From contig QMRC01000002.1 of the NCBI GenBank assembly GCA_003649205.1, positions 192,001 to 256,000 on the forward strand: a stretch of DNA of 64,000 nucleotides, written 5' to 3'. A program made the position numbers and the translations under genes. The notes beneath the pieces were generated by a model. That model made no database searches and was not told where the DNA came from. It saw only the letters and a program-made list of their open reading frames with translations. Below are positions 1 through 64,000 of the stretch, piece after piece; the first letter of the stretch is position 1; the number at the start of each line of letters is the position of its first letter. The DNA comes from Thermoprotei archaeon. GTDB taxonomy: Archaea; Thermoproteota; Thermoprotei; Thermoproteales; B15-G16.

Positions 1-2
1 AC

Positions 3-824
3 TTCACTGAGTCTCAACTCAGGTGTAGACTCGATCTAGATAACCTACGTGTAGTTACTGACCTACTACCTAAACTGAGAACCGAAGTTCTTAGGTATAG
101 AGCTCTGTACCTCGAGAGAACGACGTCTACACAGGATATCGTGCACAGATTAGCTAGGTGTGGATTTGAGGAAGGTTACGTCGTGATTGCTGAAGAGCAG
201 CTTAGAGGAAGAGGAAGATGGGGTAGAACCTGGGTATCACCTAAAGGCGGTCTATGGTTTAGTGTACTGCTGAGACCAAAGGTAGCACTCCCACAGCAGA
301 TTTCAATGGCGGCATCACTATCAGTTGCTGAAGTACTTAACAACTTACTTAAAATACCCACATACCTCAAATGGCCAAATGATGTAGTGATTCAAGGTAG
401 GAAGGTATGTGGAGTACTCGTAGAGTCAAAGTGCGGAAAATACGGTGTAGAGTACATAGCGCTTGGTATAGGGATCAACGTAAATAATGAGGTACCTGAA
501 GAACTTAGAGAACATGCCACATCACTGAGAGATGAAGTGAGACAGCAAGTACCTAGGGTACCAATACTCCTCAGCATACTCAAACAATTTGATCAACACT
601 ACAAACACCTGGAGGCGAAGAGAGGCAGTAGAGTAGTGACAAGGTACTACAAACTCCTCATAGAGCGAAATCACAGGGTACGAATTGAATTGATCAATGG
701 AGAACACATAGAGGGAAAAGTAATCGGTATAGATATCGACGGTAGCATAGTACTATCAACTGAAGGTAAGGAGGTACCCATACAGAGCGAACTTGTCAGG
801 AAGGTACACGTACTTACAGAGTAA
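3..824 (+). CDS. birA: Biotin--protein ligase (5' partial)
   Basis: Frame is open to the window edge and adds the TTSTQD motif; contains QxxGRGRxGRxWxSP, LKWPND and RKVCGVL motifs. Confidence 0.9.
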   Translation, partial: FTESQLRCRLDLDNLRVVTDLLPKLRTEVLRYRALYLERTTSTQDIVHRLARCGFEEGYVVIAEEQLRGRGRWGRTWVSPKGGLWFSVLLRPKVALPQQISMAASLSVAEVLNNLLKIPTYLKWPNDVVIQGRKVCGVLVESKCGKYGVEYIALGIGINVNNEVPEELREHATSLRDEVRQQVPRVPILLSILKQFDQHYKHLEAKRGSRVVTRYYKLLIERNHRVRIELINGEHIEGKVIGIDIDGSIVLSTEGKEVPIQSELVRKVHVLTE

Positions 825-872
825 AGCAAAAATTAAAAATACCCAAGACACGTATCTCTAGGCGGGATCCAT

Positions 873-950
873 GCGGCCGTCGTCTAGCCTGGACTAGGAC
901 GGCGGCCTGCCGCGCCGCTGACCCGGGTTCAAATCCCGGCGGCCGCACCA
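873..950 (+). tRNA. tRNA-Gly(GCC)
   Basis: GCGGCCG/CGGCCGC acceptor stem, anticodon arm GCGGC-CTGCCGC-GCCGC, GGTTCAAATCC, encoded CCA. Confidence 0.97.
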
Positions 951-991
951 ACCCCCTCCTGGAACCTCCTCAACACCACCATATGGTGCTA

Positions 992-1933
992 CTAGAGATA
1001 TGTTCTCACTAGCAACGGATATCTCTCTCTAAGTACATCAGCTAGTAATCTTGGGAATACTCTATACCTACCCTTCTTGCTAACTGTGACGAGTTCATAC
1101 ATCTTCAACTTCCCTAAAATTCTCCTCAGTGATCTTAGTGAGATCTTGATATCCCTCGAGATAGGTACATGTGGTAGCTCTCTAGCTATCTCCTCATCAG
1201 TAGCTTCTTCAAGTCTAGCTACTGCGAGCAACGTCAATCTCTCCAACTTACTTAAGTCAGTAAATACACGCTCAGCTAATGAATTTCTCCTAGTTGAGAC
1301 ATAGGTAAGAAGTTCTCGATAATTACTCTCAAGAACATCTACTGAGAGCTTCCTTGAGATAGAGGTTAGGTACTCCAACAGTATACCTAAAGCACTTGGA
1401 ACACCTTCACATAGCTCATACAGTACATCTGTGAAATCACGCTCTATATCAACCCCACATCTACTACTAAGAACTTGAAGAAATCTCTTAACTTCACCTC
1501 GTGTAAGAGGTCTCAACCTGATTAGTGTAGTACCACTAGGCGCTGAAGACTCTAGATAATTCACGTTAGCAACAGCTAGCAAGAACTTCGTACGCTCTTT
1601 CTCACTAAGGTACTTCACACTGCTCATAGATCCAGCATAGTCATCAAGTAAGTACACTACATCGCTACTGAACTTGTAGGAGGATGGATTCACTACACCA
1701 CTCACATACCTAACATCTTTACCATACATCATGAGAGATGCTGCTATTGAGAATAGTAGACTCGTTTTACCGTAGCCAAGCCATCCATGCACGATAACTA
1801 CCTTAGTGCTCTCGCTCTGAAGTTCGGTAAGTATCCTCTCCTTAATCTCTAGGTGTGTTACATGTAGGTTAGGTGGTAGTGGCGATGTTGCTGATATGAG
1901 TGGTTTGTAGTGCTGTGTATGATCGTACTTCAT
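992..1933 (-). CDS. P-loop ATPase with C-terminal winged helix (archaeal ATPase/STAND-like regulator)
   Basis: Walker A GWLGYGKT, Walker B YLLDD, GxP motif (CEGVP), wHTH-like C-terminus. Confidence 0.65.
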   Translation of the reverse strand: MKYDHTQHYKPLISATSPLPPNLHVTHLEIKERILTELQSESTKVVIVHGWLGYGKTSLLFSIAASLMMYGKDVRYVSGVVNPSSYKFSSDVVYLLDDYAGSMSSVKYLSEKERTKFLLAVANVNYLESSAPSGTTLIRLRPLTRGEVKRFLQVLSSRCGVDIERDFTDVLYELCEGVPSALGILLEYLTSISRKLSVDVLESNYRELLTYVSTRRNSLAERVFTDLSKLERLTLLAVARLEEATDEEIARELPHVPISRDIKISLRSLRRILGKLKMYELVTVSKKGRYRVFPRLLADVLRERYPLLVRTYL

Positions 1934-1938
1934 GATCC

Positions 1939-1990
1939 TCGCCTAAATGCCTTCTCTTCATCAATCAGTGTAACCCTGATCGCTCATCGG
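1939..1990 (-). ncRNA. C/D-box sRNA candidate
   Basis: CCGATGA-GCGATCAGGGTTACA-CTGA-T-TGATGA-AGAGAAGGCATTTAG-GCGA; terminal boxes degenerate. Confidence 0.5.
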
Positions 1991-2009
1991 ATCTGAGAGA
2001 GTGTGCATG

Positions 2010-2031
2010 GGGAAAGTACATATACTTTTCC
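2010..2031. promoter_or_regulatory. Palindromic, possibly bidirectional BRE/TATA element
   Basis: GGAAAGTA-CATA-TACTTTTCC about 25-30 nt from both divergent sRNA candidates. Confidence 0.4.
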
Positions 2032-2052
2032 TCTACCTAGTGTACGTGCTGG

Positions 2053-2104
2053 ATGATGATTGCGTTGGTGGGGGTTATTGATGCCCGACGAAGGGCGAGG
2101 CTGA
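2053..2104 (+). ncRNA. C/D-box sRNA candidate
   Basis: ATGATGA to CTGA over 52 nt in an intergenic region; internal D'/C' boxes unclear. Confidence 0.45.
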
Positions 2105-2161
2105 TGCTATCTAGGGAAAGATTTTTCTCTAAGCGTATTCGTGGGGTCGTGGGGGTGTGTT

Positions 2162-2338
2162 ATGGCATACGTCCCTAAGACGTTGATGGTTGGTAGATGT
2201 TGGAGGTGTGGGAAGAGACTGTACAAAGGTGATACCTTCTACTACTGTGCAAGGTGTAATACGTACTACTGTCCTACCTGCTACAGGAAGACCTTTGGTA
2301 AGTGTCCATGTTGTCAGCTACCGCTTAGAGAGGTCTAG
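2162..2338 (+). CDS. Small C4C4 RING-like zinc-finger protein
   Basis: 58 aa from ATG 2162; four CxxC pairs. Confidence 0.75.
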   Translation: MAYVPKTLMVGRCWRCGKRLYKGDTFYYCARCNTYYCPTCYRKTFGKCPCCQLPLREV

Positions 2339-2808
2339 GAGCTGCCTCTTCTCAACTCGTTGACCTTATTGAACACGGCATTGAGTACCTTAAGCATGTC
2401 TCCTGGTCTGTACCCACTTCTCGTACCTCGGTACCTCTTCTCGATATCGCCCATGGTTAGCTTAACTACCTCTGGATAGATCTCTAACTCCATGTAATAG
2501 GTCTTGAATTTCATGTACTTACTCGGTACATAGGTAAATTCTCCGAAGTACGTGTAGTGACCTAATCTCAATGTTGACTCAACGATGTTGATTAATCCAT
2601 CCATAGCTGATACGAACTTCATGCATGAGCTTTTCAGGTTGTCCTCATCTACTGTGTAGGCTGGTCCCTTAGAGAATGTCACGATTACTGTAAAGTCCTT
2701 CCTAACAGCCATCATCGATATCAGTACATCCAGGTATATTATGTGTAGACCCCTAACCCACTTACCACGTGTGAAAGAGAGCAAACCCTCAATTCTCATA
2801 CCGATCAA
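2335..2808 (-). CDS. Hypothetical protein
   Basis: 157-aa ORF filling the gap; no recognised motif. Confidence 0.55.
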   Translation of the reverse strand: MIGMRIEGLLSFTRGKWVRGLHIIYLDVLISMMAVRKDFTVIVTFSKGPAYTVDEDNLKSSCMKFVSAMDGLINIVESTLRLGHYTYFGEFTYVPSKYMKFKTYYMELEIYPEVVKLTMGDIEKRYRGTRSGYRPGDMLKVLNAVFNKVNELRRGSS

Positions 2809-2857
2809 CCCACATTACAAGTAACCTCTATAAAGTGTTACCGCTAGTGAATTCACG

Positions 2858-2908
2858 GTGATGAAGCTGAGCTACGCAGATTTGATGAAGAGTGCTTGCG
2901 AGGGCTGA
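2858..2908 (+). ncRNA. C/D-box sRNA, probable tRNA D-arm guide
   Basis: GTGATGA-AGCTGAGCTACG-CAGA-TT-TGATGA-AGAGTGCTTGCGAGGG-CTGA. Confidence 0.85.
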
Positions 2909-2910
2909 CT

Positions 2911-4119
2911 ATGGAGCTTCGTGGTGTAGTAGATCTCCCACTTCACGATGGGTACGTACCTACGTGGCTCTTCAAGAGAATGAGAAGGCTAACCACCGTG
3001 GTATTTAAGGTGCTCCTTGATGAGTTTGGTGTTGAGAAGCTCTTTGAGAGATTGAGTAATCCATTGTGGTTTCAAGCTCTTAATAATGTAATTGGTATGG
3101 ACTGGAATTCAAGCGGTAGTACAACCGTTACCTGTGCTGTCATAAAGCTTGTCCTGAATAATGAGTTGAGGGGTTATGGAGTTAGAGTTGTTGGTGGAAA
3201 GGGAGTGCTTAGTAGGGAAGTTCCTAGGGAGCTTAGGTATCGTGCTCCCGAGCTAGGTCTTAGTGAGGAGGATGTCGATTACTTGATTAAGGTCTCGAGA
3301 TTGGTAGCTAAGGTCGATACAGCTGCTGTTCAGAGTGGGTACACGTTGTATCACCATGTACTTCTATTCGATGGTGAGGGTAGGTGGTTAGTTATACAGC
3401 AGGGTATGAGAACCGATGTAAAGCTTGCGAGGAGGTATCATTGGTATCATGGATCGGTAAATAAACTATTTACTGATGATCCTAAGGAAAAGGTTGTTGC
3501 TTTGAGATTTCACGAAGGTGTACTGAATTTAGTTCATAGGGATAGTGCTCGCTGTAGAGAAACAATTCTTGACTTAGTTTGTAATGAGCCTGTGGTGAGA
3601 ACTATGAGGTACCTGAGGTATGTGAAGAGCACTATTAAGGCACATAGTTCGATGAAAAGTGGCCTTTGCACGCTTGATGAATTCATAGGTACGTCAAATA
3701 CTTTTAGCAAAGAGCTTCCACAAATTGGCACGACAATTTACTATAGATTACCGGGTGATGAATATGTAGAGAAGGTACTCAGGAAGGTTAAGGAATGTAA
3801 TGTTGAGAGCTTTGATGACTTACTTCTCGTTGATGGGCTTGGTCCTGCTGTTCTACGTGCTTTAGCACTGATAGCTGAGGTCATATACCGTGATCCACCA
3901 GCATACTGTGACAACGTTACCCACTTGGTAGATGAATACGATCCATTTAAGTTCTCGTTTGCTCTTGGTGGTAAGGATGGTGTTCCTTATCCTATATCGA
4001 GAGAGTTGTATGATGAGGTATTGAATGTACTAGAGAGGTTGATCTCATCAAAAGAATTGAATCAAGGAGAGAGATCACACGTACTGGAAATGTACCGTAG
4101 GTTAAGGTCATTCACTTAG
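2911..4119 (+). CDS. DUF763 family protein
   Basis: DLPLHxGxVPxWL, GMDWNSSGSTT, ARRYHW and GGKDGVPYP motifs. Confidence 0.9.
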   Translation: MELRGVVDLPLHDGYVPTWLFKRMRRLTTVVFKVLLDEFGVEKLFERLSNPLWFQALNNVIGMDWNSSGSTTVTCAVIKLVLNNELRGYGVRVVGGKGVLSREVPRELRYRAPELGLSEEDVDYLIKVSRLVAKVDTAAVQSGYTLYHHVLLFDGEGRWLVIQQGMRTDVKLARRYHWYHGSVNKLFTDDPKEKVVALRFHEGVLNLVHRDSARCRETILDLVCNEPVVRTMRYLRYVKSTIKAHSSMKSGLCTLDEFIGTSNTFSKELPQIGTTIYYRLPGDEYVEKVLRKVKECNVESFDDLLLVDGLGPAVLRALALIAEVIYRDPPAYCDNVTHLVDEYDPFKFSFALGGKDGVPYPISRELYDEVLNVLERLISSKELNQGERSHVLEMYRRLRSFT

Positions 4120-4375
4120 AAATACTATGTTTAACCTACTCCTATGCTCCTCACAGTTGATACTTTTCCCTGAACTATTGATGAAAACATAATACCTTTA
4201 CCTTAATGTGCTGTGCTTAAGTAGCTATTGCTGCTGGCTTTTTATGATGGAGAGGTTAGAAAGCACTTGGTTCACCGTCCAATGTATACGTTACCCAACA
4301 GTAGTACAGCACCCATAACAACCATGTGAATGAGTATGAGGTACCTGTACTCAGCTTCCTAAAAATGTTTTTAAT

Positions 4376-6067
4376 TTGAGTGAAGCCCCAGTTGGTGTGA
4401 TGAGTTCTGAGGGATTCTGGATAGATCGTGTTACCTCAGAGATCAGGAAGAGGAAGCAGGAGCCTATTGTGTTAAGTACTGGGAAAACGCCGTCGGGACC
4501 AATACACATAGGTAGCTATAGAGAGCTGATCATGGTAAGTGCTCTGGAGAGGAGATTGAGATCGCTTGGTAAGGAGGTGAAGGTACTATTCTTCGTAGAT
4601 TCTTTTGATCCCATGAAGTCTATTCCAGCGAATCTGAGAGAGGAGTTTAGCCGTGATGTAGTTGAAGAACTTGAGAGGTACATAGGAAAGCCGTTGTGTG
4701 ATGTACCAGATCCATATGGTAAGTGTCACAGTAGTTATGCTGAGCACTTTGCTGAAGAGTTCATTAGTACGTTTGCTGAATTTGGTGTCTATGCTGAGGT
4801 TATTTACAGTCACAGACTTTATGAGAGGTCTGAGATGAAGGAGTGTGTTAGGTTAGTTCTCAAGAAGCTTGATGTAGTTAAGAAAATTCGTGAGAAGTAC
4901 TTAGCTGAGGTAGCTAAGCTGGATAAGGAGATTGTTGTTGGGGAGTGGAGTCCTGTAATGGTTGTATGTCCTAGATGTGGTATGTTGGCACCAAAGATAG
5001 CAGGTGAAGTTAAACCGAATAGGGTCATAGATTATGATCTAGAGTCTGATAAAGTGTACTTCAGATGTAACAGCTGCGGCTACAGTGATTGGGTACCTCT
5101 TTCAAGTGCTAGAGTTAAGTTGAGTTGGAGAATTGATTGGGCTGCTAAGTGGTTCATCTTTAAGGTTACCTGTGAACCTGCTGGAAAGGATCACTGTGTA
5201 CGTGGTGGAGCATATGATATGGCGTTAGAGATATGTAGGGAGGTCTTTGGGTATGAAGGTCCTGTGAAGGTACCTTACGAGTGGTTTACCTTTGGTGGTA
5301 AGGCGATGAAGACACATAAGGGAATAACGTTTACTCCAAGAGAGTGGCTTGAAGTTGCTCCACCTGAGGTCCTTAGGTTTTTGGTACTATCTACAGATCC
5401 AATGAGGCACATTGACTTTGTACCTGAAAAGGTTCCTAATCTAGTAGATAGCTTTGATACTGTAGAGAGGATTTACTTTGGTCTTGAGAAGCCTCGTTCT
5501 GAAGCTGATGAGTTTAAAGCTAGGGTAGTGTACCCGTTATGTGTTCCAGAGTGGCGATTAAGGAGAAAACCTGCTAGAGTACCGTATAGGTTAGCTGTGT
5601 ACCTAGTTCAGCTAGGTGATTTACTTGGTGAGGATAAGGTGTTGATGAAGGCTATGGACTTTGCGAGGAGGTACTACGATAAGCCTGAGCTAGATGAGGA
5701 GGATGTGAAGGACATCAAGAGAAGACTATACATGGCAAGCAACTGGGTTAGGAAGTATGCACCGGATAGAATGAGGTTTAGCATTTGTCCTGAGGTTCCT
5801 GAATCCATTAAGAAGAGTCTTAGCCCTGAACAGAGACAAGCACTTAAGGAGGTAGCTAATGTACTTGAGACTGAGGAACTAAGTGAAGTAGAGCTCCAGA
5901 ACAGGATATTCAAGATAGCTAGTGACCTAGGTATCGAGGCACCCAAGGTATTTCAAGCTGTGTACCTAGTACTTCTCGGTAAACCTTTTGGTCCTCGGCT
6001 AGCCCCACTACTACTAGCTCTTGACAGGGAATGGTTGGTGAAGAGATTGAGAGATGCTATAGCTTAA
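4376..6067 (+). CDS. lysS: Lysyl-tRNA synthetase, class I (start may be ATG 4400)
   Basis: TPSGPIHIGS, KLSWRIDW, EPAGKDH and GPRL motifs. Confidence 0.95.
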   Translation: MSEAPVGVMSSEGFWIDRVTSEIRKRKQEPIVLSTGKTPSGPIHIGSYRELIMVSALERRLRSLGKEVKVLFFVDSFDPMKSIPANLREEFSRDVVEELERYIGKPLCDVPDPYGKCHSSYAEHFAEEFISTFAEFGVYAEVIYSHRLYERSEMKECVRLVLKKLDVVKKIREKYLAEVAKLDKEIVVGEWSPVMVVCPRCGMLAPKIAGEVKPNRVIDYDLESDKVYFRCNSCGYSDWVPLSSARVKLSWRIDWAAKWFIFKVTCEPAGKDHCVRGGAYDMALEICREVFGYEGPVKVPYEWFTFGGKAMKTHKGITFTPREWLEVAPPEVLRFLVLSTDPMRHIDFVPEKVPNLVDSFDTVERIYFGLEKPRSEADEFKARVVYPLCVPEWRLRRKPARVPYRLAVYLVQLGDLLGEDKVLMKAMDFARRYYDKPELDEEDVKDIKRRLYMASNWVRKYAPDRMRFSICPEVPESIKKSLSPEQRQALKEVANVLETEELSEVELQNRIFKIASDLGIEAPKVFQAVYLVLLGKPFGPRLAPLLLALDREWLVKRLRDAIA

Positions 6068-6074
6068 GTTGAGT

Positions 6075-7103
6075 CTACAGGACCTCCTTTGTGTAGTCAA
6101 TCAACTCAAGTATTTTCTGAGGATAGTACCTTCTCCTAAAGATCTTAGCTATCACAGCCATCAACCTATCTCTGAGAGGTAGCTTCAAAGTACATCCACA
6201 TGCTACTGGATGCCCACCACCTCCAAATCTCCACACCACTGGTAGTAGATTGATGTCTCTAGCTCTACCTGCGTAGAGAGATACCGAATCATCTCGATAT
6301 ATTACCACAGCGAAGTCAGCACCATACCTCTCACAGAATTCCTTAACTAAAATACCCGCACCCTTAATACCTGTACCCCTAAAGTCAACTACGATAAACT
6401 TCCTACCTCCCCTAGTTGTGTGCACCTCAATGAACTTAGCCACATCAGTAAGTACCTTACGTTCTCTAGCCTCAATTCTCTTAGCTTCCTCAAGCAATTC
6501 GTTAGATAGCTTAATGCCCCTAGCTAATGCCTTCAGTAACCTAATCCTAGTTCCATGCTTCTGAGTTAACCTCCTATAGACATGCGATACCTCTAGGCTG
6601 TACCGTGCCGTATCTGCATCGTTTGCAACCTCAATAAGTTCCTTCGTATACTCGTCCACTAGATTAAGGTACTTAGCTACTACGGAGGTAGCACTTGGTG
6701 CTCTCTCAATACATAGCTTATCAACATAGGGAGAAATCGTAGAGAGAACTTCTTCAGGCCATGTGTGGTGATCAAACCAATAGATTCTACATCCTCTCTT
6801 CCTCAAACTCACTAGTGAGGATACTACAGCACCCACCTTCCCTCTATTGAGTGATATATCTGAGATAGCTATGTGGTACCCTTTACCTCTCCATAGGCTA
6901 ACAATACGGAGTACTTGATCAATATCTCGAGGTCCAGCAAATATTACCTCACTGTCTCCAAAGTATCTAAGCAGGAGAGCACCAGCAATGACACCATCAA
7001 CATCTCTATGTGTTATAACTACGTTTCTCTTAGCTAGATTCAGCAATCCCTTTAGTAGGAAGTACATTAGGCGAAATCGCCTAATTACCTCAGCTAAGTC
7101 CAT
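6075..7103 (-). CDS. DHH/DHHA1 family phosphoesterase
   Basis: THRDVDG, FDHH and GGGGHPVACG motifs. Confidence 0.85.
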   Translation of the reverse strand: MDLAEVIRRFRLMYFLLKGLLNLAKRNVVITHRDVDGVIAGALLLRYFGDSEVIFAGPRDIDQVLRIVSLWRGKGYHIAISDISLNRGKVGAVVSSLVSLRKRGCRIYWFDHHTWPEEVLSTISPYVDKLCIERAPSATSVVAKYLNLVDEYTKELIEVANDADTARYSLEVSHVYRRLTQKHGTRIRLLKALARGIKLSNELLEEAKRIEARERKVLTDVAKFIEVHTTRGGRKFIVVDFRGTGIKGAGILVKEFCERYGADFAVVIYRDDSVSLYAGRARDINLLPVVWRFGGGGHPVACGCTLKLPLRDRLMAVIAKIFRRRYYPQKILELIDYTKEVL

Positions 7104-8482
7104 TAGTAACCAGCCTCTACAACATTTCTTGGCTTCATAATTTCTCTAAGGAGTATTGTAGCGTAGTTACCTCTACGTAACGTGAACTCCACTGTAACCC
7201 GTCGATACCCTGGATGTAGTTCGTCTTCCTCAACTTCGAATCTGAAGTTGAGTATGCGGGTTGATGCTGGTCTAATGGTTCCTCTCGATGAGAGTTCGGG
7301 CATGGACTTAATCTTGAAGTCTTCAAGGCTCAACTCTTCTTCCTTAAGTACTTCTCGCTCAACTTCACCGGGCTCTCCATCTGCGAGTATGGTGTTATAT
7401 CCAAATACATTCAGTACTAGAGCTGCCTTGCCATCTCTAATTAGTTCAAAAACTTTATCCCTATTACTGTCAGTTACCTTCACTAACGACTTAGTTGGAA
7501 ATCCATGAGGATCTAGTAGAGCTACGAAATCCCCTCTAACAGGTTTGCTAATTGGTAATCCTCGTTCTAGCCTTCTACTCAGTACCTTATTGAATAGGTA
7601 TGCTTGGTATGCCTCAATAAATAGTGTCAGTAGGTTTCTCGGTAATCTACGTAGAGCACCAACGAAGTCTCTAGGGTATTTGGATAGGTGCTCTAGAACT
7701 AATCTCTCAACATCATACCTCTTCGGTAGTAAAGTAAGTGCTTTTGCGTAGTCTCTGCTCTCCCAGATAATCTTCCTGATTTCAGCTATTGAGCTACTCT
7801 CATAGGGGTAGGGTCTCGCAATTAACTCCATAACAGCATCCTCAAACCTCTCCTTAACGATATACTTCCCAACTAAATGTGTATTCGGTCTCCTGGTACC
7901 AAACCTCTGATGTCCATAAAATGAAGGTAGACCACCAAGGGAATTTAACTCCTCTAGGATAGCACCTATCCTACGCTCAATCTCACTTTCACTCAACTCA
8001 ATACATCTAATCACTATGCAAAAGTGATTACCGAAAATACATGATGGTGTAAATGGTCTATCACTAGCTACAGGGACTTTAATGCACATGTTACTCGGAA
8101 GCTGTACACTCCTCAACTTATGTGGAGCAACACCGAACACACTAACAACCTGGGCAGTAACAGCAAAAGCATCCTTGTAACCACCCCATGAAACTCTAGA
8201 GAAGTCTACACCTAACCTCTTCACCAACTCCCAAACAGCCCTTAAGGTATCTACACCACGTTTCTCAAGGATAAACCAAGTCCAAGGACCAGACCTAACA
8301 TATTTACTCAAATTTACAGGTACTTCAGCACCAACTCTCACAACCTCACCATCCAGGAGCACCTCCTCAACAACAAAATCCTCATACCTACACCTAATTC
8401 TACCACCAATACCCTCAGTATCGGTAGCGAAGACCTCTAAACCCATAAACCTCTCCAACTCATCGAAACTACGCAGTACCAA
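7103..8482 (-). CDS. truD: tRNA pseudouridine(13) synthase
   Basis: EDFVVEE, GYKDxxAVTAQ, FYGHQRFG and GNYATILLREI motifs. Confidence 0.95.
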   Translation of the reverse strand: MVLRSFDELERFMGLEVFATDTEGIGGRIRCRYEDFVVEEVLLDGEVVRVGAEVPVNLSKYVRSGPWTWFILEKRGVDTLRAVWELVKRLGVDFSRVSWGGYKDAFAVTAQVVSVFGVAPHKLRSVQLPSNMCIKVPVASDRPFTPSCIFGNHFCIVIRCIELSESEIERRIGAILEELNSLGGLPSFYGHQRFGTRRPNTHLVGKYIVKERFEDAVMELIARPYPYESSSIAEIRKIIWESRDYAKALTLLPKRYDVERLVLEHLSKYPRDFVGALRRLPRNLLTLFIEAYQAYLFNKVLSRRLERGLPISKPVRGDFVALLDPHGFPTKSLVKVTDSNRDKVFELIRDGKAALVLNVFGYNTILADGEPGEVEREVLKEEELSLEDFKIKSMPELSSRGTIRPASTRILNFRFEVEEDELHPGYRRVTVEFTLRRGNYATILLREIMKPRNVVEAGY

Positions 8483-8542
8483 GAACCTTCACCTCACAAA
8501 GCATTTTAGAGAGGAGCTTGTAGTACATGGTGACAGTAGCTG

Positions 8543-8767
8543 GTGATCACTATGGAGGAGTCAAAGGAGTTAAAATTTATTCGTGAAGTACTACCGCAAG
8601 TAGCTCCAACATCAGCGTACTCACTCCTACTCGATACCCTAATCAAGATACTGAAGCTACTGAACCAGATGAATCGCAAGTTAGAGGACGTGGATGTAAG
8701 GCTTAAAAGAATTGAGGAGCTACTTCAGAAGAGAGAAAGTGAGGAATTACGAAGAGGGGACACATAG
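8543..8767 (+). CDS. Small coiled-coil hypothetical protein
   Basis: 74 aa with heptad pattern; heads an apparent operon. Confidence 0.55.
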   Translation: MITMEESKELKFIREVLPQVAPTSAYSLLLDTLIKILKLLNQMNRKLEDVDVRLKRIEELLQKRESEELRRGDT

Positions 8768-8772
8768 GGCTT

Positions 8773-9687
8773 ATGAGTTATGAAAATCTCATACTTGTTG
8801 AAAATCTGAGAAATGACTCTAGAGAACTTAGGATATTTTCAATACCTAAAAAACACACAGTGCTCCTACCACTTTGGTGTATAATCTCTGCCTACTTCCT
8901 CTACATATGTACGTACGTAGCTAAACACCCAGAAGTACTGAGGGAAACTAAACCCGCACCTACTGAATTAGCTATAGGACTTATTGTAGATCTGCTATAC
9001 TTAGGTATAACAATGTACGTACTACACTCAGTAATCAATGATTTCCTAAAGATAGCCATTGAGCGTGCGCTAAAGCTCTCTGTAACGATGAAGGATCTTC
9101 TGACTTCAGTTAAGAGATTGGGCAGAGAGAAGAAAATGGAGGAAAGTAACGTGGTGAAACATGTGGAATTAGTTGAGCGGTGTACATCACTTTACGAGAG
9201 GATACCATACAGGATTAGGAATCTCAAACTACTGCCATCACTATTCTCGCTAATACTCCTCATTGGCTTTCTAGCTAGGAACCCGCTAGCTGTGGGAACA
9301 GCAATTGCCTTCACAGCAGTAGCAATAACCACTGAGGTCACACTAACTACCAGGATGTTGATGTGTGAGTACTCTGAATTTACAGAAGCTATGAAGTGCC
9401 TAGCCAAGGTGGATACAGGTGTGGAGGTACTAGCAAGGCACCTGAAGAACCTACAGTACATCTTTACCTGTTTCGAAATTACGGTAGCTGTAGCGGTACT
9501 ACCTCTAGCTCTACTTCAATCACATCCACTAGACATAGCGACTATATACGTCTTGATGGTTATGCTAGCCATAATCTACTACCTCCACATGAAGTACCTC
9601 CTTGAGTTCTACGAAAAGTATTTGAATACACAGACAACATCTATAGAGACCATAATAGATTCGGTAGCAAGGTTGCTAATACCATGA
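8773..9687 (+). CDS. Hypothetical multi-pass membrane protein
   Basis: About six hydrophobic segments in three pairs; stop overlaps the Lhr start (ATGA). Confidence 0.65.
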   Translation: MSYENLILVENLRNDSRELRIFSIPKKHTVLLPLWCIISAYFLYICTYVAKHPEVLRETKPAPTELAIGLIVDLLYLGITMYVLHSVINDFLKIAIERALKLSVTMKDLLTSVKRLGREKKMEESNVVKHVELVERCTSLYERIPYRIRNLKLLPSLFSLILLIGFLARNPLAVGTAIAFTAVAITTEVTLTTRMLMCEYSEFTEAMKCLAKVDTGVEVLARHLKNLQYIFTCFEITVAVAVLPLALLQSHPLDIATIYVLMVMLAIIYYLHMKYLLEFYEKYLNTQTTSIETIIDSVARLLIP

Positions 9688-12563
9688 GTACCGACAACGT
9701 ATTCTCACTCCTTCACCCGAGAATACAGGAAGCTATTAGGAAGAGAGGATTTGAGAAACCAACTGAACCACAGAAAGCCGCTATACCGCTGATACTTAAG
9801 GGCCATAATGTACTGATAATAGCACCAACAGGTACAGGTAAGACTGAAGCAGCAATACTACCAATATTCCACCTACTTCTAACTAATGAGGAGGTACGTA
9901 ATGAACGTGGCATTAAGATCCTCTACATAACTCCACTGAGAGCGCTAAACCGTGATCTCCTCCATAGGTTAATATGGTGGGGCTCTGAGCTAGGTATTAG
10001 AATTGGTGTAAGGCATGGGGATACTGATCAGAGTGAAAGAGCGAAGCAAGCTAGGGATCCACCTGACATGATGATTACGACGCCAGAGACCTTTCAAGCA
10101 ATGTTGTCAGGTAGAGTATTGAGAAGTCATCTCTCTAAGGTTCGTTGGGTTGTAATTGATGAGGTTCACGAAATTGCTGAGGATAAGCGAGGATCACAGT
10201 TGGTATTAGGTCTCGAGAGACTTAGGTTCATTTGTGGTAGAGACTTCCAGGTTATAGGTCTATCAGCTAGTGTAGGCTCACCTGAAGAGGTTGCTAAGTT
10301 CATAGTGGGTACAGATAGGGAGTGTCTAGTGGTTAAGGTCAAAGCCCTTAGGCATGTTGTACTGAAGGTTGTCTGTCCTAAGCCTGGTCCTGAAGATAAT
10401 CACCTAGCTGAGAAGCTGTACACTCACCCGGAGGTAGCTGCTAGGCTCAGATTGATGTATGATCTAGTTAAGGAGCATAGATCAACTCTCATATTTGTCA
10501 ACACTAGGAGCATAGCAGAGGTCCTTGGTTCTCGCTTCAATGTGTGGAGCATAGATCTACCAATAATGGTTCACCATGGATCTCTGTCTAAACCTTCGAG
10601 GATAGTAGCTGAGACAGGTCTTAGAGAGGGTAAGCTGAAGGCTCTTGTCTGTACCTCTAGTCTTGAGCTTGGTATTGACATTGGTCACGTAGATCTAGTC
10701 ATTCAGTACATGAGCCCAAGACAAGTAACGAGATTAGTACAACGAGTTGGGAGGAGTGGTCACTGGGTAGGTGGTGTTGCTAAGGGTGTTATTGTGACTG
10801 ACGACCCTAATGATACGCTTGAGGCTCTTGTCATATGTAGGAAGGCTGTAGCTGAGGAACTCGAACCAATTAAGATACCTAGCAAGCCTCTAGATGTGTT
10901 GTGTCACCAGATTGTTGGTTTCCTACAGATTAGGTCTAGGTGGAAGCTTAGTGAGTTGCTTGAGATCATTAGGAGAGCTTACCCGTACAGGGACTTGACA
11001 ATTGATGAGTTAAGAGCTGTGGTTAGGTACATGCATGAGAGGTACCCGAGGTTAGTTTGGTACAGTGAAGAGGATGATGTGATTGTTAAGCCAAAGAATA
11101 CACGTGGTATGTACGAGTACTTCTTCACAGAGCTCTCAATGATACCGGATGAGAAGCAGTATCTTGTAGTTGATGAGTCTACTGGTACTCCTGTCGGTAT
11201 TTTGGATGAGTCGTTCGTTGCTGAGTACGGTGAACCTGGTATCAAGTTCATCTTTAGAGGGAATGTGTGGATTTTGAGATCGATAGTGGGTGATAGGATC
11301 TACGTTGTACCTGCTAGGGACCCTACTGGAGCAATTCCCTCATGGGTTGGTGAGGAGATTCCAGTACCCTTTGAAGTTGCTCAGGAAGTTGGTAGGATAA
11401 GAGCTTTTGTGTACAGTGAGCTTAAGAGAGGTAAGTCACTACAGGATGTCATTAAGGAGCTACTCAATCAGTACCCGTACACCGATGAGAGTACATTAGC
11501 GGAGGCGCTTAAGCCTGTTGAGGAGAATTTCAGATTGGGGTATCCTGTCCCAACAGATAGAGACATTGTTGTGGAGTGTCTCGGTAACACAGTCATAGTA
11601 CATGCTCACTTCGGTACGCTTGTCAATAGGACTTTAGCTAGGTTAATAGCGCACGTACTGACAGAGGTACTCGGTCATGGTGTTGGTGTTCAGCAAGATC
11701 CGTACACCATCGTTATCTACTCATCGAGTACTCTAGGTAAGAGGAATATTGAGAAGGCAATAGAGGAGCTCCTGAAGTATGATATTGATGAGCTTCTAAC
11801 GAGAATTGCTAAGAGAACCGGTCTATTTAAGCGAAGGTTAATTCATGTAGCTAGGAGATTTGGTGCTCTTCCTAAGGGTGTTGACTCAAGTAGTATAAGC
11901 TTGAGGAAGTTAGTTGAGATGTTTGAGGGCACTCCAATAATGGCTGAAGCACTTAAGGAGTTCAAGCTCAAGGACGTTGATGTCGTGAAGACGAGAGAAG
12001 TTCTCGAAGATATTAGGTATGGTTACTACAGGATAACTATCCTAGAGCTTCCAGAACCTTCTCCTCTCGGTAAGCTTGCTCTTGAGAAACTCTCTAAGAA
12101 ACTTGAGCTAATACCACCAGAACGTTTAGAGAAGTTAATTATTGAGTCTACAAGAGCTAGATTATTGAACGAGGTCAAGGTCTTGGTCTGTACTTCGTGT
12201 TGGAAGTGGTATACTGTTACGAAGGTGAAGGAGATACCTGATGTAGTATCTTGTCCTCTCTGTGGTTCTAGGAGAATAGGTGTATGTGATTTAGAGGAGG
12301 ATAGGGTCAAGTCTCTATTAAGTAAGGTACGGTCTCGTGCTAGGTTGAGAGATGAGGAGCAAAGAATTGTTGAGAGATTAGTTAAGTCATCTGAATTAGT
12401 TGAGCTGTATGGTAAGTCTGCTATTGTTGCTCTCTCTGCAAGAGGTTTGAGTATTAATGATTGTAGAGAAGTTCTGTCACTTATTCCTGATTACAGAAGT
12501 ATTGACTTCATAAAGCTGGTCATTAGTAAGGAGAAGGAAGTACTGAAGAGGAGGTTCATATAG
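9684..12563 (+). CDS. lhr: Lhr-family DEAD/H helicase, paralog 1
   Basis: APTGTGKTE, PLRALN, DEVHE, HHGSLS, QRVGRSGH and a C-terminal CxxC..CxxC. Confidence 0.92.
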   Translation: MSTDNVFSLLHPRIQEAIRKRGFEKPTEPQKAAIPLILKGHNVLIIAPTGTGKTEAAILPIFHLLLTNEEVRNERGIKILYITPLRALNRDLLHRLIWWGSELGIRIGVRHGDTDQSERAKQARDPPDMMITTPETFQAMLSGRVLRSHLSKVRWVVIDEVHEIAEDKRGSQLVLGLERLRFICGRDFQVIGLSASVGSPEEVAKFIVGTDRECLVVKVKALRHVVLKVVCPKPGPEDNHLAEKLYTHPEVAARLRLMYDLVKEHRSTLIFVNTRSIAEVLGSRFNVWSIDLPIMVHHGSLSKPSRIVAETGLREGKLKALVCTSSLELGIDIGHVDLVIQYMSPRQVTRLVQRVGRSGHWVGGVAKGVIVTDDPNDTLEALVICRKAVAEELEPIKIPSKPLDVLCHQIVGFLQIRSRWKLSELLEIIRRAYPYRDLTIDELRAVVRYMHERYPRLVWYSEEDDVIVKPKNTRGMYEYFFTELSMIPDEKQYLVVDESTGTPVGILDESFVAEYGEPGIKFIFRGNVWILRSIVGDRIYVVPARDPTGAIPSWVGEEIPVPFEVAQEVGRIRAFVYSELKRGKSLQDVIKELLNQYPYTDESTLAEALKPVEENFRLGYPVPTDRDIVVECLGNTVIVHAHFGTLVNRTLARLIAHVLTEVLGHGVGVQQDPYTIVIYSSSTLGKRNIEKAIEELLKYDIDELLTRIAKRTGLFKRRLIHVARRFGALPKGVDSSSISLRKLVEMFEGTPIMAEALKEFKLKDVDVVKTREVLEDIRYGYYRITILELPEPSPLGKLALEKLSKKLELIPPERLEKLIIESTRARLLNEVKVLVCTSCWKWYTVTKVKEIPDVVSCPLCGSRRIGVCDLEEDRVKSLLSKVRSRARLRDEEQRIVERLVKSSELVELYGKSAIVALSARGLSINDCREVLSLIPDYRSIDFIKLVISKEKEVLKRRFI
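10650..10729 (+). repeat. 80-nt exact repeat, copy 1 (copy 2 at 44533-44612)
   Basis: Base-by-base comparison shows identity; flanking bases differ. Confidence 0.9.
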
Positions 12564-13036
12564 TGAAGTACCGCAAAGTATGTGTTGGTGGTACCTTTGA
12601 TGTGCTTCATAGAGGGCACATGAAGCTAATCGAGGAAGCATGTCAGGTAAGTGATCACCTAGTCATCTGTGTCACTACCTCGGAATTTGCTTCTAGGTTT
12701 AAGAGGAGAGTTGTTAGAGCTTTTGAAGATAGGATTAGAGATCTCCTCAATTTCCTCAAGGAGAATGGACTTGTCAATAAGGTATCCATATTACCTACTG
12801 AAGACATTTACGGAGCTACACTGATTGACCCAGAGATTGAGGCTATTGTTGTAACTGCTGAGTCCTTGAAGAGAGGTTTCGAGGTTAATCTTGAATGTTG
12901 GAGACGTGGTATGAGGTTACTCGACATAGTTGTTGTCCCGATGGTTAAAGCTGAAGACGGAAAGCCAATTTCAGCTTCTAGAATTCTAAAGGGAGAGATA
13001 GATAGAGAGGGTAGAATTGTGAAGTGTTTAAGGTAG
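12563..13036 (+). CDS. coaD: Archaeal phosphopantetheine adenylyltransferase
   Basis: VGGTFDVLHRGH and DGKPISASRI motifs. Confidence 0.9.
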   Translation: MKYRKVCVGGTFDVLHRGHMKLIEEACQVSDHLVICVTTSEFASRFKRRVVRAFEDRIRDLLNFLKENGLVNKVSILPTEDIYGATLIDPEIEAIVVTAESLKRGFEVNLECWRRGMRLLDIVVVPMVKAEDGKPISASRILKGEIDREGRIVKCLR

Positions 13037-14419
13037 TGTGAACTTCGTTTTAGCTACGTCCTTTGATATTCTCTCAGATGCCGTTTCCTCATAGATTCTC
13101 TTCATTATATTGACCTCGTGATCTGTCAAGAGCATCCCTCTACTTGCTTTCATCCTCCTCTGAATCTCGATTGCCTCATCTAGTGATAATTCGATGAGGG
13201 GTTTACCGTAGTCTCTAGCGTATATGGTGAAGGGAGGTACATCCTCGTAGACACTACCATATAGGTGTGCTGCAGGACCTATCTTCCTACCACAGTAAAT
13301 CGTGACATTGACTGCAGTCTTAACCCAGTCACCTATGAAAGCACCGATCTTGTTCACACCTGTATCTACACGAACCTTACCCACGTACATCTTGATAGCT
13401 CCATAGGTATTTTTTAGGTTAGAGACAACAGTTCCAGCACCAATGTTAACCCATTCACATACATAGGAGTCACCTAGGTAACCGTGATGCTTCTTATTGG
13501 TGAAACCTTGTACTACTACGTTCTTAAGCTCACCACCAACATATGAATAAGGCCCTATGTTAGTTCCATGCTCGAGATTTGTATTAGCACCAACTTTACT
13601 GAACCTACCGATGTACGTTGGTCCTTCGATATAGGTAAACGCATTCACTTCAGCACCCTCATCTATCAAGACAGGTCCTCTCCTCACATCGATCACTACA
13701 TCCTCATCAACTTGAGCACGTGGATGAAGAAGTACCTTCTCCCTATTACCCTTGACCTTACCTTCAAACCTACACCACTCAAGCTCACGTTTAAGTAGCT
13801 CTATGTCCTCAGCTAGGTACCTCTCATTCCACAGCAATATCTCCCACAGATTATTTAGGAATGTTAACTCTTCTTCCTCAAGGACCTCAACAGTTTGGGA
13901 TAAGAAGTCAAGTAGTTCTGGTGATATAGGTGCTTTTAAGAACTCAGCAGCTGTTATAGCTAATGATGGATGCAACTTGGCTACAGCTATGTAACCCCTA
14001 CTAACTACAACAATATTACCGGTACTAGCAATTACCTTCCTAATTACTTCGAGAGCCTTATTATCAACTACCAACCTACCATTTATGAGTAGAGTAGTTG
14101 GGTAATCTAGCTTCGATACATCATTTACACTAACGAAGTTGAAATTTAAGTAAATCCTGTAAAACCAATCAAAGTATGGTGCTAGGTAATCTCTCATGAA
14201 TAGCACAACGTATTCAGCACCTAGCTTAGCTGCTGCTCTAAACCATAGAGGAAATACACCAATACGAATCTCGTACGTTGGTCTAGCGTAGACGAGCGGG
14301 TACAACCTATATAGCTCAATGTCCTCGAAGAACGCAATACATATTCCGCTACCACGATTTTTCTCAATCAGCTCACAGTATATTGGGTACATGATCTCGA
14401 AGTACAGAACAGATCTCAA
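13028..14419 (-). CDS. GlmU-related sugar nucleotidyltransferase-like protein with left-handed beta-helix
   Basis: LYPLxxxRP N-terminus, hexapeptide repeats, HHGYLGDSYVCEWVNIGAGT. Confidence 0.8.
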   Translation of the reverse strand: MRSVLYFEIMYPIYCELIEKNRGSGICIAFFEDIELYRLYPLVYARPTYEIRIGVFPLWFRAAAKLGAEYVVLFMRDYLAPYFDWFYRIYLNFNFVSVNDVSKLDYPTTLLINGRLVVDNKALEVIRKVIASTGNIVVVSRGYIAVAKLHPSLAITAAEFLKAPISPELLDFLSQTVEVLEEEELTFLNNLWEILLWNERYLAEDIELLKRELEWCRFEGKVKGNREKVLLHPRAQVDEDVVIDVRRGPVLIDEGAEVNAFTYIEGPTYIGRFSKVGANTNLEHGTNIGPYSYVGGELKNVVVQGFTNKKHHGYLGDSYVCEWVNIGAGTVVSNLKNTYGAIKMYVGKVRVDTGVNKIGAFIGDWVKTAVNVTIYCGRKIGPAAHLYGSVYEDVPPFTIYARDYGKPLIELSLDEAIEIQRRMKASRGMLLTDHEVNIMKRIYEETASERISKDVAKTKFTLP

Positions 14420-14772
14420 TTAGATAAAAATCTACGCCATACATCTACATACGACATCAAAACGCTGCAGAACCTAGTAGACAACTTGATCACAAGTACT
14501 CTTCTACCTCTCTTCTCAACATCAATAAGACCACACATCTGTAACCTCCTCACAATATACAGTAAGTTACTTTTTGAGGTGCCAACTACAGTACATAACT
14601 CTCTAATACTCTCTGGTTTCACCTCAATGCAACCACTTGACTTAACTAGGAGAAGTAGCTTAACAGCAGCATCTACGAGAGATTTCCTGTTATAGAACAC
14701 TCTTGCCACTAACTCACTCAAGGTCATGCTCTTGAGTGGGTAGAGCCTAAGTGTTGCCCTCTCCCTAGCCAT
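14416..14772 (-). CDS. Winged-helix protein
   Basis: IRELCxxxGTSKSNLxxxxxRLxxxGLI helix-turn-helix pattern. Confidence 0.65.
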   Translation of the reverse strand: MARERATLRLYPLKSMTLSELVARVFYNRKSLVDAAVKLLLLVKSSGCIEVKPESIRELCTVVGTSKSNLLYIVRRLQMCGLIDVEKRGRRVLVIKLSTRFCSVLMSYVDVWRRFLSN

Positions 14773-14876
14773 GTAGTTACTAACGGGTTAATGCTAGTAG
14801 TATAGTCGTTAGAGTTAGTATGATAATTATGAGCAATGCTACAAGTAATCGTCTAATTCTGTACCTCCTATACCTC

Positions 14877-15317
14877 CTACCGTACAAGACCTAACACCTC
14901 GCCAACCTTAATACCATCGTAGAGGATACGTCTATGATCGAAAGCCAATTCCTTGGGTAGTGACCTAATGTCAAATACCTTGACCTCCTTAGTCTCATTA
15001 GATGTCCGTAGAGTACCACCAATAACAACACCGACGAAGGCAATAGATACTACGTGACCTCTTGGATCCCTAGTGGGTTCTGAGTACACACCGACAGTTC
15101 TCAACAACTTGACCCTTAAACCAGTTTCCTCATAAAACTCACGTACGGCAGCGTCTTCAACACGTTCACCATACTCAACAAAACCACCAGGTAAAGCCCA
15201 GTAACCACTGTACGGTTCACGTACTCTCTTGACCAACACCACCTTACCAATGCTGTAGAACCCAATAACGTCAACAGCTAGTGCAGGTCCTCTACCTGGA
15301 CTCAGAATCGTCATCAA
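14877..15317 (-). CDS. NUDIX hydrolase
   Basis: GGFVEYGERVEDAAVREFYEETG Nudix box; RDPRGH. Confidence 0.92.
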   Translation of the reverse strand: MMTILSPGRGPALAVDVIGFYSIGKVVLVKRVREPYSGYWALPGGFVEYGERVEDAAVREFYEETGLRVKLLRTVGVYSEPTRDPRGHVVSIAFVGVVIGGTLRTSNETKEVKVFDIRSLPKELAFDHRRILYDGIKVGEVLGLVR

Positions 15318-15382
15318 GAAGTAAAAATAGCTAGGAGTAGATAAGGATTGTCAAACTAAAAATGGAGGGTTCTAAGCTGAGA

Positions 15383-15610
15383 TTATCCAAGTAGTGGAAT
15401 CAATGCTTCTCTCCTACCGAGTCTCTCTTTCACCAATAGGTCTCTGATGGCTACTCTAATTGCTTCACTACGTGATGGGTACCTACCCTCCTCAACTAAC
15501 CTATCCAACTCCTTAAGCATTTGCTCAGGGATGTGGAATGTTATCAGTACCATAGGCTCCTTACGACTCTTAGCCCTAGGCATACTACCACCACGTAATT
15601 GTCTGACCAT
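15383..15610 (-). CDS. Ribbon-helix-helix regulator (CopG/CdrS-like)
   Basis: ITFHIPEQMLKELDRLVEEGRYPSRSEAIRVAIRDLL. Confidence 0.88.
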   Translation of the reverse strand: MVRQLRGGSMPRAKSRKEPMVLITFHIPEQMLKELDRLVEEGRYPSRSEAIRVAIRDLLVKERLGRREALIPLLG

Positions 15611-15871
15611 ATTGTTATACGAAATGACTTTAAAGGATTGGTATGGAGCATCTGTATTACGTAGTTACAATAAGTTCATCAAATTTACTTATCATCTCTT
15701 CACAGAGCTAGTTTTGGCACCGTTTTACACGCATTTTTGGAAATTGAGTTTTTAGATGTTGAAAAACCCATTTTAACTAGATATCACATGAGTACGTAGA
15801 CCCTATTCACACGCTACTTAACGCCAGTACGTAACTAATTATTAAGTGGACGCTTAGTTAAGTGATTTTGC

Positions 15872-15922
15872 TCAGCATAAAAGAACTTCTTCATAAGCAT
15901 CTGCAAGAGCCTGATTCATCAT
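15872..15922 (-). ncRNA. C/D-box sRNA
   Basis: ATGATGA-ATCAGGCTCTTG-CAGA-TGCTT-ATGAAGA-AGTTCTTTTATG-CTGA, just downstream of the histone gene. Confidence 0.85.
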
Positions 15923-15938
15923 CGCAGGGCACTTAATA

Positions 15939-16175
15939 CTACAGTGGAAGTGGTATGGCAAACCACCTGGCTAATCTCCTAGCAGCTAACTTCACGTCCT
16001 CAGCCATAACGGTTTTTCTACCGGCATGTCTAGCCAATTCAATAGCTTCTCTAGCGATCTCATACGCAATAGCTTCAAGAATGTCTCTGAGCACGTAAGT
16101 CGCTTCTTCACTAACCCTCTCAGCACCAGCTTTATGGAATATCCTATCAATTGGAGCTAGAGGGAGCTCAGGCAT
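15939..16175 (-). CDS. Archaeal histone (HMf family)
   Basis: ELPLAPIDRI..AGAERVS..ARHAGRKTVxAEDV. Confidence 0.95.
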   Translation of the reverse strand: MPELPLAPIDRIFHKAGAERVSEEATYVLRDILEAIAYEIAREAIELARHAGRKTVMAEDVKLAARRLARWFAIPLPL

Positions 16176-16300
16176 TTAATCACCGTACTAATCTCCGAAG
16201 TTACTGAATAAAAACTTAGTGACTTATGCCTCGAGATAATAGTGGAAAAATTCTCTTTTTCACTCTCTGTATTGTACTTGTGAGTACTTGTGATGAAGGG

Positions 16301-16349
16301 TCACAGGGTAGGGGCATCATCACCTATCTGTGGAGGACTTTTGCATCAT
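16301..16349 (-). ncRNA. C/D-box sRNA
   Basis: ATGATGC-AAAAGTCCTCCA-CAGA-TAG-GTGATGA-TGCCCCTACCCT-GTGA; two 12-nt guides and a GGG/CCC terminal stem. Confidence 0.75.
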
Positions 16350-16450
16350 CCCCACAACGTGACTAATATACCTCGACATATATACCTAGTGCTGTTCACT
16401 GCTGCTACTCCATGAAGAAAAGAATATAGTTAAACAACGACTTACATATG

Positions 16451-16524
16451 ATCGCCGCTCCAGCCCTCCACGAGAGCCCATGTCTGGGTTCGATGAGTGG
16501 AGGAAGCTTCACCCCTTAACACCT
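16451..16524 (+). ncRNA. H/ACA-like pseudouridylation guide candidate
   Basis: CCTCCAC/GTGGAGG stem, GAGA..CGATGA K-turn, GCCCA/TGGGT apical stem, ACA 15 nt after the stem. Confidence 0.6.
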
Positions 16525-16536
16525 GAATCTAGATAA

Positions 16537-18501
16537 GTGACTATGTCTAGGGAGAAATTGCCACATATAGCACTCCTAAGTAAGGTAGCGGTTGATCTGT
16601 TTTGGTGCCCGAATTGTAATGTGCCACTAATATCCATAGATAAGTGTTCTAGATGTGGTGAGAGGGGATTTCCCGTAAAGGCGACACCACCGAGAGATGT
16701 TAGACCTGCATTTGAGTTCGATGTACAGCAGCTACGTGGGTTAGCTTCTACTGAACTAGGTATTCCAGGTAAGTATGTGGATAAGTTAATTCCTAGCAAT
16801 CAGATTATTTTGCTTAATAAGGTTCCGTACCCTGATGTTGCTGATGAGGTTATTGTTGGTGGTAAGGTAGTTGCTCATAGGTTCTTTGATCCAGTTCTCT
16901 GGCGGTGGAGACTAAAGCCGGTGTACCATGGAGTAGCTGCTATGGTTAGGGAAAAGGTAGGGTATTACGCGATTGTTAATTTACCTAAGTTAACCCGTGG
17001 TTACGAAGTCCATAGAGATAAGATTGTTGAGTGCGAACTACCTCCTTACAGGGGTTCCTTTGTAGCTGTTGAGACTAGTGATGGTAGGTACCAAGCTGTT
17101 GCGATTAAGACTAGAGGACAAAGGATCAAGATAGTTAAGGTGTGGCCTAGTAAGGACTACTCCTCACCTGGTAAGTGCTCGAGTATAGATGTTGCTATTG
17201 AGGCTAATTACTCTCGATTGAGGAGACTAGAATCTAGGTCATGCATTTTCCTGCAGACACTCAAAGATAAGATGTGGGGTGATAGGCACTTCTTCATATC
17301 GTTTTCAGGTGGTAAGGACAGTTTAGTTGCTCTACATCTCGCTGTCAAGGTACTTGATCTCAGGGATGTAGTGTTTAATGATACAGGTCTTGAGTTACCT
17401 GAGACTCTAAGTAATGTAGATGAGGTGGCTAAGGCATATGGTCTAAGAGTATACCGTACTGAGATTGGTGATAAGTTCTGGAACTTAGTTTCTAGGTACG
17501 GCCCCCCAGCAAGAGATTATAGGTGGTGTTGTGAGGTTTGCAAGCTCGCTCCTCTGGTTGATTTGATTAAGAGGGTCTTCCCTGGTAAGAGATTGAGTAT
17601 TATTGGTCAGAGGAAGCTTGAGTCCTTTAAGAGAGCTTCGAGATCGAGATTGTCCAGGAGTTCCGTTATTCCTAAGACTCTTGTTGCTGCTCCGATACAT
17701 GACTGGTGTGCTCTCGATGTTTGGCTCTACATCTTTAGGGAGAAGCTCAATGTGAATAAGGTCTACTTCCATGGTATTGATCGTGTTGGTTGCTGGATGT
17801 GTCCTGCATGTGAGTTAGGTGAGTACGAGATTTTGAAGGAATTACACCCAGAGCTGTGGAGTAGATGGGAGGAGGTACTCTGTAGATTTGCAACATCAAG
17901 AGGCTACCCTGAGGAGTGGGTTAAGTATGGTCTATGGAGATGGAGAAGCTACCCTGGTGATATAAGGAGAGTACTTCAACTCTGTGATTTTGATGTGTCG
18001 AGAGCAAGTGAGGTAGATGTCGTTAGAGCTATGGTGGAGAGCCCACGAGTTATGCATAGTGGTGAAGTTCTCAGGATTGAGCTAGCTAGGTCGAGCAATG
18101 TGAGTAGTGAGCTAGTGTATGAGCTGCTGTATACTTTTAAGGATCTCGAAATTCTGTACAGGGGTGACAAAGTAGTGGTAAGGTACGGTAATTATAGTGC
18201 TTGTATTGAGGTGAGTAGTTGCTACCTGATTGAGATCAGAGGTGTTAGGGATTGGAGTAGTGATCTCGAGATCTTACTCAAGTACTTACTGTATCCTAAT
18301 CTTGTACCTCAGCTATGTACTGGGTGCTCTCTCTGTGTAAATCTGTGTGAAACCGGTGCACGCACTGTAGATACTCTTCATAGAGTAGTTCTTGAGAGAT
18401 GTAGTCGTTGTGGTTCATGTTCTCGTGTATGTCCTGTATTCAGGTATGTGACTAGTGACTTAGTTAGGTTTGTGAAGTTGAAGGTACTGGGTATTGTGTA
18501 G
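16537..18501 (+). CDS. PAPS-reductase family protein with PUA-like and 4Fe-4S domains
   Basis: SFSGGKDS, RWCCEVCK, RVGCWMCP and C-terminal CxxCxxCxxxC motifs. Confidence 0.88.
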   Translation: MTMSREKLPHIALLSKVAVDLFWCPNCNVPLISIDKCSRCGERGFPVKATPPRDVRPAFEFDVQQLRGLASTELGIPGKYVDKLIPSNQIILLNKVPYPDVADEVIVGGKVVAHRFFDPVLWRWRLKPVYHGVAAMVREKVGYYAIVNLPKLTRGYEVHRDKIVECELPPYRGSFVAVETSDGRYQAVAIKTRGQRIKIVKVWPSKDYSSPGKCSSIDVAIEANYSRLRRLESRSCIFLQTLKDKMWGDRHFFISFSGGKDSLVALHLAVKVLDLRDVVFNDTGLELPETLSNVDEVAKAYGLRVYRTEIGDKFWNLVSRYGPPARDYRWCCEVCKLAPLVDLIKRVFPGKRLSIIGQRKLESFKRASRSRLSRSSVIPKTLVAAPIHDWCALDVWLYIFREKLNVNKVYFHGIDRVGCWMCPACELGEYEILKELHPELWSRWEEVLCRFATSRGYPEEWVKYGLWRWRSYPGDIRRVLQLCDFDVSRASEVDVVRAMVESPRVMHSGEVLRIELARSSNVSSELVYELLYTFKDLEILYRGDKVVVRYGNYSACIEVSSCYLIEIRGVRDWSSDLEILLKYLLYPNLVPQLCTGCSLCVNLCETGARTVDTLHRVVLERCSRCGSCSRVCPVFRYVTSDLVRFVKLKVLGIV

Positions 18502-19120
18502 CGGGGGTTTCACCTTGCCGTATAGTGCCTGGGCTTTGAGTAAGAAGTACTTTACTAATAGGTTACGTAATGAGATGGAGCTAGGTCTAGTGGACCAAGA
18601 CATAGTGAATTTCCTTCTATACATCAATGAATTGGATGATTTCTACACCACATCTTCCTGTAGTGGTAGAATAGCTATTGGTACTGGAGAGACTTTGAGC
18701 AATAAGAGAGCATTTAAAATAGTTTACAAGTGGCATACTCCCATTAGTACACATGAGCTTGAGGAGGCTATTTCTGAATTAGAACCTCAAGGTGTTACTG
18801 CTTGGTTACTTGTTAGGCAGCCAATAATTCACATAGCTGTGAAGAGTATGGACTTAGCTCTCAAGGTACTTCACATAGCTAGAGAAGCTGGATTTGAGTG
18901 CTCAAATATATTGACCATTGATGAGTATAGAGTTGTTGTTGAGGTCGTATCCCAGGAGAGGTTTGATACTTTACTCATGAGAGGTGGTAAGTTGCTGTAC
19001 AGTAGACAGCAGCTTAATCACTTAGTGAACTTAGCTAATGCTGTTCTTGTACGTGGAAAGTCAAAGTTAAGTAGGTTCGAGCAGATGTTTAGGAAGGTAT
19101 TTAGGGGAGGTACCTGGTGA
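18494..19120 (+). CDS. taw3: tRNA wyosine-derivative methyltransferase (TYW3 family)
   Basis: VDQDI, YTTSSCSGRI, KWH and PIIH motifs. Confidence 0.9.
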   Translation: MCSGGFTLPYSAWALSKKYFTNRLRNEMELGLVDQDIVNFLLYINELDDFYTTSSCSGRIAIGTGETLSNKRAFKIVYKWHTPISTHELEEAISELEPQGVTAWLLVRQPIIHIAVKSMDLALKVLHIAREAGFECSNILTIDEYRVVVEVVSQERFDTLLMRGGKLLYSRQQLNHLVNLANAVLVRGKSKLSRFEQMFRKVFRGGTW

Positions 19121-19124
19121 TTTC

Positions 19125-19640
19125 ATGATAAAGAAGAGGCATGTACTGAGTAAGAGAGATACTAAGAGAGTTATCGACGTGTTGAGACTAGTCATGGATG
19201 TGAGTGAAGATCTAGTTGATTCAGTTATTGAGGTTGCTGAATTGAAGAGTGGTGACAAACTCTACATAGTTAATGGAAAGCCACTTCTCTATGAGATGAA
19301 GATTGAAGGTACCACATATGCTGTACCTACGCTATGGGCACTTGCTAAGTTAGGTGTACGCCATAAGTTACCGATAGTAGTTGTCGACATGGGGGCTGTA
19401 CCACACATATGTAATGGTGCTGACGTGATGAGACCTGGTATTAGAGATATAGTTGGTGAGTTCAAGCGTGGTGATTTGGTTGTAGTAGTTGATGAGAGGT
19501 ATGGTAAGCCAATAGCTGTATGTAGGTCACTGTTTGATGCCGATGAAATTAAGTCAATGAAGAGGGGTAAGGTATTACAGAACATACACTACGTTGGAGA
19601 TAAGTATTGGGAGGTGTGTAGTGAAGTAGGTAGAGGTTGA
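19125..19640 (+). CDS. PUA-domain RNA-binding protein (MCT-1/Tma20-like)
   Basis: VDMGAVPHICNGADVMRPGI and HYVGD motifs. Confidence 0.9.
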   Translation: MIKKRHVLSKRDTKRVIDVLRLVMDVSEDLVDSVIEVAELKSGDKLYIVNGKPLLYEMKIEGTTYAVPTLWALAKLGVRHKLPIVVVDMGAVPHICNGADVMRPGIRDIVGEFKRGDLVVVVDERYGKPIAVCRSLFDADEIKSMKRGKVLQNIHYVGDKYWEVCSEVGRG

Positions 19641-19651
19641 GGTAGAGATCA

Positions 19652-19831
19652 TTGAGCTGGATTGCAGGAGAACAGTTCTCGTGTCCTTACTGTGGCTCAA
19701 AGAACTTCAGAATAGTTAAGGTATTGTTTCAAAGCGATGAGAGTAGACTTTACGCATGTACCTGCAATGATTGCGGTAAGGTATTCTTACTCCATAGTGA
19801 TAGACATCGCTCAGCGGTCTCCAAGCTCTAG
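19652..19831 (+). CDS. 59-aa zinc-ribbon protein (absent from ORF track)
   Basis: TTG start after GAGGT; MSWIAGEQFSCPYCGSKNFRIVKVLFQSDESRLYACTCNDCGKVFLLHSDRHRSAVSKL. Confidence 0.75.
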   Translation: MSWIAGEQFSCPYCGSKNFRIVKVLFQSDESRLYACTCNDCGKVFLLHSDRHRSAVSKL

Positions 19832-19935
19832 TACATAAGTCCGGTAAAATAGAGCAAGATATTTTAAGGGATTGAGGTTAAGGGATAAGGGTTTATATAA
19901 GTTAATTAGTAGGTTAGTGTTGGGTTGGTGAGATT

Positions 19936-20985
19936 ATGACTAGGAGGAGAAGGAGTAGTACAGCAACAAGTACAACGGAGACGAGTACTGCAGTTACTGC
20001 AACTATTAGACCAACAACAGGGGCGGTCACCATAATGGAGATTGATGATAGCAAGTACCAGTTAGAGGACATTGACGGTGTTGGTAAGGTAACTGCCCAG
20101 AAGCTTAGAGATGCAGGTTATACAACTGTTAGAGACGTAGCATTTGCATCTGTGAGAGAGCTAGCTGAGGTCATTGGCTCAGAGGAGAGAGCTAAAACAA
20201 TAATCCTCAATGCACAGAGGTTGCTAGGTATAAAGCCATTTATGACAGCGCTGGAGTACTACCAGAGAAGGCAAGCAGTTAGGTACATCTCAACAGGATG
20301 TAGAGCGCTAGATGAACTTCTGGGAGGTGGTATTGAAACTAGAGCAATAACGGAGTTTGTAGGTGAGTTCGGTGCTGGTAAGACACAGATATGTCACCAG
20401 CTGTGTGTCATGGTTCAGTTACCACCTGAGAAGGGTGGGTTAGCAGGTAAGGCACTGTACATCGATACAGAGGGTACGTTTAGACCTGAGAGGATCATGC
20501 AGATCGCTAAGTACAGAGGCCTCGACCCTGAGGAGGCTCTAAAGAACATAATCTACGCTAGAGCATACAACAGCGATCACCAGATAATGATAGTTGATGA
20601 GGCTAAGAAGATCATTAGACAAGAGAACATTAGGTTGATAGTTGTAGACAGCTTGGTAGCACACTTCAGAGCTGAGTACCCAGGTAGAGAGAACCTAGCT
20701 GCTAGACAGCAAAAGTTAAATCAGCACATTAGCCAGTTATTGAAGATAGCCGATATATACAATGTAGCTGTGGTTGTAACGAATCAAGTTATTGCTCAAC
20801 CAGATGTGTTCTTTGGTAATCCACTAAAACCTGCAGGAGGTAACGTAGTAGCTCACGGATGTACATACAGGATATGGTTGAGAAAGGGTAAGGAGAACAT
20901 CAGAATAGCTAAGGTGTTCGATAGTCCATACCATCCAGAGAAGGAGGTTACCTTCAGAATAACTGAAGAGGGTATAGTAGACTAG
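19936..20985 (+). CDS. radA: DNA recombinase RadA
   Basis: HhH N-domain, GEFGAGKTQ, YIDTEGTFRPER and VVVTNQV; no intein. Confidence 0.97.
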   Translation: MTRRRRSSTATSTTETSTAVTATIRPTTGAVTIMEIDDSKYQLEDIDGVGKVTAQKLRDAGYTTVRDVAFASVRELAEVIGSEERAKTIILNAQRLLGIKPFMTALEYYQRRQAVRYISTGCRALDELLGGGIETRAITEFVGEFGAGKTQICHQLCVMVQLPPEKGGLAGKALYIDTEGTFRPERIMQIAKYRGLDPEEALKNIIYARAYNSDHQIMIVDEAKKIIRQENIRLIVVDSLVAHFRAEYPGRENLAARQQKLNQHISQLLKIADIYNVAVVVTNQVIAQPDVFFGNPLKPAGGNVVAHGCTYRIWLRKGKENIRIAKVFDSPYHPEKEVTFRITEEGIVD

Positions 20986-21063
20986 AACTAGACTAGCTAT
21001 TCAGCACCAATCTCGTCATTGCGCTTACTACTTGTGTAAAATTATTCATAGTTATTCCCGATG

Positions 21064-21113
21064 GTGATGAACCCACCCTTGACTGTACTCATGATGAAAC
21101 TGTCTCACACTGA
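21064..21113 (+). ncRNA. C/D-box sRNA, probable 23S peptidyl-transferase-centre guides
   Basis: GTGATGA-ACCCACCCTTGA-CTGT-ACTC-ATGATGA-AACTGTCTCACA-CTGA. Confidence 0.9.
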
Positions 21114-21201
21114 TTTCAATTAGCAATAGTTACCTTATGAAACTTATCTACACGCTAGACTTTAATTCAGCTCCTCTACAAACTATTTTCGGGACTACTA
21201 A

Positions 21202-21642
21202 ATGACTTCCCGTGATCTAGTGATATTTCGTAGTGTTGATGAGTTGGTACAGTACATTAACTCTAAAATTGAGGAAATTAGTAAGAAGGTTGAGGAATAC
21301 AGTAAATTAGCTGAAGAAGTCAAGTCATTTGCTGAGTACGCAAAGACTTTGAGAGAATTTCTTGAGAAAGCTCTCGGTAAGGAAGTTAAGTTCACAAGTG
21401 AGTTAGAGGTCATGGGATTTAGATTAGTTGTAGATGCGAGACCCATAGATGAGTATGAAGTTCTATCTGATGTACTAAACTCATTGACAGAGAGAATGAA
21501 GGTACTGATAAGGTTTAGAGAAGCTATTCTACCGCTCCTCGAAAAGCTGAGGGAGAGTGGTAGGAAGTTTCTTGTTTACTTAGTTCTCGAAAATGAGGTT
21601 CCAGTAAAGTTACTAATTAAGGAAACGGAGATTAGGACTTAG
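21202..21642 (+). CDS. Hypothetical coiled-coil protein
   Basis: 146 aa, helix-hairpin-helix layout; upstream of adkA. Confidence 0.7.
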   Translation: MTSRDLVIFRSVDELVQYINSKIEEISKKVEEYSKLAEEVKSFAEYAKTLREFLEKALGKEVKFTSELEVMGFRLVVDARPIDEYEVLSDVLNSLTERMKVLIRFREAILPLLEKLRESGRKFLVYLVLENEVPVKLLIKETEIRT

Positions 21643-21646
21643 ACTG

Positions 21647-22306
21647 GTGAGGAATAGCATGGTTCGAGTAGTTGTTCTAGCTGTTCCGGGGGGCGGAAAG
21701 TCTACAACGTTGCAATTACTTCAGAAACTAAGACCTGAAGTAAAGGTAGTTAATTTCGGAGATGTGATGTTTGAAGTAGCAAAGAGAGTCTATGGTGTAC
21801 GTGATAGGGATGAGATGAGAAAGAAATTAACGCTAAATGACTATAGGAGGCTTCAGGAGCTAGCAGCCGAAGAGATAGGAAGGATTAGTGGTGTAGTGCT
21901 GATTGATACTCATGCAGCTATAAAGACACCCTATGGTTACTACCCAGGCATTCCAGAGAGAGTTATTAAGTTAATGAAACCCGATGCTATAGTGCTTCTC
22001 GAGTTCGATCCTGAGATTGTTCTTGAGAGGAGATTGAAGGATTTGGAAAGAGGTAGTGAGGTAACTGAAGTAGGGACAATTAGGCAATTGAGGAAGAGGG
22101 ATATAGAGTCTCTAGATGATATTGAACAGCATCAAGAGATAGCTAAGTACTTTGCAGCCGCGGCATCCGTGATAGCAAGTTGCCCACTATACATAGTTAA
22201 CCTAAGAGGTGTTAAGCAGAATATGCCTTTTGATCATGCTCTCATAGCAGCTAAGCTACTTTCTGATCTGCTTACTCACCTCATGGGAGGTAGGGGGAAT
22301 GAGTAA
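21647..22306 (+). CDS. adkA: Archaeal adenylate kinase
   Basis: VPGGGKST, NFGDVM, RDEMRK, IDTH and GYYPG motifs. Confidence 0.9.
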   Translation: MRNSMVRVVVLAVPGGGKSTTLQLLQKLRPEVKVVNFGDVMFEVAKRVYGVRDRDEMRKKLTLNDYRRLQELAAEEIGRISGVVLIDTHAAIKTPYGYYPGIPERVIKLMKPDAIVLLEFDPEIVLERRLKDLERGSEVTEVGTIRQLRKRDIESLDDIEQHQEIAKYFAAAASVIASCPLYIVNLRGVKQNMPFDHALIAAKLLSDLLTHLMGGRGNE

Positions 22307-22538
22307 GTTAGTTGAGTCCTATATATTAATACTGGTTGAGACAGGTAAAGAGTATGAGGTAGCTGAAGAAATTAAGAGAATTAAAGGCGTTGAAGATGTG
22401 CTGATTACGTATGGCATTTACGATATCGTCGTGAAGGTGGAGACAGAAAGCTTAGAGAAGCTAAATGAAATAGTTACGAGAATAAGAAGGATTCCCGGTG
22501 TCCGACAGACAACAACACTTGTTGGTGTTGGCGTTTAA
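22299..22538 (+). CDS. Stand-alone Lrp/AsnC ligand-binding domain protein
   Basis: ITYGIYDIVVKV and IPGVRQTTT motifs. Confidence 0.88.
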   Translation: MSKLVESYILILVETGKEYEVAEEIKRIKGVEDVLITYGIYDIVVKVETESLEKLNEIVTRIRRIPGVRQTTTLVGVGV

Positions 22539-22734
22539 AATACTCCATTTTATGTATGTAAAGTACCCCAGTAGGGGTAACATTTAAAAGAATGAGTAAC
22601 CTCTTGACATGATGGTAGGATATGTTAGTAGGTTACATGTTATTTCCTTACATCTTTACAACAGTGAAAACAGTTAAATACTGATCACTTTGCCAACTTA
22701 TATCAAGAGATAGTTGTCATGTGGTCGATATAGT

Positions 22735-24108
22735 ATGAGTGGCGAGGGTCAAAATGTTGCAAAGAGAAGCGAGAAGAAGAGGAAGCGAGTAATAATAATG
22801 GGTGCTGGTGGTAGAGATTTTCACAACTTCAATGTATACTTCAGGAACAATCCTGAGTACGAGGTTGTTGCCTTTACGGCAGCGCAAATACCTGGAATAG
22901 AGGGAAGAGTTTACCCTCCCGAACTCGCTGGGCCACTGTACCCAAATGGAATACCAATATACTCGGAAGAGAAGCTACCTGAACTAGTTAGGAAGTATGA
23001 TGTCGATGAGGTAATACTGGCCTACTCAGACCTAACGTTTAAGGAGGTTATGGAAAAAGCTTCGCGAGTTCTAGCACTTGGTGCTGATTTCAAGTTGCTC
23101 GGTGTCAAGAGTACTATGCTCAAGTCTAGTAAACCGGTCATAGCTGTTTGCGCAACAAGAACAGGTGCTGGTAAGAGTACAACATCCAGAAAGATAATCA
23201 GGTACTTACTTGAGCTAGGTGTCAACCCTGTTGTCATACGACACCCAATGGCGTATGGTGATTTGAGGAAGAAGATCATTATGAGAATAACGGATTACTC
23301 AGATCTGGATCGCTATGGTTGTACTATTGAGGAGAGAGAAGAGTTTGAACAGTACATCGAGCTTGGTATTACAATCTATGCTGGTGTTGACTACGAGAAG
23401 GTACTGAAGGAAGCGGAGAAGGAAGGAGATGTGATTCTATGGGATGGCGGAAATAATGACTTCCCATTCATCGAGCCCGACCTCTGGATAACCGTTGTCG
23501 ATCCTCTAAGACCGGGCCAAGAAGTTGAGTCTTATCCAGGTGCTGTAAACGTCATACTTGCACATGTCATAGTTGTAAACAAGGTCAATACTGCTCCGAA
23601 GGAGAATATTAACAAGGTAATAGAAAATGTACGAAGGGTAAATCCAGGAGCGAAGATAGTACTTGCTGAGTCAAGGATAATTGTTGATCATCCAGAACTG
23701 ATTAAAGGTAAGAGAGTAGTTGTAGTAGAGGACTTTCCCTCAGTAACACATGGTTGTCTAAGCTATGGTGCTGGCTACATAGCCGCTACCCAGTACGGTG
23801 CCGCAGAAGTAGTTGACCCCAAACCATACGCTACAGGTCTTCTAAAGAAAATCTACGAGCAATATCCTCAGATGGGACCTGTAGTCCCATCACTAGGTTA
23901 CGGTGAAGAGCATATGAGAGAATTGGAAGAACTACTGAATAGAATTCCCTGTGACACAATAATCCTAGGTACTCCCTCAAACATAGCCAGGTACCTAAAA
24001 CTCAATAAACCTGTAGTTAGAGTCAAGTGCGAATTACATGAGTTGAGCGAACCAACATTGAGAGCAATAATTGAGGACTTCATTAGTAAAGTACGGAGAA
24101 ATTCTTAA
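22735..24108 (+). CDS. COG2403 P-loop protein (cyclic 2,3-diphosphoglycerate synthetase-like)
   Basis: GAGGRDFHNFN, RTGAGKS, RHPMAYG, TIEEREE and WDGGNND motifs. Confidence 0.8.
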   Translation: MSGEGQNVAKRSEKKRKRVIIMGAGGRDFHNFNVYFRNNPEYEVVAFTAAQIPGIEGRVYPPELAGPLYPNGIPIYSEEKLPELVRKYDVDEVILAYSDLTFKEVMEKASRVLALGADFKLLGVKSTMLKSSKPVIAVCATRTGAGKSTTSRKIIRYLLELGVNPVVIRHPMAYGDLRKKIIMRITDYSDLDRYGCTIEEREEFEQYIELGITIYAGVDYEKVLKEAEKEGDVILWDGGNNDFPFIEPDLWITVVDPLRPGQEVESYPGAVNVILAHVIVVNKVNTAPKENINKVIENVRRVNPGAKIVLAESRIIVDHPELIKGKRVVVVEDFPSVTHGCLSYGAGYIAATQYGAAEVVDPKPYATGLLKKIYEQYPQMGPVVPSLGYGEEHMRELEELLNRIPCDTIILGTPSNIARYLKLNKPVVRVKCELHELSEPTLRAIIEDFISKVRRNS

Positions 24109-24117
24109 GTTAAGTTC

Positions 24118-25539
24118 GTGGTCTTCTCTAGGTACCAGATGTTTACGACATTTCATGAACTAGCAGATTGTGTAGAGGATGCTGTATGGCGTTTAAAGGG
24201 GAGAACTCTTGCTGTTTTCTTCAATCTCTGTCTAGATTCAATACATAGAGTTTCAGAGGATACCCTACGTAATTTAGAGCTGAGTTCTATTGAAAATAGA
24301 TGTGGTAGTGTAGATGAGGTTGTGTCTACAGCGCATGAAGTAGTTAAGCGAGGTGTTGTGGAGTCGCTAACGGATATCACATACTGCCTCCTTTACTCTA
24401 TTGTGTTGGGTAGGAGTTTCGAAGTTATCTTACCGGATCCAACTATGAGTAAAATGCTGAGTGAGAAAGTGAGTAACTATACACTTTCTCTAGGTGGTGT
24501 ATGCGGATTAGCATCTCTCACCCTACCTAGGCTCGGTTGTAGAGTAATTCTACCAGTAACAACTCCTAATCCTACGGTAGTGAACTATTTGAAACATAGT
24601 AGCTTAGTTGAAGTTCTCTACTATGAGGATATACTCCATACAGTAGCTAGTGAAGTTGCTCCGTACTTTCTACATTGGGTCTTTGAGATAGAGACAGGTC
24701 TCAAGGTGAGGTTTAAATCATCAATAATAGTGAGTAGAGAATGCTGTAGGTTTATTGCGTCATGTGATTACATGACACTTAATTTTCCACTAAATGTGGT
24801 GAGCAAATTTGTGAATTACCTCTTTGAAAGACGGGGCCTCGACGCTACCGTTGTTTCTGGATTTCAAGTACTTAATAGAGCACTCGATCCAGAGGTCATG
24901 AGTAAGCTACGTACTCTACTCAAGCTAATTACTGATTTCTCTCACTCATCTAGATCACATATACATATTGAGCTAGCTTACTGTAGCGACTTCGAGGTGC
25001 TTAAGTATGTAGTGAAAGCATTACCAGATATCGTGTGTGGTATCGGATTTAATGAAGAGGAGTTATCTGAGGTAGCTAAGTGTATCGGACTCAATTATGG
25101 TCAGGACTTCACTACAATGCTGATTGATGTTGCAAGTTCTTTTCTCGAGGGTAACGTACTATATGTCACGGTTCACTCACCACACTTTGTGATTTCGGTA
25201 TCGAGGAGTAAAGAACTAGCTAAATACCTCACTACAGCGGCGGCAGTAGGTAACTTCGGAGTTGCTCTCCTCAATAAACCTGGTAACCCAAGTGAAGTTC
25301 TTACCTATTGTTATAACAAGGGTTCTTACTATATCGAGAAGTTGCGCAGTGTAGTTGAAGGTCTACGTAGATTAGGTTTCTCGCACATAGGCTCCGGTAT
25401 CTGGGTAAAGGGAGACACCTACGTATCTACGTACCTCTGCATGAATGTACCACTTGGAAGAAGTGTTGGTAGAGGTGATACATTTGCCGTCTTTGAGGCA
25501 ATTGCTTTAAGTGAGCTACTGCATGGAAGTCGTAGGTGA
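24118..25539 (+). CDS. Divergent ADP-dependent glucokinase/phosphofructokinase-family protein
   Basis: FNxxLD, HWVFE, RFIA, VVSGFQ, IHIELA, NEEEL and SVGRGDTF motifs. Confidence 0.7.
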   Translation: MVFSRYQMFTTFHELADCVEDAVWRLKGRTLAVFFNLCLDSIHRVSEDTLRNLELSSIENRCGSVDEVVSTAHEVVKRGVVESLTDITYCLLYSIVLGRSFEVILPDPTMSKMLSEKVSNYTLSLGGVCGLASLTLPRLGCRVILPVTTPNPTVVNYLKHSSLVEVLYYEDILHTVASEVAPYFLHWVFEIETGLKVRFKSSIIVSRECCRFIASCDYMTLNFPLNVVSKFVNYLFERRGLDATVVSGFQVLNRALDPEVMSKLRTLLKLITDFSHSSRSHIHIELAYCSDFEVLKYVVKALPDIVCGIGFNEEELSEVAKCIGLNYGQDFTTMLIDVASSFLEGNVLYVTVHSPHFVISVSRSKELAKYLTTAAAVGNFGVALLNKPGNPSEVLTYCYNKGSYYIEKLRSVVEGLRRLGFSHIGSGIWVKGDTYVSTYLCMNVPLGRSVGRGDTFAVFEAIALSELLHGSRR

Positions 25540-25584
25540 TGAGTGGGACCTGCACAGATCGATGACGAAGTTTAACTTCTCTGA
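25536..25584 (+). ncRNA. C/D-box sRNA
   Basis: GTGATGA-GTGGGACCTGCA-CAGA-TCG-ATGACGA-AGTTTAACTTCT-CTGA; box C contains the upstream stop codon. Confidence 0.88.
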
Positions 25585-25630
25585 TTACGTTGTAGGTATG
25601 TTAGGGGAATTGAGGTAGTAAATGATATAG

Positions 25631-26941
25631 CTACTTGATCTTACGTAGTTTAGCAATGAAGAAGCCTGTTGTATCATGGATATGTGGGTAGAGTCTCTGT
25701 GCTGTACTTAGTCCATAGAGACCTGGTAGTCCAATTTTAGGCTCTGCCTCTACCAATTCCACATCATCTCTACTCTCGAGGATCTCTTTGAGTAACACTT
25801 CGTTTTCCTCCAGCGTGAAGGTACAGGTTGAGTATACGAGAACTCCACCAGTTTTCAGTAACTCGATACCTCTCAGCAGTAACTGCATCTGCATCTCACG
25901 ATGTTTCCTCACAATATCTGGAGTTATCCATAACCTAATCTCAGGACTATGCCCTAGCTTACCCAAACTACTACAATCCGGATCAACCAATACGTAATCG
26001 AATTTCCTCCTAAAGCTGATATATCGTGAATCACAGAGAATTGGTAATATACCATGTGAAACACCCAATCTCTCACTTACATTTCGAAGTGCCTGTAGTC
26101 TCTTTCGTGACCAATCTAGCGACAATAATGTACAGCGACATCGAGTTATCTGTGCTATGTGTGTACTCTTACCTCCAGGTGCAGCACAGAGATCAACTAC
26201 GTAGGACTTTCTCTTAGGTGATAGTACGTGAGTAACGAGTGCAGAGGCTTTATCCTGTATGTGGAAATATCCCCTGTGATACTCAGGTACATGGCTGAGA
26301 TTTATACCGTATTTAACCACACGGAGAACATCAGGTAGATCAGGGTCCTCAATCGTCTCTACACCTCTCTTAGCTAGTAACCTCATCAATCTCCTCCTAC
26401 TTACCTTAGTGGTATTAACTCTGATCCATAGCGTAGCTGGTTCATTGAACCTAGCTAGCAACCTCTCACACTCAGCATCACCAAGGAGATTGAGTAAGTA
26501 CTTCACAACCCATGTAGGTTGAGAGTACTTAATACTGAGCCTCTCAACCACATCACCTATTCTAGAGATCATCGAATTCACATCAACATCACGTACCTTG
26601 AGCAGATCTCTCAATTTAATCCCGATCTTACTTAGGTAAGGTAAAACCCTCGATACTCTACTTACATCGACATTACGAAAGAGTACTTCGTAAATTGTTG
26701 CTCTAAGTATATTCCTCAGTAATACGCCACCTACCCTCTCTACACCAAGGACATTAGAAGCTATGTAGTCAAGTAGCTTAAAGTTTCTCAATACAGCTAG
26801 AGCAAAGGCTCTGACTACACCCTTTATGACACTGAGTTCTCGGTACCTACTGAAGTAATCCTCCATCACACCACGGAGAGATAACTTACGTAACTCGACT
26901 TCAGTAATTACCTCAGCAACTACAACTTCTATAGGCTTCAT
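25631..26941 (-). CDS. RsmB/NOP2 family RNA m5C methyltransferase
   Basis: IQDKAS, DLCAAPGGKS, VDPDCS, LVYSTCT and GFFIAKL motifs. Confidence 0.92.
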   Translation of the reverse strand: MKPIEVVVAEVITEVELRKLSLRGVMEDYFSRYRELSVIKGVVRAFALAVLRNFKLLDYIASNVLGVERVGGVLLRNILRATIYEVLFRNVDVSRVSRVLPYLSKIGIKLRDLLKVRDVDVNSMISRIGDVVERLSIKYSQPTWVVKYLLNLLGDAECERLLARFNEPATLWIRVNTTKVSRRRLMRLLAKRGVETIEDPDLPDVLRVVKYGINLSHVPEYHRGYFHIQDKASALVTHVLSPKRKSYVVDLCAAPGGKSTHIAQITRCRCTLLSLDWSRKRLQALRNVSERLGVSHGILPILCDSRYISFRRKFDYVLVDPDCSSLGKLGHSPEIRLWITPDIVRKHREMQMQLLLRGIELLKTGGVLVYSTCTFTLEENEVLLKEILESRDDVELVEAEPKIGLPGLYGLSTAQRLYPHIHDTTGFFIAKLRKIK

Positions 26942-26989
26942 GCGCTACACAACAAGGTATTTGTGTAGGGTATTGATAAAGTGTATGTG

Positions 26990-27038
26990 GTGATGAGGAC
27001 GCCCTTTACAGATCGATGAAGAGGGCCTTAATCACTGA
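26990..27038 (+). ncRNA. C/D-box sRNA
   Basis: GTGATGA-GGACGCCCTTTA-CAGA-TCG-ATGAAGA-GGGCCTTAATCA-CTGA. Confidence 0.88.
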
Positions 27039-27041
27039 TCT

Positions 27042-27869
27042 TCATTTACGACCTTCAACCCTCTGTATTACCTTATCAGCAATTTCCATGAGTCGCTTAG
27101 TAACTATAGCGTCTGGGTACTTGAGTAAAATTGGTACTCCTTCATCCATACACTCTACAACTCTCGGATCCAGTGGTATGGAGCCGAGGAACTCAAGGTT
27201 AAACTCTTTAGCAAGGGATTCTCCATCACTACCAAATACCTTGTATACAGTACCACACCTTGGACACACGAACTCACTCATATTCTCAACTATACCGATC
27301 ACGGGTATATTTAGTATTTGACAGAATCTTACCGCTTTACCAACAACCTCTTTCGACAACTTACTTGGAATCGTTACAACAATTGCACCTACATAGTCTA
27401 AGAACTGTGCTATGGTGAGTGGTTCATCACCAGTACCTGGTGGTAAATCAACGAGTAAGTAGTCTAACTTACCCCAATTTACCCTTGTCAACAACTCAAG
27501 TAGAGCTCTAGTCTTGAGAGGACCTCTCCAAATTACTGGAGATGAGGAGTCTCTCAACATGAAGCTTATAGAAACAACCTTCACATTCTTAGGTCCTGTA
27601 ACTGGAACTATGTATCCATCACTACCTAAACTCAATACCTTACCCTCAACACCTAGTGTCTTAGGTATAGAAGGACCGTGGAAATCAGCGTCCAACACCC
27701 CAACTAACCTACCCTTCAGAGCTAGAGCTACAGCCAACGTAGCTGTGAGAAAGCTCTTTCCCACACCACCCTTACCACTAACAACAGCTATGCGATACCT
27801 AACGTCCCTTAATCTCTCCCTAATCTTACCCTTTATCTCCTCAGGAGAGAATACTTGAGTACCAGACAT
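27042..27869 (-). CDS. Mrp/NBP35 Fe-S cluster carrier ATPase
   Basis: SGKGGVGKS, DADFHGPS, DLPPGTGD and ENMSxxxCPxC motifs. Confidence 0.93.
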   Translation of the reverse strand: MSGTQVFSPEEIKGKIRERLRDVRYRIAVVSGKGGVGKSFLTATLAVALALKGRLVGVLDADFHGPSIPKTLGVEGKVLSLGSDGYIVPVTGPKNVKVVSISFMLRDSSSPVIWRGPLKTRALLELLTRVNWGKLDYLLVDLPPGTGDEPLTIAQFLDYVGAIVVTIPSKLSKEVVGKAVRFCQILNIPVIGIVENMSEFVCPRCGTVYKVFGSDGESLAKEFNLEFLGSIPLDPRVVECMDEGVPILLKYPDAIVTKRLMEIADKVIQRVEGRK

Positions 27870-27932
27870 GAAATCACCACAATTTTCGTGCTATAACACA
27901 GAAATAAATAAAGTAAATCTCTTGAGTTCAAA

Positions 27933-28643
27933 CTACTCAGCAAGCTCATAGATCCTCTTCTTCCTCTCATACTCATCCCTCGAGCAAATTCTCCTAGCTG
28001 GTACACCAGCAACCACGGTGTATGGTTCTACATCTCTAGTAACTACGGAACCTGCACCAACAACACTATACTCTCCAATCCTAACACCAGCAATCAACAC
28101 AGCACCCGCACCAATGACAGCCCCCTCCCCTATCTCGACACCTACAAGTCTCTTACTAGGTGGGTACCTATCATTGGTTACGACCACATAAGGACCTATG
28201 AACACACTATTCCCAATAATCGTCTTTGGTGGTAAGTACACACCTGTCTGAATCCTAGCATTTTCACCAATTCTCACATACCCATCTATGACGGTATACG
28301 AGCCAACTAAAGTACGTGAACCAATGATAGTACCCTCTCTAATGATTACCCCATGACCGGTCTCAACAAAATCACCAATCATAACACCTTCATAAACAAC
28401 GGTCCCCCTTCTCAAGATAACTCCTCTACCAATCCTCGCACCAGAACTAACTTCATCTAGGATACTGTACTCAAGCTCAGATCTGGATCTTAGATCGAGT
28501 AATCGAGCTCTCGTAGGATAACCAACAATAGTAAAGTCATCGAGTAAGGTATAGTCACCAACCTCACTAGGACCAAGCACAGTAGCAGTACCAAGTAACT
28601 TAACTCCCTTCCCGATCTTAGACCGTGGAGAAATCCAGACCAT
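27933..28643 (-). CDS. Hexapeptide-repeat acetyltransferase
   Basis: Left-handed beta-helix repeats, TNDRYP, VVAGVPAR. Confidence 0.88.
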   Translation of the reverse strand: MVWISPRSKIGKGVKLLGTATVLGPSEVGDYTLLDDFTIVGYPTRARLLDLRSRSELEYSILDEVSSGARIGRGVILRRGTVVYEGVMIGDFVETGHGVIIREGTIIGSRTLVGSYTVIDGYVRIGENARIQTGVYLPPKTIIGNSVFIGPYVVVTNDRYPPSKRLVGVEIGEGAVIGAGAVLIAGVRIGEYSVVGAGSVVTRDVEPYTVVAGVPARRICSRDEYERKKRIYELAE

Positions 28644-28666
28644 AGGAGTACCCTAGGGTAGGGTAG

Positions 28667-30376
28667 CTATTTAACTTCAACTCCTAACTTCACTAAACGA
28701 GAGAGTAGTTCCCGTTGAAACCTCTCAACTAGGTAATCAAGGTACTTAGCTACGTAGTGTAGATGATGTAGAGCAACATCACGAGATCTCGAAGCTAGTT
28801 GCTTAACAACGTCTATACTAGGTACATCAACCAGAATCTCCTCACTACCAGGGACAACAACCCTACTCCTTAACTTATTCAGTTTCTCTACACTGAATTC
28901 AGCTAGCAACTCTCTAACCTCAGACCTCAGAGAACCAGTAATGACCTCTGGTACTAAGTCGCAGTATATTTTATCAAAGTCTTTACCATACACACCGTAG
29001 TAATATGGCTTGAGGAACTCACGATATATGAGTTTCAGTACGTATAGTGAAGGTATACGTAGCTCAATTTCTAGATCAAGTACCTTAAGCCTCCTTCTCA
29101 AGTACTCCTCAACGCTCTTCACACTAGGTACGTAGTCCGTACTCATCTCGTTGATAAAGTCAGCAACAACTCTAAGTAGGTGAACTAAATCACCATCAGA
29201 CATGAGCTCTTCAGTATCGTAGTTCGTGTGGTAAAACTTCATCAAGGCATCTAGTGAGCTAACTGTCACACCACCGATACCCACGACATGTAGATTTAAG
29301 GAGTCGTAGTATATTGAGGGAGGAAGCACTTCATATCTCAACCAATCGTACCTACTAAGTACCTTACCCACAAGTGGTTGGTAGTCAGGTGTCACGTAGA
29401 ACTCGAGAGGTTGTGTCACAAAGGCATCAATGCAGAGAACTCCAATACACTTACTCACTAACTCACCTACGTGCCTATGCACGTAAACGTATGAACCGTA
29501 TATCCAGTACCAAGGAGCAAATCTAGGCCTCCCAAGCTCCTCAGCAGTAAAGGACACCACCTTAATACTCCTCCTAGGTGTGTACCTGCTCTTGACGAGC
29601 TTCTTCACAAGCCAAAGCAATGTAGCTAGACCAACAACATTGTCACAGTACCCAGTAAACCAGTGATCGTGGTGAGCACATACCAAGATCTCTTCACTCT
29701 CTACCCTACCACCGATATCCACAACAATATTGTACCCAATGCCATGCTTAACCTCAACCGAGGTATCGATACGCATTTTCACACTTGAACCAGACCTAAG
29801 CCTCTCAACCAACTTCAACCCCCATATCTTTGGAACAACAACTACCGGTACCGGTGGAGCTTCACCTACAGCGAAGTTGTAGTCCTTACTATACGTCACA
29901 ACAATACGCCTAAAACCATCATCTAGGTACGGCTCAATGACTACGAAAGCTATGGCTCCTGCGTTGACAGCAGCTATGTACTGGTACTTAAGATCATCTA
30001 GGTCATGTGTTGACCAATCACTCACAACAATCTTACCACAGACATCTAGATCACTATACTCACTCTCCCTCAACCTAGTACCGACATACACACACCTACC
30101 CTCGACAACAGCATTTGGTGATAGAGGAATAGCACGAGCAGGTACCCTAGTTCCATCATCGAGAACAACTTCACACCCTCTCTCCAACCATGTAAGACAC
30201 TCAACAGGTTCCAACCTGAAGCTGATACCTAATTCATCGAGATACGACGCAACTAGCTCAATGATATCGTACTCACTACGAGAACCAGCAACTACCTCAC
30301 CTACAGAACACAGAGCCCTCGCTAGTGAGCGAACTTCACGTACATCACGTACATCGACAGACAGTACGGAACTCAA
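28667..30376 (-). CDS. M28 family peptidase with PA domain
   Basis: CAHHDH, DNVVG, FTAEELG and YHTNYD motifs. Confidence 0.85.
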   Translation of the reverse strand: MSSVLSVDVRDVREVRSLARALCSVGEVVAGSRSEYDIIELVASYLDELGISFRLEPVECLTWLERGCEVVLDDGTRVPARAIPLSPNAVVEGRCVYVGTRLRESEYSDLDVCGKIVVSDWSTHDLDDLKYQYIAAVNAGAIAFVVIEPYLDDGFRRIVVTYSKDYNFAVGEAPPVPVVVVPKIWGLKLVERLRSGSSVKMRIDTSVEVKHGIGYNIVVDIGGRVESEEILVCAHHDHWFTGYCDNVVGLATLLWLVKKLVKSRYTPRRSIKVVSFTAEELGRPRFAPWYWIYGSYVYVHRHVGELVSKCIGVLCIDAFVTQPLEFYVTPDYQPLVGKVLSRYDWLRYEVLPPSIYYDSLNLHVVGIGGVTVSSLDALMKFYHTNYDTEELMSDGDLVHLLRVVADFINEMSTDYVPSVKSVEEYLRRRLKVLDLEIELRIPSLYVLKLIYREFLKPYYYGVYGKDFDKIYCDLVPEVITGSLRSEVRELLAEFSVEKLNKLRSRVVVPGSEEILVDVPSIDVVKQLASRSRDVALHHLHYVAKYLDYLVERFQRELLSRLVKLGVEVK

Positions 30377-30427
30377 GTACTCACCTCACTGAGCACTTGA
30401 GGTAAAGCTTTAAGAACTTAACCATGT

Positions 30428-31033
30428 TTGAGAGCTAGGTGTCGTAGGATGGGTACTGTTGTCTTCATAGCACTTTTCGACGGAGTACACCAACGTGAAC
30501 TCTCACCAATCAAGAGTACCCTAGAATCTCGTAGCTTCAGTACCAGGATACTAGCAGTAGACAATGATATACCAATCAACTATTGGTGTCAACTAAGTAA
30601 GTTGAGTGCTGAAGACCTCAGCAAGTTAGTGGACGAAGGTAACGCACTAGTGATATTGGGAGGATATAGACTTTACTACATCGTGACTGGGAAGAAACCA
30701 GCTAAGATCAAGTACAGGAAGCCTTGTCCCGGTTTAAGCAATCTACTCGAAATAATTAAGTTATTTAATGAGAGAAAAAAGATAATAGCCACAGCACTTG
30801 CAGGACCAGCACTCTTAGCTAGACTAGGTATACTAAAAGGGAAGAGAGCAACTGTACTACCCACAACAGACCTAGTGTATATAATGAGGGAAAACGGTGT
30901 TGAGATCACGTACAGTCCAGTCGAAGTATCAGACAACATTATAACCGCAAAGAACATCGAAGATATACCACTACTAGCTCGTACACTGGTTGAAGTACTT
31001 GAAAAACAAACACCAAAAGCGATTACTGCTTAA
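30428..31033 (+). CDS. DJ-1/PfpI family protein lacking the nucleophile Cys
   Basis: VILGG, GPALLARLGILKGKRAT and DNIITA motifs. Confidence 0.75.
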   Translation: MRARCRRMGTVVFIALFDGVHQRELSPIKSTLESRSFSTRILAVDNDIPINYWCQLSKLSAEDLSKLVDEGNALVILGGYRLYYIVTGKKPAKIKYRKPCPGLSNLLEIIKLFNERKKIIATALAGPALLARLGILKGKRATVLPTTDLVYIMRENGVEITYSPVEVSDNIITAKNIEDIPLLARTLVEVLEKQTPKAITA

Positions 31034-31087
31034 GCTTAGAAACGTTAAAATTCCCTTACATAAGTTCTAGGCTCTGAGGAGTAAACC

Positions 31088-33067
31088 ATGAAGCTGGAGA
31101 ACCTCGAAAGCAAGGTATTGGTAATAGATGTTACTAACCTCAACGTACGTGAGGAGAAGGTCAAGGGCATACTAGGACCAATTAGCTGGGGTCTACACTG
31201 TCACCTAGAGAAGTATGAGAGTTTCAAGTACGATGTCTTTGATGAGCACAACGTTCTGTGTGCTGGCATAGGTAAGTTAGCAGGTAGCGTAATACCTGGT
31301 ACACAGAGACTGGTATTCACCTTTAGATCACCGATAACAGGTGGTTTCTACATATCGTCGCTCGGAGGTGGAGGAATACCATTGCTAGCACTGGGGATAG
31401 ATTACCTCGTTGTAGAGGGTAGAGCTAGAGAGCCAGTCGTTGTACTCCTGAAGAACTTAGGTAAAGGTGTTGAGGCAGCCTTCGAGCCTCTACCTAGAGA
31501 AGAGTTGTTCAGAATTTATCGAGAGTACAGGGGTGAGATAGGAGTATATGCTCTCGAGAGGTACTTACTAGAGAAGTACAGAGATCAGTACCTTTACGAT
31601 GGTAGGTACGTCACATTTAGGATATACTGTGTAGGTCCTGCTGCTTGGAGTACAAGGTACGGCATGATATTCTCGTCAGTAATAAGGAACGGTGAGATAG
31701 ATGTAGGTGCTGAGGACTTTGCAGGTAGAGGAGGTGCCGGTTCAGTACTAGCTAGGTGTCACAATGTAGTAGCCATGCTCATCGGTGGTGTTGAGAGTAA
31801 GAGAACTTTCCCCGCAAGTGATCTAAGGGATGTGAAGGTAACTGATGACGTATTTAATTCAGTAATGGGTAAACCCATGAGTAAGGCAGCTTTTGATGCA
31901 ACAGTAAAGTACAGATATGACCCAAGTGTAGGTTCTGGCGGTACATTTGGAGTGAACATGTCGACACTTAAGGAGAAATCTGTCCTCTTCAACTGGAAGA
32001 GCATCTACCTAGGTAAGGAGGAAAGGTTAAGGTTATGGGAATCATTGATTAGAGACCACTACCTAAAGCAATTTAATGAGGAGATTATAGCCAATAAGCC
32101 AAAGACCTTCAAGACCTGTGGTGAGCCCTGTCCTGCAGTGTGCAAGAAGGTGTGGGGTAAGTACAAGAAGGACTATGAACCATATGCAGCACTAGGTTCC
32201 TTTATTGGTATATTTGATCAGAGAGAAGCAGAAAAGGTAGTTCACACAGCTGATGCTCTGGGTTACGACGCAATATACATAGGTCAGGTTATTGCTTGGG
32301 TATTTGAGTGTCTTGAGAAGGGACTTCTTACACCTAAGGACTTAGGTCTAGATAAGGTACCGTGCATAGATCCAGAGAATTACAGGATTGAGTACTCGAG
32401 CATGAATGCGGAGTTAGCCATCAAGGTACTTGAGGGTATTGCCTATGCATTAAATGACGTGTACAAGGTGCTTGGTGATGGAGCTAGGAGAGCAGCTTAC
32501 ATACTTGAGGAGAAGTTCAAGGACAGGGTAGCTAAGGTAGGTACTAGATTTAGAGATCTACTCGTCTACACACCATATGGTAAGGATGGCGACATGTTAC
32601 CTACGATGTACTGGGCTCCAGGTAACGTTATGCCAATACCAATACAGGGTAAGTACCTGACAGTATATCACACAGAATTTGCTGAACCTGAGGAATTTGC
32701 ACAGAAGTGCTTCACTAGAGCAATTAAGGAGCTGTACTCTGAAGAAGGTGGACTCTGTAGATTCCATAGAGGTTGGGGTGAGAAGGTATTGCCTAAGCTA
32801 ATTGAGGTAGGCTACGGTGTTAAGGTGAATATGGATGAACACTGTAGGGAGTTGCTGAAGAAGATTGCTGAGTATAATGTCAAAGCAGGTGCATCAGTTT
32901 GCTTCTGGGATAGTAGGAGAACAATTGACTATGTCTTCACAGCAGCTAAGGAAGTCGGATTCACTACATGGTTTGAGAAGTACCGTAGAGATCCTGAAGC
33001 AACAGCGAGAGAGTACTGGGAACGCTTTTACAGTAAGTACACGGAGCTGCTTGGTGTTAAGTTCTAG
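31088..33067 (+). CDS. gor: Glyceraldehyde-3-phosphate:ferredoxin oxidoreductase (GAPOR)
   Basis: AGRGGAGS, TCGEPCPAVCKK, DYEPY, YWAPG and GLCRFHRGW motifs. Confidence 0.9.
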   Translation: MKLENLESKVLVIDVTNLNVREEKVKGILGPISWGLHCHLEKYESFKYDVFDEHNVLCAGIGKLAGSVIPGTQRLVFTFRSPITGGFYISSLGGGGIPLLALGIDYLVVEGRAREPVVVLLKNLGKGVEAAFEPLPREELFRIYREYRGEIGVYALERYLLEKYRDQYLYDGRYVTFRIYCVGPAAWSTRYGMIFSSVIRNGEIDVGAEDFAGRGGAGSVLARCHNVVAMLIGGVESKRTFPASDLRDVKVTDDVFNSVMGKPMSKAAFDATVKYRYDPSVGSGGTFGVNMSTLKEKSVLFNWKSIYLGKEERLRLWESLIRDHYLKQFNEEIIANKPKTFKTCGEPCPAVCKKVWGKYKKDYEPYAALGSFIGIFDQREAEKVVHTADALGYDAIYIGQVIAWVFECLEKGLLTPKDLGLDKVPCIDPENYRIEYSSMNAELAIKVLEGIAYALNDVYKVLGDGARRAAYILEEKFKDRVAKVGTRFRDLLVYTPYGKDGDMLPTMYWAPGNVMPIPIQGKYLTVYHTEFAEPEEFAQKCFTRAIKELYSEEGGLCRFHRGWGEKVLPKLIEVGYGVKVNMDEHCRELLKKIAEYNVKAGASVCFWDSRRTIDYVFTAAKEVGFTTWFEKYRRDPEATAREYWERFYSKYTELLGVKF

Positions 33068-33085
33068 CTTCTTAGGTGTTGAGGA

Positions 33086-34207
33086 ATGGTCGACAGTAAG
33101 AAGCTCGAATTTTTTAAGATACCTCACTTCGTAGTTTTTGGCTCGAGAGCTATTGAGAAGATTCCTGAAGTACTTCGTAAAGTTGGTCTCCTACCTGATT
33201 CTAGGGTTGTCTTGTTGACTGGACCTACAACAACGTACAACATAGCTATGAATTTGGTCTACCCTAAGCTTGAGGAAGTGACTACTCATGTGGAGGTTGT
33301 TAAAGTAGTACGTGAGGGTGATATGGTTAGATTTTTACTTGAATTAAGAGGGTTTGTGAAGAGGTTTGAACCGTCTATAATAGTCGCTGTTGGTGGTGGT
33401 TCAGTAATTGACTGTGCTAAGGTCATTGCACACTGGCTAGGTATACCATACATCACTGTACCTACTAGTGCTAGCCATGATGGAATAGCATCCCCTGCAA
33501 TATCGTACCTACTTAGGAAGAAGTTGAGTGAGTGTATTGGTGGTGATTACTCAATACTTGATCCACCGATTGCTGTTGTGGCGGATATTGATGTTATATC
33601 GAGAGCACCGTATAGGTTGTTAGCCGCTGGTTGTGGTGACTTAATAGCTAAGTTAACAGCTGTTAGGGATTGGAAGTTAGCACATAGGCTTAAGGGTGAG
33701 GACTATAGCGAGTACGCTGCCTCTCTTGCAATTTCTAGTGCCAAGTTGGTCATGCATAAGGCTGATTACATACCTAAGCTAAGTGAGGATAGCGTTAGAA
33801 CTGTCGTTAAGGCATTAATTGGCTGTGGTGTAGCGATGAGTATTGCTGGTTCATCAAGACCTTGTAGTGGTGCTGAGCACCTCTTCAGTCATGCTCTAGA
33901 TTACCTATCTGAGAAGTATGGATTCAAACCAGCACATCATGGTGAGCAGGTTGGTGTGGGTACAATACTCATGGCGTATCTACACGGTATGAGGTGGTGG
34001 TTAATCAAGAAATTTCTACGGAAGGTTAAGGCACCTACAACAGCTGAGGAGTTGGGTATTGAACCTAAGTACTTGGTAATGGCTCTAACTATAGCTCATA
34101 AGATAAGACCTGAGAGGTACACTATACTTGGTGATTCAGGTATTTCCGAGAAAGCTGCATGGAAGTTAATTAGGGTAACAGGTGTAGTGGGTGAGAGTAG
34201 TGATTGA
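33086..34207 (+). CDS. egsA: sn-Glycerol-1-phosphate dehydrogenase
   Basis: GGGSVID, PTSASHDGIASP, SGAEHLFSH and HGEQVG motifs. Confidence 0.95.
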   Translation: MVDSKKLEFFKIPHFVVFGSRAIEKIPEVLRKVGLLPDSRVVLLTGPTTTYNIAMNLVYPKLEEVTTHVEVVKVVREGDMVRFLLELRGFVKRFEPSIIVAVGGGSVIDCAKVIAHWLGIPYITVPTSASHDGIASPAISYLLRKKLSECIGGDYSILDPPIAVVADIDVISRAPYRLLAAGCGDLIAKLTAVRDWKLAHRLKGEDYSEYAASLAISSAKLVMHKADYIPKLSEDSVRTVVKALIGCGVAMSIAGSSRPCSGAEHLFSHALDYLSEKYGFKPAHHGEQVGVGTILMAYLHGMRWWLIKKFLRKVKAPTTAEELGIEPKYLVMALTIAHKIRPERYTILGDSGISEKAAWKLIRVTGVVGESSD

Positions 34208-34955
34208 CGTTCACTGCCACCTCACTGATGACTCCTTCATCAATGATCTTGAGGAGGTAATTGTGAGAGCTAAGAGAGCAGGGGTCATCTGCATCATAAC
34301 CTCAGTTATCCGTGCTAGGGAGATACCTAGAGCTGAGGAAATAGTTGGGAAGTACAGAGGATACGTCTATCTCTCAGTTGGGTGTGATCCCACAGTCTTT
34401 GACTACAGAGAAATTGAGGAGTTGATGAGCTATGTAGAGAGGAAGTTACCTGAGGTAATTGCTATTGGTGAGGTTGGTCTAGATTACTTCCTGGTTAGAG
34501 ACCACATACTTAGGGAGGTTCAGAAGAGCAATTTCATCAAGTGGATTGAGCTAGCAAATCGTGTAGATAGACCGCTGGTCATCCACTCTAGATCAGCTGG
34601 GAAGTACGCAATTGAGATTTTAATGGGCAGAGCTAAGGTACCTGTAGTGATGCATGCCTATGACGGTGGTGTCTCACATGCTGAGAAAGCTGCCGAGAAG
34701 GGTTTCTACTTCTCAATTCCACCTACAGTGGTTACGTCGGATCAGAAACAGAAGCTAGTTAAAGTACTTCCACTTGAGAATCTCCTACTTGAGAGTGATG
34801 CTCCTGTTCTCTCACCGAAACGAGGAGTAAGGAACGAACCAGCGAACATAGCTATTGCCGTTAGGAAGATAGCTGAGATAAAGGGGGTTGGTGTCGAGAA
34901 GGTCATTGAGGTGACTACTGAAAACGCTAAGAGAATATTCAGGCTGAGACTATGA
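34191..34955 (+). CDS. TatD family hydrolase
   Basis: DVHCH, IGEVGLDY, IHSR and LLESDAP motifs. Confidence 0.92.
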   Translation: MRVVIDVHCHLTDDSFINDLEEVIVRAKRAGVICIITSVIRAREIPRAEEIVGKYRGYVYLSVGCDPTVFDYREIEELMSYVERKLPEVIAIGEVGLDYFLVRDHILREVQKSNFIKWIELANRVDRPLVIHSRSAGKYAIEILMGRAKVPVVMHAYDGGVSHAEKAAEKGFYFSIPPTVVTSDQKQKLVKVLPLENLLLESDAPVLSPKRGVRNEPANIAIAVRKIAEIKGVGVEKVIEVTTENAKRIFRLRL

Positions 34956-35005
34956 TCAGCTCGCCAGCTCGCAATCACAGTTCATCAGATAGGTAAACTC
35001 ATCAC
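34956..35005 (-). ncRNA. C/D-box sRNA, 3' unit of a tandem
   Basis: GTGATGA-GTTTACCTAT-CTGA-TGAACT-GTGATTG-CGAGCTGGCGAG-CTGA; D guide antisense to conserved 16S TCGCCAGCTCG. Confidence 0.8.
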
Positions 35006-35087
35006 TGGTACCGGGGAAGTGGGGGCTCGTCGAGGTGAAGCTCGGGCACCCTGTGATTCCCGCCGGAAACCTTTCACTCATCGCCCC
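35002..35087 (-). ncRNA. Extended C/D-like RNA with internal hairpin, 5' unit of a tandem
   Basis: GCGATGA..CCGA/CGACGA K-turn-like pair..GTGA; GC-rich; TTTTAA about 25 nt upstream. Confidence 0.5.
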
Positions 35088-35236
35088 AAGAATTACCTCA
35101 AGATTAGCAACGTTAAAATTTCTTTCCTCTAACGACATCGTAGTGAAGTGATCTCTCTCGAGTATTAGGAACCTGGGTTTCTGATTGATGAGGATAAGGT
35201 CCGCCAGCGATGACATCACCTGATGAACTGTAACCC

Positions 35237-36292
35237 ATGAAGATCACGAAACTACTCATAACACTTGAACCCTATACCAGAGGTGAGGAAAGTAAGGTAC
35301 TCACAATACTGAGTAAACTAACTTCACGAAGTAGTGTAAACTTCGTAATTAAACCATACAGATCTACTATTGGTAGGAGATTAGTTGTTGAGTTGGGGGA
35401 TGAAGTTGATGTACCTAAGGCACTTGAGGTAGCTAAGTTACTTAAGGAATGTCCTCATGTAGCTAGAGTACTCGTACTCCTGAATGAAGGACTTCCAGTG
35501 GACTTAGGGCATCTATGTAGTAGAGCTATTGAGTTACTATCTCCTGTTGTAGAGTGCTTAAGACCTAAATCGTTCAAGGTGATAGCTAAGAGAGTATGGA
35601 GCGATTACCCATTAACAAGCACCGAGGTAGCTAGTAAACTGGGTTCTGTAGTCAATGAGAGATTCTCCATACCTGTTGACGTTCATGCACCTGAGTTCAT
35701 TGTGTATGTGGAGGTACATAGAGAACACGCTATTCTGGGATTTTCAACGTATGAACTATATTTCAGTAGGTGGAAGTGTTTACCGAAGAACTTCTTCGAG
35801 GACGTAGTTGTTCTACTCGAGAATCCTTGTCTAGAACTAGAGATCATGGACCTCGTTAGGCTGTGTGTTGCCTATGGTATTGAGCTGAGAGTAGTTGGTA
35901 AGGATAAGGTTAGGGAAATGATTGAGAAGGCTAGATCCTTGATGAAAGGTGCTGGTCAGAGAGCTTCCATAAGCTACTTCACGTCACTCAATGAGGCACT
36001 AAGTGGGGTAGATGTGACAATTGCTCTTAGTAGATACGCTCGTCTCAATGAGGAGGATCTAATCAAGATACTGGATACCTGCATTCGAAATGGTAAGAAG
36101 ATTTGCTTCCTCATAGGTAACGAGTACAAGGGCTTGAGTGTTGAAGCACGTGAGAGAGCAAACTACATAGTTAGGCTAGGTCCTGAGCATGGTTTTTCAC
36201 TCAGGGGTGTAGCGGCTCTAGCATATACACTAGGAATTTACGCAACAGTTAAGTTAGGGATTAAACCACTACACTACGGAATGGCCCCGTAG
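35237..36292 (+). CDS. THUMP + SPOUT RNA methyltransferase (TrmTS-like)
   Basis: THUMP motifs SFKVIAKR and VDVHAPEFIVYVEV; SPOUT motif FLIGNEYKGLS..VRL..SL. Confidence 0.8.
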   Translation: MKITKLLITLEPYTRGEESKVLTILSKLTSRSSVNFVIKPYRSTIGRRLVVELGDEVDVPKALEVAKLLKECPHVARVLVLLNEGLPVDLGHLCSRAIELLSPVVECLRPKSFKVIAKRVWSDYPLTSTEVASKLGSVVNERFSIPVDVHAPEFIVYVEVHREHAILGFSTYELYFSRWKCLPKNFFEDVVVLLENPCLELEIMDLVRLCVAYGIELRVVGKDKVREMIEKARSLMKGAGQRASISYFTSLNEALSGVDVTIALSRYARLNEEDLIKILDTCIRNGKKICFLIGNEYKGLSVEARERANYIVRLGPEHGFSLRGVAALAYTLGIYATVKLGIKPLHYGMAP

Positions 36293-36356
36293 CCTAGCCT
36301 GGAAGGGCGGCGGCCTTCGGAGCCGCAGGTCCCGGGTTCAAATCCCGGCGGGGCCG
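36283..36356 (+). tRNA. tRNA-Arg(TCG)
   Basis: GGCCCCG/CGGGGCC acceptor stem, GCGGC-CTTCGGA-GCCGC, discriminator G, CCA not encoded. Confidence 0.95.
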
Positions 36357-36384
36357 CTAACTACCTACATCCCACGGTGATACT

Positions 36385-37542
36385 GTGACTGATGAATACC
36401 GTCAACTCCTCAACTTACTTAGGAGTAGTGAAGCAGCTGGTACTGTAGTGAGGGACATAGAGAGGTTATCTAGGGGCATTGACAACGTTAAGATAGTTCA
36501 TGTCTGTGGTACTCACGAACACACAATATCTAGGTTTGGTATTAGGTTAATACTGCCTAAGAACGTCAAGTTAATTGCAGGTCCTGGTTGCCCAGTCTGT
36601 ATCACACCTGCGAGTGAAATCGATGCTGTTATCGAGCTAGCTCTCTCCGGTGTGGCAGTACTTACGTTTGGTGACATGCTTCGTGTACCTGGAAGTGAGT
36701 TATCTCTCTTTCAAGCTAGAAGTAGGGGGGCAGATGTAAGAGTTGTGTACAGCTTTCTCGATGCAATTAAGGTAGCTAGATCTGAACCAAGTAGGGAGTT
36801 TGTGTTCTTTGCAATCGGTTTCGAGACAACAGCTGCAACAGTAGCACCGTACATAGCGCTTGGTAAGGTACCTGAAAACCTAAGTCTCTTTGTCTCTCAT
36901 AGATTGATACCTCCAGCTATGGAATTCATGTCACTACTTAGACATGGAGCTGATGCGTACATAGCTCCGGGTCATGTATCTACAATAATTGGGTGTAAGC
37001 CCTACGAGGTGTTTCCTAAGGTGTATAGACAGAGTGTTGTCATTGCTGGATTTGAGCCTCTTGATGTTTTACTTGCTGTAAAAACAATATTGGATTTAAC
37101 TAAGCGAGGAGACGTCAAGCTAGTTAATGAGTATAGTAGGGCTGTCAGATACGAGGGTAATGTCTTGGCTCTCAAGTACATGTACCGTGTCTTCGAGGTC
37201 GTAGATGGTGCTTGGAGGGGTATTGGTGTGATTCCTCAGTCTAAGCTATGTCTGAGAAGTGAGTATCGTAGGTATGATGCTGTGGAGAGGTATGGAATTA
37301 GTATTCGACGTGGTATAGATGTTAGACCAGGTTGTAGATGTGGTGATGTGATTGTTGGTAGAGCTGTTCCAACTGATTGTCCGTACTTCGCTAAGGTATG
37401 TACGCCGAATAACCCACTAGGGCCATGTATGGTCTCAATGGAGGGTACCTGTCGTATTTGGTATCAGTTTGAGAGGACGAGAGGTGGTGAGGTATCTGAG
37501 AGGGAACGAGCTACTGAGTATCTATATAACTCGTCTTCGTAG
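36385..37542 (+). CDS. hypD: Hydrogenase maturation protein HypD
   Basis: HVCGTHEH, GPGCPVC, GFETT, PGHVS and GPCMVSxEGTC motifs. Confidence 0.96.
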   Translation: MTDEYRQLLNLLRSSEAAGTVVRDIERLSRGIDNVKIVHVCGTHEHTISRFGIRLILPKNVKLIAGPGCPVCITPASEIDAVIELALSGVAVLTFGDMLRVPGSELSLFQARSRGADVRVVYSFLDAIKVARSEPSREFVFFAIGFETTAATVAPYIALGKVPENLSLFVSHRLIPPAMEFMSLLRHGADAYIAPGHVSTIIGCKPYEVFPKVYRQSVVIAGFEPLDVLLAVKTILDLTKRGDVKLVNEYSRAVRYEGNVLALKYMYRVFEVVDGAWRGIGVIPQSKLCLRSEYRRYDAVERYGISIRRGIDVRPGCRCGDVIVGRAVPTDCPYFAKVCTPNNPLGPCMVSMEGTCRIWYQFERTRGGEVSERERATEYLYNSSS

Positions 37543-39544
37543 ATTTTACAGGGAGCTGCTAACACATTACTATGAAGTTCGGATTTATGGTGACGGTATT
37601 AGGTGTGAGTTCTGTGGTAGACATTGCTTTGTTGAGAAGGGTAGCACTGGGTCTTGTGGTCTTAGCTATGAATCTATTGCTGCTAAGAAGTTACTGATGT
37701 GGGCTGTTATCGGTCTTAGTACTCACCTACACTCACTCAATACCTTAATGAGGTACTGTGGAGCTGATATACTACCTCGTATCAAGACCTCTAGTGGTGT
37801 GTACATTATCGAATCTGTGGTGGGTAAAGTACCTGAGAGTTTGGGTGAATTACGTGACTTAGTCTATGAGCTGAATGAGGTTTGTAATTGGTTGGTAGCA
37901 CAACTACATTTTGGTCAGGAGAGTTCGGTTGTTGAGTTAGTGTCTCTCAGTCTATTTGCTGGTCTTCTAGACTTAATGGTTTGTGAACTCTATGAATTGA
38001 TCAACGGTGTTATGAGGAAGGTTAAGGGTTCCTCTCCTAGACGTGAATTGAGGAGGGTACCTGTTGCGCGTTATAGGGTAGGTAAGCCGAGTATACTTGT
38101 GATTGGTCATAATTCACCTATTGTTGCTGAGTTAGTTGATTTGGTTAAGAAACGTGGGATTGATGTGCAGATCTATGGTCTCTGCTGTAGTGCTCACGAG
38201 CTTTCACACTACGTGGATGAGAGTGGTAAGTTCTTCTTTGCTGGTTCTTTAGCTGAGCAGGTTGAGGCTGTGGCTTCAGGTATAGCGGATGTTGTTGTCA
38301 TAGATGAGCAGTGCATTATGCCTCTTGTACTCACTATTGCGGATGAGCTAGGTATCATTACTGTACTGACGAGTCCATCTATATGTAGTGATGCTCCTGA
38401 TTTAACGTACTTAGGTAGTTGTAGCGATATCGTTAGAAAGGTTGTAGAGAACAAGGTAAAGAGGTTCGTTGTGAGCAATGTTAGGTTAGCTGCTGAGGTA
38501 GCTATTGAGCTAGCTAAGTATCGTTGGCTTAGTGGTGGTTATAGGGATAGTATAGGATTGTTAGCTAGATGTAGTGATTGTCTTCAATGCCTTAAATTGA
38601 GTACTTGCTCTACTGAACAACCTACTACGTGTTGCGATTGCGTTCTATGCCTTGAAGCTTGTCCCGTAGATTACCCAATCTCTAGGTACCTACAGTTGAG
38701 GACATGTAGCACTCACGAAGTACACTACGTGGTTTCTGGTCTAGACCAGGTACCTAGAGCTGAAATTCACGATGTAGCACCGACCTACGTAATGGGCTTC
38801 GTTCCTGGAATAGTAGCTGTCACTGGCTGTCCTGAGTATCCTCACTCCTACAGCGATCTATCAACTTTAGTACAGGAACTTATGTCACTAGGCTTTACAG
38901 TTCTATCAGCTGGTTGCACGGCCATTGTCCTTAGCTACTTTGGAGCTTATGAGCATGGCGCTTTAGGCTTTACCAGAGGTGGTTTATTGAACTTTGGTTC
39001 CTGTTTCGGTAATGTACGTATTGTCGAGTCGGTAATTGAGTTAGTACGTAAGTGGAGTGGATTAGAGGTACGTGGTAACTACGAGAAGATCTTTAGCGAG
39101 ATCTTACTGAGGATACCTATAGTAGCAGCACTACCTGGATTACTAACAGAGAAAGCTCTTGCTCTAGCGCTTGGCTTTACTTCATTTGGGATACCGACTC
39201 TTGTTCGATCTACAGCAGTAACGAGGTTACTCAGCATAGTCGGTAGGGAGTGTAGTAAGTACTTTGATAGACGGTGTAGAGCTATCCTCACACTACCTAC
39301 AGTACCCCCTACACTATTCACATCAGTAAGTAAGAGGGAACTACTTACAACAATTTTGCTCTGTAGTATGAGACATTGTGAATCTCCTTACTCAAGGAGG
39401 GTGAAGTACCGTGTACTTCATGAACAGGGTATTGACATAGCGAAGTATGTACGTACTTTCTACGAGCTTCCAGATGGGATCACCGTGGAGGAGGTAAAGC
39501 CGGGCTATGTACCTGACTTGGAGCTAGTAGTGAGTAGCAGCTAG
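37469..39544 (+). CDS. Divergent CO dehydrogenase, archaeal CdhA type (start may be GTG 37484/37487)
   Basis: CxxCx3Cx9CG, HFGQES, VIGHN, GLCC, DEQC, ferredoxin insert, GCPEYP, AGC, GSC and EKA motifs. Confidence 0.8.
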   Translation: MRGREVVRYLRGNELLSIYITRLRRFYRELLTHYYEVRIYGDGIRCEFCGRHCFVEKGSTGSCGLSYESIAAKKLLMWAVIGLSTHLHSLNTLMRYCGADILPRIKTSSGVYIIESVVGKVPESLGELRDLVYELNEVCNWLVAQLHFGQESSVVELVSLSLFAGLLDLMVCELYELINGVMRKVKGSSPRRELRRVPVARYRVGKPSILVIGHNSPIVAELVDLVKKRGIDVQIYGLCCSAHELSHYVDESGKFFFAGSLAEQVEAVASGIADVVVIDEQCIMPLVLTIADELGIITVLTSPSICSDAPDLTYLGSCSDIVRKVVENKVKRFVVSNVRLAAEVAIELAKYRWLSGGYRDSIGLLARCSDCLQCLKLSTCSTEQPTTCCDCVLCLEACPVDYPISRYLQLRTCSTHEVHYVVSGLDQVPRAEIHDVAPTYVMGFVPGIVAVTGCPEYPHSYSDLSTLVQELMSLGFTVLSAGCTAIVLSYFGAYEHGALGFTRGGLLNFGSCFGNVRIVESVIELVRKWSGLEVRGNYEKIFSEILLRIPIVAALPGLLTEKALALALGFTSFGIPTLVRSTAVTRLLSIVGRECSKYFDRRCRAILTLPTVPPTLFTSVSKRELLTTILLCSMRHCESPYSRRVKYRVLHEQGIDIAKYVRTFYELPDGITVEEVKPGYVPDLELVVSSS

Positions 39545-39554
39545 GTACTCTCGA

Positions 39555-40346
39555 CTATTGCTTCCTTAACTCAGTCCTAACTAATTGAGCAGCCTTTCTA
39601 GCAGATAGTACTACGGGAGTCATGTCAAGTACAGGTCTTGGTGATCCGAAGACAGCGTTAGCAGCTAAACTGCAGACGACTATACCTGGTAGTACCTTTC
39701 GTGTATTAGCAACCATAGCTCTACTAGCTTCCTCTACCCAGTAACCCCTCAACCCTATAACCGTACCATCTGGGGTAGGTACCTCTAGGTACGGTACACT
39801 TCTTAGTGCAGTCTCAACAACAAGAGCATTTTCCGTCGCATCGACAATAGCTCTAGACCTTATACACATTGTGAAGTTACCAATCTCAACAACAACTCCC
39901 TGAACAACATATTTTTGCAACTCTCTTGCATATAGTACGTCTCTGAAGTTAGCAGGTAGCAGTACCTTGACCTTTCTCTCCAAGCACCTAGCTACGGCCT
40001 TGATCATTAGTGTGTAGAGGTCCATGACTAAGAGGTCCCCTGATGAACACTCCTCTACTAGACCATGCTCCTTGAGTATCTCTATGGCATCTCTCCTGAA
40101 TATGGCAACACCAACCGCACCTTGGTAAGAGTACTTAACCTCGTAAGGTACTGTACCTTGTAGAACGAGCACTACCGAGTGCTCTGTAGCTAAGCCAATT
40201 GCTACCAGCGGTGAGGCTATACTCGATCCAACGATTACGCAATCACATGTTATGTTTGGTGGGTAGTTTGTAGCTATGTACTGAAGAATTGAGTTCAGTA
40301 CCCCGGAATCGCTCATCAATTCGCTGGGCATGATTCTCATCACCAC
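39555..40346 (-). CDS. Degenerate Thi4 (thiazole synthase)-like protein
   Basis: DCVIVG, RAIVDAT, NTRKVLPG, ANAVFGSPR and LSARKAA motifs. Confidence 0.7.
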   Translation of the reverse strand: MVMRIMPSELMSDSGVLNSILQYIATNYPPNITCDCVIVGSSIASPLVAIGLATEHSVVLVLQGTVPYEVKYSYQGAVGVAIFRRDAIEILKEHGLVEECSSGDLLVMDLYTLMIKAVARCLERKVKVLLPANFRDVLYARELQKYVVQGVVVEIGNFTMCIRSRAIVDATENALVVETALRSVPYLEVPTPDGTVIGLRGYWVEEASRAMVANTRKVLPGIVVCSLAANAVFGSPRPVLDMTPVVLSARKAAQLVRTELRKQ

Positions 40347-40381
40347 AGAGTAAATAACCTAATCTCGAACCCGAGTTCACT

Positions 40382-41233
40382 ATGAGACTACTTGTCAAGG
40401 TTTTCTACGATGGTAGGTATTTTGAGGGTTACGCAAGACAACCAGGTAAGGATACCATTGAACAGCACATTATCGACGCACTAATCGATTGCGGGTACAT
40501 ACGAACAGCTAAAGAATCTAGATTTCAATCAGCTTCGAGAACAGATCCCGGTGTATCAGCTATATCTCAGGTAATATGCTTCACAACAGATAGAACCACG
40601 TTCTACGTCATGGAGGTAAATGATAGACTTCCACAGCAGATAACGCTGTGGTCCTATACGCGAGTTCCACAAGACTTCAATTTACGTAGAGCTATAGCCT
40701 ATAGATTCTACAAGTACTTCAAGAAGTACGAGGGTGAGGACATTAGCTCTATGAGTGAAGCAGCTAGGCTATTGATCGGATACCATGACTTTAGGCATCT
40801 CTGTGTTGTCGATAAGAGGAGACCAGTAACTAGGACTAAAGTGTACTGTGTTGCTGTTAAGCACATACGTACTTTAGATCTCTTGGTATTTGACTTCGTA
40901 GGTAGGTTCTTTCTCAATAAAATGATTAGAAAGTGTGTATCTGCACTCGAGATGGTTGGTAAGGGTCTACTCAGTATTGATGAATTTCGTAAAGTAATTG
41001 ATAGTGAGATTAAGCCAAAAGCATCCATACCGCCAGCACCAGCTAGTGGATTAGTTTTAGTGGATGTTGGATTACCTATTAGATCTAGGTTTATTGTTTC
41101 CAGACAGGCACTTAAGAGGATAAGGAGGTACCTCAGGACTACAGTACAGGAGCTTTGGTCATGTACCTCCGCACTAAGCTATATTTACGATATGATGCTC
41201 GATGTCGGTAGTAGCGTTGGGCATATTTATTAA
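40382..41233 (+). CDS. truA: tRNA pseudouridine(38-40) synthase
   Basis: YDG..GYARQ, ASRTDPGVSA, GYHDF, FLNKMIR and APASGL motifs. Confidence 0.93.
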   Translation: MRLLVKVFYDGRYFEGYARQPGKDTIEQHIIDALIDCGYIRTAKESRFQSASRTDPGVSAISQVICFTTDRTTFYVMEVNDRLPQQITLWSYTRVPQDFNLRRAIAYRFYKYFKKYEGEDISSMSEAARLLIGYHDFRHLCVVDKRRPVTRTKVYCVAVKHIRTLDLLVFDFVGRFFLNKMIRKCVSALEMVGKGLLSIDEFRKVIDSEIKPKASIPPAPASGLVLVDVGLPIRSRFIVSRQALKRIRRYLRTTVQELWSCTSALSYIYDMMLDVGSSVGHIY

Positions 41234-41266
41234 CCCTGAAGCAGTACTTAACTCGGTGCACTACTG

Positions 41267-41983
41267 ATGAGGTACTTGCAGAGGTACCTATACTACTACG
41301 GTGATGAGAGGTATATTGTAGGTACGTGGTTGAGGTCATTACTGTACTACAAAGACTCGTCTCTTAGCTCGTACGAAGTTTCACTCATGTCTCAGGTAGC
41401 TTATAGTGACTTGCTCAATTACCTCCTAGTTAAGTGGGGCATACTACGTAGACAGAGAGGTAGTGGTGATCCACTACTTCTTCTAAGTGAGAGACTGAAT
41501 TACGAGTTACGTACTAGACCAATGAAGTTGTATAAGTTAATTGATGACTGGTTGGATTTCTGGTTAGTTAAGTGGAGACAAAGAGTGAAGTTAGTTTTTA
41601 GTGAGTCAGAGCTTGAGAGTGCTAGTTTAAAGGAGTTGATTAGCGAGGTTGAGCCTGTCATCAGTAGGTTAGATGACTTAGTTACTAAGTTGTATAGAGC
41701 ACTTCTCCCTAAGCTCATAGACGTACTCGAGATATGTTTCACTAATGTGGTTCTCGATGGCTTGATTAAGACTGAAATTAAGAGAATGCTTGATGAGGCG
41801 GGTCTGAGGAGTGTTAGTGTCGAGAGTAAGGTTAAGTATATTCGAAGACATAAGGCTGTACTATACAGGAGATTAGTCAATAGGATACGTGAGCTACCAA
41901 AGCTCTCGGTACCACTGGTAATTTTGAGAGTTGATAGATCGATATTGGTTGGCAGTGATGTGAAGCCACTTCTCTACACGTAA
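41267..41983 (+). CDS. Hypothetical protein (start may be ATG 41387)
   Basis: Long helical ORF with Trp-rich motif WLDFWLVKWRQR. Confidence 0.65.
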   Translation: MRYLQRYLYYYGDERYIVGTWLRSLLYYKDSSLSSYEVSLMSQVAYSDLLNYLLVKWGILRRQRGSGDPLLLLSERLNYELRTRPMKLYKLIDDWLDFWLVKWRQRVKLVFSESELESASLKELISEVEPVISRLDDLVTKLYRALLPKLIDVLEICFTNVVLDGLIKTEIKRMLDEAGLRSVSVESKVKYIRRHKAVLYRRLVNRIRELPKLSVPLVILRVDRSILVGSDVKPLLYT

Positions 41984-42744
41984 TCCAGTATAGATGGCTT
42001 TCCTCTCACTACCTCACCTGTAGCTCTTTTAACCTCAACTAACTTAAGATCAGGTAACTCAATAACTGTTATACCTTTTCTCGCAGGAAGTGAAGTACTT
42101 ACGAAAAGTGTAGAGCCTATCCTCAGCTCAGTGACCTTAGCATTATGAGCATGAGCATAGAGCACTAGGTCAACCTTACTCTCTAGAACGACTCTCTCCA
42201 TAGCTTGTGAACCCATTTCAGGCCATATTCTCCTATCCTCACCTTCGAGTAACTTGAATGAAGGTACGTAGTGGGTTAACAGTATCAGTACATCGACTGA
42301 ACTCCTCAACCTCTTAAGCTCACTCTCTATGACCTTTAGCCTCTCAGAGTATACCCTGTATATGTTGGGTATGTGTTTTCTCTGCCATGAGGTAGGTCTA
42401 TCGAGTACACCTCTAGTACCAACTACACCTACCTTAACCCCATTAATCATCAGTACTATCGACGAATCGTCAAGCCACGTAATTTCCGGATACATCTCCT
42501 TCAGCTTGTCCTTAACATCATCGTACTCCTCATTACCGAAACAAGCTAGTATCCTAACACCTCTCCACTTCTCGTTTAGCAATGTAAGGACCTCACGAAG
42601 GTGCTCAACACGACCCCGATATATGATGTCGCCCGACAATAGTACCAAGTTTGGAACTACAGTAATTTCCTGAAGGCATGCTCTTAGGAGGTTGATGTAC
42701 TTTGGTGAGTGAACGTCACCGAAGGCTACGAGAATCGGAGACAT
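41974..42744 (-). CDS. Metallophosphoesterase (calcineurin-like)
   Basis: GDVH, SGD, GNEE, THY and AHAH motifs; GGAGGT before ATG 42744. Confidence 0.9.
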   Translation of the reverse strand: MSPILVAFGDVHSPKYINLLRACLQEITVVPNLVLLSGDIIYRGRVEHLREVLTLLNEKWRGVRILACFGNEEYDDVKDKLKEMYPEITWLDDSSIVLMINGVKVGVVGTRGVLDRPTSWQRKHIPNIYRVYSERLKVIESELKRLRSSVDVLILLTHYVPSFKLLEGEDRRIWPEMGSQAMERVVLESKVDLVLYAHAHNAKVTELRIGSTLFVSTSLPARKGITVIELPDLKLVEVKRATGEVVRGKPSILDYV

Positions 42745-42759
42745 TATCGATACCTCCAT

Positions 42760-42830
42760 GATTGTGAAGGGCGCCCAAAGACAACCGTGTTCATCGGAAG
42801 CCAGAGCTACCTCACACGGTTGGGAGGCCC
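42760..42830 (-). ncRNA. H/ACA pseudouridylation guide RNA
   Basis: GGGC/GCCC lower stem, pocket, 9-bp CAACCGTGT/ACACGGTTG stem, GA..CGATGA K-turn, ACA box; TTTTAAG about 25 nt upstream. Confidence 0.75.
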
Positions 42831-42871
42831 AATTACTAAAGCTTAATTGACAACTTAAAAACTATACCCCT

Positions 42872-42991
42872 TTAGGCGCGAAAGTACTTACCACAGCTCA
42901 AGCATTTGACCAATTTACCCTTCTCTCCATAGTCGCGTACCACAACCACATTAGTTGAACCACATCTGCACTTGAGCTCCTTATTCCGCAT
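42872..42991 (-). CDS. 39-aa zinc-ribbon microprotein (absent from ORF track)
   Basis: GAGGT then ATG; MRNKELKCRCGSTNVVVVRDYGEKGKLVKCLSCGKYFRA. Confidence 0.7.
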   Translation of the reverse strand: MRNKELKCRCGSTNVVVVRDYGEKGKLVKCLSCGKYFRA

Positions 42992-43055
42992 ATGTGCTAC
43001 CTCGTGGATTCTACGATGTGTGAAAACTGAATAAATCCTTTGCTCTACTCGTAAA

Positions 43056-43484
43056 CTACATCACACCTGTTGAAGTTGTTTGCTTTACTTGCTGTGGCTG
43101 TGGTGTCGGTATTGGTGGTGGTAGTCCAAGTTCACGAGAGAAGAGAAGCACCTCGAAGTAACAGTGCTGGAATACAGCTGTGAATATTGGCTGTGGAACA
43201 ATACCCTTCTCAAGATCTTTCATCAACTTCTCTAGTGAAGTTTCATCACTAAACCTAACCTCAGCAACACCCTTAACTGTCATTGTGAGTACAGGTGGTG
43301 ATGTTGAGACAGTTAGTGTGAAAGGTAGTATTACCCTCGTGCCCTCTCTAATTACCTGACCAGAGGGAAGTGCTAGCTGTAGCTGCATCTGTAGTTGACC
43401 ACCTACCATATTCACTAGCTTCTCTGCATGTATGTAGTTAAGTGCTATAGATAGCTGAAACTTACTCTCCACAGATCCCACCAC
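43056..43484 (-). CDS. Hypothetical protein, possible SecB-like fold
   Basis: Four strand-like segments, two helices and a GLPPPIP tail. Confidence 0.6.
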   Translation of the reverse strand: MVGSVESKFQLSIALNYIHAEKLVNMVGGQLQMQLQLALPSGQVIREGTRVILPFTLTVSTSPPVLTMTVKGVAEVRFSDETSLEKLMKDLEKGIVPQPIFTAVFQHCYFEVLLFSRELGLPPPIPTPQPQQVKQTTSTGVM

Positions 43485-43593
43485 ACTAATGCAATCAGTA
43501 CTATATGCATGATGGTATGACGATCTTTTAAGTGTTCACACTCCAAATAGAGTGAGTTAATTAGAGAGATAACTTGGTAGAGATTGATAAGTC

Positions 43594-46434
43594 GTGACCA
43601 CAGCATTTGATCTACTACATCCAAAACTCAGGAACGTATTACCGAAGTTTGGGTACGAGAGGCCTACTCCAGTTCAGGAAAGAGCAATACCTACGATACT
43701 TGCCGGACACCATACACTAATCGTGGCACCTACTGGTACAGGTAAGACAGAAGCAGCTATGTTCCCTGTAATTAGTAGACTACTGGAGTTGAGAGATAGG
43801 GGTGAGCTAGGTAGAGGAACCTACGTCCTCTACATAACTCCACTTAGAGCACTGAATAGGGATATCTTGAGGAGGATGAAGGATCTAGCTGAGGTACTCG
43901 GTCTTAAGGTTGCCATTAGGCATGGTGATACGCCTGAAGTTGAGAGGAGAAGACAAGTTAAGGAACCTCCAACGATCTTGATAACTACACCAGAGACCCT
44001 TCAGTTTATTATTGTTGGTAAGAAGTTGAGAGAGACATTGAGATCTCTTAGATGGGTTATTGTTGATGAAGTACATGAGATAATGTACGATAAACGTGGA
44101 ACACAGCTATCACTTGCTCTCGAACGTCTAGTTGATGTTGTTGAGAGAGAGTTCCAGAGGATTGGTTTATCAGCGACGATAGGCGACGTAGAGCTAGCTA
44201 GGAGGTTCTTAGGTGGTACCTCGAGAAGGGTTGAGGTCATTAATGTCGGTGCTGAGCGAAAATTAGATGTCCGTGTTGAGTGGGTTTACTCACGTGAAGA
44301 TCCTAGTGACGAGAGGAAGAACCTCGAAGCTAGATTGGATAGGATACGTGAGATTATTGCTGAATCTACTTCAGTTCTACTCTTCACCAACACCAGAGAT
44401 ACAGCTGAATCACTTGCAGTGAAGTTACGTAATTTGGAGGTAGATGCTAGAGTTCACCATGGTTCACTATCTCGAGAGTACAGGGAACGTGTCGAGTATG
44501 AGTTCAAGGTTGGTGATGTTAGGACCGTAGTGTGTACCTCTAGTCTTGAGCTTGGTATTGACATTGGTCACGTAGATCTAGTCATTCAGTACATGAGCCC
44601 AAGACAAGTAACAAGACTAATCCAGAGAGTAGGGAGAAGCAAGCATAGATTAGGTGAAGCAGCTAAGGGTATAGTCATGACAGCTGACCTAGATGATACT
44701 CTCGAGGCCATGGTTATTGCTAGGAGGGCAGTACAGGGAAAGCTAGAGAAGTTTAGACCTCACTTCAATGCTCTAGATGTCCTAGCTCACCAAGTAATTG
44801 GTTACCTCCTAGTCAAGAGGGTAGCTACCATAGACGAGCTATATGAGCTAGCTAGGAGATCTTATCTGTACTCTAGACTAAGGTTAGAGGACTTAGTTAA
44901 GGTACTGAGATTCCTCGAGGAAATTAGATACATTAAGTTCATTGACGAGAAGACAGTTAGGTTGAGGAGAGGTACCTACAGGTACTACTTTGAGAGCGCA
45001 TCCATGATACCTGACGTGAGACACTACAGAGTAATTGACATAGCTTCAGGAAGTACGGTAGGTGAGCTAGATGAGGACTTCGTTGCTGTGTATTGTGAAC
45101 CTGGGTTCAAATTCATATTGGGAGGTTCGGTTTGGGAGGTTGTATCAGTAGATCATGATAACTTCAAGGTAAGTGTTGAACCAGCTGGAGACACGATAGG
45201 GGCTGTACCAGCTTGGATAGGCGAAGAAATTCCAGTACCTTTTGAAGTAGCGCAGGAAGTAGGTGAAGTTAGGTCAAGGATCCTCAGCTACATTGAAGAG
45301 GGTAGAGCTAAGGAAGCTATAGACTACCTAGTGCATGAGTATCCCTGTACAAGAGCAACAGCAGAGAGAGTAGTTGATGAACTACTTAAACAGCATAGTT
45401 CAGGAATACCAACAGCAACACACAGTACAGTTGTAATTGAAAGTCAAGGCAGAATTCACGTAATACATGCTTGCTTTGGTACTAAAGTTAATGAGACACT
45501 GGCACACCTAATACCAGTTGTACTACAGAGGAAGTACTACATATCAGCAGTAGCACGTCGAGATCCATACAGAATACTCGTAATCACCACGAGACCTGTG
45601 AGAGTAGATGTAGTGCTTGATTCACTACTCAGCATAGACAGTGTAGAGGAGCTACTTGTTGAAGCGATTAAGGGTAGTAAGCTCTTTCTCTGGAGACTAT
45701 TCCACGTAGCTAGGAGATTCGGATTACTTACAAAGGACGCAACAATGAAGGATATCAGGAAGATCTACGAATCGATAAGAGACACTGTAGTCGAGGAAGA
45801 AGCAATTCGAGAATTACTCACAGATACATTCGACGTAAGCAAGACAGAGAAAGTACTCGACCTAATCAAGAGTAAAAGCATCGAGATAAAGGCAGTGGAG
45901 GTAACCACATTTTCATCATTATCAACCCCAATACTCTACACCTACATGAGACTAAACTACGTACCAGCAACAGCAACACCCTCAGTACTTGTAGACCTAG
46001 TTAAAAAGAGAATAAATGAGAGAGAAGTCAAGCTCCTATGCATAAGGTGTCTTAAGTGGTGCTACGACGTGAAGGTAAAGTACGTACCAGATGACATCAA
46101 GTGCCCAGTCTGCGGTGCTAGGACAATAGCCGTCTTACACCCAAGAGACGATCTGAATAGAGTAATCAAGCTACTTACCGAGACCAAGACAAAAACCAAG
46201 AAGAAGCTAAGTAAAGAAGATCAAAAACTTCTCGAGAGAGTTAGGAAAACAGCACTCCTCGTACTAAATTACGGAAAGAGAGCAGTAATAGCACTAGCAG
46301 GGAGAGGAATTGGACCAGCAACAGCAGTAAAGATATTGAATAAGGCTAGAGAAGCAGGTGAAGAAGCACTATACCTAGCAATACTTGAAGCAGAACGAGA
46401 ATACGCAAGAACAAGACCATTCTGGGAAGACTAA
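43594..46434 (+). CDS. lhr: Lhr-family DEAD/H helicase, paralog 2
   Basis: Same SF2 motifs and C-terminal Zn finger as 9684-12563; ends TRPFWED. Confidence 0.92.
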   Translation: MTTAFDLLHPKLRNVLPKFGYERPTPVQERAIPTILAGHHTLIVAPTGTGKTEAAMFPVISRLLELRDRGELGRGTYVLYITPLRALNRDILRRMKDLAEVLGLKVAIRHGDTPEVERRRQVKEPPTILITTPETLQFIIVGKKLRETLRSLRWVIVDEVHEIMYDKRGTQLSLALERLVDVVEREFQRIGLSATIGDVELARRFLGGTSRRVEVINVGAERKLDVRVEWVYSREDPSDERKNLEARLDRIREIIAESTSVLLFTNTRDTAESLAVKLRNLEVDARVHHGSLSREYRERVEYEFKVGDVRTVVCTSSLELGIDIGHVDLVIQYMSPRQVTRLIQRVGRSKHRLGEAAKGIVMTADLDDTLEAMVIARRAVQGKLEKFRPHFNALDVLAHQVIGYLLVKRVATIDELYELARRSYLYSRLRLEDLVKVLRFLEEIRYIKFIDEKTVRLRRGTYRYYFESASMIPDVRHYRVIDIASGSTVGELDEDFVAVYCEPGFKFILGGSVWEVVSVDHDNFKVSVEPAGDTIGAVPAWIGEEIPVPFEVAQEVGEVRSRILSYIEEGRAKEAIDYLVHEYPCTRATAERVVDELLKQHSSGIPTATHSTVVIESQGRIHVIHACFGTKVNETLAHLIPVVLQRKYYISAVARRDPYRILVITTRPVRVDVVLDSLLSIDSVEELLVEAIKGSKLFLWRLFHVARRFGLLTKDATMKDIRKIYESIRDTVVEEEAIRELLTDTFDVSKTEKVLDLIKSKSIEIKAVEVTTFSSLSTPILYTYMRLNYVPATATPSVLVDLVKKRINEREVKLLCIRCLKWCYDVKVKYVPDDIKCPVCGARTIAVLHPRDDLNRVIKLLTETKTKTKKKLSKEDQKLLERVRKTALLVLNYGKRAVIALAGRGIGPATAVKILNKAREAGEEALYLAILEAEREYARTRPFWED
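44533..44612 (+). repeat. 80-nt exact repeat, copy 2
   Basis: Identical to 10650-10729. Confidence 0.9.
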
Positions 46435-46505
46435 GAGCTAGAGCAGGCTATAAACCATGACATAAAAGAGAAATAACCCCCTAAACCTCACAACAAGTAG
46501 AAAAC

Positions 46506-46596
46506 GGCCCCGTCGTCTAGCGGTTAGGATGCCCGCCTTACGAGCACCTGCTGAGAGAGCGGGAGGTCCCGGGTTCGAATCCCGGCGGGGCCACCA
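46506..46596 (+). tRNA. tRNA-Val(TAC) with 15-nt intron 46543-46557
   Basis: CCCGC-CTTACG^A-GCGGG; BHB central helix CTTA/TGAG; encoded CCA. Confidence 0.95.
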
Positions 46597-46802
46597 AATC
46601 AATACACTTCGTAAACCCCTCCCTCGGTAGCTCCTATACCTATAGCACCTAACCTAAGCTGTCAGCTACTCAAGATTACTTACTCCAGTTTCTTACTCCT
46701 GATCTGTTCTTTTCGTTTGATGTCCTGTTCGTATGCTTGAGAGAAAGTTTATTTACTCTCTTCACCTGCCTCCTCGCAGGATTGAGGTAGAGTTGGTGTG
46801 GT

Positions 46803-47585
46803 TTGTTCCCTATGGTTACTCTAGTAGCCTTTCTCCTAGTCGTATTCTTCTCAATAATAATTGTCAGGATTGGTACTGTTGCTCTTCAGATGACTGGTCT
46901 ATCTAGAGATGTTGCTGCTTTCCAGGCTCAATCCGCTTTCTCAGGTGTTGGCTTTACCACCTCTGAATCTGAGTACGTTGTTTCTCATCCCGTTAGGAGA
47001 AGGATTATCAGGATCCTTATGTTGCTTGGTAGTGCTGGTTTCACATCTGCTATTACGACTCTTGTACTTACCTTCATCGGTAAGACTCCTGAGGAGATGG
47101 CTTACAGAGGTATGTGGTTAGCGATCTGTTTAGCTGGTCTCTACTTCTTTGCTAAATCTAAACTCGTTGATAGGGGTCTGTCCTGGGTTATTGAGAGGGC
47201 ACTTAGGAGGTTCACTAGCTTAAGAGTTTGCGATTACGAGCAGTTGCTTGGTCTCAGTAAGGGATTTACTGTCTGTCAGTTCAGGGTTAAGGAAGATAGT
47301 TGGTTAGCTGGTAGGAAGTTAAGGGATCTCAAGCTAGATGAGGAGGGTGTCCTCGTCCTAGCTATCTATAGGAGGGTTGGTGGCGAGGAGAAGTTTATTG
47401 GTGCCCCTAGGGGCGATACCGAGATTCTCCCTGGTGATGTATTGGTGTGCTATGGTCCTGAAGAAGCTATTAGGAATCTCTCCATTAGGATCAAGGGTGC
47501 TAAGGGTGATGCAGAACACCTTGAAGCCATTAGGAAGGAGCAGATCAGGAGACGCATGAGAGAACTATCTGGAGGATACGATTAG
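46803..47585 (+). CDS. Membrane protein with TrkA-C (RCK_C) domain
   Basis: FQAQSAFSGVGFTTSESE, HPVRRRII and a C-terminal RCK_C pattern. Confidence 0.85.
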   Translation: MFPMVTLVAFLLVVFFSIIIVRIGTVALQMTGLSRDVAAFQAQSAFSGVGFTTSESEYVVSHPVRRRIIRILMLLGSAGFTSAITTLVLTFIGKTPEEMAYRGMWLAICLAGLYFFAKSKLVDRGLSWVIERALRRFTSLRVCDYEQLLGLSKGFTVCQFRVKEDSWLAGRKLRDLKLDEEGVLVLAIYRRVGGEEKFIGAPRGDTEILPGDVLVCYGPEEAIRNLSIRIKGAKGDAEHLEAIRKEQIRRRMRELSGGYD

Positions 47586-47642
47586 CTACTTTTTCTTCCT
47601 ACTTCGTTTTACTGATGTAGTTAGTTACTGAATTTCTTCAAC

Positions 47643-48107
47643 TTAAAGTACTATGAGATATATCTCGAGTATAGTGTTTGGCTTGTTCCTGAGTACGTTA
47701 ATTAATTCTCTACTGATGTCACATGCTGCTTTACTCGCTCTTACACCTAGGGTCCTATCGTCAATGTATGTGCTTCTCCTCACTACTATTGACTTAGGGT
47801 TGCTTAGTGTAAGTTCTCTAGATCCCCACGCCTCAACTACATCAACTATCTTCCCTACCCTTAGGACTAGTAGTAGCTTTCTACCATCTCTAATATACTT
47901 CTTAACTCTTGGATCTAGGTCACGTACCGACTTGTTAGCGTTTACACCCACTATGCAAGTACCTCTAGGTGTTAGGTATGGCTCCTTAGTTACCTCTAAT
48001 GTTGTTCTGTGAGTTGCTGTTATCAGTGGATGTCCCTGTGCTTTAATGGTGTCGATTGCTACGTAGCTTAGACTCTTCAGTATCTCAGTTAGGTGAGGAT
48101 CTCTCAT
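47643..48107 (-). CDS. DUF371 family protein
   Basis: GHPLITATHRTTLEVTKE and LTPRGxCI motifs. Confidence 0.88.
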   Translation of the reverse strand: MRDPHLTEILKSLSYVAIDTIKAQGHPLITATHRTTLEVTKEPYLTPRGTCIVGVNANKSVRDLDPRVKKYIRDGRKLLLVLRVGKIVDVVEAWGSRELTLSNPKSIVVRRSTYIDDRTLGVRASKAACDISRELINVLRNKPNTILEIYLIVL

Positions 48108-48116
48108 CTAGGGATA

Positions 48117-48800
48117 CTAGGGTGAACCGTACTTACCTCTCAATTTAACAAAGACGCAGTACGTTATGAATTTCCTACGTATTTCACCACTCTCAGTCTT
48201 CTCTATGAGGAGAAGTTCCTGCGTCCAACCTCTCTCTACAGGTATTACCATTCTACCTCCAGGTGCTAGCTGTTCGATGAGTGGTTCAGGTACTCTCGGT
48301 GCCGCTGCTGTTACAAGTATTGCGTTGTAGGGTGCATACTCGGGATAGCCTTCACTACCATCACCGCATACTACCTTGACTCTATCTATGTACCCTGTCC
48401 TAGTTAGGTTCTCTATTGCGTACCTAACTAATTCAGGAAATATCTCGATGCTAACTACAAATCCTTTCTTCTCTGAGTACTTCGGTGCAACGATTTCTGC
48501 ACAGAGTGCTGCGTGGTATCCTGTTCCCGTACCTATTTCCAATACCTTATCTCCCTCCTTTAGCTGTAGTGCTTCGCACATTATTGCACACATGTGTGGT
48601 GCTGATATTGTTTGGTTAAGGAATGTCGGTAATGGGTTATCTAGGTATGAGTAGAGTCTGTGTTGGTAGGTCACGAACTCTTCTCTTGGTACTACGAGAA
48701 ATGCTCTGATGACGTTTGGTGACTTAAGTACTCCTTCCTCCATTAGCATCTGTACTAATCTCTTCCTCTGTCTTAAGAAGGCTTGTTTATCGAGCATCAT
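48117..48800 (-). CDS. pcm: Protein-L-isoaspartate O-methyltransferase
   Basis: QTISAPHM, VLEIGTGTGY and APYNAILVTAA motifs. Confidence 0.93.
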   Translation of the reverse strand: MMLDKQAFLRQRKRLVQMLMEEGVLKSPNVIRAFLVVPREEFVTYQHRLYSYLDNPLPTFLNQTISAPHMCAIMCEALQLKEGDKVLEIGTGTGYHAALCAEIVAPKYSEKKGFVVSIEIFPELVRYAIENLTRTGYIDRVKVVCGDGSEGYPEYAPYNAILVTAAAPRVPEPLIEQLAPGGRMVIPVERGWTQELLLIEKTESGEIRRKFITYCVFVKLRGKYGSP

Positions 48801-48801
48801 C

Positions 48802-49845
48802 TCAGAACCAAGCCTCTAGACTACTCTGTGTCTTAATCTCTCTGAGTGCTTTAATCGCACGGTCAAGTGCTCTCTCTACTCGATCTCTTGAAAAGTCATG
48901 TTCATAGCACAGAAACCTAATGACTGCTTGCTTATCGGGTTCTCTCCACTCAAGTACGTACCTATCTGTTACACTTGGATTTAGAAACCATTCCCTAATC
49001 TTAAGTGGTTCTACTGGGAACTTAGCATTCTTTAGGTATGGTGTATTTAGTAGCTTCTCAAGTGATCCAAATTGTCTTATCAATCTTAGTGCTGTCTTGG
49101 GCCCTATACCTGGTACACCATCTGGATTGTAGTCTGTACCTAGTAGTATTGCTATGTCGATTAGCTGCTCCCTAGTTAGCTTCAAGTCCTTGAGCACATC
49201 ATCGAGAGCGATGAGTTCGGGCTTTACCTCTATGTACACATCCTTACCTGGTAACTTCCTCCTACCTGTAATAGTTAGGTTTCTAACTAGTCTAGGTGCA
49301 CCATAGAGTAGTGCATCGTAGTCTTGACTAGCTGCTGCCCATACATCTCCTTTTCTAGCCATGTAGGCTGCCTGTGCTTCACCTTCTGACGGTGCTTGTA
49401 CCCACGGTATACCCATGTATGTGAGTAGCTCTTTAGCGTCCTTAACCATCTCATCAGTTAGCTTAGAGGCTTGCTGTGCATACTTCTTAGCTGCTGCTAA
49501 GTCTCCTCTAGCTATTGCCTCTTCATACTTCTTCAGTGCTTCTTCCTTCATGGTCTTTCTCTTCAGTATCTCAATAGCTTTCATCTCTGGCGGCTTACCA
49601 TCAAATACGTACACTGGCTTAATACCGTGCTCAAGTAAGTTCACAGTCCGGTACAGTAGGCCGCTTAGGTGACTTGTAATCCTTCCTTTTGAATCCATTA
49701 GTGGTGTACCGTTAGGCTGCCTTATAGATGCCAGGAACTGATAGAGTGCGTTGTAGGCGTCTAGTGCAATAGCCTTACCTCTCAGCTGCTCCAGATCAAT
49801 GGTTGATCTCTTCGTTATTAGTTCACCAAAGTTCTTTACACCCAC
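48802..49845 (-). CDS. fen: Flap endonuclease 1
   Basis: MGV start, [23 protein letters not shown] and PIP box QSSLEAWF. Confidence 0.97.
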
Positions 49846-49860
49846 GTTATGACCCTCATC

Positions 49861-50099
49861 TCACAGTCTCTTAGCTATCTTAATAAGCCTTATCCCCCTC
49901 CTCATCTCCTCAACCTGAATTAGTCCTTCCAGTTCAAGTCTCATCAAGGTCTTAATGACTTCGCTCCTAGCTATGTCGTCCCCGTAAATAGCCTTCAGAG
50001 CTTCCATTAGCTCATCCTCTCTTATCTGCTGCTTTTTCCTAACGATCTCCAGTATAGCTACGTGAAGTGGGATAGAGAATTTACTTGACATAGAGATCA

Positions 50100-50100
<1 letters not shown>
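49861..50100 (-). CDS. Small winged-helix protein
   Basis: EVIKTLMRLELEGLIQV; lies between cdc48 and fen. Confidence 0.7.
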
Positions 50101-52298
<2,198 letters not shown>

Positions 52299-52403
52299 TC
52301 ACACCACAGCACTACTGCAAAAGTAGTCCTCGTTAGTAATCTTAGTCAGGGAGAGAAATAAAGTCCCTTCTTAAAAAGTAGCTGTTAAGCACGCTAGAGA
52401 TCT

Positions 52404-52700
52404 CTAAACGAACATCCTAGTTATGTAGATTACCTCTACCTGGCTAACGTCATCTATACTCGATATAGCTCTCTCAAGAGGTTCTGTACCACCGGTAGTT
52501 TCTTCAGGTATCACAACATGTACCTTAAGAGCCTTTAGACCAAAGGCTATAGGTTCCTCCTCAATCTTAACTAGCTGAAACTCCTTCGGCAAAACTTCAC
52601 CAATCTTCTTCTTCAACTCCTCTAAGTTAACCTCAATGCCTTTCGGAAATACCCTCGCTACTACGTATACTCGTCCTCCTCCGCTACTCATAGACTTCAC
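52404..52700 (-). CDS. ef1b: Elongation factor 1-beta
   Basis: EEPIAFGLKAL and GGTEPLE motifs. Confidence 0.93.
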   Translation of the reverse strand: MKSMSSGGGRVYVVARVFPKGIEVNLEELKKKIGEVLPKEFQLVKIEEEPIAFGLKALKVHVVIPEETTGGTEPLERAISSIDDVSQVEVIYITRMFV

Positions 52701-52910
52701 CTACGGACCTTCAAAACCACATTTTGGACACTTATAAGTGTTTGCTAGTCTCCTACATCTCTCACAACGCCAGATAACTACTTCACCACAGTTAGGACAG
52801 AGAAATCTAGCTGCTCTCTCGTACGGTGGTATGGTTCTTCCACATGAACTGCATACAGGTAGCTCCAGCTGATCTCTAGGTGTCTTAGCTACCATACTTA
52901 ATCCCACCAT
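52701..52910 (-). CDS. Zinc-ribbon protein (DUF1610/HVO_2753-like)
   Basis: CSSCG, FLCPNCG, RCERCR and [11 protein letters not shown]; upstream of EF-1beta. Confidence 0.92.
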
Positions 52911-52912
52911 AG

Positions 52913-54220
52913 CTATGGCTCTAACCTATATCGGTCTCGTGGATACAGCACAACCTCCCTTATATCTTTCCTCCTCAACATCATCATGAGCAACCTACTT
53001 AATCCAAGACCCCAACCTGCATGAGGTGGCATACCGTACTTGAAGAACTGTAGATGCGAGCTGAAGCTCTGTGGATCTAGACCTTGTTCCCTAATCCTCC
53101 TCTCAAGTAAGTCCTTGTCGTGAATTCTAGTACCACCAGAAGCCACCTCTAGCCACTCAATGTTGAGATCAAAGCTCTCACTCTCTTCAGGATTATCGTC
53201 ACAGGGCTTAGTGTAGAATGGTCTTAGTGCTGTTGGCCAGTAGTAGATGAAGTATGGTTGTTGACCAACTCTCTCACTAAATACCTTGAGGTGGTAAGTG
53301 GAGAGATCATCACCCCACTTAACCTCAATACCTCTCTCAACTAGGTAATCAATGACTTCGCTGTACTTAAATCGTGGAAATGGTTTTTCAGGAACTCTGA
53401 GATCGATACCGAGTACCTGTAGCTCCCTCCTACACCTATCCTTCACTGATCTATAGATTTCGACTATCAGGTCCTCAAGTAACTCCATTACGTCGAACAT
53501 ATCGGCAAAAGCCATCTCAATGTCAACTGAGATGAATTCATTGAGGTGATAATTCGTGTCGTGTTTCTCAGCTCTAAATGCAGGTGCTATTTCGAATACT
53601 CTCTCAAAGACAGCACAGAGCTGCTCCTTATACAGCTGAGGGCTCTGGGCTAGGTAAGCTACCTTACCAAAGTAATCTACTCTGAAGAGATTTGCACCTC
53701 CTTCAGTTGCTGTGGCTATGATCTTAGGCGTGAAGACCTCTATGAAGCCACGTTCCACAAGGAAGCTCCTAATTACTTGAAGTACCGCATGCTGTATCCT
53801 GAAGATAGCCCAGTTCTCAGCTCTTCTCAAATCAAGTACCCTGTACTTCAACCTCGTATTCAGATCTGCTGGAGTCTTCCCAGTTATGTCAATTGGTACA
53901 ACTCGATCAGATTTACTAATGACCTCTATCTTATACGGAATGACCTCTATACCTAGCTTAGCTATTTGACTCTTCTTCACAACACCCTCGACATGGATTA
54001 CATCCTCTCTAGACAACGACTTAGCAATCTCAAGTACTTCACTAGGTACTGAACCAGCTTTAATCGTTAGCTGCACTATACCCTCCTTATCGCGAAGAAG
54101 TACGAACACTATCTTACCAAGGTCACGAACATCATGCACCCAACCCAGTAGGTGCACTACTCTACCATCCATCTCTGGAGAGAGTTGAGATGTAAAGACC
54201 CTACTCCTACACACCGGCAT
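52913..54220 (-). CDS. aspS: Aspartyl-tRNA synthetase (archaeal type)
   Basis: [24 protein letters not shown] and [12 protein letters not shown] motifs. Confidence 0.95.
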
Positions 54221-54222
54221 CG

Positions 54223-54726
54223 CTAACCCTCAACAACAACCCTAACCTTCGTGCCGAACACAGCACTGATAAGTGATTCAAGCTCACGAGGTGAGAAGAT
54301 AGATCTCCTAGCTTCGCGAGCTACTCGAATAACAGTTTCAGAAGTACCATCAGGAAACCACACAACATTAACACCAAGTACAGCAAGTGGCATCACTAGC
54401 TGCTCAATACCTTCCCTAAAACTCGTAGCAACATCCACCACACGTACCATCTTACCTAGCTTATCCTCAAGAACCTTATTTAACTTCATCAGTAAACTCC
54501 TCGAAATACCCCTCAAACCTCTAAGCAACACTACCAGCACTCGATCACTCTCAACACACCTAACATACTCACTGTCTCTCAATTGAGGAAACTGATTCTC
54601 TAGATCCAGTAGTACCTTCATGACCTCCATATCGCGCTCAGTAACCTGACCACTTCTAACCAAACTCTCACACCTAGGACACAAGACACCAGTCCTCAGA
54701 CAAAAGGTACATAGTGGAATTTTCAC
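54223..54726 (-). CDS. NusA-like KH protein with N-terminal Zn finger
   Basis: KIPLCxFCxxxGVLCPRC followed by KH-like segments. Confidence 0.7.
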   Translation of the reverse strand: MKIPLCTFCLRTGVLCPRCESLVRSGQVTERDMEVMKVLLDLENQFPQLRDSEYVRCVESDRVLVVLLRGLRGISRSLLMKLNKVLEDKLGKMVRVVDVATSFREGIEQLVMPLAVLGVNVVWFPDGTSETVIRVAREARRSIFSPRELESLISAVFGTKVRVVVEG

Positions 54727-54731
54727 GTGAA

Positions 54732-55010
54732 CTACCTCCCGACAATTATTGTCATAGCAGTCTTCCTAAGGTTCTTCCCACCCCTCCCAGGTACAAGCTC
54801 AGTACCAATAATGACCTTCTTAATCAGTAAGTCCTTCATGAAACAGTTCTTAAGTGTTGCGACTACATCAACAGCCTTCGAAATAGCCCTACCCCTAGCC
54901 CTAATCTCAACCTCTGGATAACCCTGGTGAAATAGCGTTAAACAAGCCGTTACGTAAGTCATGACAGGCTTCCTACCAATGATGACACAGGGCTTCCTCA
55001 CACTACTCAT
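54732..55010 (-). CDS. albA: Alba chromatin protein (92 aa, true start ATG 55010)
   Basis: IGRKPVMTYV and IRARGRAISKAVDV motifs. Confidence 0.93.
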   Translation of the reverse strand: MSSVRKPCVIIGRKPVMTYVTACLTLFHQGYPEVEIRARGRAISKAVDVVATLKNCFMKDLLIKKVIIGTELVPGRGGKNLRKTAMTIIVGR

Positions 55011-55155
55011 AACCTTAAACCTCAATTCAAAGCAATACAACAGACTAAGTATTAAAGAAAACCGTAAGTAAGCAAAATCAACACAACATACTGAGTCTAT
55101 GAGGTATAGGTATATATAGCCCTTGACAGAAGAAAAGAAGTGAGGTAGGAGAATT

Positions 55156-55611
55156 ATGCAACTAACAGAAAAACAGATAGCACTTCTTAAGTACCTACTC
55201 GACAAATCCCAACCACTAAAGGTATACACCGTATACATATCACAGGAAGAACTAGCACACGAACTAGGAATAACAAGACAAGCACTCAGCACACACCTAA
55301 GAAAACTCAAAGACCTCGGACTAATAAGAACAGGAAGAGAATTCATAGACGTAACAGAAAGAGCACTAGAAGTACTAGGACTAAAAGCAAGCGACGCCTT
55401 CGTACTAATCAAAGTAGAACCAAAAGCCAGAGGACAGGTATACGGTAGACTCCTCACATTCCCAGTAGAGAAGATCTACAGGGTAACAGGAGACATAGAC
55501 CTAATAGCAGTACTAAGACAATCACACCTCAACGAATTCCTAAAACAAATAAGCAAACTAGAAGGAATAATCTCAACATCAACACACATAGTGATAGAAG
55601 AGCTGAAGTAG
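55156..55611 (+). CDS. Lrp/AsnC family transcriptional regulator
   Basis: HTH QEELAHELGITRQALSTHL plus VTGDIDL and TSTHIVIE. Confidence 0.88.
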   Translation: MQLTEKQIALLKYLLDKSQPLKVYTVYISQEELAHELGITRQALSTHLRKLKDLGLIRTGREFIDVTERALEVLGLKASDAFVLIKVEPKARGQVYGRLLTFPVEKIYRVTGDIDLIAVLRQSHLNEFLKQISKLEGIISTSTHIVIEELK

Positions 55612-55772
55612 TGAAGATAGCTAAAATAGCTAAACATTTACCGCTATAGAGGGAAAGACAACCTTACATTTTTACAGTAGTGAGAGTTGAAGCGATAGTA
55701 CATTGTAGACCCCTAAATTCGTTTTCAAGGAATGTAAGTAGAGGAGCATGAAGAGAAAAACAACCAATACTA

Positions 55773-56807
55773 GTGTTAAGGAGAGGTTGTGTCATTGATG
55801 AGGAATTTCAGGAATTACTACAGAAGCTACTCATAAAGTACAAAACCATCACCGTAGTAACTGAGAGCAATGATCCTTACTACAGACTAGGCTTCTTTCT
55901 TGCAGATGGAGCTAGAGTAGATATACTTCATCACCTACTACATAAATGGGACTTCTGTGTACGCAGTAAGAAGTACTATGTACTTCGCTATATATTGAGA
56001 GATATAGCTCCTATACTGTCCTCATACCCTATCACTCGCATCAGTGCATGGACACAGAGAGGTAGGCAGTACCTCTATGCTAAGTGCATGGTACCTGCTT
56101 CCGAAGCTTTATTCCTCAGAACGATTCTAGGTTTTGCTTATTTGGATAACATGGAGGTAGTGGATACCCTACTACTGTCCTTCATAGACAATGAGGATAA
56201 GTTAGCAAGATTTGTAGCAGGGTTGATAGATGGAGATGGATGCGTGAGGAAGGATCGGTACTACATTGATGTATTCATTCCCTTAAGTAGCCTAGAGGGA
56301 AAGATCGTAGGTAGGATATTGGATCTATTTACTGTGAAGTACAGCACCTTTGAGCAAAGTGGATACACGTACTTTAGGCTGCATATCGGCGAGAACTCTG
56401 ATCTAATGAAGTTAGTAGCCAAATACTTGAGAATTAGCTCAAAGAGGAAGAGATTAAGCAGATTGTTGATGAAGTATGTTGAGGAGGAGAGAACTATAGC
56501 TTTGATAATTGCACAATGTATAAGACTTCGAAGTAAGAAGCCGACAATACTCGTGATAAGTGTTGGTAGAACAATGTTGGTAGAGGATCTAGTTAGCAAG
56601 GTAACGAGATTGCTAAGTAAATTCAACGTGGAGTATACAGTGACAAGTGCAAAGCGTAGAGGTACCTCAAAAATAATTTCAATACCCTGTGGACGGAACC
56701 CAAGTAACGTCACTAAACTTGCGAACTTATCTAGATACTATGGTATTCAGTATCCGATAGCACTAAAACAGGTAGCAAAACGAGTAGGTGTAGAGCTACC
56801 GGAGTAG
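55773..56807 (+). CDS. Free-standing LAGLIDADG homing-endonuclease-like protein
   Basis: YRLGFFLADG and FVAGLIDGDG motifs. Confidence 0.75.
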   Translation: MLRRGCVIDEEFQELLQKLLIKYKTITVVTESNDPYYRLGFFLADGARVDILHHLLHKWDFCVRSKKYYVLRYILRDIAPILSSYPITRISAWTQRGRQYLYAKCMVPASEALFLRTILGFAYLDNMEVVDTLLLSFIDNEDKLARFVAGLIDGDGCVRKDRYYIDVFIPLSSLEGKIVGRILDLFTVKYSTFEQSGYTYFRLHIGENSDLMKLVAKYLRISSKRKRLSRLLMKYVEEERTIALIIAQCIRLRSKKPTILVISVGRTMLVEDLVSKVTRLLSKFNVEYTVTSAKRRGTSKIISIPCGRNPSNVTKLANLSRYYGIQYPIALKQVAKRVGVELPE

Positions 56808-56901
56808 TGAAATTCACTAGACTAGCTACCTCGCGTACTTCATGTGTAAAACGTTAAAATGGGGATAGTTGTAGAAGTAGACGAAGTGAACGTAAGGTAT
56901 G

Positions 56902-56977
56902 GGCCCCGTCGTCTAGCGGCAAGGATGCCCGCCTGACGCGCGGGAGGTCCCGGGTTCGAATCCCGGCGGGGCCACCA
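56902..56977 (+). tRNA. tRNA-Val(GAC)
   Basis: CCCGC-CTGACGC-GCGGG anticodon arm; encoded CCA. Confidence 0.97.
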
Positions 56978-57030
56978 CTTTTCTTCTTGTGTGGTAGGTG
57001 TATTAGCTACTTCTCACTTCTGTGTACTTG

Positions 57031-57639
57031 ATGGGGGTTGGTATTTACATTGCTTTTGAGGGTATTGATGGTTGTGGTAAGACCTACCACTCAGGTAGGG
57101 TCTATAGGAAGCTGCTTGATCTCGGTATTGATGCTGTATTGGTACGTGAACCGTACTATCCTGAACTACGTGAAGCGATAATGAGGAGGGTGTGGAATCC
57201 AGTATCTGAAGCTCTACTCTTCACTGCTGATAGGATTCAGCTTCAGTTAGAGATCATTGAGGATGCACTGAGGAGTGGTAAGGTTGTGATTAGTGATAGA
57301 TCTGTCTACGCTACGTTAGCGTATCAAGCAGCTAGAGGAGTACCACGGCAACTACTGAATTTCCTCTATGAGCTAATACCCATCAAGCCGCATCTAGTAA
57401 TTCTACTCGATGTACCTGTTGAGATTGCTCTAGCTAGAGTTAGGGAAAGTGGTCGTGAAGTTACGAGGTTTGAATCCATGGACCTACTTGAACGAGTGAG
57501 AGAAGAGTACCTTAGACTAGCTAGTGAACTACCTAATAAGTTCATCGTAGTGGATAGTGGTAGGGATGTGGAGTTAGTTGAGCAGGAGGTGTGGAGTCAC
57601 GTACTTAGATTCCTCAAGGAGAAGGGAGTTGTCGAGTGA
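57031..57639 (+). CDS. tmk: Thymidylate kinase
   Basis: FEGIDGCGKT, REP and VISDRSVYATLAYQ motifs. Confidence 0.95.
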   Translation: MGVGIYIAFEGIDGCGKTYHSGRVYRKLLDLGIDAVLVREPYYPELREAIMRRVWNPVSEALLFTADRIQLQLEIIEDALRSGKVVISDRSVYATLAYQAARGVPRQLLNFLYELIPIKPHLVILLDVPVEIALARVRESGREVTRFESMDLLERVREEYLRLASELPNKFIVVDSGRDVELVEQEVWSHVLRFLKEKGVVE

Positions 57640-57686
57640 TACAGAAATCGGTAAAACCTTAAAATCCACAATAACCCTACTACATA

Positions 57687-57764
57687 GGGGCCGTCGGCTA
57701 GCCTGGACTAGGCTGCACGGCTCGGGCCCGTGTGACCCGGGTTCAAATCCCGGCGGCCCCACCA
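57687..57764 (+). tRNA. tRNA-Pro(CGG)
   Basis: GGGGCCG/CGGCCCC acceptor stem, CACGG-CTCGGGC-CCGTG, encoded CCA. Confidence 0.97.
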
Positions 57765-57782
57765 GGTAGAGGAGGTACTTCC

Positions 57783-58058
57783 ATGACCTCTCTCGCACCT
57801 AAAATTGATCACAGTAAGTGCATCGGGTGTGGTATCTGCTTCTTCGTCTGTCCCACTAATCCCAAGGTATTTCAACCCTGTAGAGGATTGTCTTGGGTTG
57901 TTCATCCTGAAGCCTGTACAGGATGTGGACGCTGTGTCAAGTACTGCCCAGTACACGCAATAGAGCTAGTACCTCTTGAGCATGCAGGACCAAAACTACC
58001 AAGAGACTTCATAGGAGAAGTTGTTATAGGGAAGTTAATCGGGAAAGTGAAGCAGTGA
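57783..58058 (+). CDS. 2[4Fe-4S] ferredoxin
   Basis: CIGCGICFFVCP and CTGCGRCVKYCP; GGAGGT before ATG 57783. Confidence 0.9.
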   Translation: MTSLAPKIDHSKCIGCGICFFVCPTNPKVFQPCRGLSWVVHPEACTGCGRCVKYCPVHAIELVPLEHAGPKLPRDFIGEVVIGKLIGKVKQ

Positions 58059-58104
58059 TGAGGAGTACCCTCGCCAGATAGGTGAAGAGTAGCCCAGTAG
58101 CTGA
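58055..58104 (+). ncRNA. C/D-box sRNA, probable 16S guide
   Basis: GTGATGA-GGAGTACCCTCGC-CAGA-TAG-GTGAAGA-GTAGCCCAGTAG-CTGA; box C contains the ferredoxin stop codon. Confidence 0.88.
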
Positions 58105-58245
58105 CTAACTAGAGAAACTAGACCCCGCTTAATTACATCAGCTTACAGCTAGTTCATAAGGAGAGACCTCCTAAGGGGAAAGGTAGTATGAGGTGAGAGC
58201 AGAAGAAGTAAACTCTATAAATACAGATAGACAACACAAGGGATA

Positions 58246-58337
58246 GGGCCCGTAGCTCAGCCTGGTAGAGCGGCGGGCTTTTAATCACGTGAGAAGAAAC
58301 CCGCAGGACCCGGGTTCAAATCCCGGCGGGCCCGCCA
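58246..58337 (+). tRNA. tRNA-Lys(TTT) with 15-nt intron 58284-58298
   Basis: GCGGG-CTTTTA^A-CCCGC; BHB central helix CTTT/GAAG; encoded CCA. Confidence 0.95.
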
Positions 58338-58626
58338 TATCCCCTACAACTTCCTCTCTAAATATCACAGAGTTCGGACAATAGGTCCTCCCTCAATGTC
58401 CTTGCTGAGCCTCTTAACCCCTTAAGGTCTTAGTTTCTCTTGATGCTCCTGTCATCCTTCATTGCTCCTATGGAGTGAGTTGCTGTTGCTGTCGTGAATG
58501 CTGATGGTGTTACCGCTACTTGGACCGTAAATGGGTTTACTGCTGTGAGCATGTATTGTTGTGGTTGGTGTCTTGGTTTTGAAGATAGGAGGAAATATTT
58601 TCGAGTTTTACGTGGTGTGATTTAGT

Positions 58627-59436
58627 ATGTGTAGTCTTGAGGTTGCTAGGTTGCTCTGTTCTGATCAGGATGTGAAGAAGGTTCTCTCAATGTACTTTCC
58701 GGATCTCATGAGTAGGGTGGGAATTAGGTTACCGAAGCTCTCTCCATGTGATGCACATCTAAACTATGCGTACAGGATTGTGGTTTTGCTGTCTCTACTG
58801 AATGAGTTTGTTAGGTGTGGTGGTGAGTTTACAACGTACACTATATCAGGTACCTCATTGAGTAGAGGTGATGTCATTGATTTGACACCTATTGTACCGA
58901 ATACAGCAACTACAGATCTCGATCTCGCACTTAAGAGGTTGATTCCTGTTGCTACTGTTGAGTTGGGTGGTAGGTCATTCTCGATCTGGTACAGTACCCT
59001 CTACCCATGTACGTTGAGTCCCTCCATAGTTGATATACTAGTTGTCCCCTGTACTGCTACTCTAGAGGTTTCGTACCACGGTAGTCAACCTATTGTGTAC
59101 TGGGTGAGTACTATTGATGAGGAAGGTAGGAAGCTTCCTATGGCTTGTGTTGTTAGGTCGCTTAGACCTGATTCTGTGTTTCAGTACTTCACCTATGTGG
59201 TACCTTCGTGGAGTATGAAGCATGTTGTTATTTGGTGTCAGTGTACTAGACCTAGTAGGAGGAGGATCGATCTCTTGATTAAGTTCTCCGAAGCTAATCC
59301 TAGGGGGTGTATTGCTGTTGCTCCACCCGGTGTTGATGTTCCTAGGGTTGAGGCAGTGTACTACTTGCAGGATTCAGGTGATCTAGAGTACTTGCGTTCA
59401 CAGTTACTGAGTAGTGTTAGGAGATTGCTTAGGTGA
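58627..59436 (+). CDS. Hypothetical protein
   Basis: 269-aa ORF; no firm motif. Confidence 0.65.
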   Translation: MCSLEVARLLCSDQDVKKVLSMYFPDLMSRVGIRLPKLSPCDAHLNYAYRIVVLLSLLNEFVRCGGEFTTYTISGTSLSRGDVIDLTPIVPNTATTDLDLALKRLIPVATVELGGRSFSIWYSTLYPCTLSPSIVDILVVPCTATLEVSYHGSQPIVYWVSTIDEEGRKLPMACVVRSLRPDSVFQYFTYVVPSWSMKHVVIWCQCTRPSRRRIDLLIKFSEANPRGCIAVAPPGVDVPRVEAVYYLQDSGDLEYLRSQLLSSVRRLLR

Positions 59437-60039
59437 TTTAGCTCTTTGCCTTACGTACTTACCCAGTAGCAGTGCCCTATTGAGTACGAAGAGCTTCTCC
59501 TTCTCGATATCTACTTCGTAACCTGCTTCGATAGAGGACAGTAGGTAGTAGATTTCAGCAACTGCATCACTTAGTAGGAAGAGGTCTCCTACTTCACGTG
59601 GTTCGAGTGAGAGTAGTTCGGTGAGTAGTGTCCTCAATGTAGCTGTGTCCAGTGTTCCCTTGCTCAACATGGTCATTACTTCACAGTACGTGTTCAGTAG
59701 TGCTGTTGCTATTTCCTCGCTAACTACTTCCTCTCCACTAAGTAGCTTTAGCATGTACTTGAAGTAGGGGACGTGGTATCGAGGTATGTACTCAGTACCC
59801 TGTAGGAGCTTTAGGTATGGATTCACTACATCGGAGTACGTAGCAGTCAATTGCTTCAACACGTTCACGACTTTACTTCTCAGCTCCATATCGTTCAGTA
59901 GGAGTGAAGCTATGTAACATTCAATCAGCAGGTCAACTAACTCAACGACATCACCTACCTCACCTCTACTCACACTATTCAGTACCTTGGTACTTAGGTC
60001 CTTCAGTAGCTCTCTAACGTCACTCATTGATAGGTACAT
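59404..60039 (-). CDS. Hypothetical all-helical protein
   Basis: 211-aa Leu/Glu-rich ORF. Confidence 0.65.
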   Translation of the reverse strand: MYLSMSDVRELLKDLSTKVLNSVSRGEVGDVVELVDLLIECYIASLLLNDMELRSKVVNVLKQLTATYSDVVNPYLKLLQGTEYIPRYHVPYFKYMLKLLSGEEVVSEEIATALLNTYCEVMTMLSKGTLDTATLRTLLTELLSLEPREVGDLFLLSDAVAEIYYLLSSIEAGYEVDIEKEKLFVLNRALLLGKYVRQRAKSPKQSPNTTQ

Positions 60040-60090
60040 AGTTAGTACGAGTGATTACTTTTTAGGTGAGTAATTTATGTGTGGTCTGTA

Positions 60091-60145
60091 GTGATGAGAA
60101 CCACCGGAGCTTAGTTTCTAGGTGCTGAGAGAGTCCCGCGCCTGA
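60091..60145 (+). ncRNA. C/D-box sRNA
   Basis: GTGATGA-GAACCACCGGAG-CTTA-GTTTCTAG-GTGCTGA-GAGAGTCCCGCGC-CTGA. Confidence 0.75.
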
Positions 60146-60200
60146 TCTAGGGAAAAGGAAAATAACTGCCGTGTCCTTTCCAACTCTAGGTGGTGTCAAT

Positions 60201-60461
60201 ATGGAGATCAAGATTACTCTTCGAACAGATGCTCCTGCTAGAGATGTTGTATCTCTGATACTCGATAAGGCTAGGAATGCTAAGAGACTTGGTGAGAATG
60301 CTGTTGTAATATTGGATGATCAGGGTAACATAGTTGCTACCGTAGTGGTGAATCAGATTGAGGATAGTTTAACGGAGGTTACTGTCAAGGCTTCGAAGTA
60401 TACTGATGTCTTGGATTTACTTCAGAGTGAAGTAAGTGCTGAGGTTACTAATGTTGAGTAG
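60201..60461 (+). CDS. Hypothetical protein
   Basis: GGTGGTG before ATG; overlaps the next gene. Confidence 0.65.
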   Translation: MEIKITLRTDAPARDVVSLILDKARNAKRLGENAVVILDDQGNIVATVVVNQIEDSLTEVTVKASKYTDVLDLLQSEVSAEVTNVE

Positions 60462-60828
60462 TTCTAGGGTTCTACGTCTAGGTGATTACGAGGTTACTAT
60501 CGAGCTTCTTCCAGGTACATCGAGTATCGACTTTGAGAATGCTGTTTCCATCATTCGTGAGGTTGCTAGTGTTGCTAGTGCGTACGTAGTACCTCTTGAT
60601 CGTAGGATCGTAGCTACTGTCGATACGACGAAGGTTAAGATGAAGCTTCTGTTTAGGGAGATGGATGCTCAGTTCTTTATCACTTTACTCGAGCTATTTG
60701 ACTACCTATACGTGTACTCTATGAAGGTTACTGATCATGTTATTGAGCTAGTTATTGACTTGGGTGCAGCTGACGTTATTAAGGAGTTTACTCGTGGTTC
60801 TATGGAGTGTGAAGGACGTGGTTACTGA
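60451..60828 (+). CDS. Hypothetical protein
   Basis: GAGGT before ATG; operon-like packing. Confidence 0.65.
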   Translation: MLSSSRVLRLGDYEVTIELLPGTSSIDFENAVSIIREVASVASAYVVPLDRRIVATVDTTKVKMKLLFREMDAQFFITLLELFDYLYVYSMKVTDHVIELVIDLGAADVIKEFTRGSMECEGRGY

Positions 60829-61771
60829 TATTGAGGTTAGGAAGGTTCAGGAAATTAAGGGTTCCCTCTACGTATCACTTCCTCGTGAGTGGGCTAAGAG
60901 ATTCGGCATTGTCAAGGGATCTCTCGTTCTCTTAGAGGCTTCACCAGATGGAATTCTCGTAGTTAGACCGTGGCGAGATGAACAGGTTATTGATAGTAGT
61001 ACAGAGTTGCGTAAGGTATCTGTCATAGCTGATCAGTATCTATCAAGGAAACTCGTGTCGTACTACTTACTTGGCTTCGATGTGATTGAAGTTAGGATTA
61101 GGCCAGAGGTAGGTGAAGTAGCTAGGAAGTGCATTGATGAGATGTTGAAGCTCCTTCCCGGTCTTGAGATCGTTGAGGAGAGTAAGGATGCTATTGTTCT
61201 TCAGTGCTTCACCGATACTGGTGGTAGTGAGGTAAGTAAGTTAATTCAGAGAATGATTAATGTTGTTGCGAAGATGCTATACTCAGTACTTGAGTACTTC
61301 GAGACAGGTAGAAAGGAATGTCTCGAAGATATCTTGAGGAGGGATTACTTAGTCGATAGAGCTTACTTCCTAGTTGTTAGAGGAATTCGAAAAGCGCTAC
61401 GTAGTAGAGCTAATTTCGATCCTCTTAAGTTACTGGACTATAGATTGCTAGCTATGATAATTGAGCAGATTGGTGATCTATGTAAGGAATTTGCTAAATT
61501 TGCATTGACTAGAGACTACAATGAGTTGAGTTCTGAGGCTATTACTAGGTTTAGGTCTGTAGTTGATGTCCTCGTCTCTGCACTGCGTAAGTGTATTCAG
61601 ATTTATGAGAGGTGTGATGTAGCTGAATTAACGAAGCTTATTTCCGAGCTAAGTCGTGTAGAGAGCGAGTTAGAGAAATTAAGTTGTTTATGTTGTGAGT
61701 TAGCTAACTTACTACATCGTGTAGAGAAGTTGGTAGGTGATGCTCTAGACCTAGTACCGTACAGAACCTAG
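60818..61771 (+). CDS. Archaeal PhoU-family regulator with AbrB N-domain
   Basis: RKVQ..GSLYVSLPREWA, YLLGFDVIEV, GLEIVEE, VDR and EQIGD motifs. Confidence 0.88.
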   Translation: MVTDIEVRKVQEIKGSLYVSLPREWAKRFGIVKGSLVLLEASPDGILVVRPWRDEQVIDSSTELRKVSVIADQYLSRKLVSYYLLGFDVIEVRIRPEVGEVARKCIDEMLKLLPGLEIVEESKDAIVLQCFTDTGGSEVSKLIQRMINVVAKMLYSVLEYFETGRKECLEDILRRDYLVDRAYFLVVRGIRKALRSRANFDPLKLLDYRLLAMIIEQIGDLCKEFAKFALTRDYNELSSEAITRFRSVVDVLVSALRKCIQIYERCDVAELTKLISELSRVESELEKLSCLCCELANLLHRVEKLVGDALDLVPYRT

Positions 61772-62883
61772 GTAGCGTAACCTTCTCTCACTAGCTTTGT
61801 TGCTAAATCGATGAACTTCTCCCTTCTCCTCCTATGCTCTTCTAACCACTTCAGTATGATCTCAGCAGCCTCCCTCTTGCACTCACCACATAGTCTCTTA
61901 CCTGTCACACACTCCTCATAGATCTTCAGCAACTTACTATCGTCCTCAACGAAGTGAAACATCAGTACCTCGTAAACACAGCAAATCTCCGGTACACCAC
62001 CTTTCTCACGCTGCTCCTTAGCTGTTGGTCTACCACCTGTAAATGCATTCATTATCTTGAACTTCACACTCTCTAGCTCTTCCGTCAGGGTGAACATACC
62101 CATTGGGTTTCTCTTAGACATCTTCTTCTCTCCTGTTAAAGACCTCATTAACCTATGGTATGTAGCGCTAGGAAGCTCAAAGCCATAGATTGACCTGTAC
62201 TTCTGAGCTATATCTCTAGCAAATCTAATGTGTGGGTCCTGATCCGCACCTACAGGAATGACTGTTGGCTTTGGTCCACCGAAGTCTGGGTGTTGTGGTA
62301 GTAGTATGTCAGCTACCTGAATTATGGCTGAGAGGTATAGTCCGAAGTGTCTCGGGCCGTAGATAGCTTCTAGGAGGTTCATTGATACTCCACGAGCGAA
62401 TACTGTTGCCATCTGAAGTACTCTCCTCTCTCTGGATTGCCTATAGACGTAGACTCTCTTAGGATCTAGACCTAGTGCGAGTACGTCAGCTATGTTGCTG
62501 ATAGCTATCTCCTCAGCTTTGTCAAATGGTATACCATTGTCATTCCAAGCCTCTACATCAGCTATGCAGTAGAATGCCATTGCTTTGTTAGAGAGCTTCT
62601 GAAAGAATATTATTTCCTCTGCTGTGAGCTTAGTACCGAGATGGAAGTCACCTGTAGGCTTTATACCGGATAGAACTGCGTACTCTTCACCCTCTTTGAT
62701 AGCCTTAAGTATCTTCTGGAGATCTCTATGACCGAAAATTATCTTCCTTCGAATTAACCTGTGCTTAATTGGGAACTCGTCAATTAGAGGATCTATTGGT
62801 TCAACACCAAATTGCTCAAATAGCTTGCTATAGTCTTCAATAGCTGTTTCTCCCCAGGGATCAATTACTAACTTTCGTTCCAC
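61768..62883 (-). CDS. trpS: Tryptophanyl-tRNA synthetase
   Basis: IDPW, PTGDFHLG, PVGADQDPH, KMSK and AFTGGR; GGAGGTG before GTG 62883. Confidence 0.95.
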   Translation of the reverse strand: MERKLVIDPWGETAIEDYSKLFEQFGVEPIDPLIDEFPIKHRLIRRKIIFGHRDLQKILKAIKEGEEYAVLSGIKPTGDFHLGTKLTAEEIIFFQKLSNKAMAFYCIADVEAWNDNGIPFDKAEEIAISNIADVLALGLDPKRVYVYRQSRERRVLQMATVFARGVSMNLLEAIYGPRHFGLYLSAIIQVADILLPQHPDFGGPKPTVIPVGADQDPHIRFARDIAQKYRSIYGFELPSATYHRLMRSLTGEKKMSKRNPMGMFTLTEELESVKFKIMNAFTGGRPTAKEQREKGGVPEICCVYEVLMFHFVEDDSKLLKIYEECVTGKRLCGECKREAAEIILKWLEEHRRRREKFIDLATKLVREGYAT

Positions 62884-62964
62884 AATATGGGTACACCTCC
62901 TCGTATAGGTGGGGAGGTACTTGGTTATTTTTGAATTACTCAAGAGTTGGAATAACTCACACCA

Positions 62965-63999
62965 TTACTGACTCATGGCGATATCTAGATACGTTCTCAA
63001 GTGTCTACTAGCTACTACTGACCAGTGAGTTCTCCTCACAAATTCACTTAATGTAGGTCTGATCTTCTTGAGTATGTAGCTGTAGTTCTCAAGTACATAA
63101 GATACCATGGATGCTATCTCTCTCGGGTCAGCTAGTGAGACAACTAGTTCTGGAACTAGTTCATAGTACTCGACCAATCTAGGTACCTTGGTGCACACTA
63201 TTGGCTTTAGTGAACTAGCTACCGTATGTAGCATACCACTAACACCTAAGTGGCCTCTGTACTCCCTATACGGTAGTACGATGACATCAGCTAGCGCAGC
63301 AAGTGCTAGCAGTTCGTCCCTAGTCAAGTACCTACCAATCATGACTGCTGATACCTTACCACTAGGCACGAGGTACTTACTCAGTTTCTCGAAAACAGCA
63401 ACACCATCACTACCCTGTGGTGTACCTGCGGTGACCACAGTGCAGTTTTCGTGGAGTTCCTTAGCTAAGTACTTAACTAGCTCAGGTACGACATCAGTAC
63501 CTTTATCCCACCTGATGAAGCCGGGAATGAAGATCACATAGGTGTTGACCGCAGCCTTTAGACCGAGTAGCTCACATAGTTCCTCTCGTTTATAGTTAAT
63601 GAATGGATTGTGAGGTGTTCCGTGAGGAATCACGACAATCTTATCTACATCAACTCCTTGGTGAAGTAGCTCAAATTCCTGTAGCTTACTGTGTACAATC
63701 AGTAAATCGACGTACCTACAGAGCTTCAACTGATACTTAACGTACTCCCTACCCTTAACCACGTGGTACACGGTATGCATTGTCATGACTATACTACGGC
63801 ATTTCTTCCTTAACTCGCTCAGGAACTTTAGAAATTCCTCTGAGAATGGTGGGTGGTGAACGTATTCGTGCTGAATGTGCGCTATGTCGTGGTTGGGCAC
63901 CCTACGTAGTACGTCAATTGCTCTATCATACTTACCCTTACCTACCACGAATACCGGTTCTACCGTAGCCTCGGTACCATAGTCGTGAGATCTCTCTGA
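62965..63999 (-). CDS. GT4 glycosyltransferase (5' partial)
   Basis: HIQHEY, TMHTV, IPHG, GFIRWDKG and ADVIVLPY; frame open to the window edge. Confidence 0.88.
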   Translation of the reverse strand, partial: SERSHDYGTEATVEPVFVVGKGKYDRAIDVLRRVPNHDIAHIQHEYVHHPPFSEEFLKFLSELRKKCRSIVMTMHTVYHVVKGREYVKYQLKLCRYVDLLIVHSKLQEFELLHQGVDVDKIVVIPHGTPHNPFINYKREELCELLGLKAAVNTYVIFIPGFIRWDKGTDVVPELVKYLAKELHENCTVVTAGTPQGSDGVAVFEKLSKYLVPSGKVSAVMIGRYLTRDELLALAALADVIVLPYREYRGHLGVSGMLHTVASSLKPIVCTKVPRLVEYYELVPELVVSLADPREIASMVSYVLENYSYILKKIRPTLSEFVRRTHWSVVASRHLRTYLDIAMSQ

Positions 64000-64000
64000 A

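Follow-up and report, generated by a model that had tools for sequence, protein, structure and literature searches.

A CdhA-type CO dehydrogenase gene overlapping hypD in a Thermoprotei archaeon: a candidate source of CO for the hydrogenase cofactor

The only canonical hypD gene detected in the genome of an uncultured, heat-loving Thermoprotei archaeon (order Thermoproteales) is overlapped at its 3′ end by a gene for a CdhA-like protein (P0001), to which it is predicted to be translationally coupled. As judged from its sequence, P0001 is a genuine, selected and catalytically equipped Ni-CODH of the Cdh type (clade A, D-cluster-less), and no other apparently intact CODH was detected in this genome. 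The pair of genes was duplicated as a unit and both copies have been kept, the second in degenerate form within the hyp operon, so that the two pairs share common descent. Our best reading of these data is that P0001 would be a HypD-associated CODH supplying CO for the Fe(CN)2CO moiety of [NiFe] hydrogenases, and we put the probability of this at about 0.4.

The hypD/cdhA-like locus

The window analysed is a continuous stretch of 64,000 nucleotides, and the features of the locus are given in Table 1. A first-pass annotation of this DNA had reported a 691-aa CODH reading frame overlapping the end of hypD, as is indeed found. Read in the +1 frame with respect to hypD, the cdhA-like gene overlaps it by 56–74 nt for any of the three starts, the hypD stop codon being at 37540-37542. 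The only alternative in-frame starts before residue 77 are the two GTG codons, and no start downstream of this TTG/GTG set is compatible with the CdhA homology, which begins at about residue 20, within or just after the overlap. Public gene calls place the start differently (685, 686 and 598 aa); the 598-aa call would remove the B-cluster Cys. An equal arrangement occurs in a congeneric genome, located at a contig edge. Upstream, a tRNA-Arg(TCG) gene lies 27 nt 5′ of the hypD start, and the THUMP/SpoU methyltransferase ORF that precedes it runs with its 3′ end into this tRNA gene.

Table 1. Features of the hypD/cdhA-like locus (window positions)
Feature	Position	Strand	Evidence or remark
tRNA-Arg(TCG)	36283..36357	+	ARAGORN; Rfam tRNA 65.6 bits
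hypD, canonical	36385..37542	+	PF01924 449 bits; TIGR00075 437 bits, cut-off 192.8
cdhA-like Ni-CODH (P0001)	37469..39544	+	691 aa from TTG; likely start 37484/37487
Overlap of hypD 3′ end and cdhA-like 5′ end	37469..37542	+	74 nt (TTG 37469), 59/56 nt (GTG 37484/37487)
B-cluster Cys motif C46, C49, C53, C63	37604..37657	+	Alignment and position check
H86 (acid/base His position) and H88, shortened His run	37724..37732	+	Alignment to 3cf4
C-cluster ligands H214 (IGHN), C239/C240 (GLCC), C282 (DEQC)	38108..38314	+	Alignment
Ferredoxin-type insert for E/F clusters	38570..38662	+	Motifs CxxCxxCx5C, CxxCxxCxxxCP; pLDDT 55-66
C-cluster ligands C454 (GCP), C483 (AGC), C512 (GSC)	38828..39004	+	Alignment
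K562, near-invariant Lys column of CdhA family (acid/base Lys)	39152..39154	+	Alignment
C-terminal domain (residues ~585-691)	39221..39541	+	23% identity to canonical CdhA; lineage-specific C-terminus

The encoded HypD carries CGTHEH, GPGCPVC, GFETT, PGHVS and the C-terminal Cys (alignment A5). This corresponds to the motif list that we take to define HypD (CGxHxH, GPGCPVC, GFETT, PxHVS and a C-terminal Cys), which was checked against nine Thermoproteales HypDs.

P0001 matched the Pfam Prismane profile (PF03063; 119.4 bits, cut-off 27, E = 2e-34), a family match far beyond chance. This score, above the gathering score, and a CODH fold place it in the Ni-CODH/prismane superfamily. It does not qualify as a CdhA equivalog, as TIGR00314 gave 231.2 bits, under the cut-off of 781.3, and neither a CdhB partner nor the setting of a cdh operon with cdhC/D/E was found for it. 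Identity to canonical CdhA was 23-28%, with the sequence match extending over residues 44-647, and the divergence was spread fairly evenly over all domains (23-31%) rather than confined to the C-terminal domain. The AF2 model (pLDDT 84.6) gave TM scores of 0.81-0.83 to the solved CdhA structures (Methanosarcina barkeri 3CF4; M. thermophila 9C0Q-9C0T), and of ~0.53 to CooS. Apart from this fold, P0001 and CdhA have in common the C-cluster ligands, the catalytic His and Lys, the B-cluster Cys, the ferredoxin-type insert and the Cdh-specific C-terminal domain. P0001 differs in being ~100 aa shorter, in its lack of D-cluster Cys, its truncated E/F linker and diverged C-terminal domain, and in its gene position, outside a cdh operon and overlapping hypD in a genome where no CdhB was found. 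The reading frame is open across 691 codons in two species, and comparison with the congener gave dN/dS of 0.154, indicating purifying selection and not the decay that a ratio near 1 would have signalled to the earlier annotators.

The residues of the Ni-CODH C-cluster and acid/base sites, whose identities we take from the CODH literature and from passages of Inoue et al. 2019 (PMC6344411), form a complete set in P0001 by alignment: one His, five Cys, and the acid/base His and Lys. These residues, H214, C240 (with C239), C282, C454, C483, C512, H86 and K562, are invariant in this genome, in the congener and in an MSBL1 relative that shares 33% identity with P0001, and so are the B-cluster Cys. 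Both D-cluster Cys are absent by alignment, the motif being C-E-F-C without an upstream Cys. P0001 does not, then, have the Type I D-cluster of canonical group A-1 in clade A, given in passages of PMC6344411 as CxxCC at the dimer interface. In the ferredoxin-type insert, motif 2 is perfect, while motif 1 has a non-canonical x5 spacing and lacks CP. The region contains eight Cys, is modelled with the low pLDDT listed in Table 1, and has a linker of ~8 aa, compared with ~30 in canonical CdhA. The motif reading of the first-pass annotation (B-cluster Cys, C-cluster ligands, catalytic Lys, loss of the D-cluster, one incomplete ferredoxin motif) was thus confirmed by position and alignment. Its further point, loss of an HxxHxxH relay, holds insofar as the run is cut to two His; however, Ignisphaera-type canonical CdhAs likewise carry just two, so the shortened run is no special loss.

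Hydrogenase maturation genes and a second, degenerate pair

A genome search for HypD found the canonical gene and a degenerate HypD′, and no others. The maturation set further comprises HypC with Cys2, HypE ending in PRIC, HypF and HypA, and group 3b-like and group 4 [NiFe] hydrogenases with DPCxxC motifs are encoded. The remaining hydrogenase system looks functional from these predicted proteins. No hydrogenase structural gene lies near the hypD/cdhA-like locus. In relatives, hypD is found within the hyp cluster, adjoining hypC, and there is no CdhA-like gene, which suggests that the CdhA-type gene entered the hyp operon in this lineage.

The hyp operon is located on another contig, in the order hypE-hypD′-X-hypC with spacers of 4-12 nt. 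HypD′ (337 aa) scored 127 bits in Pfam but has CGxHxH, GPGCPVC, GFETT and PGHVS all replaced and one C-terminal Cys lost, and is classed as a degenerate HypD. It clusters with the HypD of this genus against nine other Thermoproteales HypDs (support 97/97). Residues 147-293 of its neighbour X (293 aa) align with residues 540-688 of P0001 (hhalign probability 98.7%, E = 2e-16, 36% identity). X therefore retains only the P0001-derived C-terminal domain and residues 540-584, and the catalytic residues are gone. Across 401 Thermoproteota genomes, X matched itself and P0001, plus two sequences at E~0.004 that are broken by stop codons; it did not match the canonical CdhAs present in 96 of these genomes. 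Purifying selection acts on the two degenerate genes as well (dN/dS of 0.19 and 0.13). Conservation without any catalytic residue indicates that some non-catalytic role of the protein pair exists. With a second pair of HypD′ and a CdhA-derived protein between hypE and hypC, the Hyp link of P0001 is stronger than the window had revealed. The two pairings may nevertheless stem from one accidental adjacency and a single segmental duplication, and would then be non-independent.

Conservation of the hypD-cdhA adjacency, on which the earlier proposal had been made to depend, was not upheld beyond one congeneric genome. Among the other Thermoproteota genomes with both families, adjacency was seen in 0 of ~73 (nearest 6.1 kb, on opposite strands), and none of 80 metagenomic loci of canonical cdhA adjoined hypD. 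The pairing was found in one genus only (two species); the system is rare, with hints in two other lineages. To our knowledge, CODH is missing from most anaerobes that possess [NiFe] hydrogenases. Given this, and the rarity of the pairing, P0001 could not be the general or universal route to CO.

A possible CO source for Fe(CN)2CO, and alternatives

Under the preferred reading, a P0001 homodimer would take up electrons from ferredoxin via its B and E/F clusters and reduce CO2 to CO, which would be passed to the iron held by HypC-HypD, where Fe(CN)2CO would be assembled. Docking on HypCD could occur through the diverged C-terminal domain. HypD′-X would then be a catalytically dead derivative of a HypD-CODH complex, serving as scaffold or regulator, and P0001 might also serve ACS, whose own alpha subunit is dead. 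HypD binding, the direction of catalysis and the delivery of CO are what we infer for P0001. We know of no specific mutant or enzyme for the anaerobic route to the CO ligand. The first-pass annotation had called this route unsettled, and passages of two reviews agree, still terming it the most pressing open question and noting that ~10 nM exogenous CO outcompetes the endogenous precursor of the ligand (PMC12134894, PMC8454700). According to passages of PMC13370988, ACS, the CO acceptor of ACDS, docks mainly on the CdhA C-terminal domain, where the gas tunnel ends. X has retained this same acceptor-docking domain. A more specific scheme, in which a Cdh-type CODH was retargeted from ACS to HypD, its C-terminal domain binding HypCD so that CO2-derived CO is channelled onto the cofactor iron and dead HypD′-X being a derived scaffold, seems doubtful as a whole.

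A serious possibility, though short of probable, is that P0001 is a general Wood-Ljungdahl CODH making or oxidising CO for CdhC. It would have evolved rapidly from the separate CdhA(B) that accompanies the dead CdhA′ of the ACS operon in related Thermoproteales, its adjacency to hypD being accidental and copied once by segmental duplication. Homologues of cdhC, cdhD, cdhE and cooC were not found in the 64-kb window by tblastn, and the first-pass description of a "solitary" CODH is true of the window only: a frhB-like-cdhA′-cdhC-cdhD-cdhE-cooC operon lies ~63 kb upstream of P0001 on the same contig. Its CdhA′ is without the B- and D-cluster Cys, the His ligand, GLCC, DEQC and GSC, nearly all cluster ligands being lost, and neither cdhB (PF02552, 0 matches) nor cooS was found in the genome, which is 93.8% complete. 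With the alpha subunit of this ACS/CoFeSP operon dead and no second CODH found, the cell would depend on P0001 for ordinary C1 metabolism through the Wood-Ljungdahl pathway. Consistent with this, CdhC is strongly conserved (dN/dS 0.043), and Mer-like, Mtd-like and F420 biosynthesis genes are present. A related genus has an equal operon with dead CdhA′ and a separate intact cdhA-cdhB pair, and these intact CdhAs are the best P0001 matches within the order. Clade A also includes known CODHs that lack the D-cluster yet have a complete active site, and these are usually linked to ACS in the groups covered by passages of PMC6344411. A complete ACDS with which P0001 grouped had been named earlier as evidence against a dedicated role; the operon does exist, but it has no CdhB, its CdhA′ is ligand-less, and P0001 is separate from CdhA′ in the tree. 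P0001 branches outside all 46 other CdhA-family sequences and not with Thermoproteales CdhA, a position that long-branch effects may have influenced. The C-terminal domain, which docks ACS, is far less canonical in P0001 than in the dead CdhA′ (23% and 42% identity to canonical CdhA, respectively), and the congener additionally carries a CooS-type CODH. A general CODH would also leave two things unexplained: the joint departure of the P0001 gene and the one functional hypD from the hyp operon, and the purifying selection that maintains a CTD-only X and a dead HypD′ as closely spaced neighbours between hypE and hypC.

It is rather improbable that P0001 and X are Hyp-linked without donating CO, as a scavenger, sensor or scaffold binding HypD-type proteins that might, for example, shield cofactor assembly or hydrogenases from CO leaking off an ACS without a live alpha subunit. 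Such a role would account for the equal pairings hypD-P0001 and HypD′-X, and for the conservation of two catalytically dead proteins; degenerate paralogue scaffolds (HoxV/HupK) are described in hydrogenase maturation in passages of PMC12134894. However, every catalytic residue of P0001 is kept across relatives of 33% identity, which argues for real CO/CO2 chemistry, and no regulatory or sensing domain was evident in the protein. The dependency could also run in reverse, with HypD, through its [4Fe-4S] cluster and thiol-disulfide relay, serving the CODH as electron donor or as helper in Ni-Fe-S assembly. The coupling of the genes, the lack of the D-cluster as usual solvent-exposed electron entry point, and the redox activity of HypCD (passages of PMC8454700) fit this idea. 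It is nonetheless very unlikely, since the cdh operon has its own gene for a CooC-type maturase, ferredoxin exchange could still proceed through the E/F-type Cys motifs, and the surveyed passages on CODH gene context hold no precedent (PMC6344411; eLife 2026). That P0001 is an annotation artefact or decaying pseudogene, as the disagreeing start calls, the score far under the equivalog cut-off and the long branch might suggest, is hardly credible, being contradicted by the frame open in two species, the low dN/dS, the conserved ligands and the confident fold.

Should the retargeting scheme be true, P0001 would be the first enzyme identified as supplying the CO ligand of the [NiFe] cofactor under anoxic conditions. 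Binding of the proteins and CODH-dependent entry of 13CO2 into Fe-CO would establish one natural anaerobic route to the ligand, with the gas tunnel and docking architecture of CODH put to a new use. The genome is a compact test system for this, with a complete-looking CODH coupled to the only functional HypD and a fossil pair in the hyp operon. Were the CO-source reading false, the locus would still present an ACDS whose alpha subunit is dead and whose live CODH is encoded elsewhere, and two new pseudo-enzymes, HypD′ and X, in a maturation operon.

Relation to known systems

P0001 may be the anaerobic functional counterpart of HypX, an analogy of proposed function with no relation in sequence or fold. 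HypX decarbonylates formyl-CoA derived from formyl-THF, whereas the putative role of P0001 is reductive conversion of CO2 to CO at a Ni-Fe-S cluster. In passages of PMC12134894, HypX is the dedicated accessory enzyme making CO for HypCD in aerobic, O2-tolerant [NiFe] hydrogenases. The same source describes HupK/HoxV as degenerate homologues of the large subunit; HypD′ and X, which belong to other protein families, are likewise predicted to be catalytically dead paralogues in a maturation operon.

CODH genes beside hydrogenase-related genes are familiar from the CooS-ECH hydrogenase-hypA/hypB clusters (clades E/F, D-1). In passages of two surveys, association with a hydrogenase is nearly confined to clades E and F (eLife 2026), and hydrogenase maturases occur mainly in clade F CODH operons (17%), HypA/HypB being found with groups F and D-1 (PMC6344411; eLife 2026). 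Those clusters, which serve CO-driven H2 production, combine a CooS-type enzyme with the nickel chaperones HypA/HypB and the hydrogenase itself. Here, in contrast, a Cdh-type CODH is paired with the Fe(CN)2CO scaffold HypD, away from hydrogenase structural genes.

Deep-branching Cdh-type CODHs without D-cluster Cys make up groups A-2 to A-6 of clade A in passages of Inoue et al. 2019 (PMC6344411). P0001 agrees with what is described for group A-2, which combines a complete active site and motifs of the E/F type with the lack of a D-cluster, and the operon CdhA′ agrees with the description of the ACS-linked groups A-4/A-6 (incomplete C-cluster and acid/base residues). Groups A-2 to A-6 are reported there as clustered with ACS subunits; the gene for P0001 is instead clustered with hypD, 63 kb from ACS.

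The hypD-cdhA-like locus and its product

In the source genome (G000; 2.07 Mb in 31 contigs, 93.8% complete, 4.2% contamination), the cdhA-like gene encoding P0001 overlapped the 3′ end of hypD, as the first-pass annotation had described. The window corresponds to positions 192001-256000 of contig C2 in this genome. The candidate start codons were TTG 37469, GTG 37484 and GTG 37487; the following in-frame start was residue 77, and homology to CdhA began at about residue 20. The choice is therefore limited to these three codons, which sets the overlap at 56-74 nt in the +1 frame. A HypD-CODH fusion by programmed frameshift was set aside, as the HypD C-terminus was of normal length and GTG/TTG starts were available for P0001.

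The genes for GAPOR, glycerol-1-phosphate dehydrogenase and TatD upstream of hypD indicate a housekeeping region. The first two lay 3-5 kb upstream, and reduced ferredoxin could come from GAPOR. The tRNA-Arg(TCG) gene overlapped the final 10 nt of the THUMP/SpoU ORF, and 27 nt separated its end from hypD; hence transcription of hypD and the cdhA-like gene may be shared with the tRNA region or begin inside it. A search around the gene pair for att-like direct repeats of the tRNA-Arg 3′ end gave none, and thus no sign of an integrated element. An Rfam scan of 35000-40500 gave this tRNA and no other RNA family. A search for sequencing runs gave three DNA runs, one of them possibly the source, and no RNA run.

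Coordinates of the genes and operons discussed (plain positions count within the window; C, contig)
Feature	Position	Strand	Remark
GAPOR-type aldehyde:ferredoxin oxidoreductase	31088-33067		615 bits, under the 1300-bit equivalog cut-off
Glycerol-1-phosphate dehydrogenase	33086-34207		upstream of hypD
THUMP/SpoU methyltransferase gene	35237-36292	+	from gene order
tRNA-Arg(TCG)	36283-36357	+	from Rfam scan
hypD	36385-37542	+	stop codon 37540-37542
P0001, 691-aa ORF	37469-39544	+	overlaps the hypD 3′ end
Thi4-like gene	downstream of P0001	-	convergent
frhB-like-cdhA′-cdhC-cdhD-cdhE-cooC	G000 C2:162431-170784 (L004 6432-14788)		outside the window, same contig, ~63 kb upstream
hypE-HypD′-X-hypC	G000 C6:15426-18611 (L017 9426-12611)	one strand	spacers 4-12 nt
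Group 4 large-subunit gene, copy 1	G000 C3:24546-25502	-
Group 4 large-subunit gene, copy 2	G000 C3:265927-266883	+
CooS-type CODH gene, partial	G001 C113:3-1430 (L118)		at contig edge

P0001 scored 119 bits against Pfam Prismane and 231 bits against the cdhA equivalog model, far under its 781-bit cut-off. Its AF2 model (pLDDT 84.6, pTM 0.89) resembled the CdhA structures 9C0S, 9C0Q, 8RIU and 3CF4 (TM 0.81-0.83) more closely than CooS-type CODHs (TM ~0.53). Alignment and position identified the B-cluster cysteines (C46, C49, C53, C63), the C-cluster ligands (H214, C239/240, C282, C454, C483, C512) and the acid/base residues H86 and K562. Both D-cluster cysteines were missing, and the ferredoxin insert held eight cysteines, oddly spaced in motif 1, and had a linker of ~8 aa. 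The initial motif description (C-cluster, Lys and B-cluster kept, D-cluster Cys apparently lost, one ferredoxin motif incomplete) was thus correct. Within clade A, CODHs that lack the D-cluster but have a complete active site are already known as structural groups A-2 and related (Inoue et al. 2019, PMC6344411), and the protein type is therefore not new.

Besides P0001 itself, the closest database relatives were canonical CdhAs at ~28% identity. When 1.84 billion representatives were searched exhaustively, the nearest relative was a 702-aa protein from an MSBL1 archaeon (P0051, KXB01086.1; 33% identity), annotated as a hypothetical protein in its source record. In a CdhA-family tree of 57 rows, P0001 and its orthologue from the congeneric genome G001 shared a long stem (1.38) and, with the MSBL1 protein, fell outside a 98%-supported clade holding all other 46 CdhA-family rows, a position that may reflect long-branch attraction to the outgroup.

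Pairwise comparison of G000 with G001 (Nei-Gojobori script) gave dN/dS values of 0.154 for the cdhA-like gene, 0.105 for hypD, 0.193 for hypD′, 0.126 for X, 0.049 for hypC, 0.071 for hypE, 0.107 for cdhA′ and 0.043 for cdhC. None of the eight genes compared is in decay. For the cdhA-like gene, where a ratio near 1 had been named at first pass as the mark of decay, this value makes it scarcely credible that the gene is an artefact or decaying. Judged by its sequence, P0001 is a selected CODH with a full set of catalytic residues.

A second HypD-CODH-derived pair in the hyp operon

The search with P0001 also matched a 293-aa ORF on contig C6, here called X, directly upstream of hypC. The operon encodes HypE (339 aa, ending PRIC), a degenerate HypD (HypD′, 337 aa), X and HypC (80 aa, starting MC); nikR-hypF runs divergently upstream of it. 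An Mtd-like (Mpt_N) gene is also close by. HypD′ scored 127 bits against Pfam HypD with all conserved HypD motifs replaced, and X had no Pfam match. Residues 147-293 of X aligned to 540-688 of P0001 (hhalign 98.7%, E = 2e-16, 36% identity), and the two have in common the peculiar C-terminus of P0001. What X retains is the C-terminal domain (CTD) of CdhA.

Among 401 Thermoproteota genomes, a CdhA-family match occurred in 96 and HypD in 269, while matches to X (counted in 3/401 genomes) were X itself, P0001 and two at E ~0.004 broken by stop codons. X therefore stems from the P0001 lineage and not from a canonical CdhA. HypD′ clustered with the HypD of its own genus against nine other Thermoproteales HypDs (97/97 support), both on long branches. 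The relatives searched had one HypD each, adjoining hypC and hypF, and no CdhA-like gene; the degenerate pair sits where hypD sits in these related operons. G000 has no canonical hypD besides that of the window, and the P0001 gene is welded to this sole functional copy. G001 keeps all three loci. A HypD plus CdhA-like pair is thus present twice by common descent, and both degenerate genes, which encode two new pseudo-enzymes, are maintained.

A profile search of 5.8 billion proteins gave three clusters of X-type proteins: those of G000 and G001, and P0105, a 268-aa protein from a 1214-bp public contig with ~30-32% identity to X. A CTD-only derivative therefore exists outside the genus. The AF2 model of X (mean pLDDT 54.7, residues 1-135 under 50) was not good enough to support a fold search, and its ESM Atlas look-alikes (best scores 0.81, structural TM ≤0.42) gave no usable lead. 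A HypD′-X complex prediction, run without controls and with an uncertain partner fold, scored 0.00 and speaks neither for nor against binding.

The ACDS operon and the distribution of the pairing

The CODH had been called solitary, which holds within the window but not in the genome, where an acetyl-CoA decarbonylase/synthase (ACDS) operon lies upstream on the same contig. Its last gene encodes a CooC-type ATPase, with a Mer-like gene next and CofD and CofE genes nearby; cdhB (PF02552) was not found in G000, at 93.8% completeness. The CdhA′ of this operon (680 aa) lacks the B- and D-cluster Cys, the His ligand, GLCC, DEQC, GSC and the entire ferredoxin insert, although its dN/dS of 0.107 shows purifying selection. 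An ACDS grouping with P0001 had been raised as a counter-indication; the operon is there, without cdhB and with a ligand-poor CdhA′, but the grouping is not, as CdhA′ falls elsewhere in the tree, among other Cys-poor forms. No further PF03063 gene and no cooS were found in G000, which leaves P0001 as the one intact CODH detected there.

In CODH dimers, C-cluster electrons go to the B-cluster of the partner subunit. A P0001-CdhA′ heterodimer was set aside, CdhA′ having no B-cluster Cys to receive them. A related Thermoproteales genus (g8) carries the same dead-CdhA′ operon (frhB-like, CdhA′ and cdhC) and also, separately from it, cdhA and cdhB as an intact pair. The frhB-like gene beside cdhA′ is reminiscent of the F420-reducing CODH from Ca. 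Ethanoperedens (title of PDB 8RIU). Public CdhA-family proteins of 630-700 aa (P0069, P0076, P0078, P0079) also lack GLCC/DEQC/GSC, so that ligand-less forms are recurrent; they made up at least two separate groups in the tree. G001 carries a partial CooS-type gene with intact-looking C-cluster motifs, adjoining DNA syntenic with G000 C5:38425-41209; tblastn found no counterpart in G000.

A conserved hypD/cdhA-like adjacency was not borne out beyond the congener. In a scan of species-representative genomes, which did not cover the MSBL1 genome holding P0051, it occurred in G001 only. CdhA-family genes lay within 5 kb of HypD in 0/73 other Thermoproteota genomes with listed positions, compared by hand with 22 further genomes left out; the closest spacing was 6.1 kb, on opposite strands. 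The best 80 metagenome loci were all canonical CdhA (25-29% identity), included no member of the P0001 subfamily and had no HypD homologue in their flanks (0/80, 1.15 Mb). The pairing is not general.

Roles considered for the CODH

P0001 is a Cdh-type CODH without a D-cluster whose genetic link to HypD is previously unreported. In published context surveys, hydrogenase or maturase genes are associated with the CooS-type clades E, F and D-1, and C1-pool genes with clade A (PMC13056359, PMC6344411). Here a Cdh-type gene accompanies hypD; survey supplements aside, no report of this combination was found.

A redundant duplicate that arose by accident would be likely to disappear. That both dead neighbours have been retained suggests a joint function for HypD′ and X and, through common descent, for HypD and the CODH as well. 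In ACDS, the CdhA CTD is described as the main docking surface for domain A2 of the CO acceptor, ACS, at the CO tunnel exit (PMC13370988). The CTD is 42% identical to canonical CdhAs in CdhA′ versus 23% in P0001, which has diverged throughout (23-31%) and not in the CTD alone. In the most economical mechanistic model, the live CODH would dock HypC-HypD, instead of ACS or in addition to it, and would supply CO for Fe(CN)2CO. We give a Hyp-linked CO-donor role a probability of about 0.4.

This model is in line with current knowledge. The anaerobic source of the cofactor CO is described as unresolved, and CO2 reduction on HypCD as a working hypothesis only, with the electron source unknown; ~10 nM free CO is reported to suffice to outcompete the endogenous precursor (PMC8454700, PMC12134894). 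No CODH partner of HypD was proposed in the literature found on the anaerobic CO ligand.

It is also quite possible that P0001 is purely metabolic, the ordinary Wood-Ljungdahl enzyme of the cell. With a dead alpha subunit in the ACS complex and no other CODH detected in the genome, P0001 is needed for Wood-Ljungdahl chemistry whatever else it does, and the two pairings could come from one chance adjacency copied once. The first-pass proposal of a dedicated CO source for HypD therefore stands in part: the HypD-CODH pair occurs twice, but the distribution is narrow and the sole CODH has this metabolic demand. Other Hyp-linked roles of a CODH-like protein seem unlikely, and the reverse arrangement, in which HypD would serve the CODH, still more improbable. 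The locus makes the long-standing question of the anaerobic CO source directly testable, its significance tempered by the narrow distribution and the strong mundane alternative.

The Hyp system is probably in use in G000, judging from its hydrogenase genes. Contig C1 carries a group 3b-like operon (whose large subunit ends in a short C-terminal tail after DPCVSCAVH) and C3 a group 4 membrane-type hydrogenase (DPCFSCTDR). A HypA gene is on C9; classical HypB was not found in G000. The group 4 large-subunit gene occurs as two identical-scoring copies, inverted and near both ends of C3, which could be a true inverted duplication or an assembly artefact.

Follow-up and report, generated by a model that had tools for sequence, protein, structure and literature searches.

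Kilobase-scale strand asymmetry centred on stable-RNA genes in a Thermoprotei archaeon

Results

tRNA genes and skew blocks in the window

The window is a stretch of 64,000 nucleotides from Thermoprotei archaeon (NCBI GenBank assembly GCA_003649205.1, contig QMRC01000002.1, here contig C2, positions 192,001 to 256,000 of the forward strand). tRNA genes were called with ARAGORN, in intron mode for tRNA-Val(TAC) and tRNA-Lys(TTT), both of which are mis-called under default settings. The features that concern us are listed below; 'difference' is the AT skew to the left of a gene minus that to its right.

873-950, + strand: tRNA-Gly(GCC), by ARAGORN; moderate A-to-T flip, difference 0.30-0.40 at 100-400 nt
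36283-36357, + strand: tRNA-Arg(TCG), by ARAGORN; flip almost nil, difference -0.02 to 0.15
43594-46434, + strand: Lhr-type helicase gene (Pfam DEAD, Helicase_C, WH_Lhr, DEAD_assoc), pointing at tRNA-Val(TAC)
45300-46505, + strand: A-rich ramp, AT skew 0.2 to 0.5, stopping at tRNA-Val(TAC)
46506-46596, + strand: tRNA-Val(TAC) with a 15-nt intron and encoded CCA, by ARAGORN intron mode; the sharpest flip of the window
46597-47600, + strand: T-rich flank, AT skew -0.3 to -0.47, including the TrkA-C-domain gene
46803-47585, + strand: TrkA-C-domain gene (Pfam TrkA_C), AT3 skew -0.44
54980-55640, + strand: A-rich block, AT skew 0.35-0.57, containing an Lrp/AsnC regulator gene (55156-55611)
55773-56807, + strand: LAGLIDADG-like ORF (weak Pfam LAGLIDADG_3 match), AT3 skew 0.09
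56902-56977, + strand: tRNA-Val(GAC), by ARAGORN; difference 0.69 at 100 nt, 0.35 at 400 nt
57022-57639, + strand: thymidylate kinase gene, 5' end T-rich, 3' end A-rich
57687-57764, + strand: tRNA-Pro(CGG), by ARAGORN; short-range flip only, difference 0.36 at 100 nt, 0.00 at 400 nt
58246-58337, + strand: tRNA-Lys(TTT) with a 15-nt intron, by ARAGORN intron mode; difference 0.59-0.63 at 100-200 nt
58338-58900, + strand: T-rich flank 3' of tRNA-Lys, AT skew -0.26 to -0.47

An earlier note on this DNA had drawn attention to abrupt A-to-T flips across tRNA genes, and its observations proved accurate. The tRNA identities are correct, both genes flanking tRNA-Val(TAC) (the Lhr and TrkA-C-domain genes) lie on the plus strand, and all six hand counts are exact: A28/T8 at 46441-46500 and A7/T29 at 46681-46740, A28/T6 at 55261-55320 and A10/T27 at 57001-57060, and A22/T6 at 58201-58240 and A8/T23 at 58441-58500. 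The 200-nt left-minus-right AT skew ranks Val(TAC) at 0.73, Lys at 0.63, Val(GAC) at 0.49, Gly at 0.40, Pro at 0.25 and Arg at 0.07, in agreement with the weaker effect that had been described for the last three. A genome-wide flip scan places a peak of D=0.65 at C2:238512 (window position 46512), inside tRNA-Val(TAC). The flip claimed for tRNA-Val(GAC) requires one amendment: its counts hold, but the A-rich segment at 55261-55320 sits 1.6 kb upstream, and the little-skewed LAGLIDADG-like ORF separates the A-rich block from the tRNA gene. The thymidylate kinase gene forms a small sawtooth between two tRNA genes.

The tRNA flip is genome-wide

Among the non-duplicated tRNA genes that have 1-kb flanks, 39 of 42 show an A-to-T flip of plus-strand AT skew at W=1000 (sign test p=6e-9). 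The mean left-minus-right difference of the 42 genes is 0.311, whereas the control, 1613 ordinary gene boundaries, gives 0.014 (sd 0.156; Mann-Whitney p=8e-17). The flip persists across window sizes from 100 to 2000 nt. In the pooled profile the ramp starts at about -5 kb and climbs to the tRNA gene, beyond which the skew is negative until about +2.75 kb; it is back near zero by -5 kb and +3 kb and thus shows no replichore-length persistence. The range of the skew around tRNA genes is 2-5 kb, with ramps visible inside genes too. The skew upstream is about three times that downstream (0.232 versus 0.079, p=3.6e-4), and upstream is likewise the stronger side in all five same-order relatives. Flip amplitude does not correlate with codon demand for the tRNA (rho 0.16, p=0.31). 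Silent-site ramps are monotonic with distance in the pooled profile and at single loci (C12 43-50 kb, C4 17-26 kb and the Lhr gene), and the pooled profile and the C12 locus are graded rather than block-like.

tRNA genes commonly serve as integration sites, and one might suppose that the flanks are foreign DNA integrated there, or recombination mosaics of alleles with different replication histories. We found no att-like repeats of tRNA fragments in window positions 36000-64000, where the tRNA-like repeats are the tRNA genes themselves. Unlike the accessory or foreign cargo of a tRNA-linked integrated element, the flank genes are conserved housekeeping genes (Lhr, thymidylate kinase, EF-1alpha, S10, thermosome), and it is the stronger, upstream side that holds Lhr, EF-1alpha, S10 and thermosome. 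The same protein family is found in both bias classes. Together with the graded ramp and the rRNA operons that flip in relatives (see below), these results largely refute a foreign origin for the tRNA- and rRNA-centred signal, which we regard as very improbable.

Silent sites, gene orientation and codon positions

At fourfold sites within 500 nt upstream of tRNA genes, read on the tRNA-sense strand, base frequencies are A.55-.64, T.14-.21, C.13 and G.08-.10; far from tRNA genes, on the coding strand, A is.354 and T.387. The shift is an almost pure A/T exchange and is independent of gene orientation: near tRNA genes, genes in either orientation move the same plus-strand way. The plus-strand AT3 skews of neighbouring genes on opposite strands correlate at +0.48 and do not track each transcribed strand. 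Genes directed away from the tRNA are more skewed, the strongest T bias being found in outward-expressed genes, and fourfold-site skews reach 0.8-1.0 in places. The asymmetry is a feature of the flanking DNA and reaches up to 5 kb upstream of the promoter, beyond the transcription unit unless outward transcripts exist there. Fourfold sites shift most, codon position 1 less (its AT skew goes from 0.40 to 0.03 near tRNA genes) and position 2 least, the order expected from mutation pressure filtered by selection. We also observed that a simple gene caller is defeated by the skew in this genome.

Selection on the flanks, whether to insulate neighbours from strong promoters through terminator-rich outward strands or for purine loading of transcripts, would offer another explanation. 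Outward RNA would be U-rich and termination-prone, and selection acts on homopolymer runs in this genome. However, T5+ runs on T-rich coding strands are avoided (90 observed versus 260 expected, about 0.35), so that the T-richness is not due to selected terminators. Selection is also difficult to reconcile with whole genes being affected at fourfold sites over kilobases as well as at first and second codon positions, with a decay by distance inside genes, and with the strongest T bias falling in the very genes that need outward expression. We consider it improbable.

The Lhr gene as a natural experiment

The Lhr gene offers a comparison in which the protein is held constant and its neighbour varies. 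Its silent-site A-over-T ramp rises toward the 3' end, the AT3 skew per 300 nt running from -0.10 to final values of 0.37, 0.61 and 0.63. Third positions change from A.28/C.14/G.24/T.34 in the first third of the gene to A.46/C.22/G.18/T.14 in the last, which bears out the shift from T-ending to A/C-ending codons reported previously. The ramp is common to the same-genus genome: in G000 and G001, with tRNA-Val next, the AT3 skew reaches up to 0.6. In G004 and G010, where a 16S gene lies within about 175 nt downstream, it reaches up to 0.96. The ramp is absent from the Lhr genes of G002 and G003 and from a paralogue in G004. Since Lhr ramps only if a tRNA or rRNA gene follows, the ramp reflects local mutation pressure and is not a property of the gene.

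Other RNA genes and loci away from tRNA genes

16S-23S operons flip in all five same-order genomes, by 0.30-0.90 at 1 kb, more strongly than tRNA genes. Beyond the 23S end in the genome under study, the skew is -0.30 to -0.34 across the following 4 kb, and genes of either orientation there reach 0.8 at fourfold sites. SRP RNA genes flip by 0.06-0.44 and RNase P RNA genes by 0.09-0.21, giving an order of amplitude by class of rRNA > tRNA ~ SRP > RNase P. As rRNA operons and SRP RNA genes also flip, the common factor appears to be heavy stable-RNA transcription and not tRNA identity. In most other sampled families of the phylum the flip is weak or absent.

Protein genes behave differently. A thermosome promoter shows no flip, and the ramp passes through that gene undisturbed. 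The highly expressed protein genes examined have A-rich rather than T-rich coding strands, a comparison confounded by position because most of them lie upstream of tRNA genes or close to the end of a contig. Of two CRISPR arrays, likewise transcribed but not translated, one has a ramp.

Sharp flips are almost all of one polarity (33 A-to-T versus 4 T-to-A), which fits fixed starts and scattered ends. Non-redundant sharp flips lie away from tRNA genes in 21 of 30 cases; 19 of the non-tRNA loci have no Rfam match, and their annotated flanking genes look ordinary. Likewise, 325 of 408 strongly skewed genes are more than 3 kb from any tRNA gene or on a tRNA-free contig, about one fifth being within 3 kb. 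No step-down of the skew was seen past T5+ tracts on the outward strand, the excess drop being -0.024 over 80 upstream tracts and -0.055 over 70 downstream ones; tracts of T6+, at six per side, were too rare. Orc1/Cdc6 (PF09079) matches were found only at C1:220450-220728 and C14:40789-41058, and the window's contig has none, in agreement with the lack of a cdc6 gene noted before. Both loci show only modest flips, one of them confounded by a tRNA-Ala gene about 1 kb away.

Discussion

The strand asymmetry described here depends on position, extends over kilobases and is centred on stable-RNA genes (tRNA, rRNA and SRP RNA). To either side of such a gene, T is enriched and A depleted on the strand that leaves it in the 5'->3' direction; the asymmetry peaks at the gene and decays over 2-5 kb, while at rRNA operons the decay takes more than 4 kb. 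It survived the possible refutations that the earlier note had named, namely control for coding strand, fourfold sites, ordinary gene boundaries, promoters and terminators, and comparison with other tRNA genes. The strand-biased process that this note placed at tRNA genes thus stands in being position-dependent, tRNA-centred and outward in polarity, but it is neither tRNA-specific nor symmetric. The observations are best read as a strand-biased mutation pressure that spreads outward from heavily transcribed stable-RNA genes. By analogy with the bacterial leading strand and the non-template strand, which are T-rich in the same way, the polarity is that of something moving outward. The choice of exposed strand assumes that DNA gains T when it is exposed.

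Replication-linked skew changes sign at the origins of bacteria and some archaea and forms the sawtooth 'N-domains' of mammalian genomes. The present asymmetry resembles it in the T-over-A and weakly G-over-C excess on the strand leaving a fixed point, in the sharp jump with gradual return, and in affecting silent sites in any gene orientation. It differs in that its centres are tRNA, rRNA and SRP RNA genes and not Orc1/Cdc6-linked origins, in its range of 2-5 kb instead of a replichore, in being almost purely an A/T exchange, in its magnitude (0.6-1.0 at fourfold sites) and in its asymmetry relative to RNA-gene direction. In contrast to an archaeal oriC, the flips are located on the tRNA genes themselves, and the window's contig has no Orc1/Cdc6 gene. 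The results give no support to replication initiation at tRNA genes, as once suggested.

In transcription-associated asymmetry, T and G are enriched on the non-template strand to a degree that follows expression. The sign agrees if traffic is outward, the loci are the most heavily transcribed ones, and the onset is sharp at unit borders. Nevertheless, the skew here is found to either side of the transcribed gene and not within it, more strongly upstream of the promoter; it prevails over the orientation of flanking protein genes, and the highly expressed thermosome gene does not give rise to it.

Our preferred explanation, which we hold tentatively, is exposure by outward untranslated transcription together with R-loops. 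The outward-running strand would be repeatedly single-stranded and so open to heat damage. The known lesions that heat causes in single-stranded DNA all lead to T on the strand that was damaged, and the candidates here would be deamination of cytosine or adenine, purine loss and guanine oxidation. The most likely source of exposure would be untranslated RNA polymerase traffic from the very strong stable-RNA promoters, predicted to comprise divergent upstream transcripts and downstream read-through. R-loops are proposed to form because no ribosomes trail such transcripts. Behind a strong promoter the DNA is underwound, which would help them to form, whereas ahead of it the DNA is overwound and would hinder them; this difference would explain the stronger upstream side. 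We count against this explanation the absence of a relation to codon demand, the ramp at only one of two CRISPR arrays, the flips and skewed genes that lie away from tRNA genes, and, with the confounding by position noted above, the A-rich coding strands of highly expressed protein genes. Furthermore, the unchanged skew past T5+ tracts counts against intrinsic termination as the end of the traffic.

That last result would be expected of a DNA process and not of an RNA polymerase process, as would fit a second explanation: DNA synthesis starts or restarts at stable-RNA genes and runs outward for a few kilobases, leaving the outward parental or nascent strand single-stranded for long. Initiation could be primed by transcripts or R-loops, or synthesis could restart after replication-transcription collisions; mitochondrial strand-displacement replication offers a comparison. 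The polarity matches diverging forks, as judged from bacterial leading strands, the predominance of one flip polarity with gradual returns is that of fixed starts and scattered ends, and the thermosome gene leaves the ramp undisturbed. Vertebrate mitochondrial DNA carries gradients of single-strand exposure, and the present skews are likewise very large at silent sites and gradual by position, as if proportional to single-stranded time; their mitochondrial size suggests long exposure. They differ from those gradients in occurring on a cellular chromosome with dozens of centres and in exchanging A and T rather than mainly C to T and A to G. On the other side, the modest Orc1/Cdc6 flips imply that ordinary replication leaves little skew, so that a special, highly mutagenic synthesis would be required, and simple bidirectional initiation predicts neither the upstream/downstream difference nor the stronger skew of genes pointing away. 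We consider such synthesis a serious but rather unlikely possibility. Somewhat less likely still is its fullest form, in which every heavily transcribed stable-RNA gene in the order would be a dispersed start of transcript-primed, strand-displacing synthesis running outward a few kilobases, mitochondrion-like yet scattered over a cellular chromosome, with the outward strand staying single-stranded for so long that silent sites, and even the use of amino acids, would be rewritten at about 50 loci per genome.

The direction of movement could also be the reverse. Forks or RNA polymerases might converge and pile up at stable-RNA barriers, with the exposed or re-synthesised strand turning A-rich in this lineage. 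The flip is self-symmetric, so that outward and inward movement look the same in sequence alone; the A-rich coding strands of highly expressed protein genes would agree, and yeast tRNA genes are known fork barriers. Against this stand the known fate of heat lesions as T and the slightly T-rich coding strand far from tRNA genes, which has the usual sign, and we judge the reverse direction doubtful at best. The break resection raised by the earlier note fares worse. Heavily transcribed genes are break-prone, and the kilobase range resembles resection tracts, but after 5'->3' resection at a double-strand break in a tRNA gene the surviving 3' overhang is the inward-running strand. If exposed single strands gain T, damage should enrich that strand in T, whereas the T-rich strand observed is the outward-running one; we give this explanation hardly any weight.

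Returning to exposure by outward transcription, the lineage restriction suggests that amplitude is set by lineage-specific single-strand protection or R-loop removal. A literature search found no description of a strand-bias sawtooth centred on stable-RNA genes. The results point to a previously undescribed mutation process that acts locally and is linked to RNA genes under very heavy transcription, in an archaeon of hot environments and its relatives. To our knowledge, the replication and R-loop biology of such hyperthermophilic archaea is almost unstudied; if the finding holds, it would provide a strong marker, readable from sequence alone, of a DNA-metabolic process near their stable-RNA genes. 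The skew also bends protein evolution, which can mislead codon-usage, gene-transfer and phylogenetic analyses.

Strand asymmetry at tRNA genes of the window

The asymmetry of A over T between strands (AT skew, positive where A is in excess) in the genome of this Thermoprotei archaeon (G000; 2.07 Mb in 31 contigs, 43% G+C) is positional and graded. It extends to silent sites, holds in either gene orientation, is centred on stable-RNA genes, has a fixed polarity and is in excess on the upstream side. The window (C2:192001-256000 of the assembly) is archaeal, with introns and encoded CCA ends among its tRNA genes. By an A-to-T flip we mean a plus strand that is A-rich before a gene and T-rich after it; the size of a flip is the left-minus-right AT skew. 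Flips at tRNA genes had been proposed in the earlier note from six hand counts of A and T in the window, all of which were exact on recount. Two of the tRNA genes that it had placed were confirmed by ARAGORN in intron mode:

Window 46506-46596: tRNA-Val(TAC), with a 15-nt intron
Window 58246-58337: tRNA-Lys, confirmed as Lys(TTT), with a 15-nt intron

In its default run, ARAGORN mis-called the Val(TAC) gene as Lys(CTT) and gave the Lys(TTT) gene a four-base anticodon. The CCA end is encoded in the tRNA genes that were read for it, namely Val(TAC), Val(GAC) and Pro. Both neighbours of tRNA-Val(TAC), an Lhr-type helicase gene and a gene for a TrkA-C-domain protein, lie on the plus strand, as had been stated. 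The codon shift claimed for Lhr is also present: T gives way to A and C at its third positions along the gene, and their AT skew (AT3) rises from -0.10 to 0.63 toward tRNA-Val(TAC). At 56.9-58.3 kb, each of three closely spaced tRNA genes has a local flip of its own, and the skew direction turns over inside the short genes between them. Close by lies one further ORF, with a strongly A-rich block on one side and tRNA-Val(GAC) on the other:

Window 55773-56807, plus strand: LAGLIDADG-like ORF of 344 aa (weak match), almost without skew

This ORF may have been inserted too recently to have taken on the bias of its surroundings.

Genome-wide comparison with ordinary gene boundaries

ARAGORN returned 50 candidates in the genome, of which 47 (<200 nt) were kept. 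Contig C3 (291,428 bases) reads the same on both strands (100% identity), a perfect palindrome around two tRNA-His calls that overlap in its middle; it is almost certainly an assembly artefact in which ~146 kb is duplicated and all counts are doubled. Using only the first half of C3 left 44 tRNAs, 42 of them with 1-kb flanks. The left-minus-right plus-strand AT skew over these flanks was positive at 39 of the 42 tRNAs, with a mean of 0.311, against a mean of 0.014 (sd 0.156) at 1613 ordinary gene boundaries that have no tRNA within 3 kb (Mann-Whitney p=8e-17; sign test p=6e-9). Just 4.5% of these boundaries attained the tRNA median. When the mirrored C3 copies are included, the flip at tRNAs is stable for flank sizes of 100-2000 nt, and none of the four gene-orientation classes of boundary exceeds 0.17, nor reaches 0.07 from 600 nt onward. 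tRNAs on the two strands share one polarity, an A-then-T pattern being its own reverse complement. Flip size did not correlate with codon use as a measure of tRNA demand, and neither tRNA introns nor tRNA strand had an effect in this genome.

Silent sites and gene orientation

The flip claimed for tRNAs was upheld at fourfold-degenerate sites, in both gene orientations, across the tRNAs of the genome and relative to ordinary boundaries. Within 1 kb of a tRNA, the coding-strand AT skew at fourfold sites was -0.56 and -0.27 in genes pointing away from the tRNA and +0.23 and +0.16 in genes pointing toward it, compared with ~-0.03 in distant genes; genes pointing away show the stronger and longer-ranged skew. 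Up to 500 nt upstream of a tRNA, fourfold sites read on its sense strand contain A at.55-.64, T at.14-.21, C at ~.13 and G at.08-.10, whereas those of downstream co-oriented genes contain T at.46-.49 and A at.22-.27. G and C are nearly constant at fourfold sites near tRNAs, so that the purine/pyrimidine ratio of the strand changes, and such a change would need transversions, direct or stepwise. Codon positions 1 and 2 shift in the same direction near tRNAs, by a smaller amount. Over the whole genome, plus-strand AT3 skew is correlated between neighbouring genes both when they are co-oriented (+0.58) and when they lie on opposite strands (+0.48), and GC skew at third positions tracks the coding strand.

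Several compositional explanations were weighed against these data. Promoter or terminator composition, amino-acid composition and gene-strand bias were rejected on the boundary controls and the fourfold-site skew in both gene orientations. Selection for terminators has a low probability, since runs of five or more T are avoided (90 observed versus 260 expected).

Other stable-RNA genes and the Lhr comparison

The asymmetry had been described as centred on tRNA genes. It is real there, but it is not specific to them, as the flanks of rRNA and SRP RNA genes show it too. The 16S and 23S genes were not found assembled in G000, save for one fragment:

G000:C5:1-292: 3' end of 23S rRNA (last 292 nt), at the contig start; the rest of the rRNA operon is absent from the assembly

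After this 23S end, the sense-strand AT skew is -0.30 over 1 kb, -0.34 over 2 kb and -0.33 over 4 kb, with fourfold-site values of -0.85 in a plus-strand gene and +0.81 in a minus-strand gene. The flanks of the 16S-23S operon have the same polarity in five of five complete same-order genomes; at 1 kb the differences are 0.70, 0.90, 0.61, 0.30 and 0.61, and at 4 kb they remain at 0.07-0.53. At SRP RNA genes the difference is 0.44 in G000, with a tRNA adjacent, and 0.39, 0.31, 0.23 and 0.06 in relatives; RNase P flanks give 0.09, 0.21 and 0.12.

Lhr orthologues allow the same gene to be compared beside different neighbours. AT3 skew ramps to 0.60-0.63 in G000 and the same-genus genome G001, with tRNA-Val following the gene, and is thus kept up in two species of the genus. 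In G004 and G010, two comparison genomes, Lhr points at the 16S gene and ends ~175 nt upstream of it, and the ramp reaches 0.96-0.97. No ramp was found in the Lhr genes of G002 and G003 or in a G004 paralogue, which have no tRNA within 1.5 kb downstream. The ramp differs by neighbour, so that the skew is a property of the location rather than of the gene. Foreign DNA at tRNA genes, as another source of unusual composition, has a low probability: conserved genes are involved and no att-like repeats were found in window 36000-64000.

Shape and direction of the skew

Oriented by the tRNA, the sense-strand AT skew climbs from ~0 at -5 kb to +0.35 just upstream, and lies at -0.08 to -0.13 from the tRNA 3' end to ~+2.75 kb. 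The upstream component averages 0.232 (positive at 39/42 tRNAs) and the downstream component 0.079 (32/42; Wilcoxon p=3.6e-4); upstream also exceeds downstream in all five same-order relatives. Clean ramps at single loci run to tRNA-Asp (C12, 43-50 kb) and to tRNA-Leu (C4, 17-26 kb), and no flip was found at the promoter of a thermosome gene inside the ramp toward tRNA-Leu. An unbiased scan of G000 for sharp flips (800-nt arms, absolute difference of at least 0.5) found 33 A-to-T and only 4 T-to-A; the skew thus jumps at fixed points and returns gradually. A tRNA lies within 700 nt of 11 of the 33 sharp A-to-T flips, or of 9 of 30 without three mirrored C3 copies.

Flips and skewed genes away from known RNA genes

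Stable-RNA genes make up one clear class of centres but do not account for all of the skew. Fourfold-site AT skew reaches an absolute value of at least 0.4 in 408 of 1491 genes, only 83 of which lie within 3 kb of a tRNA, and ~20 sharp flips in the genome are without a known RNA gene. Among 20 loci picked as non-tRNA flips, the sole Rfam match was a tRNA-Phe ~650 nt from one locus, and a G+C-rich island was present within 400 nt at only one non-tRNA flip. Pfam searches on 10 genes leaving such flips returned ordinary or unknown proteins and no telling neighbour; functions are likewise mixed among the most T-type and the most A-type genes.

The skew can also form multi-kilobase domains, as at C2:84-118 kb. 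Across G000:C2:84000-131000, a plus-strand A-rich (0.2-0.6) domain of ~34 kb, with few confident gene calls, grades into T-rich sequence with no tRNA nearby. Within this A-rich region, locus L002 contains an 840-base T-rich block (1500-2340; G000:C2:92155-92995), bordered by a sharp A-to-T flip and by one of the only four sharp T-to-A flips of the genome; it resembles a short inversion, or else minus-strand genes whose coding strands are A-rich. Locus L004 (1500-2250; G000:C9:25645-26395) lies at a sharp flip and has a ~1.5-kb non-coding T-rich stretch with several copies of a 20-nt motif, three of them 75-100% alike; the locus has no Rfam match, and contig C9 has no Orc1/Cdc6 gene.

Contig C1 carries two CRISPR arrays with the same repeat:

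G000:C1:260000-271753: region of the first CRISPR array
G000:C1:281170-282746: second CRISPR array

The first array is preceded by a cas operon (with Cas1 and Csa1, among others) along which AT skew rises to +0.6, with fourfold-site skews of 0.91-0.97; at the array the ramp breaks off abruptly. No ramp was found at the second, so that one of the two arrays is ramped.

Phylogenetic spread

In same-order genomes, tRNA flips at 1 kb average 0.075 (16/19 positive), 0.153 (14/16), 0.096 (14/23), 0.205 (8/10) and 0.211 (9/9), against -0.01 to -0.05 at off-tRNA controls; the flip of G000 is the strongest relative to those sampled. Elsewhere in the phylum, sampled genomes gave 0.09 (15/16), 0.16 (11/13), 0.06 (8/14) and 0.055 (8/13). 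The skew upstream of 16S was measured in 21 genomes of the phylum, which are samples and not whole groups. Only the two same-order genomes (0.26, 0.45) and the two of f9, another family of the phylum (0.16, 0.18), are clearly A-rich there; the other 17 of 21 lie between -0.20 and +0.12.

A group of hyperthermophilic crenarchaea is described as being without the classical single-strand-binding protein (PMC4041433), and its displacement in Thermoproteales is the subject of a paper cited in that article. A short OB-fold ORF is absent from same-order genomes and family f9, and absent too from families without the effect. The missing protein may be a lead to the lineage restriction.

Possible origin of the asymmetry

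Common heat-driven lesions, namely deamination of cytosine and adenine, loss of purines with A then inserted opposite, and oxidation of guanine, lead to T on the damaged strand. Because all of them leave T there, the T-rich strand would be the strand exposed as single-stranded DNA. On both sides, this strand runs 5'->3' away from the stable-RNA gene. If transcription goes outward, it would be the non-template strand; if DNA synthesis does, it would be the lagging-strand template or the nascent leading strand. Break resection, which had also been suggested as the source, has a low probability, as it predicts the polarity opposite to that observed.

We favour putative transcription outward from the stable-RNA genes, by RNA polymerases whose untranslated transcripts would form R-loops: these genes are the strongest transcription units without translation, and outward-transcribed flanking genes show the most skew. 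The upstream excess would follow from the underwound state of the DNA behind a strong promoter, where R-loops are favoured. Nevertheless, the skew does not step down after oligo-T tracts, which counts against such transcription. A further weakness is that CRISPR arrays, as additional untranslated units, have a ramp at only one of two, and another is that many flips and most of the strongly skewed genes are not close to known RNA genes. A look-up of RNA evidence over window 43500-50500 listed none.

Outward DNA synthesis from stable-RNA genes, a broadened form of the replication idea in the earlier note, agrees with the polarity and size of the skew, with its sawtooth shape and with its indifference to T-tracts. 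The upstream excess is not among its predictions, and the two Orc1/Cdc6 loci have only modest flips. Contigs of four DNA runs were compared with window 43500-60500, and one run contained a relative ~90% identical; run X3, for example, gave 123 A>T and 127 T>A differences over this stretch, pooled over positions and unpolarised.

Mutational strand asymmetry is itself already known, and the asymmetry at stable-RNA genes is one kind of it. Full-text searches of the main texts of open articles found AT-skew flips described neither at tRNA nor at rRNA genes. In its treatment of skew, the Thermoproteus tenax genome paper gives only cumulative GC skew, with the origin uncertain (PMC3189178); a 2026 survey of archaeal skews treats GC skew, and its main text does not contain the terms tRNA or 'AT skew' (PMC12999951).

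Strongly skewed regions of G000 have several frames open on both strands. At window 54732-55457, a longest-ORF caller passed over the real Lrp/AsnC gene for a spurious antisense ORF on the minus strand. Strongly skewed genomes may suffer likewise in automatic annotation.
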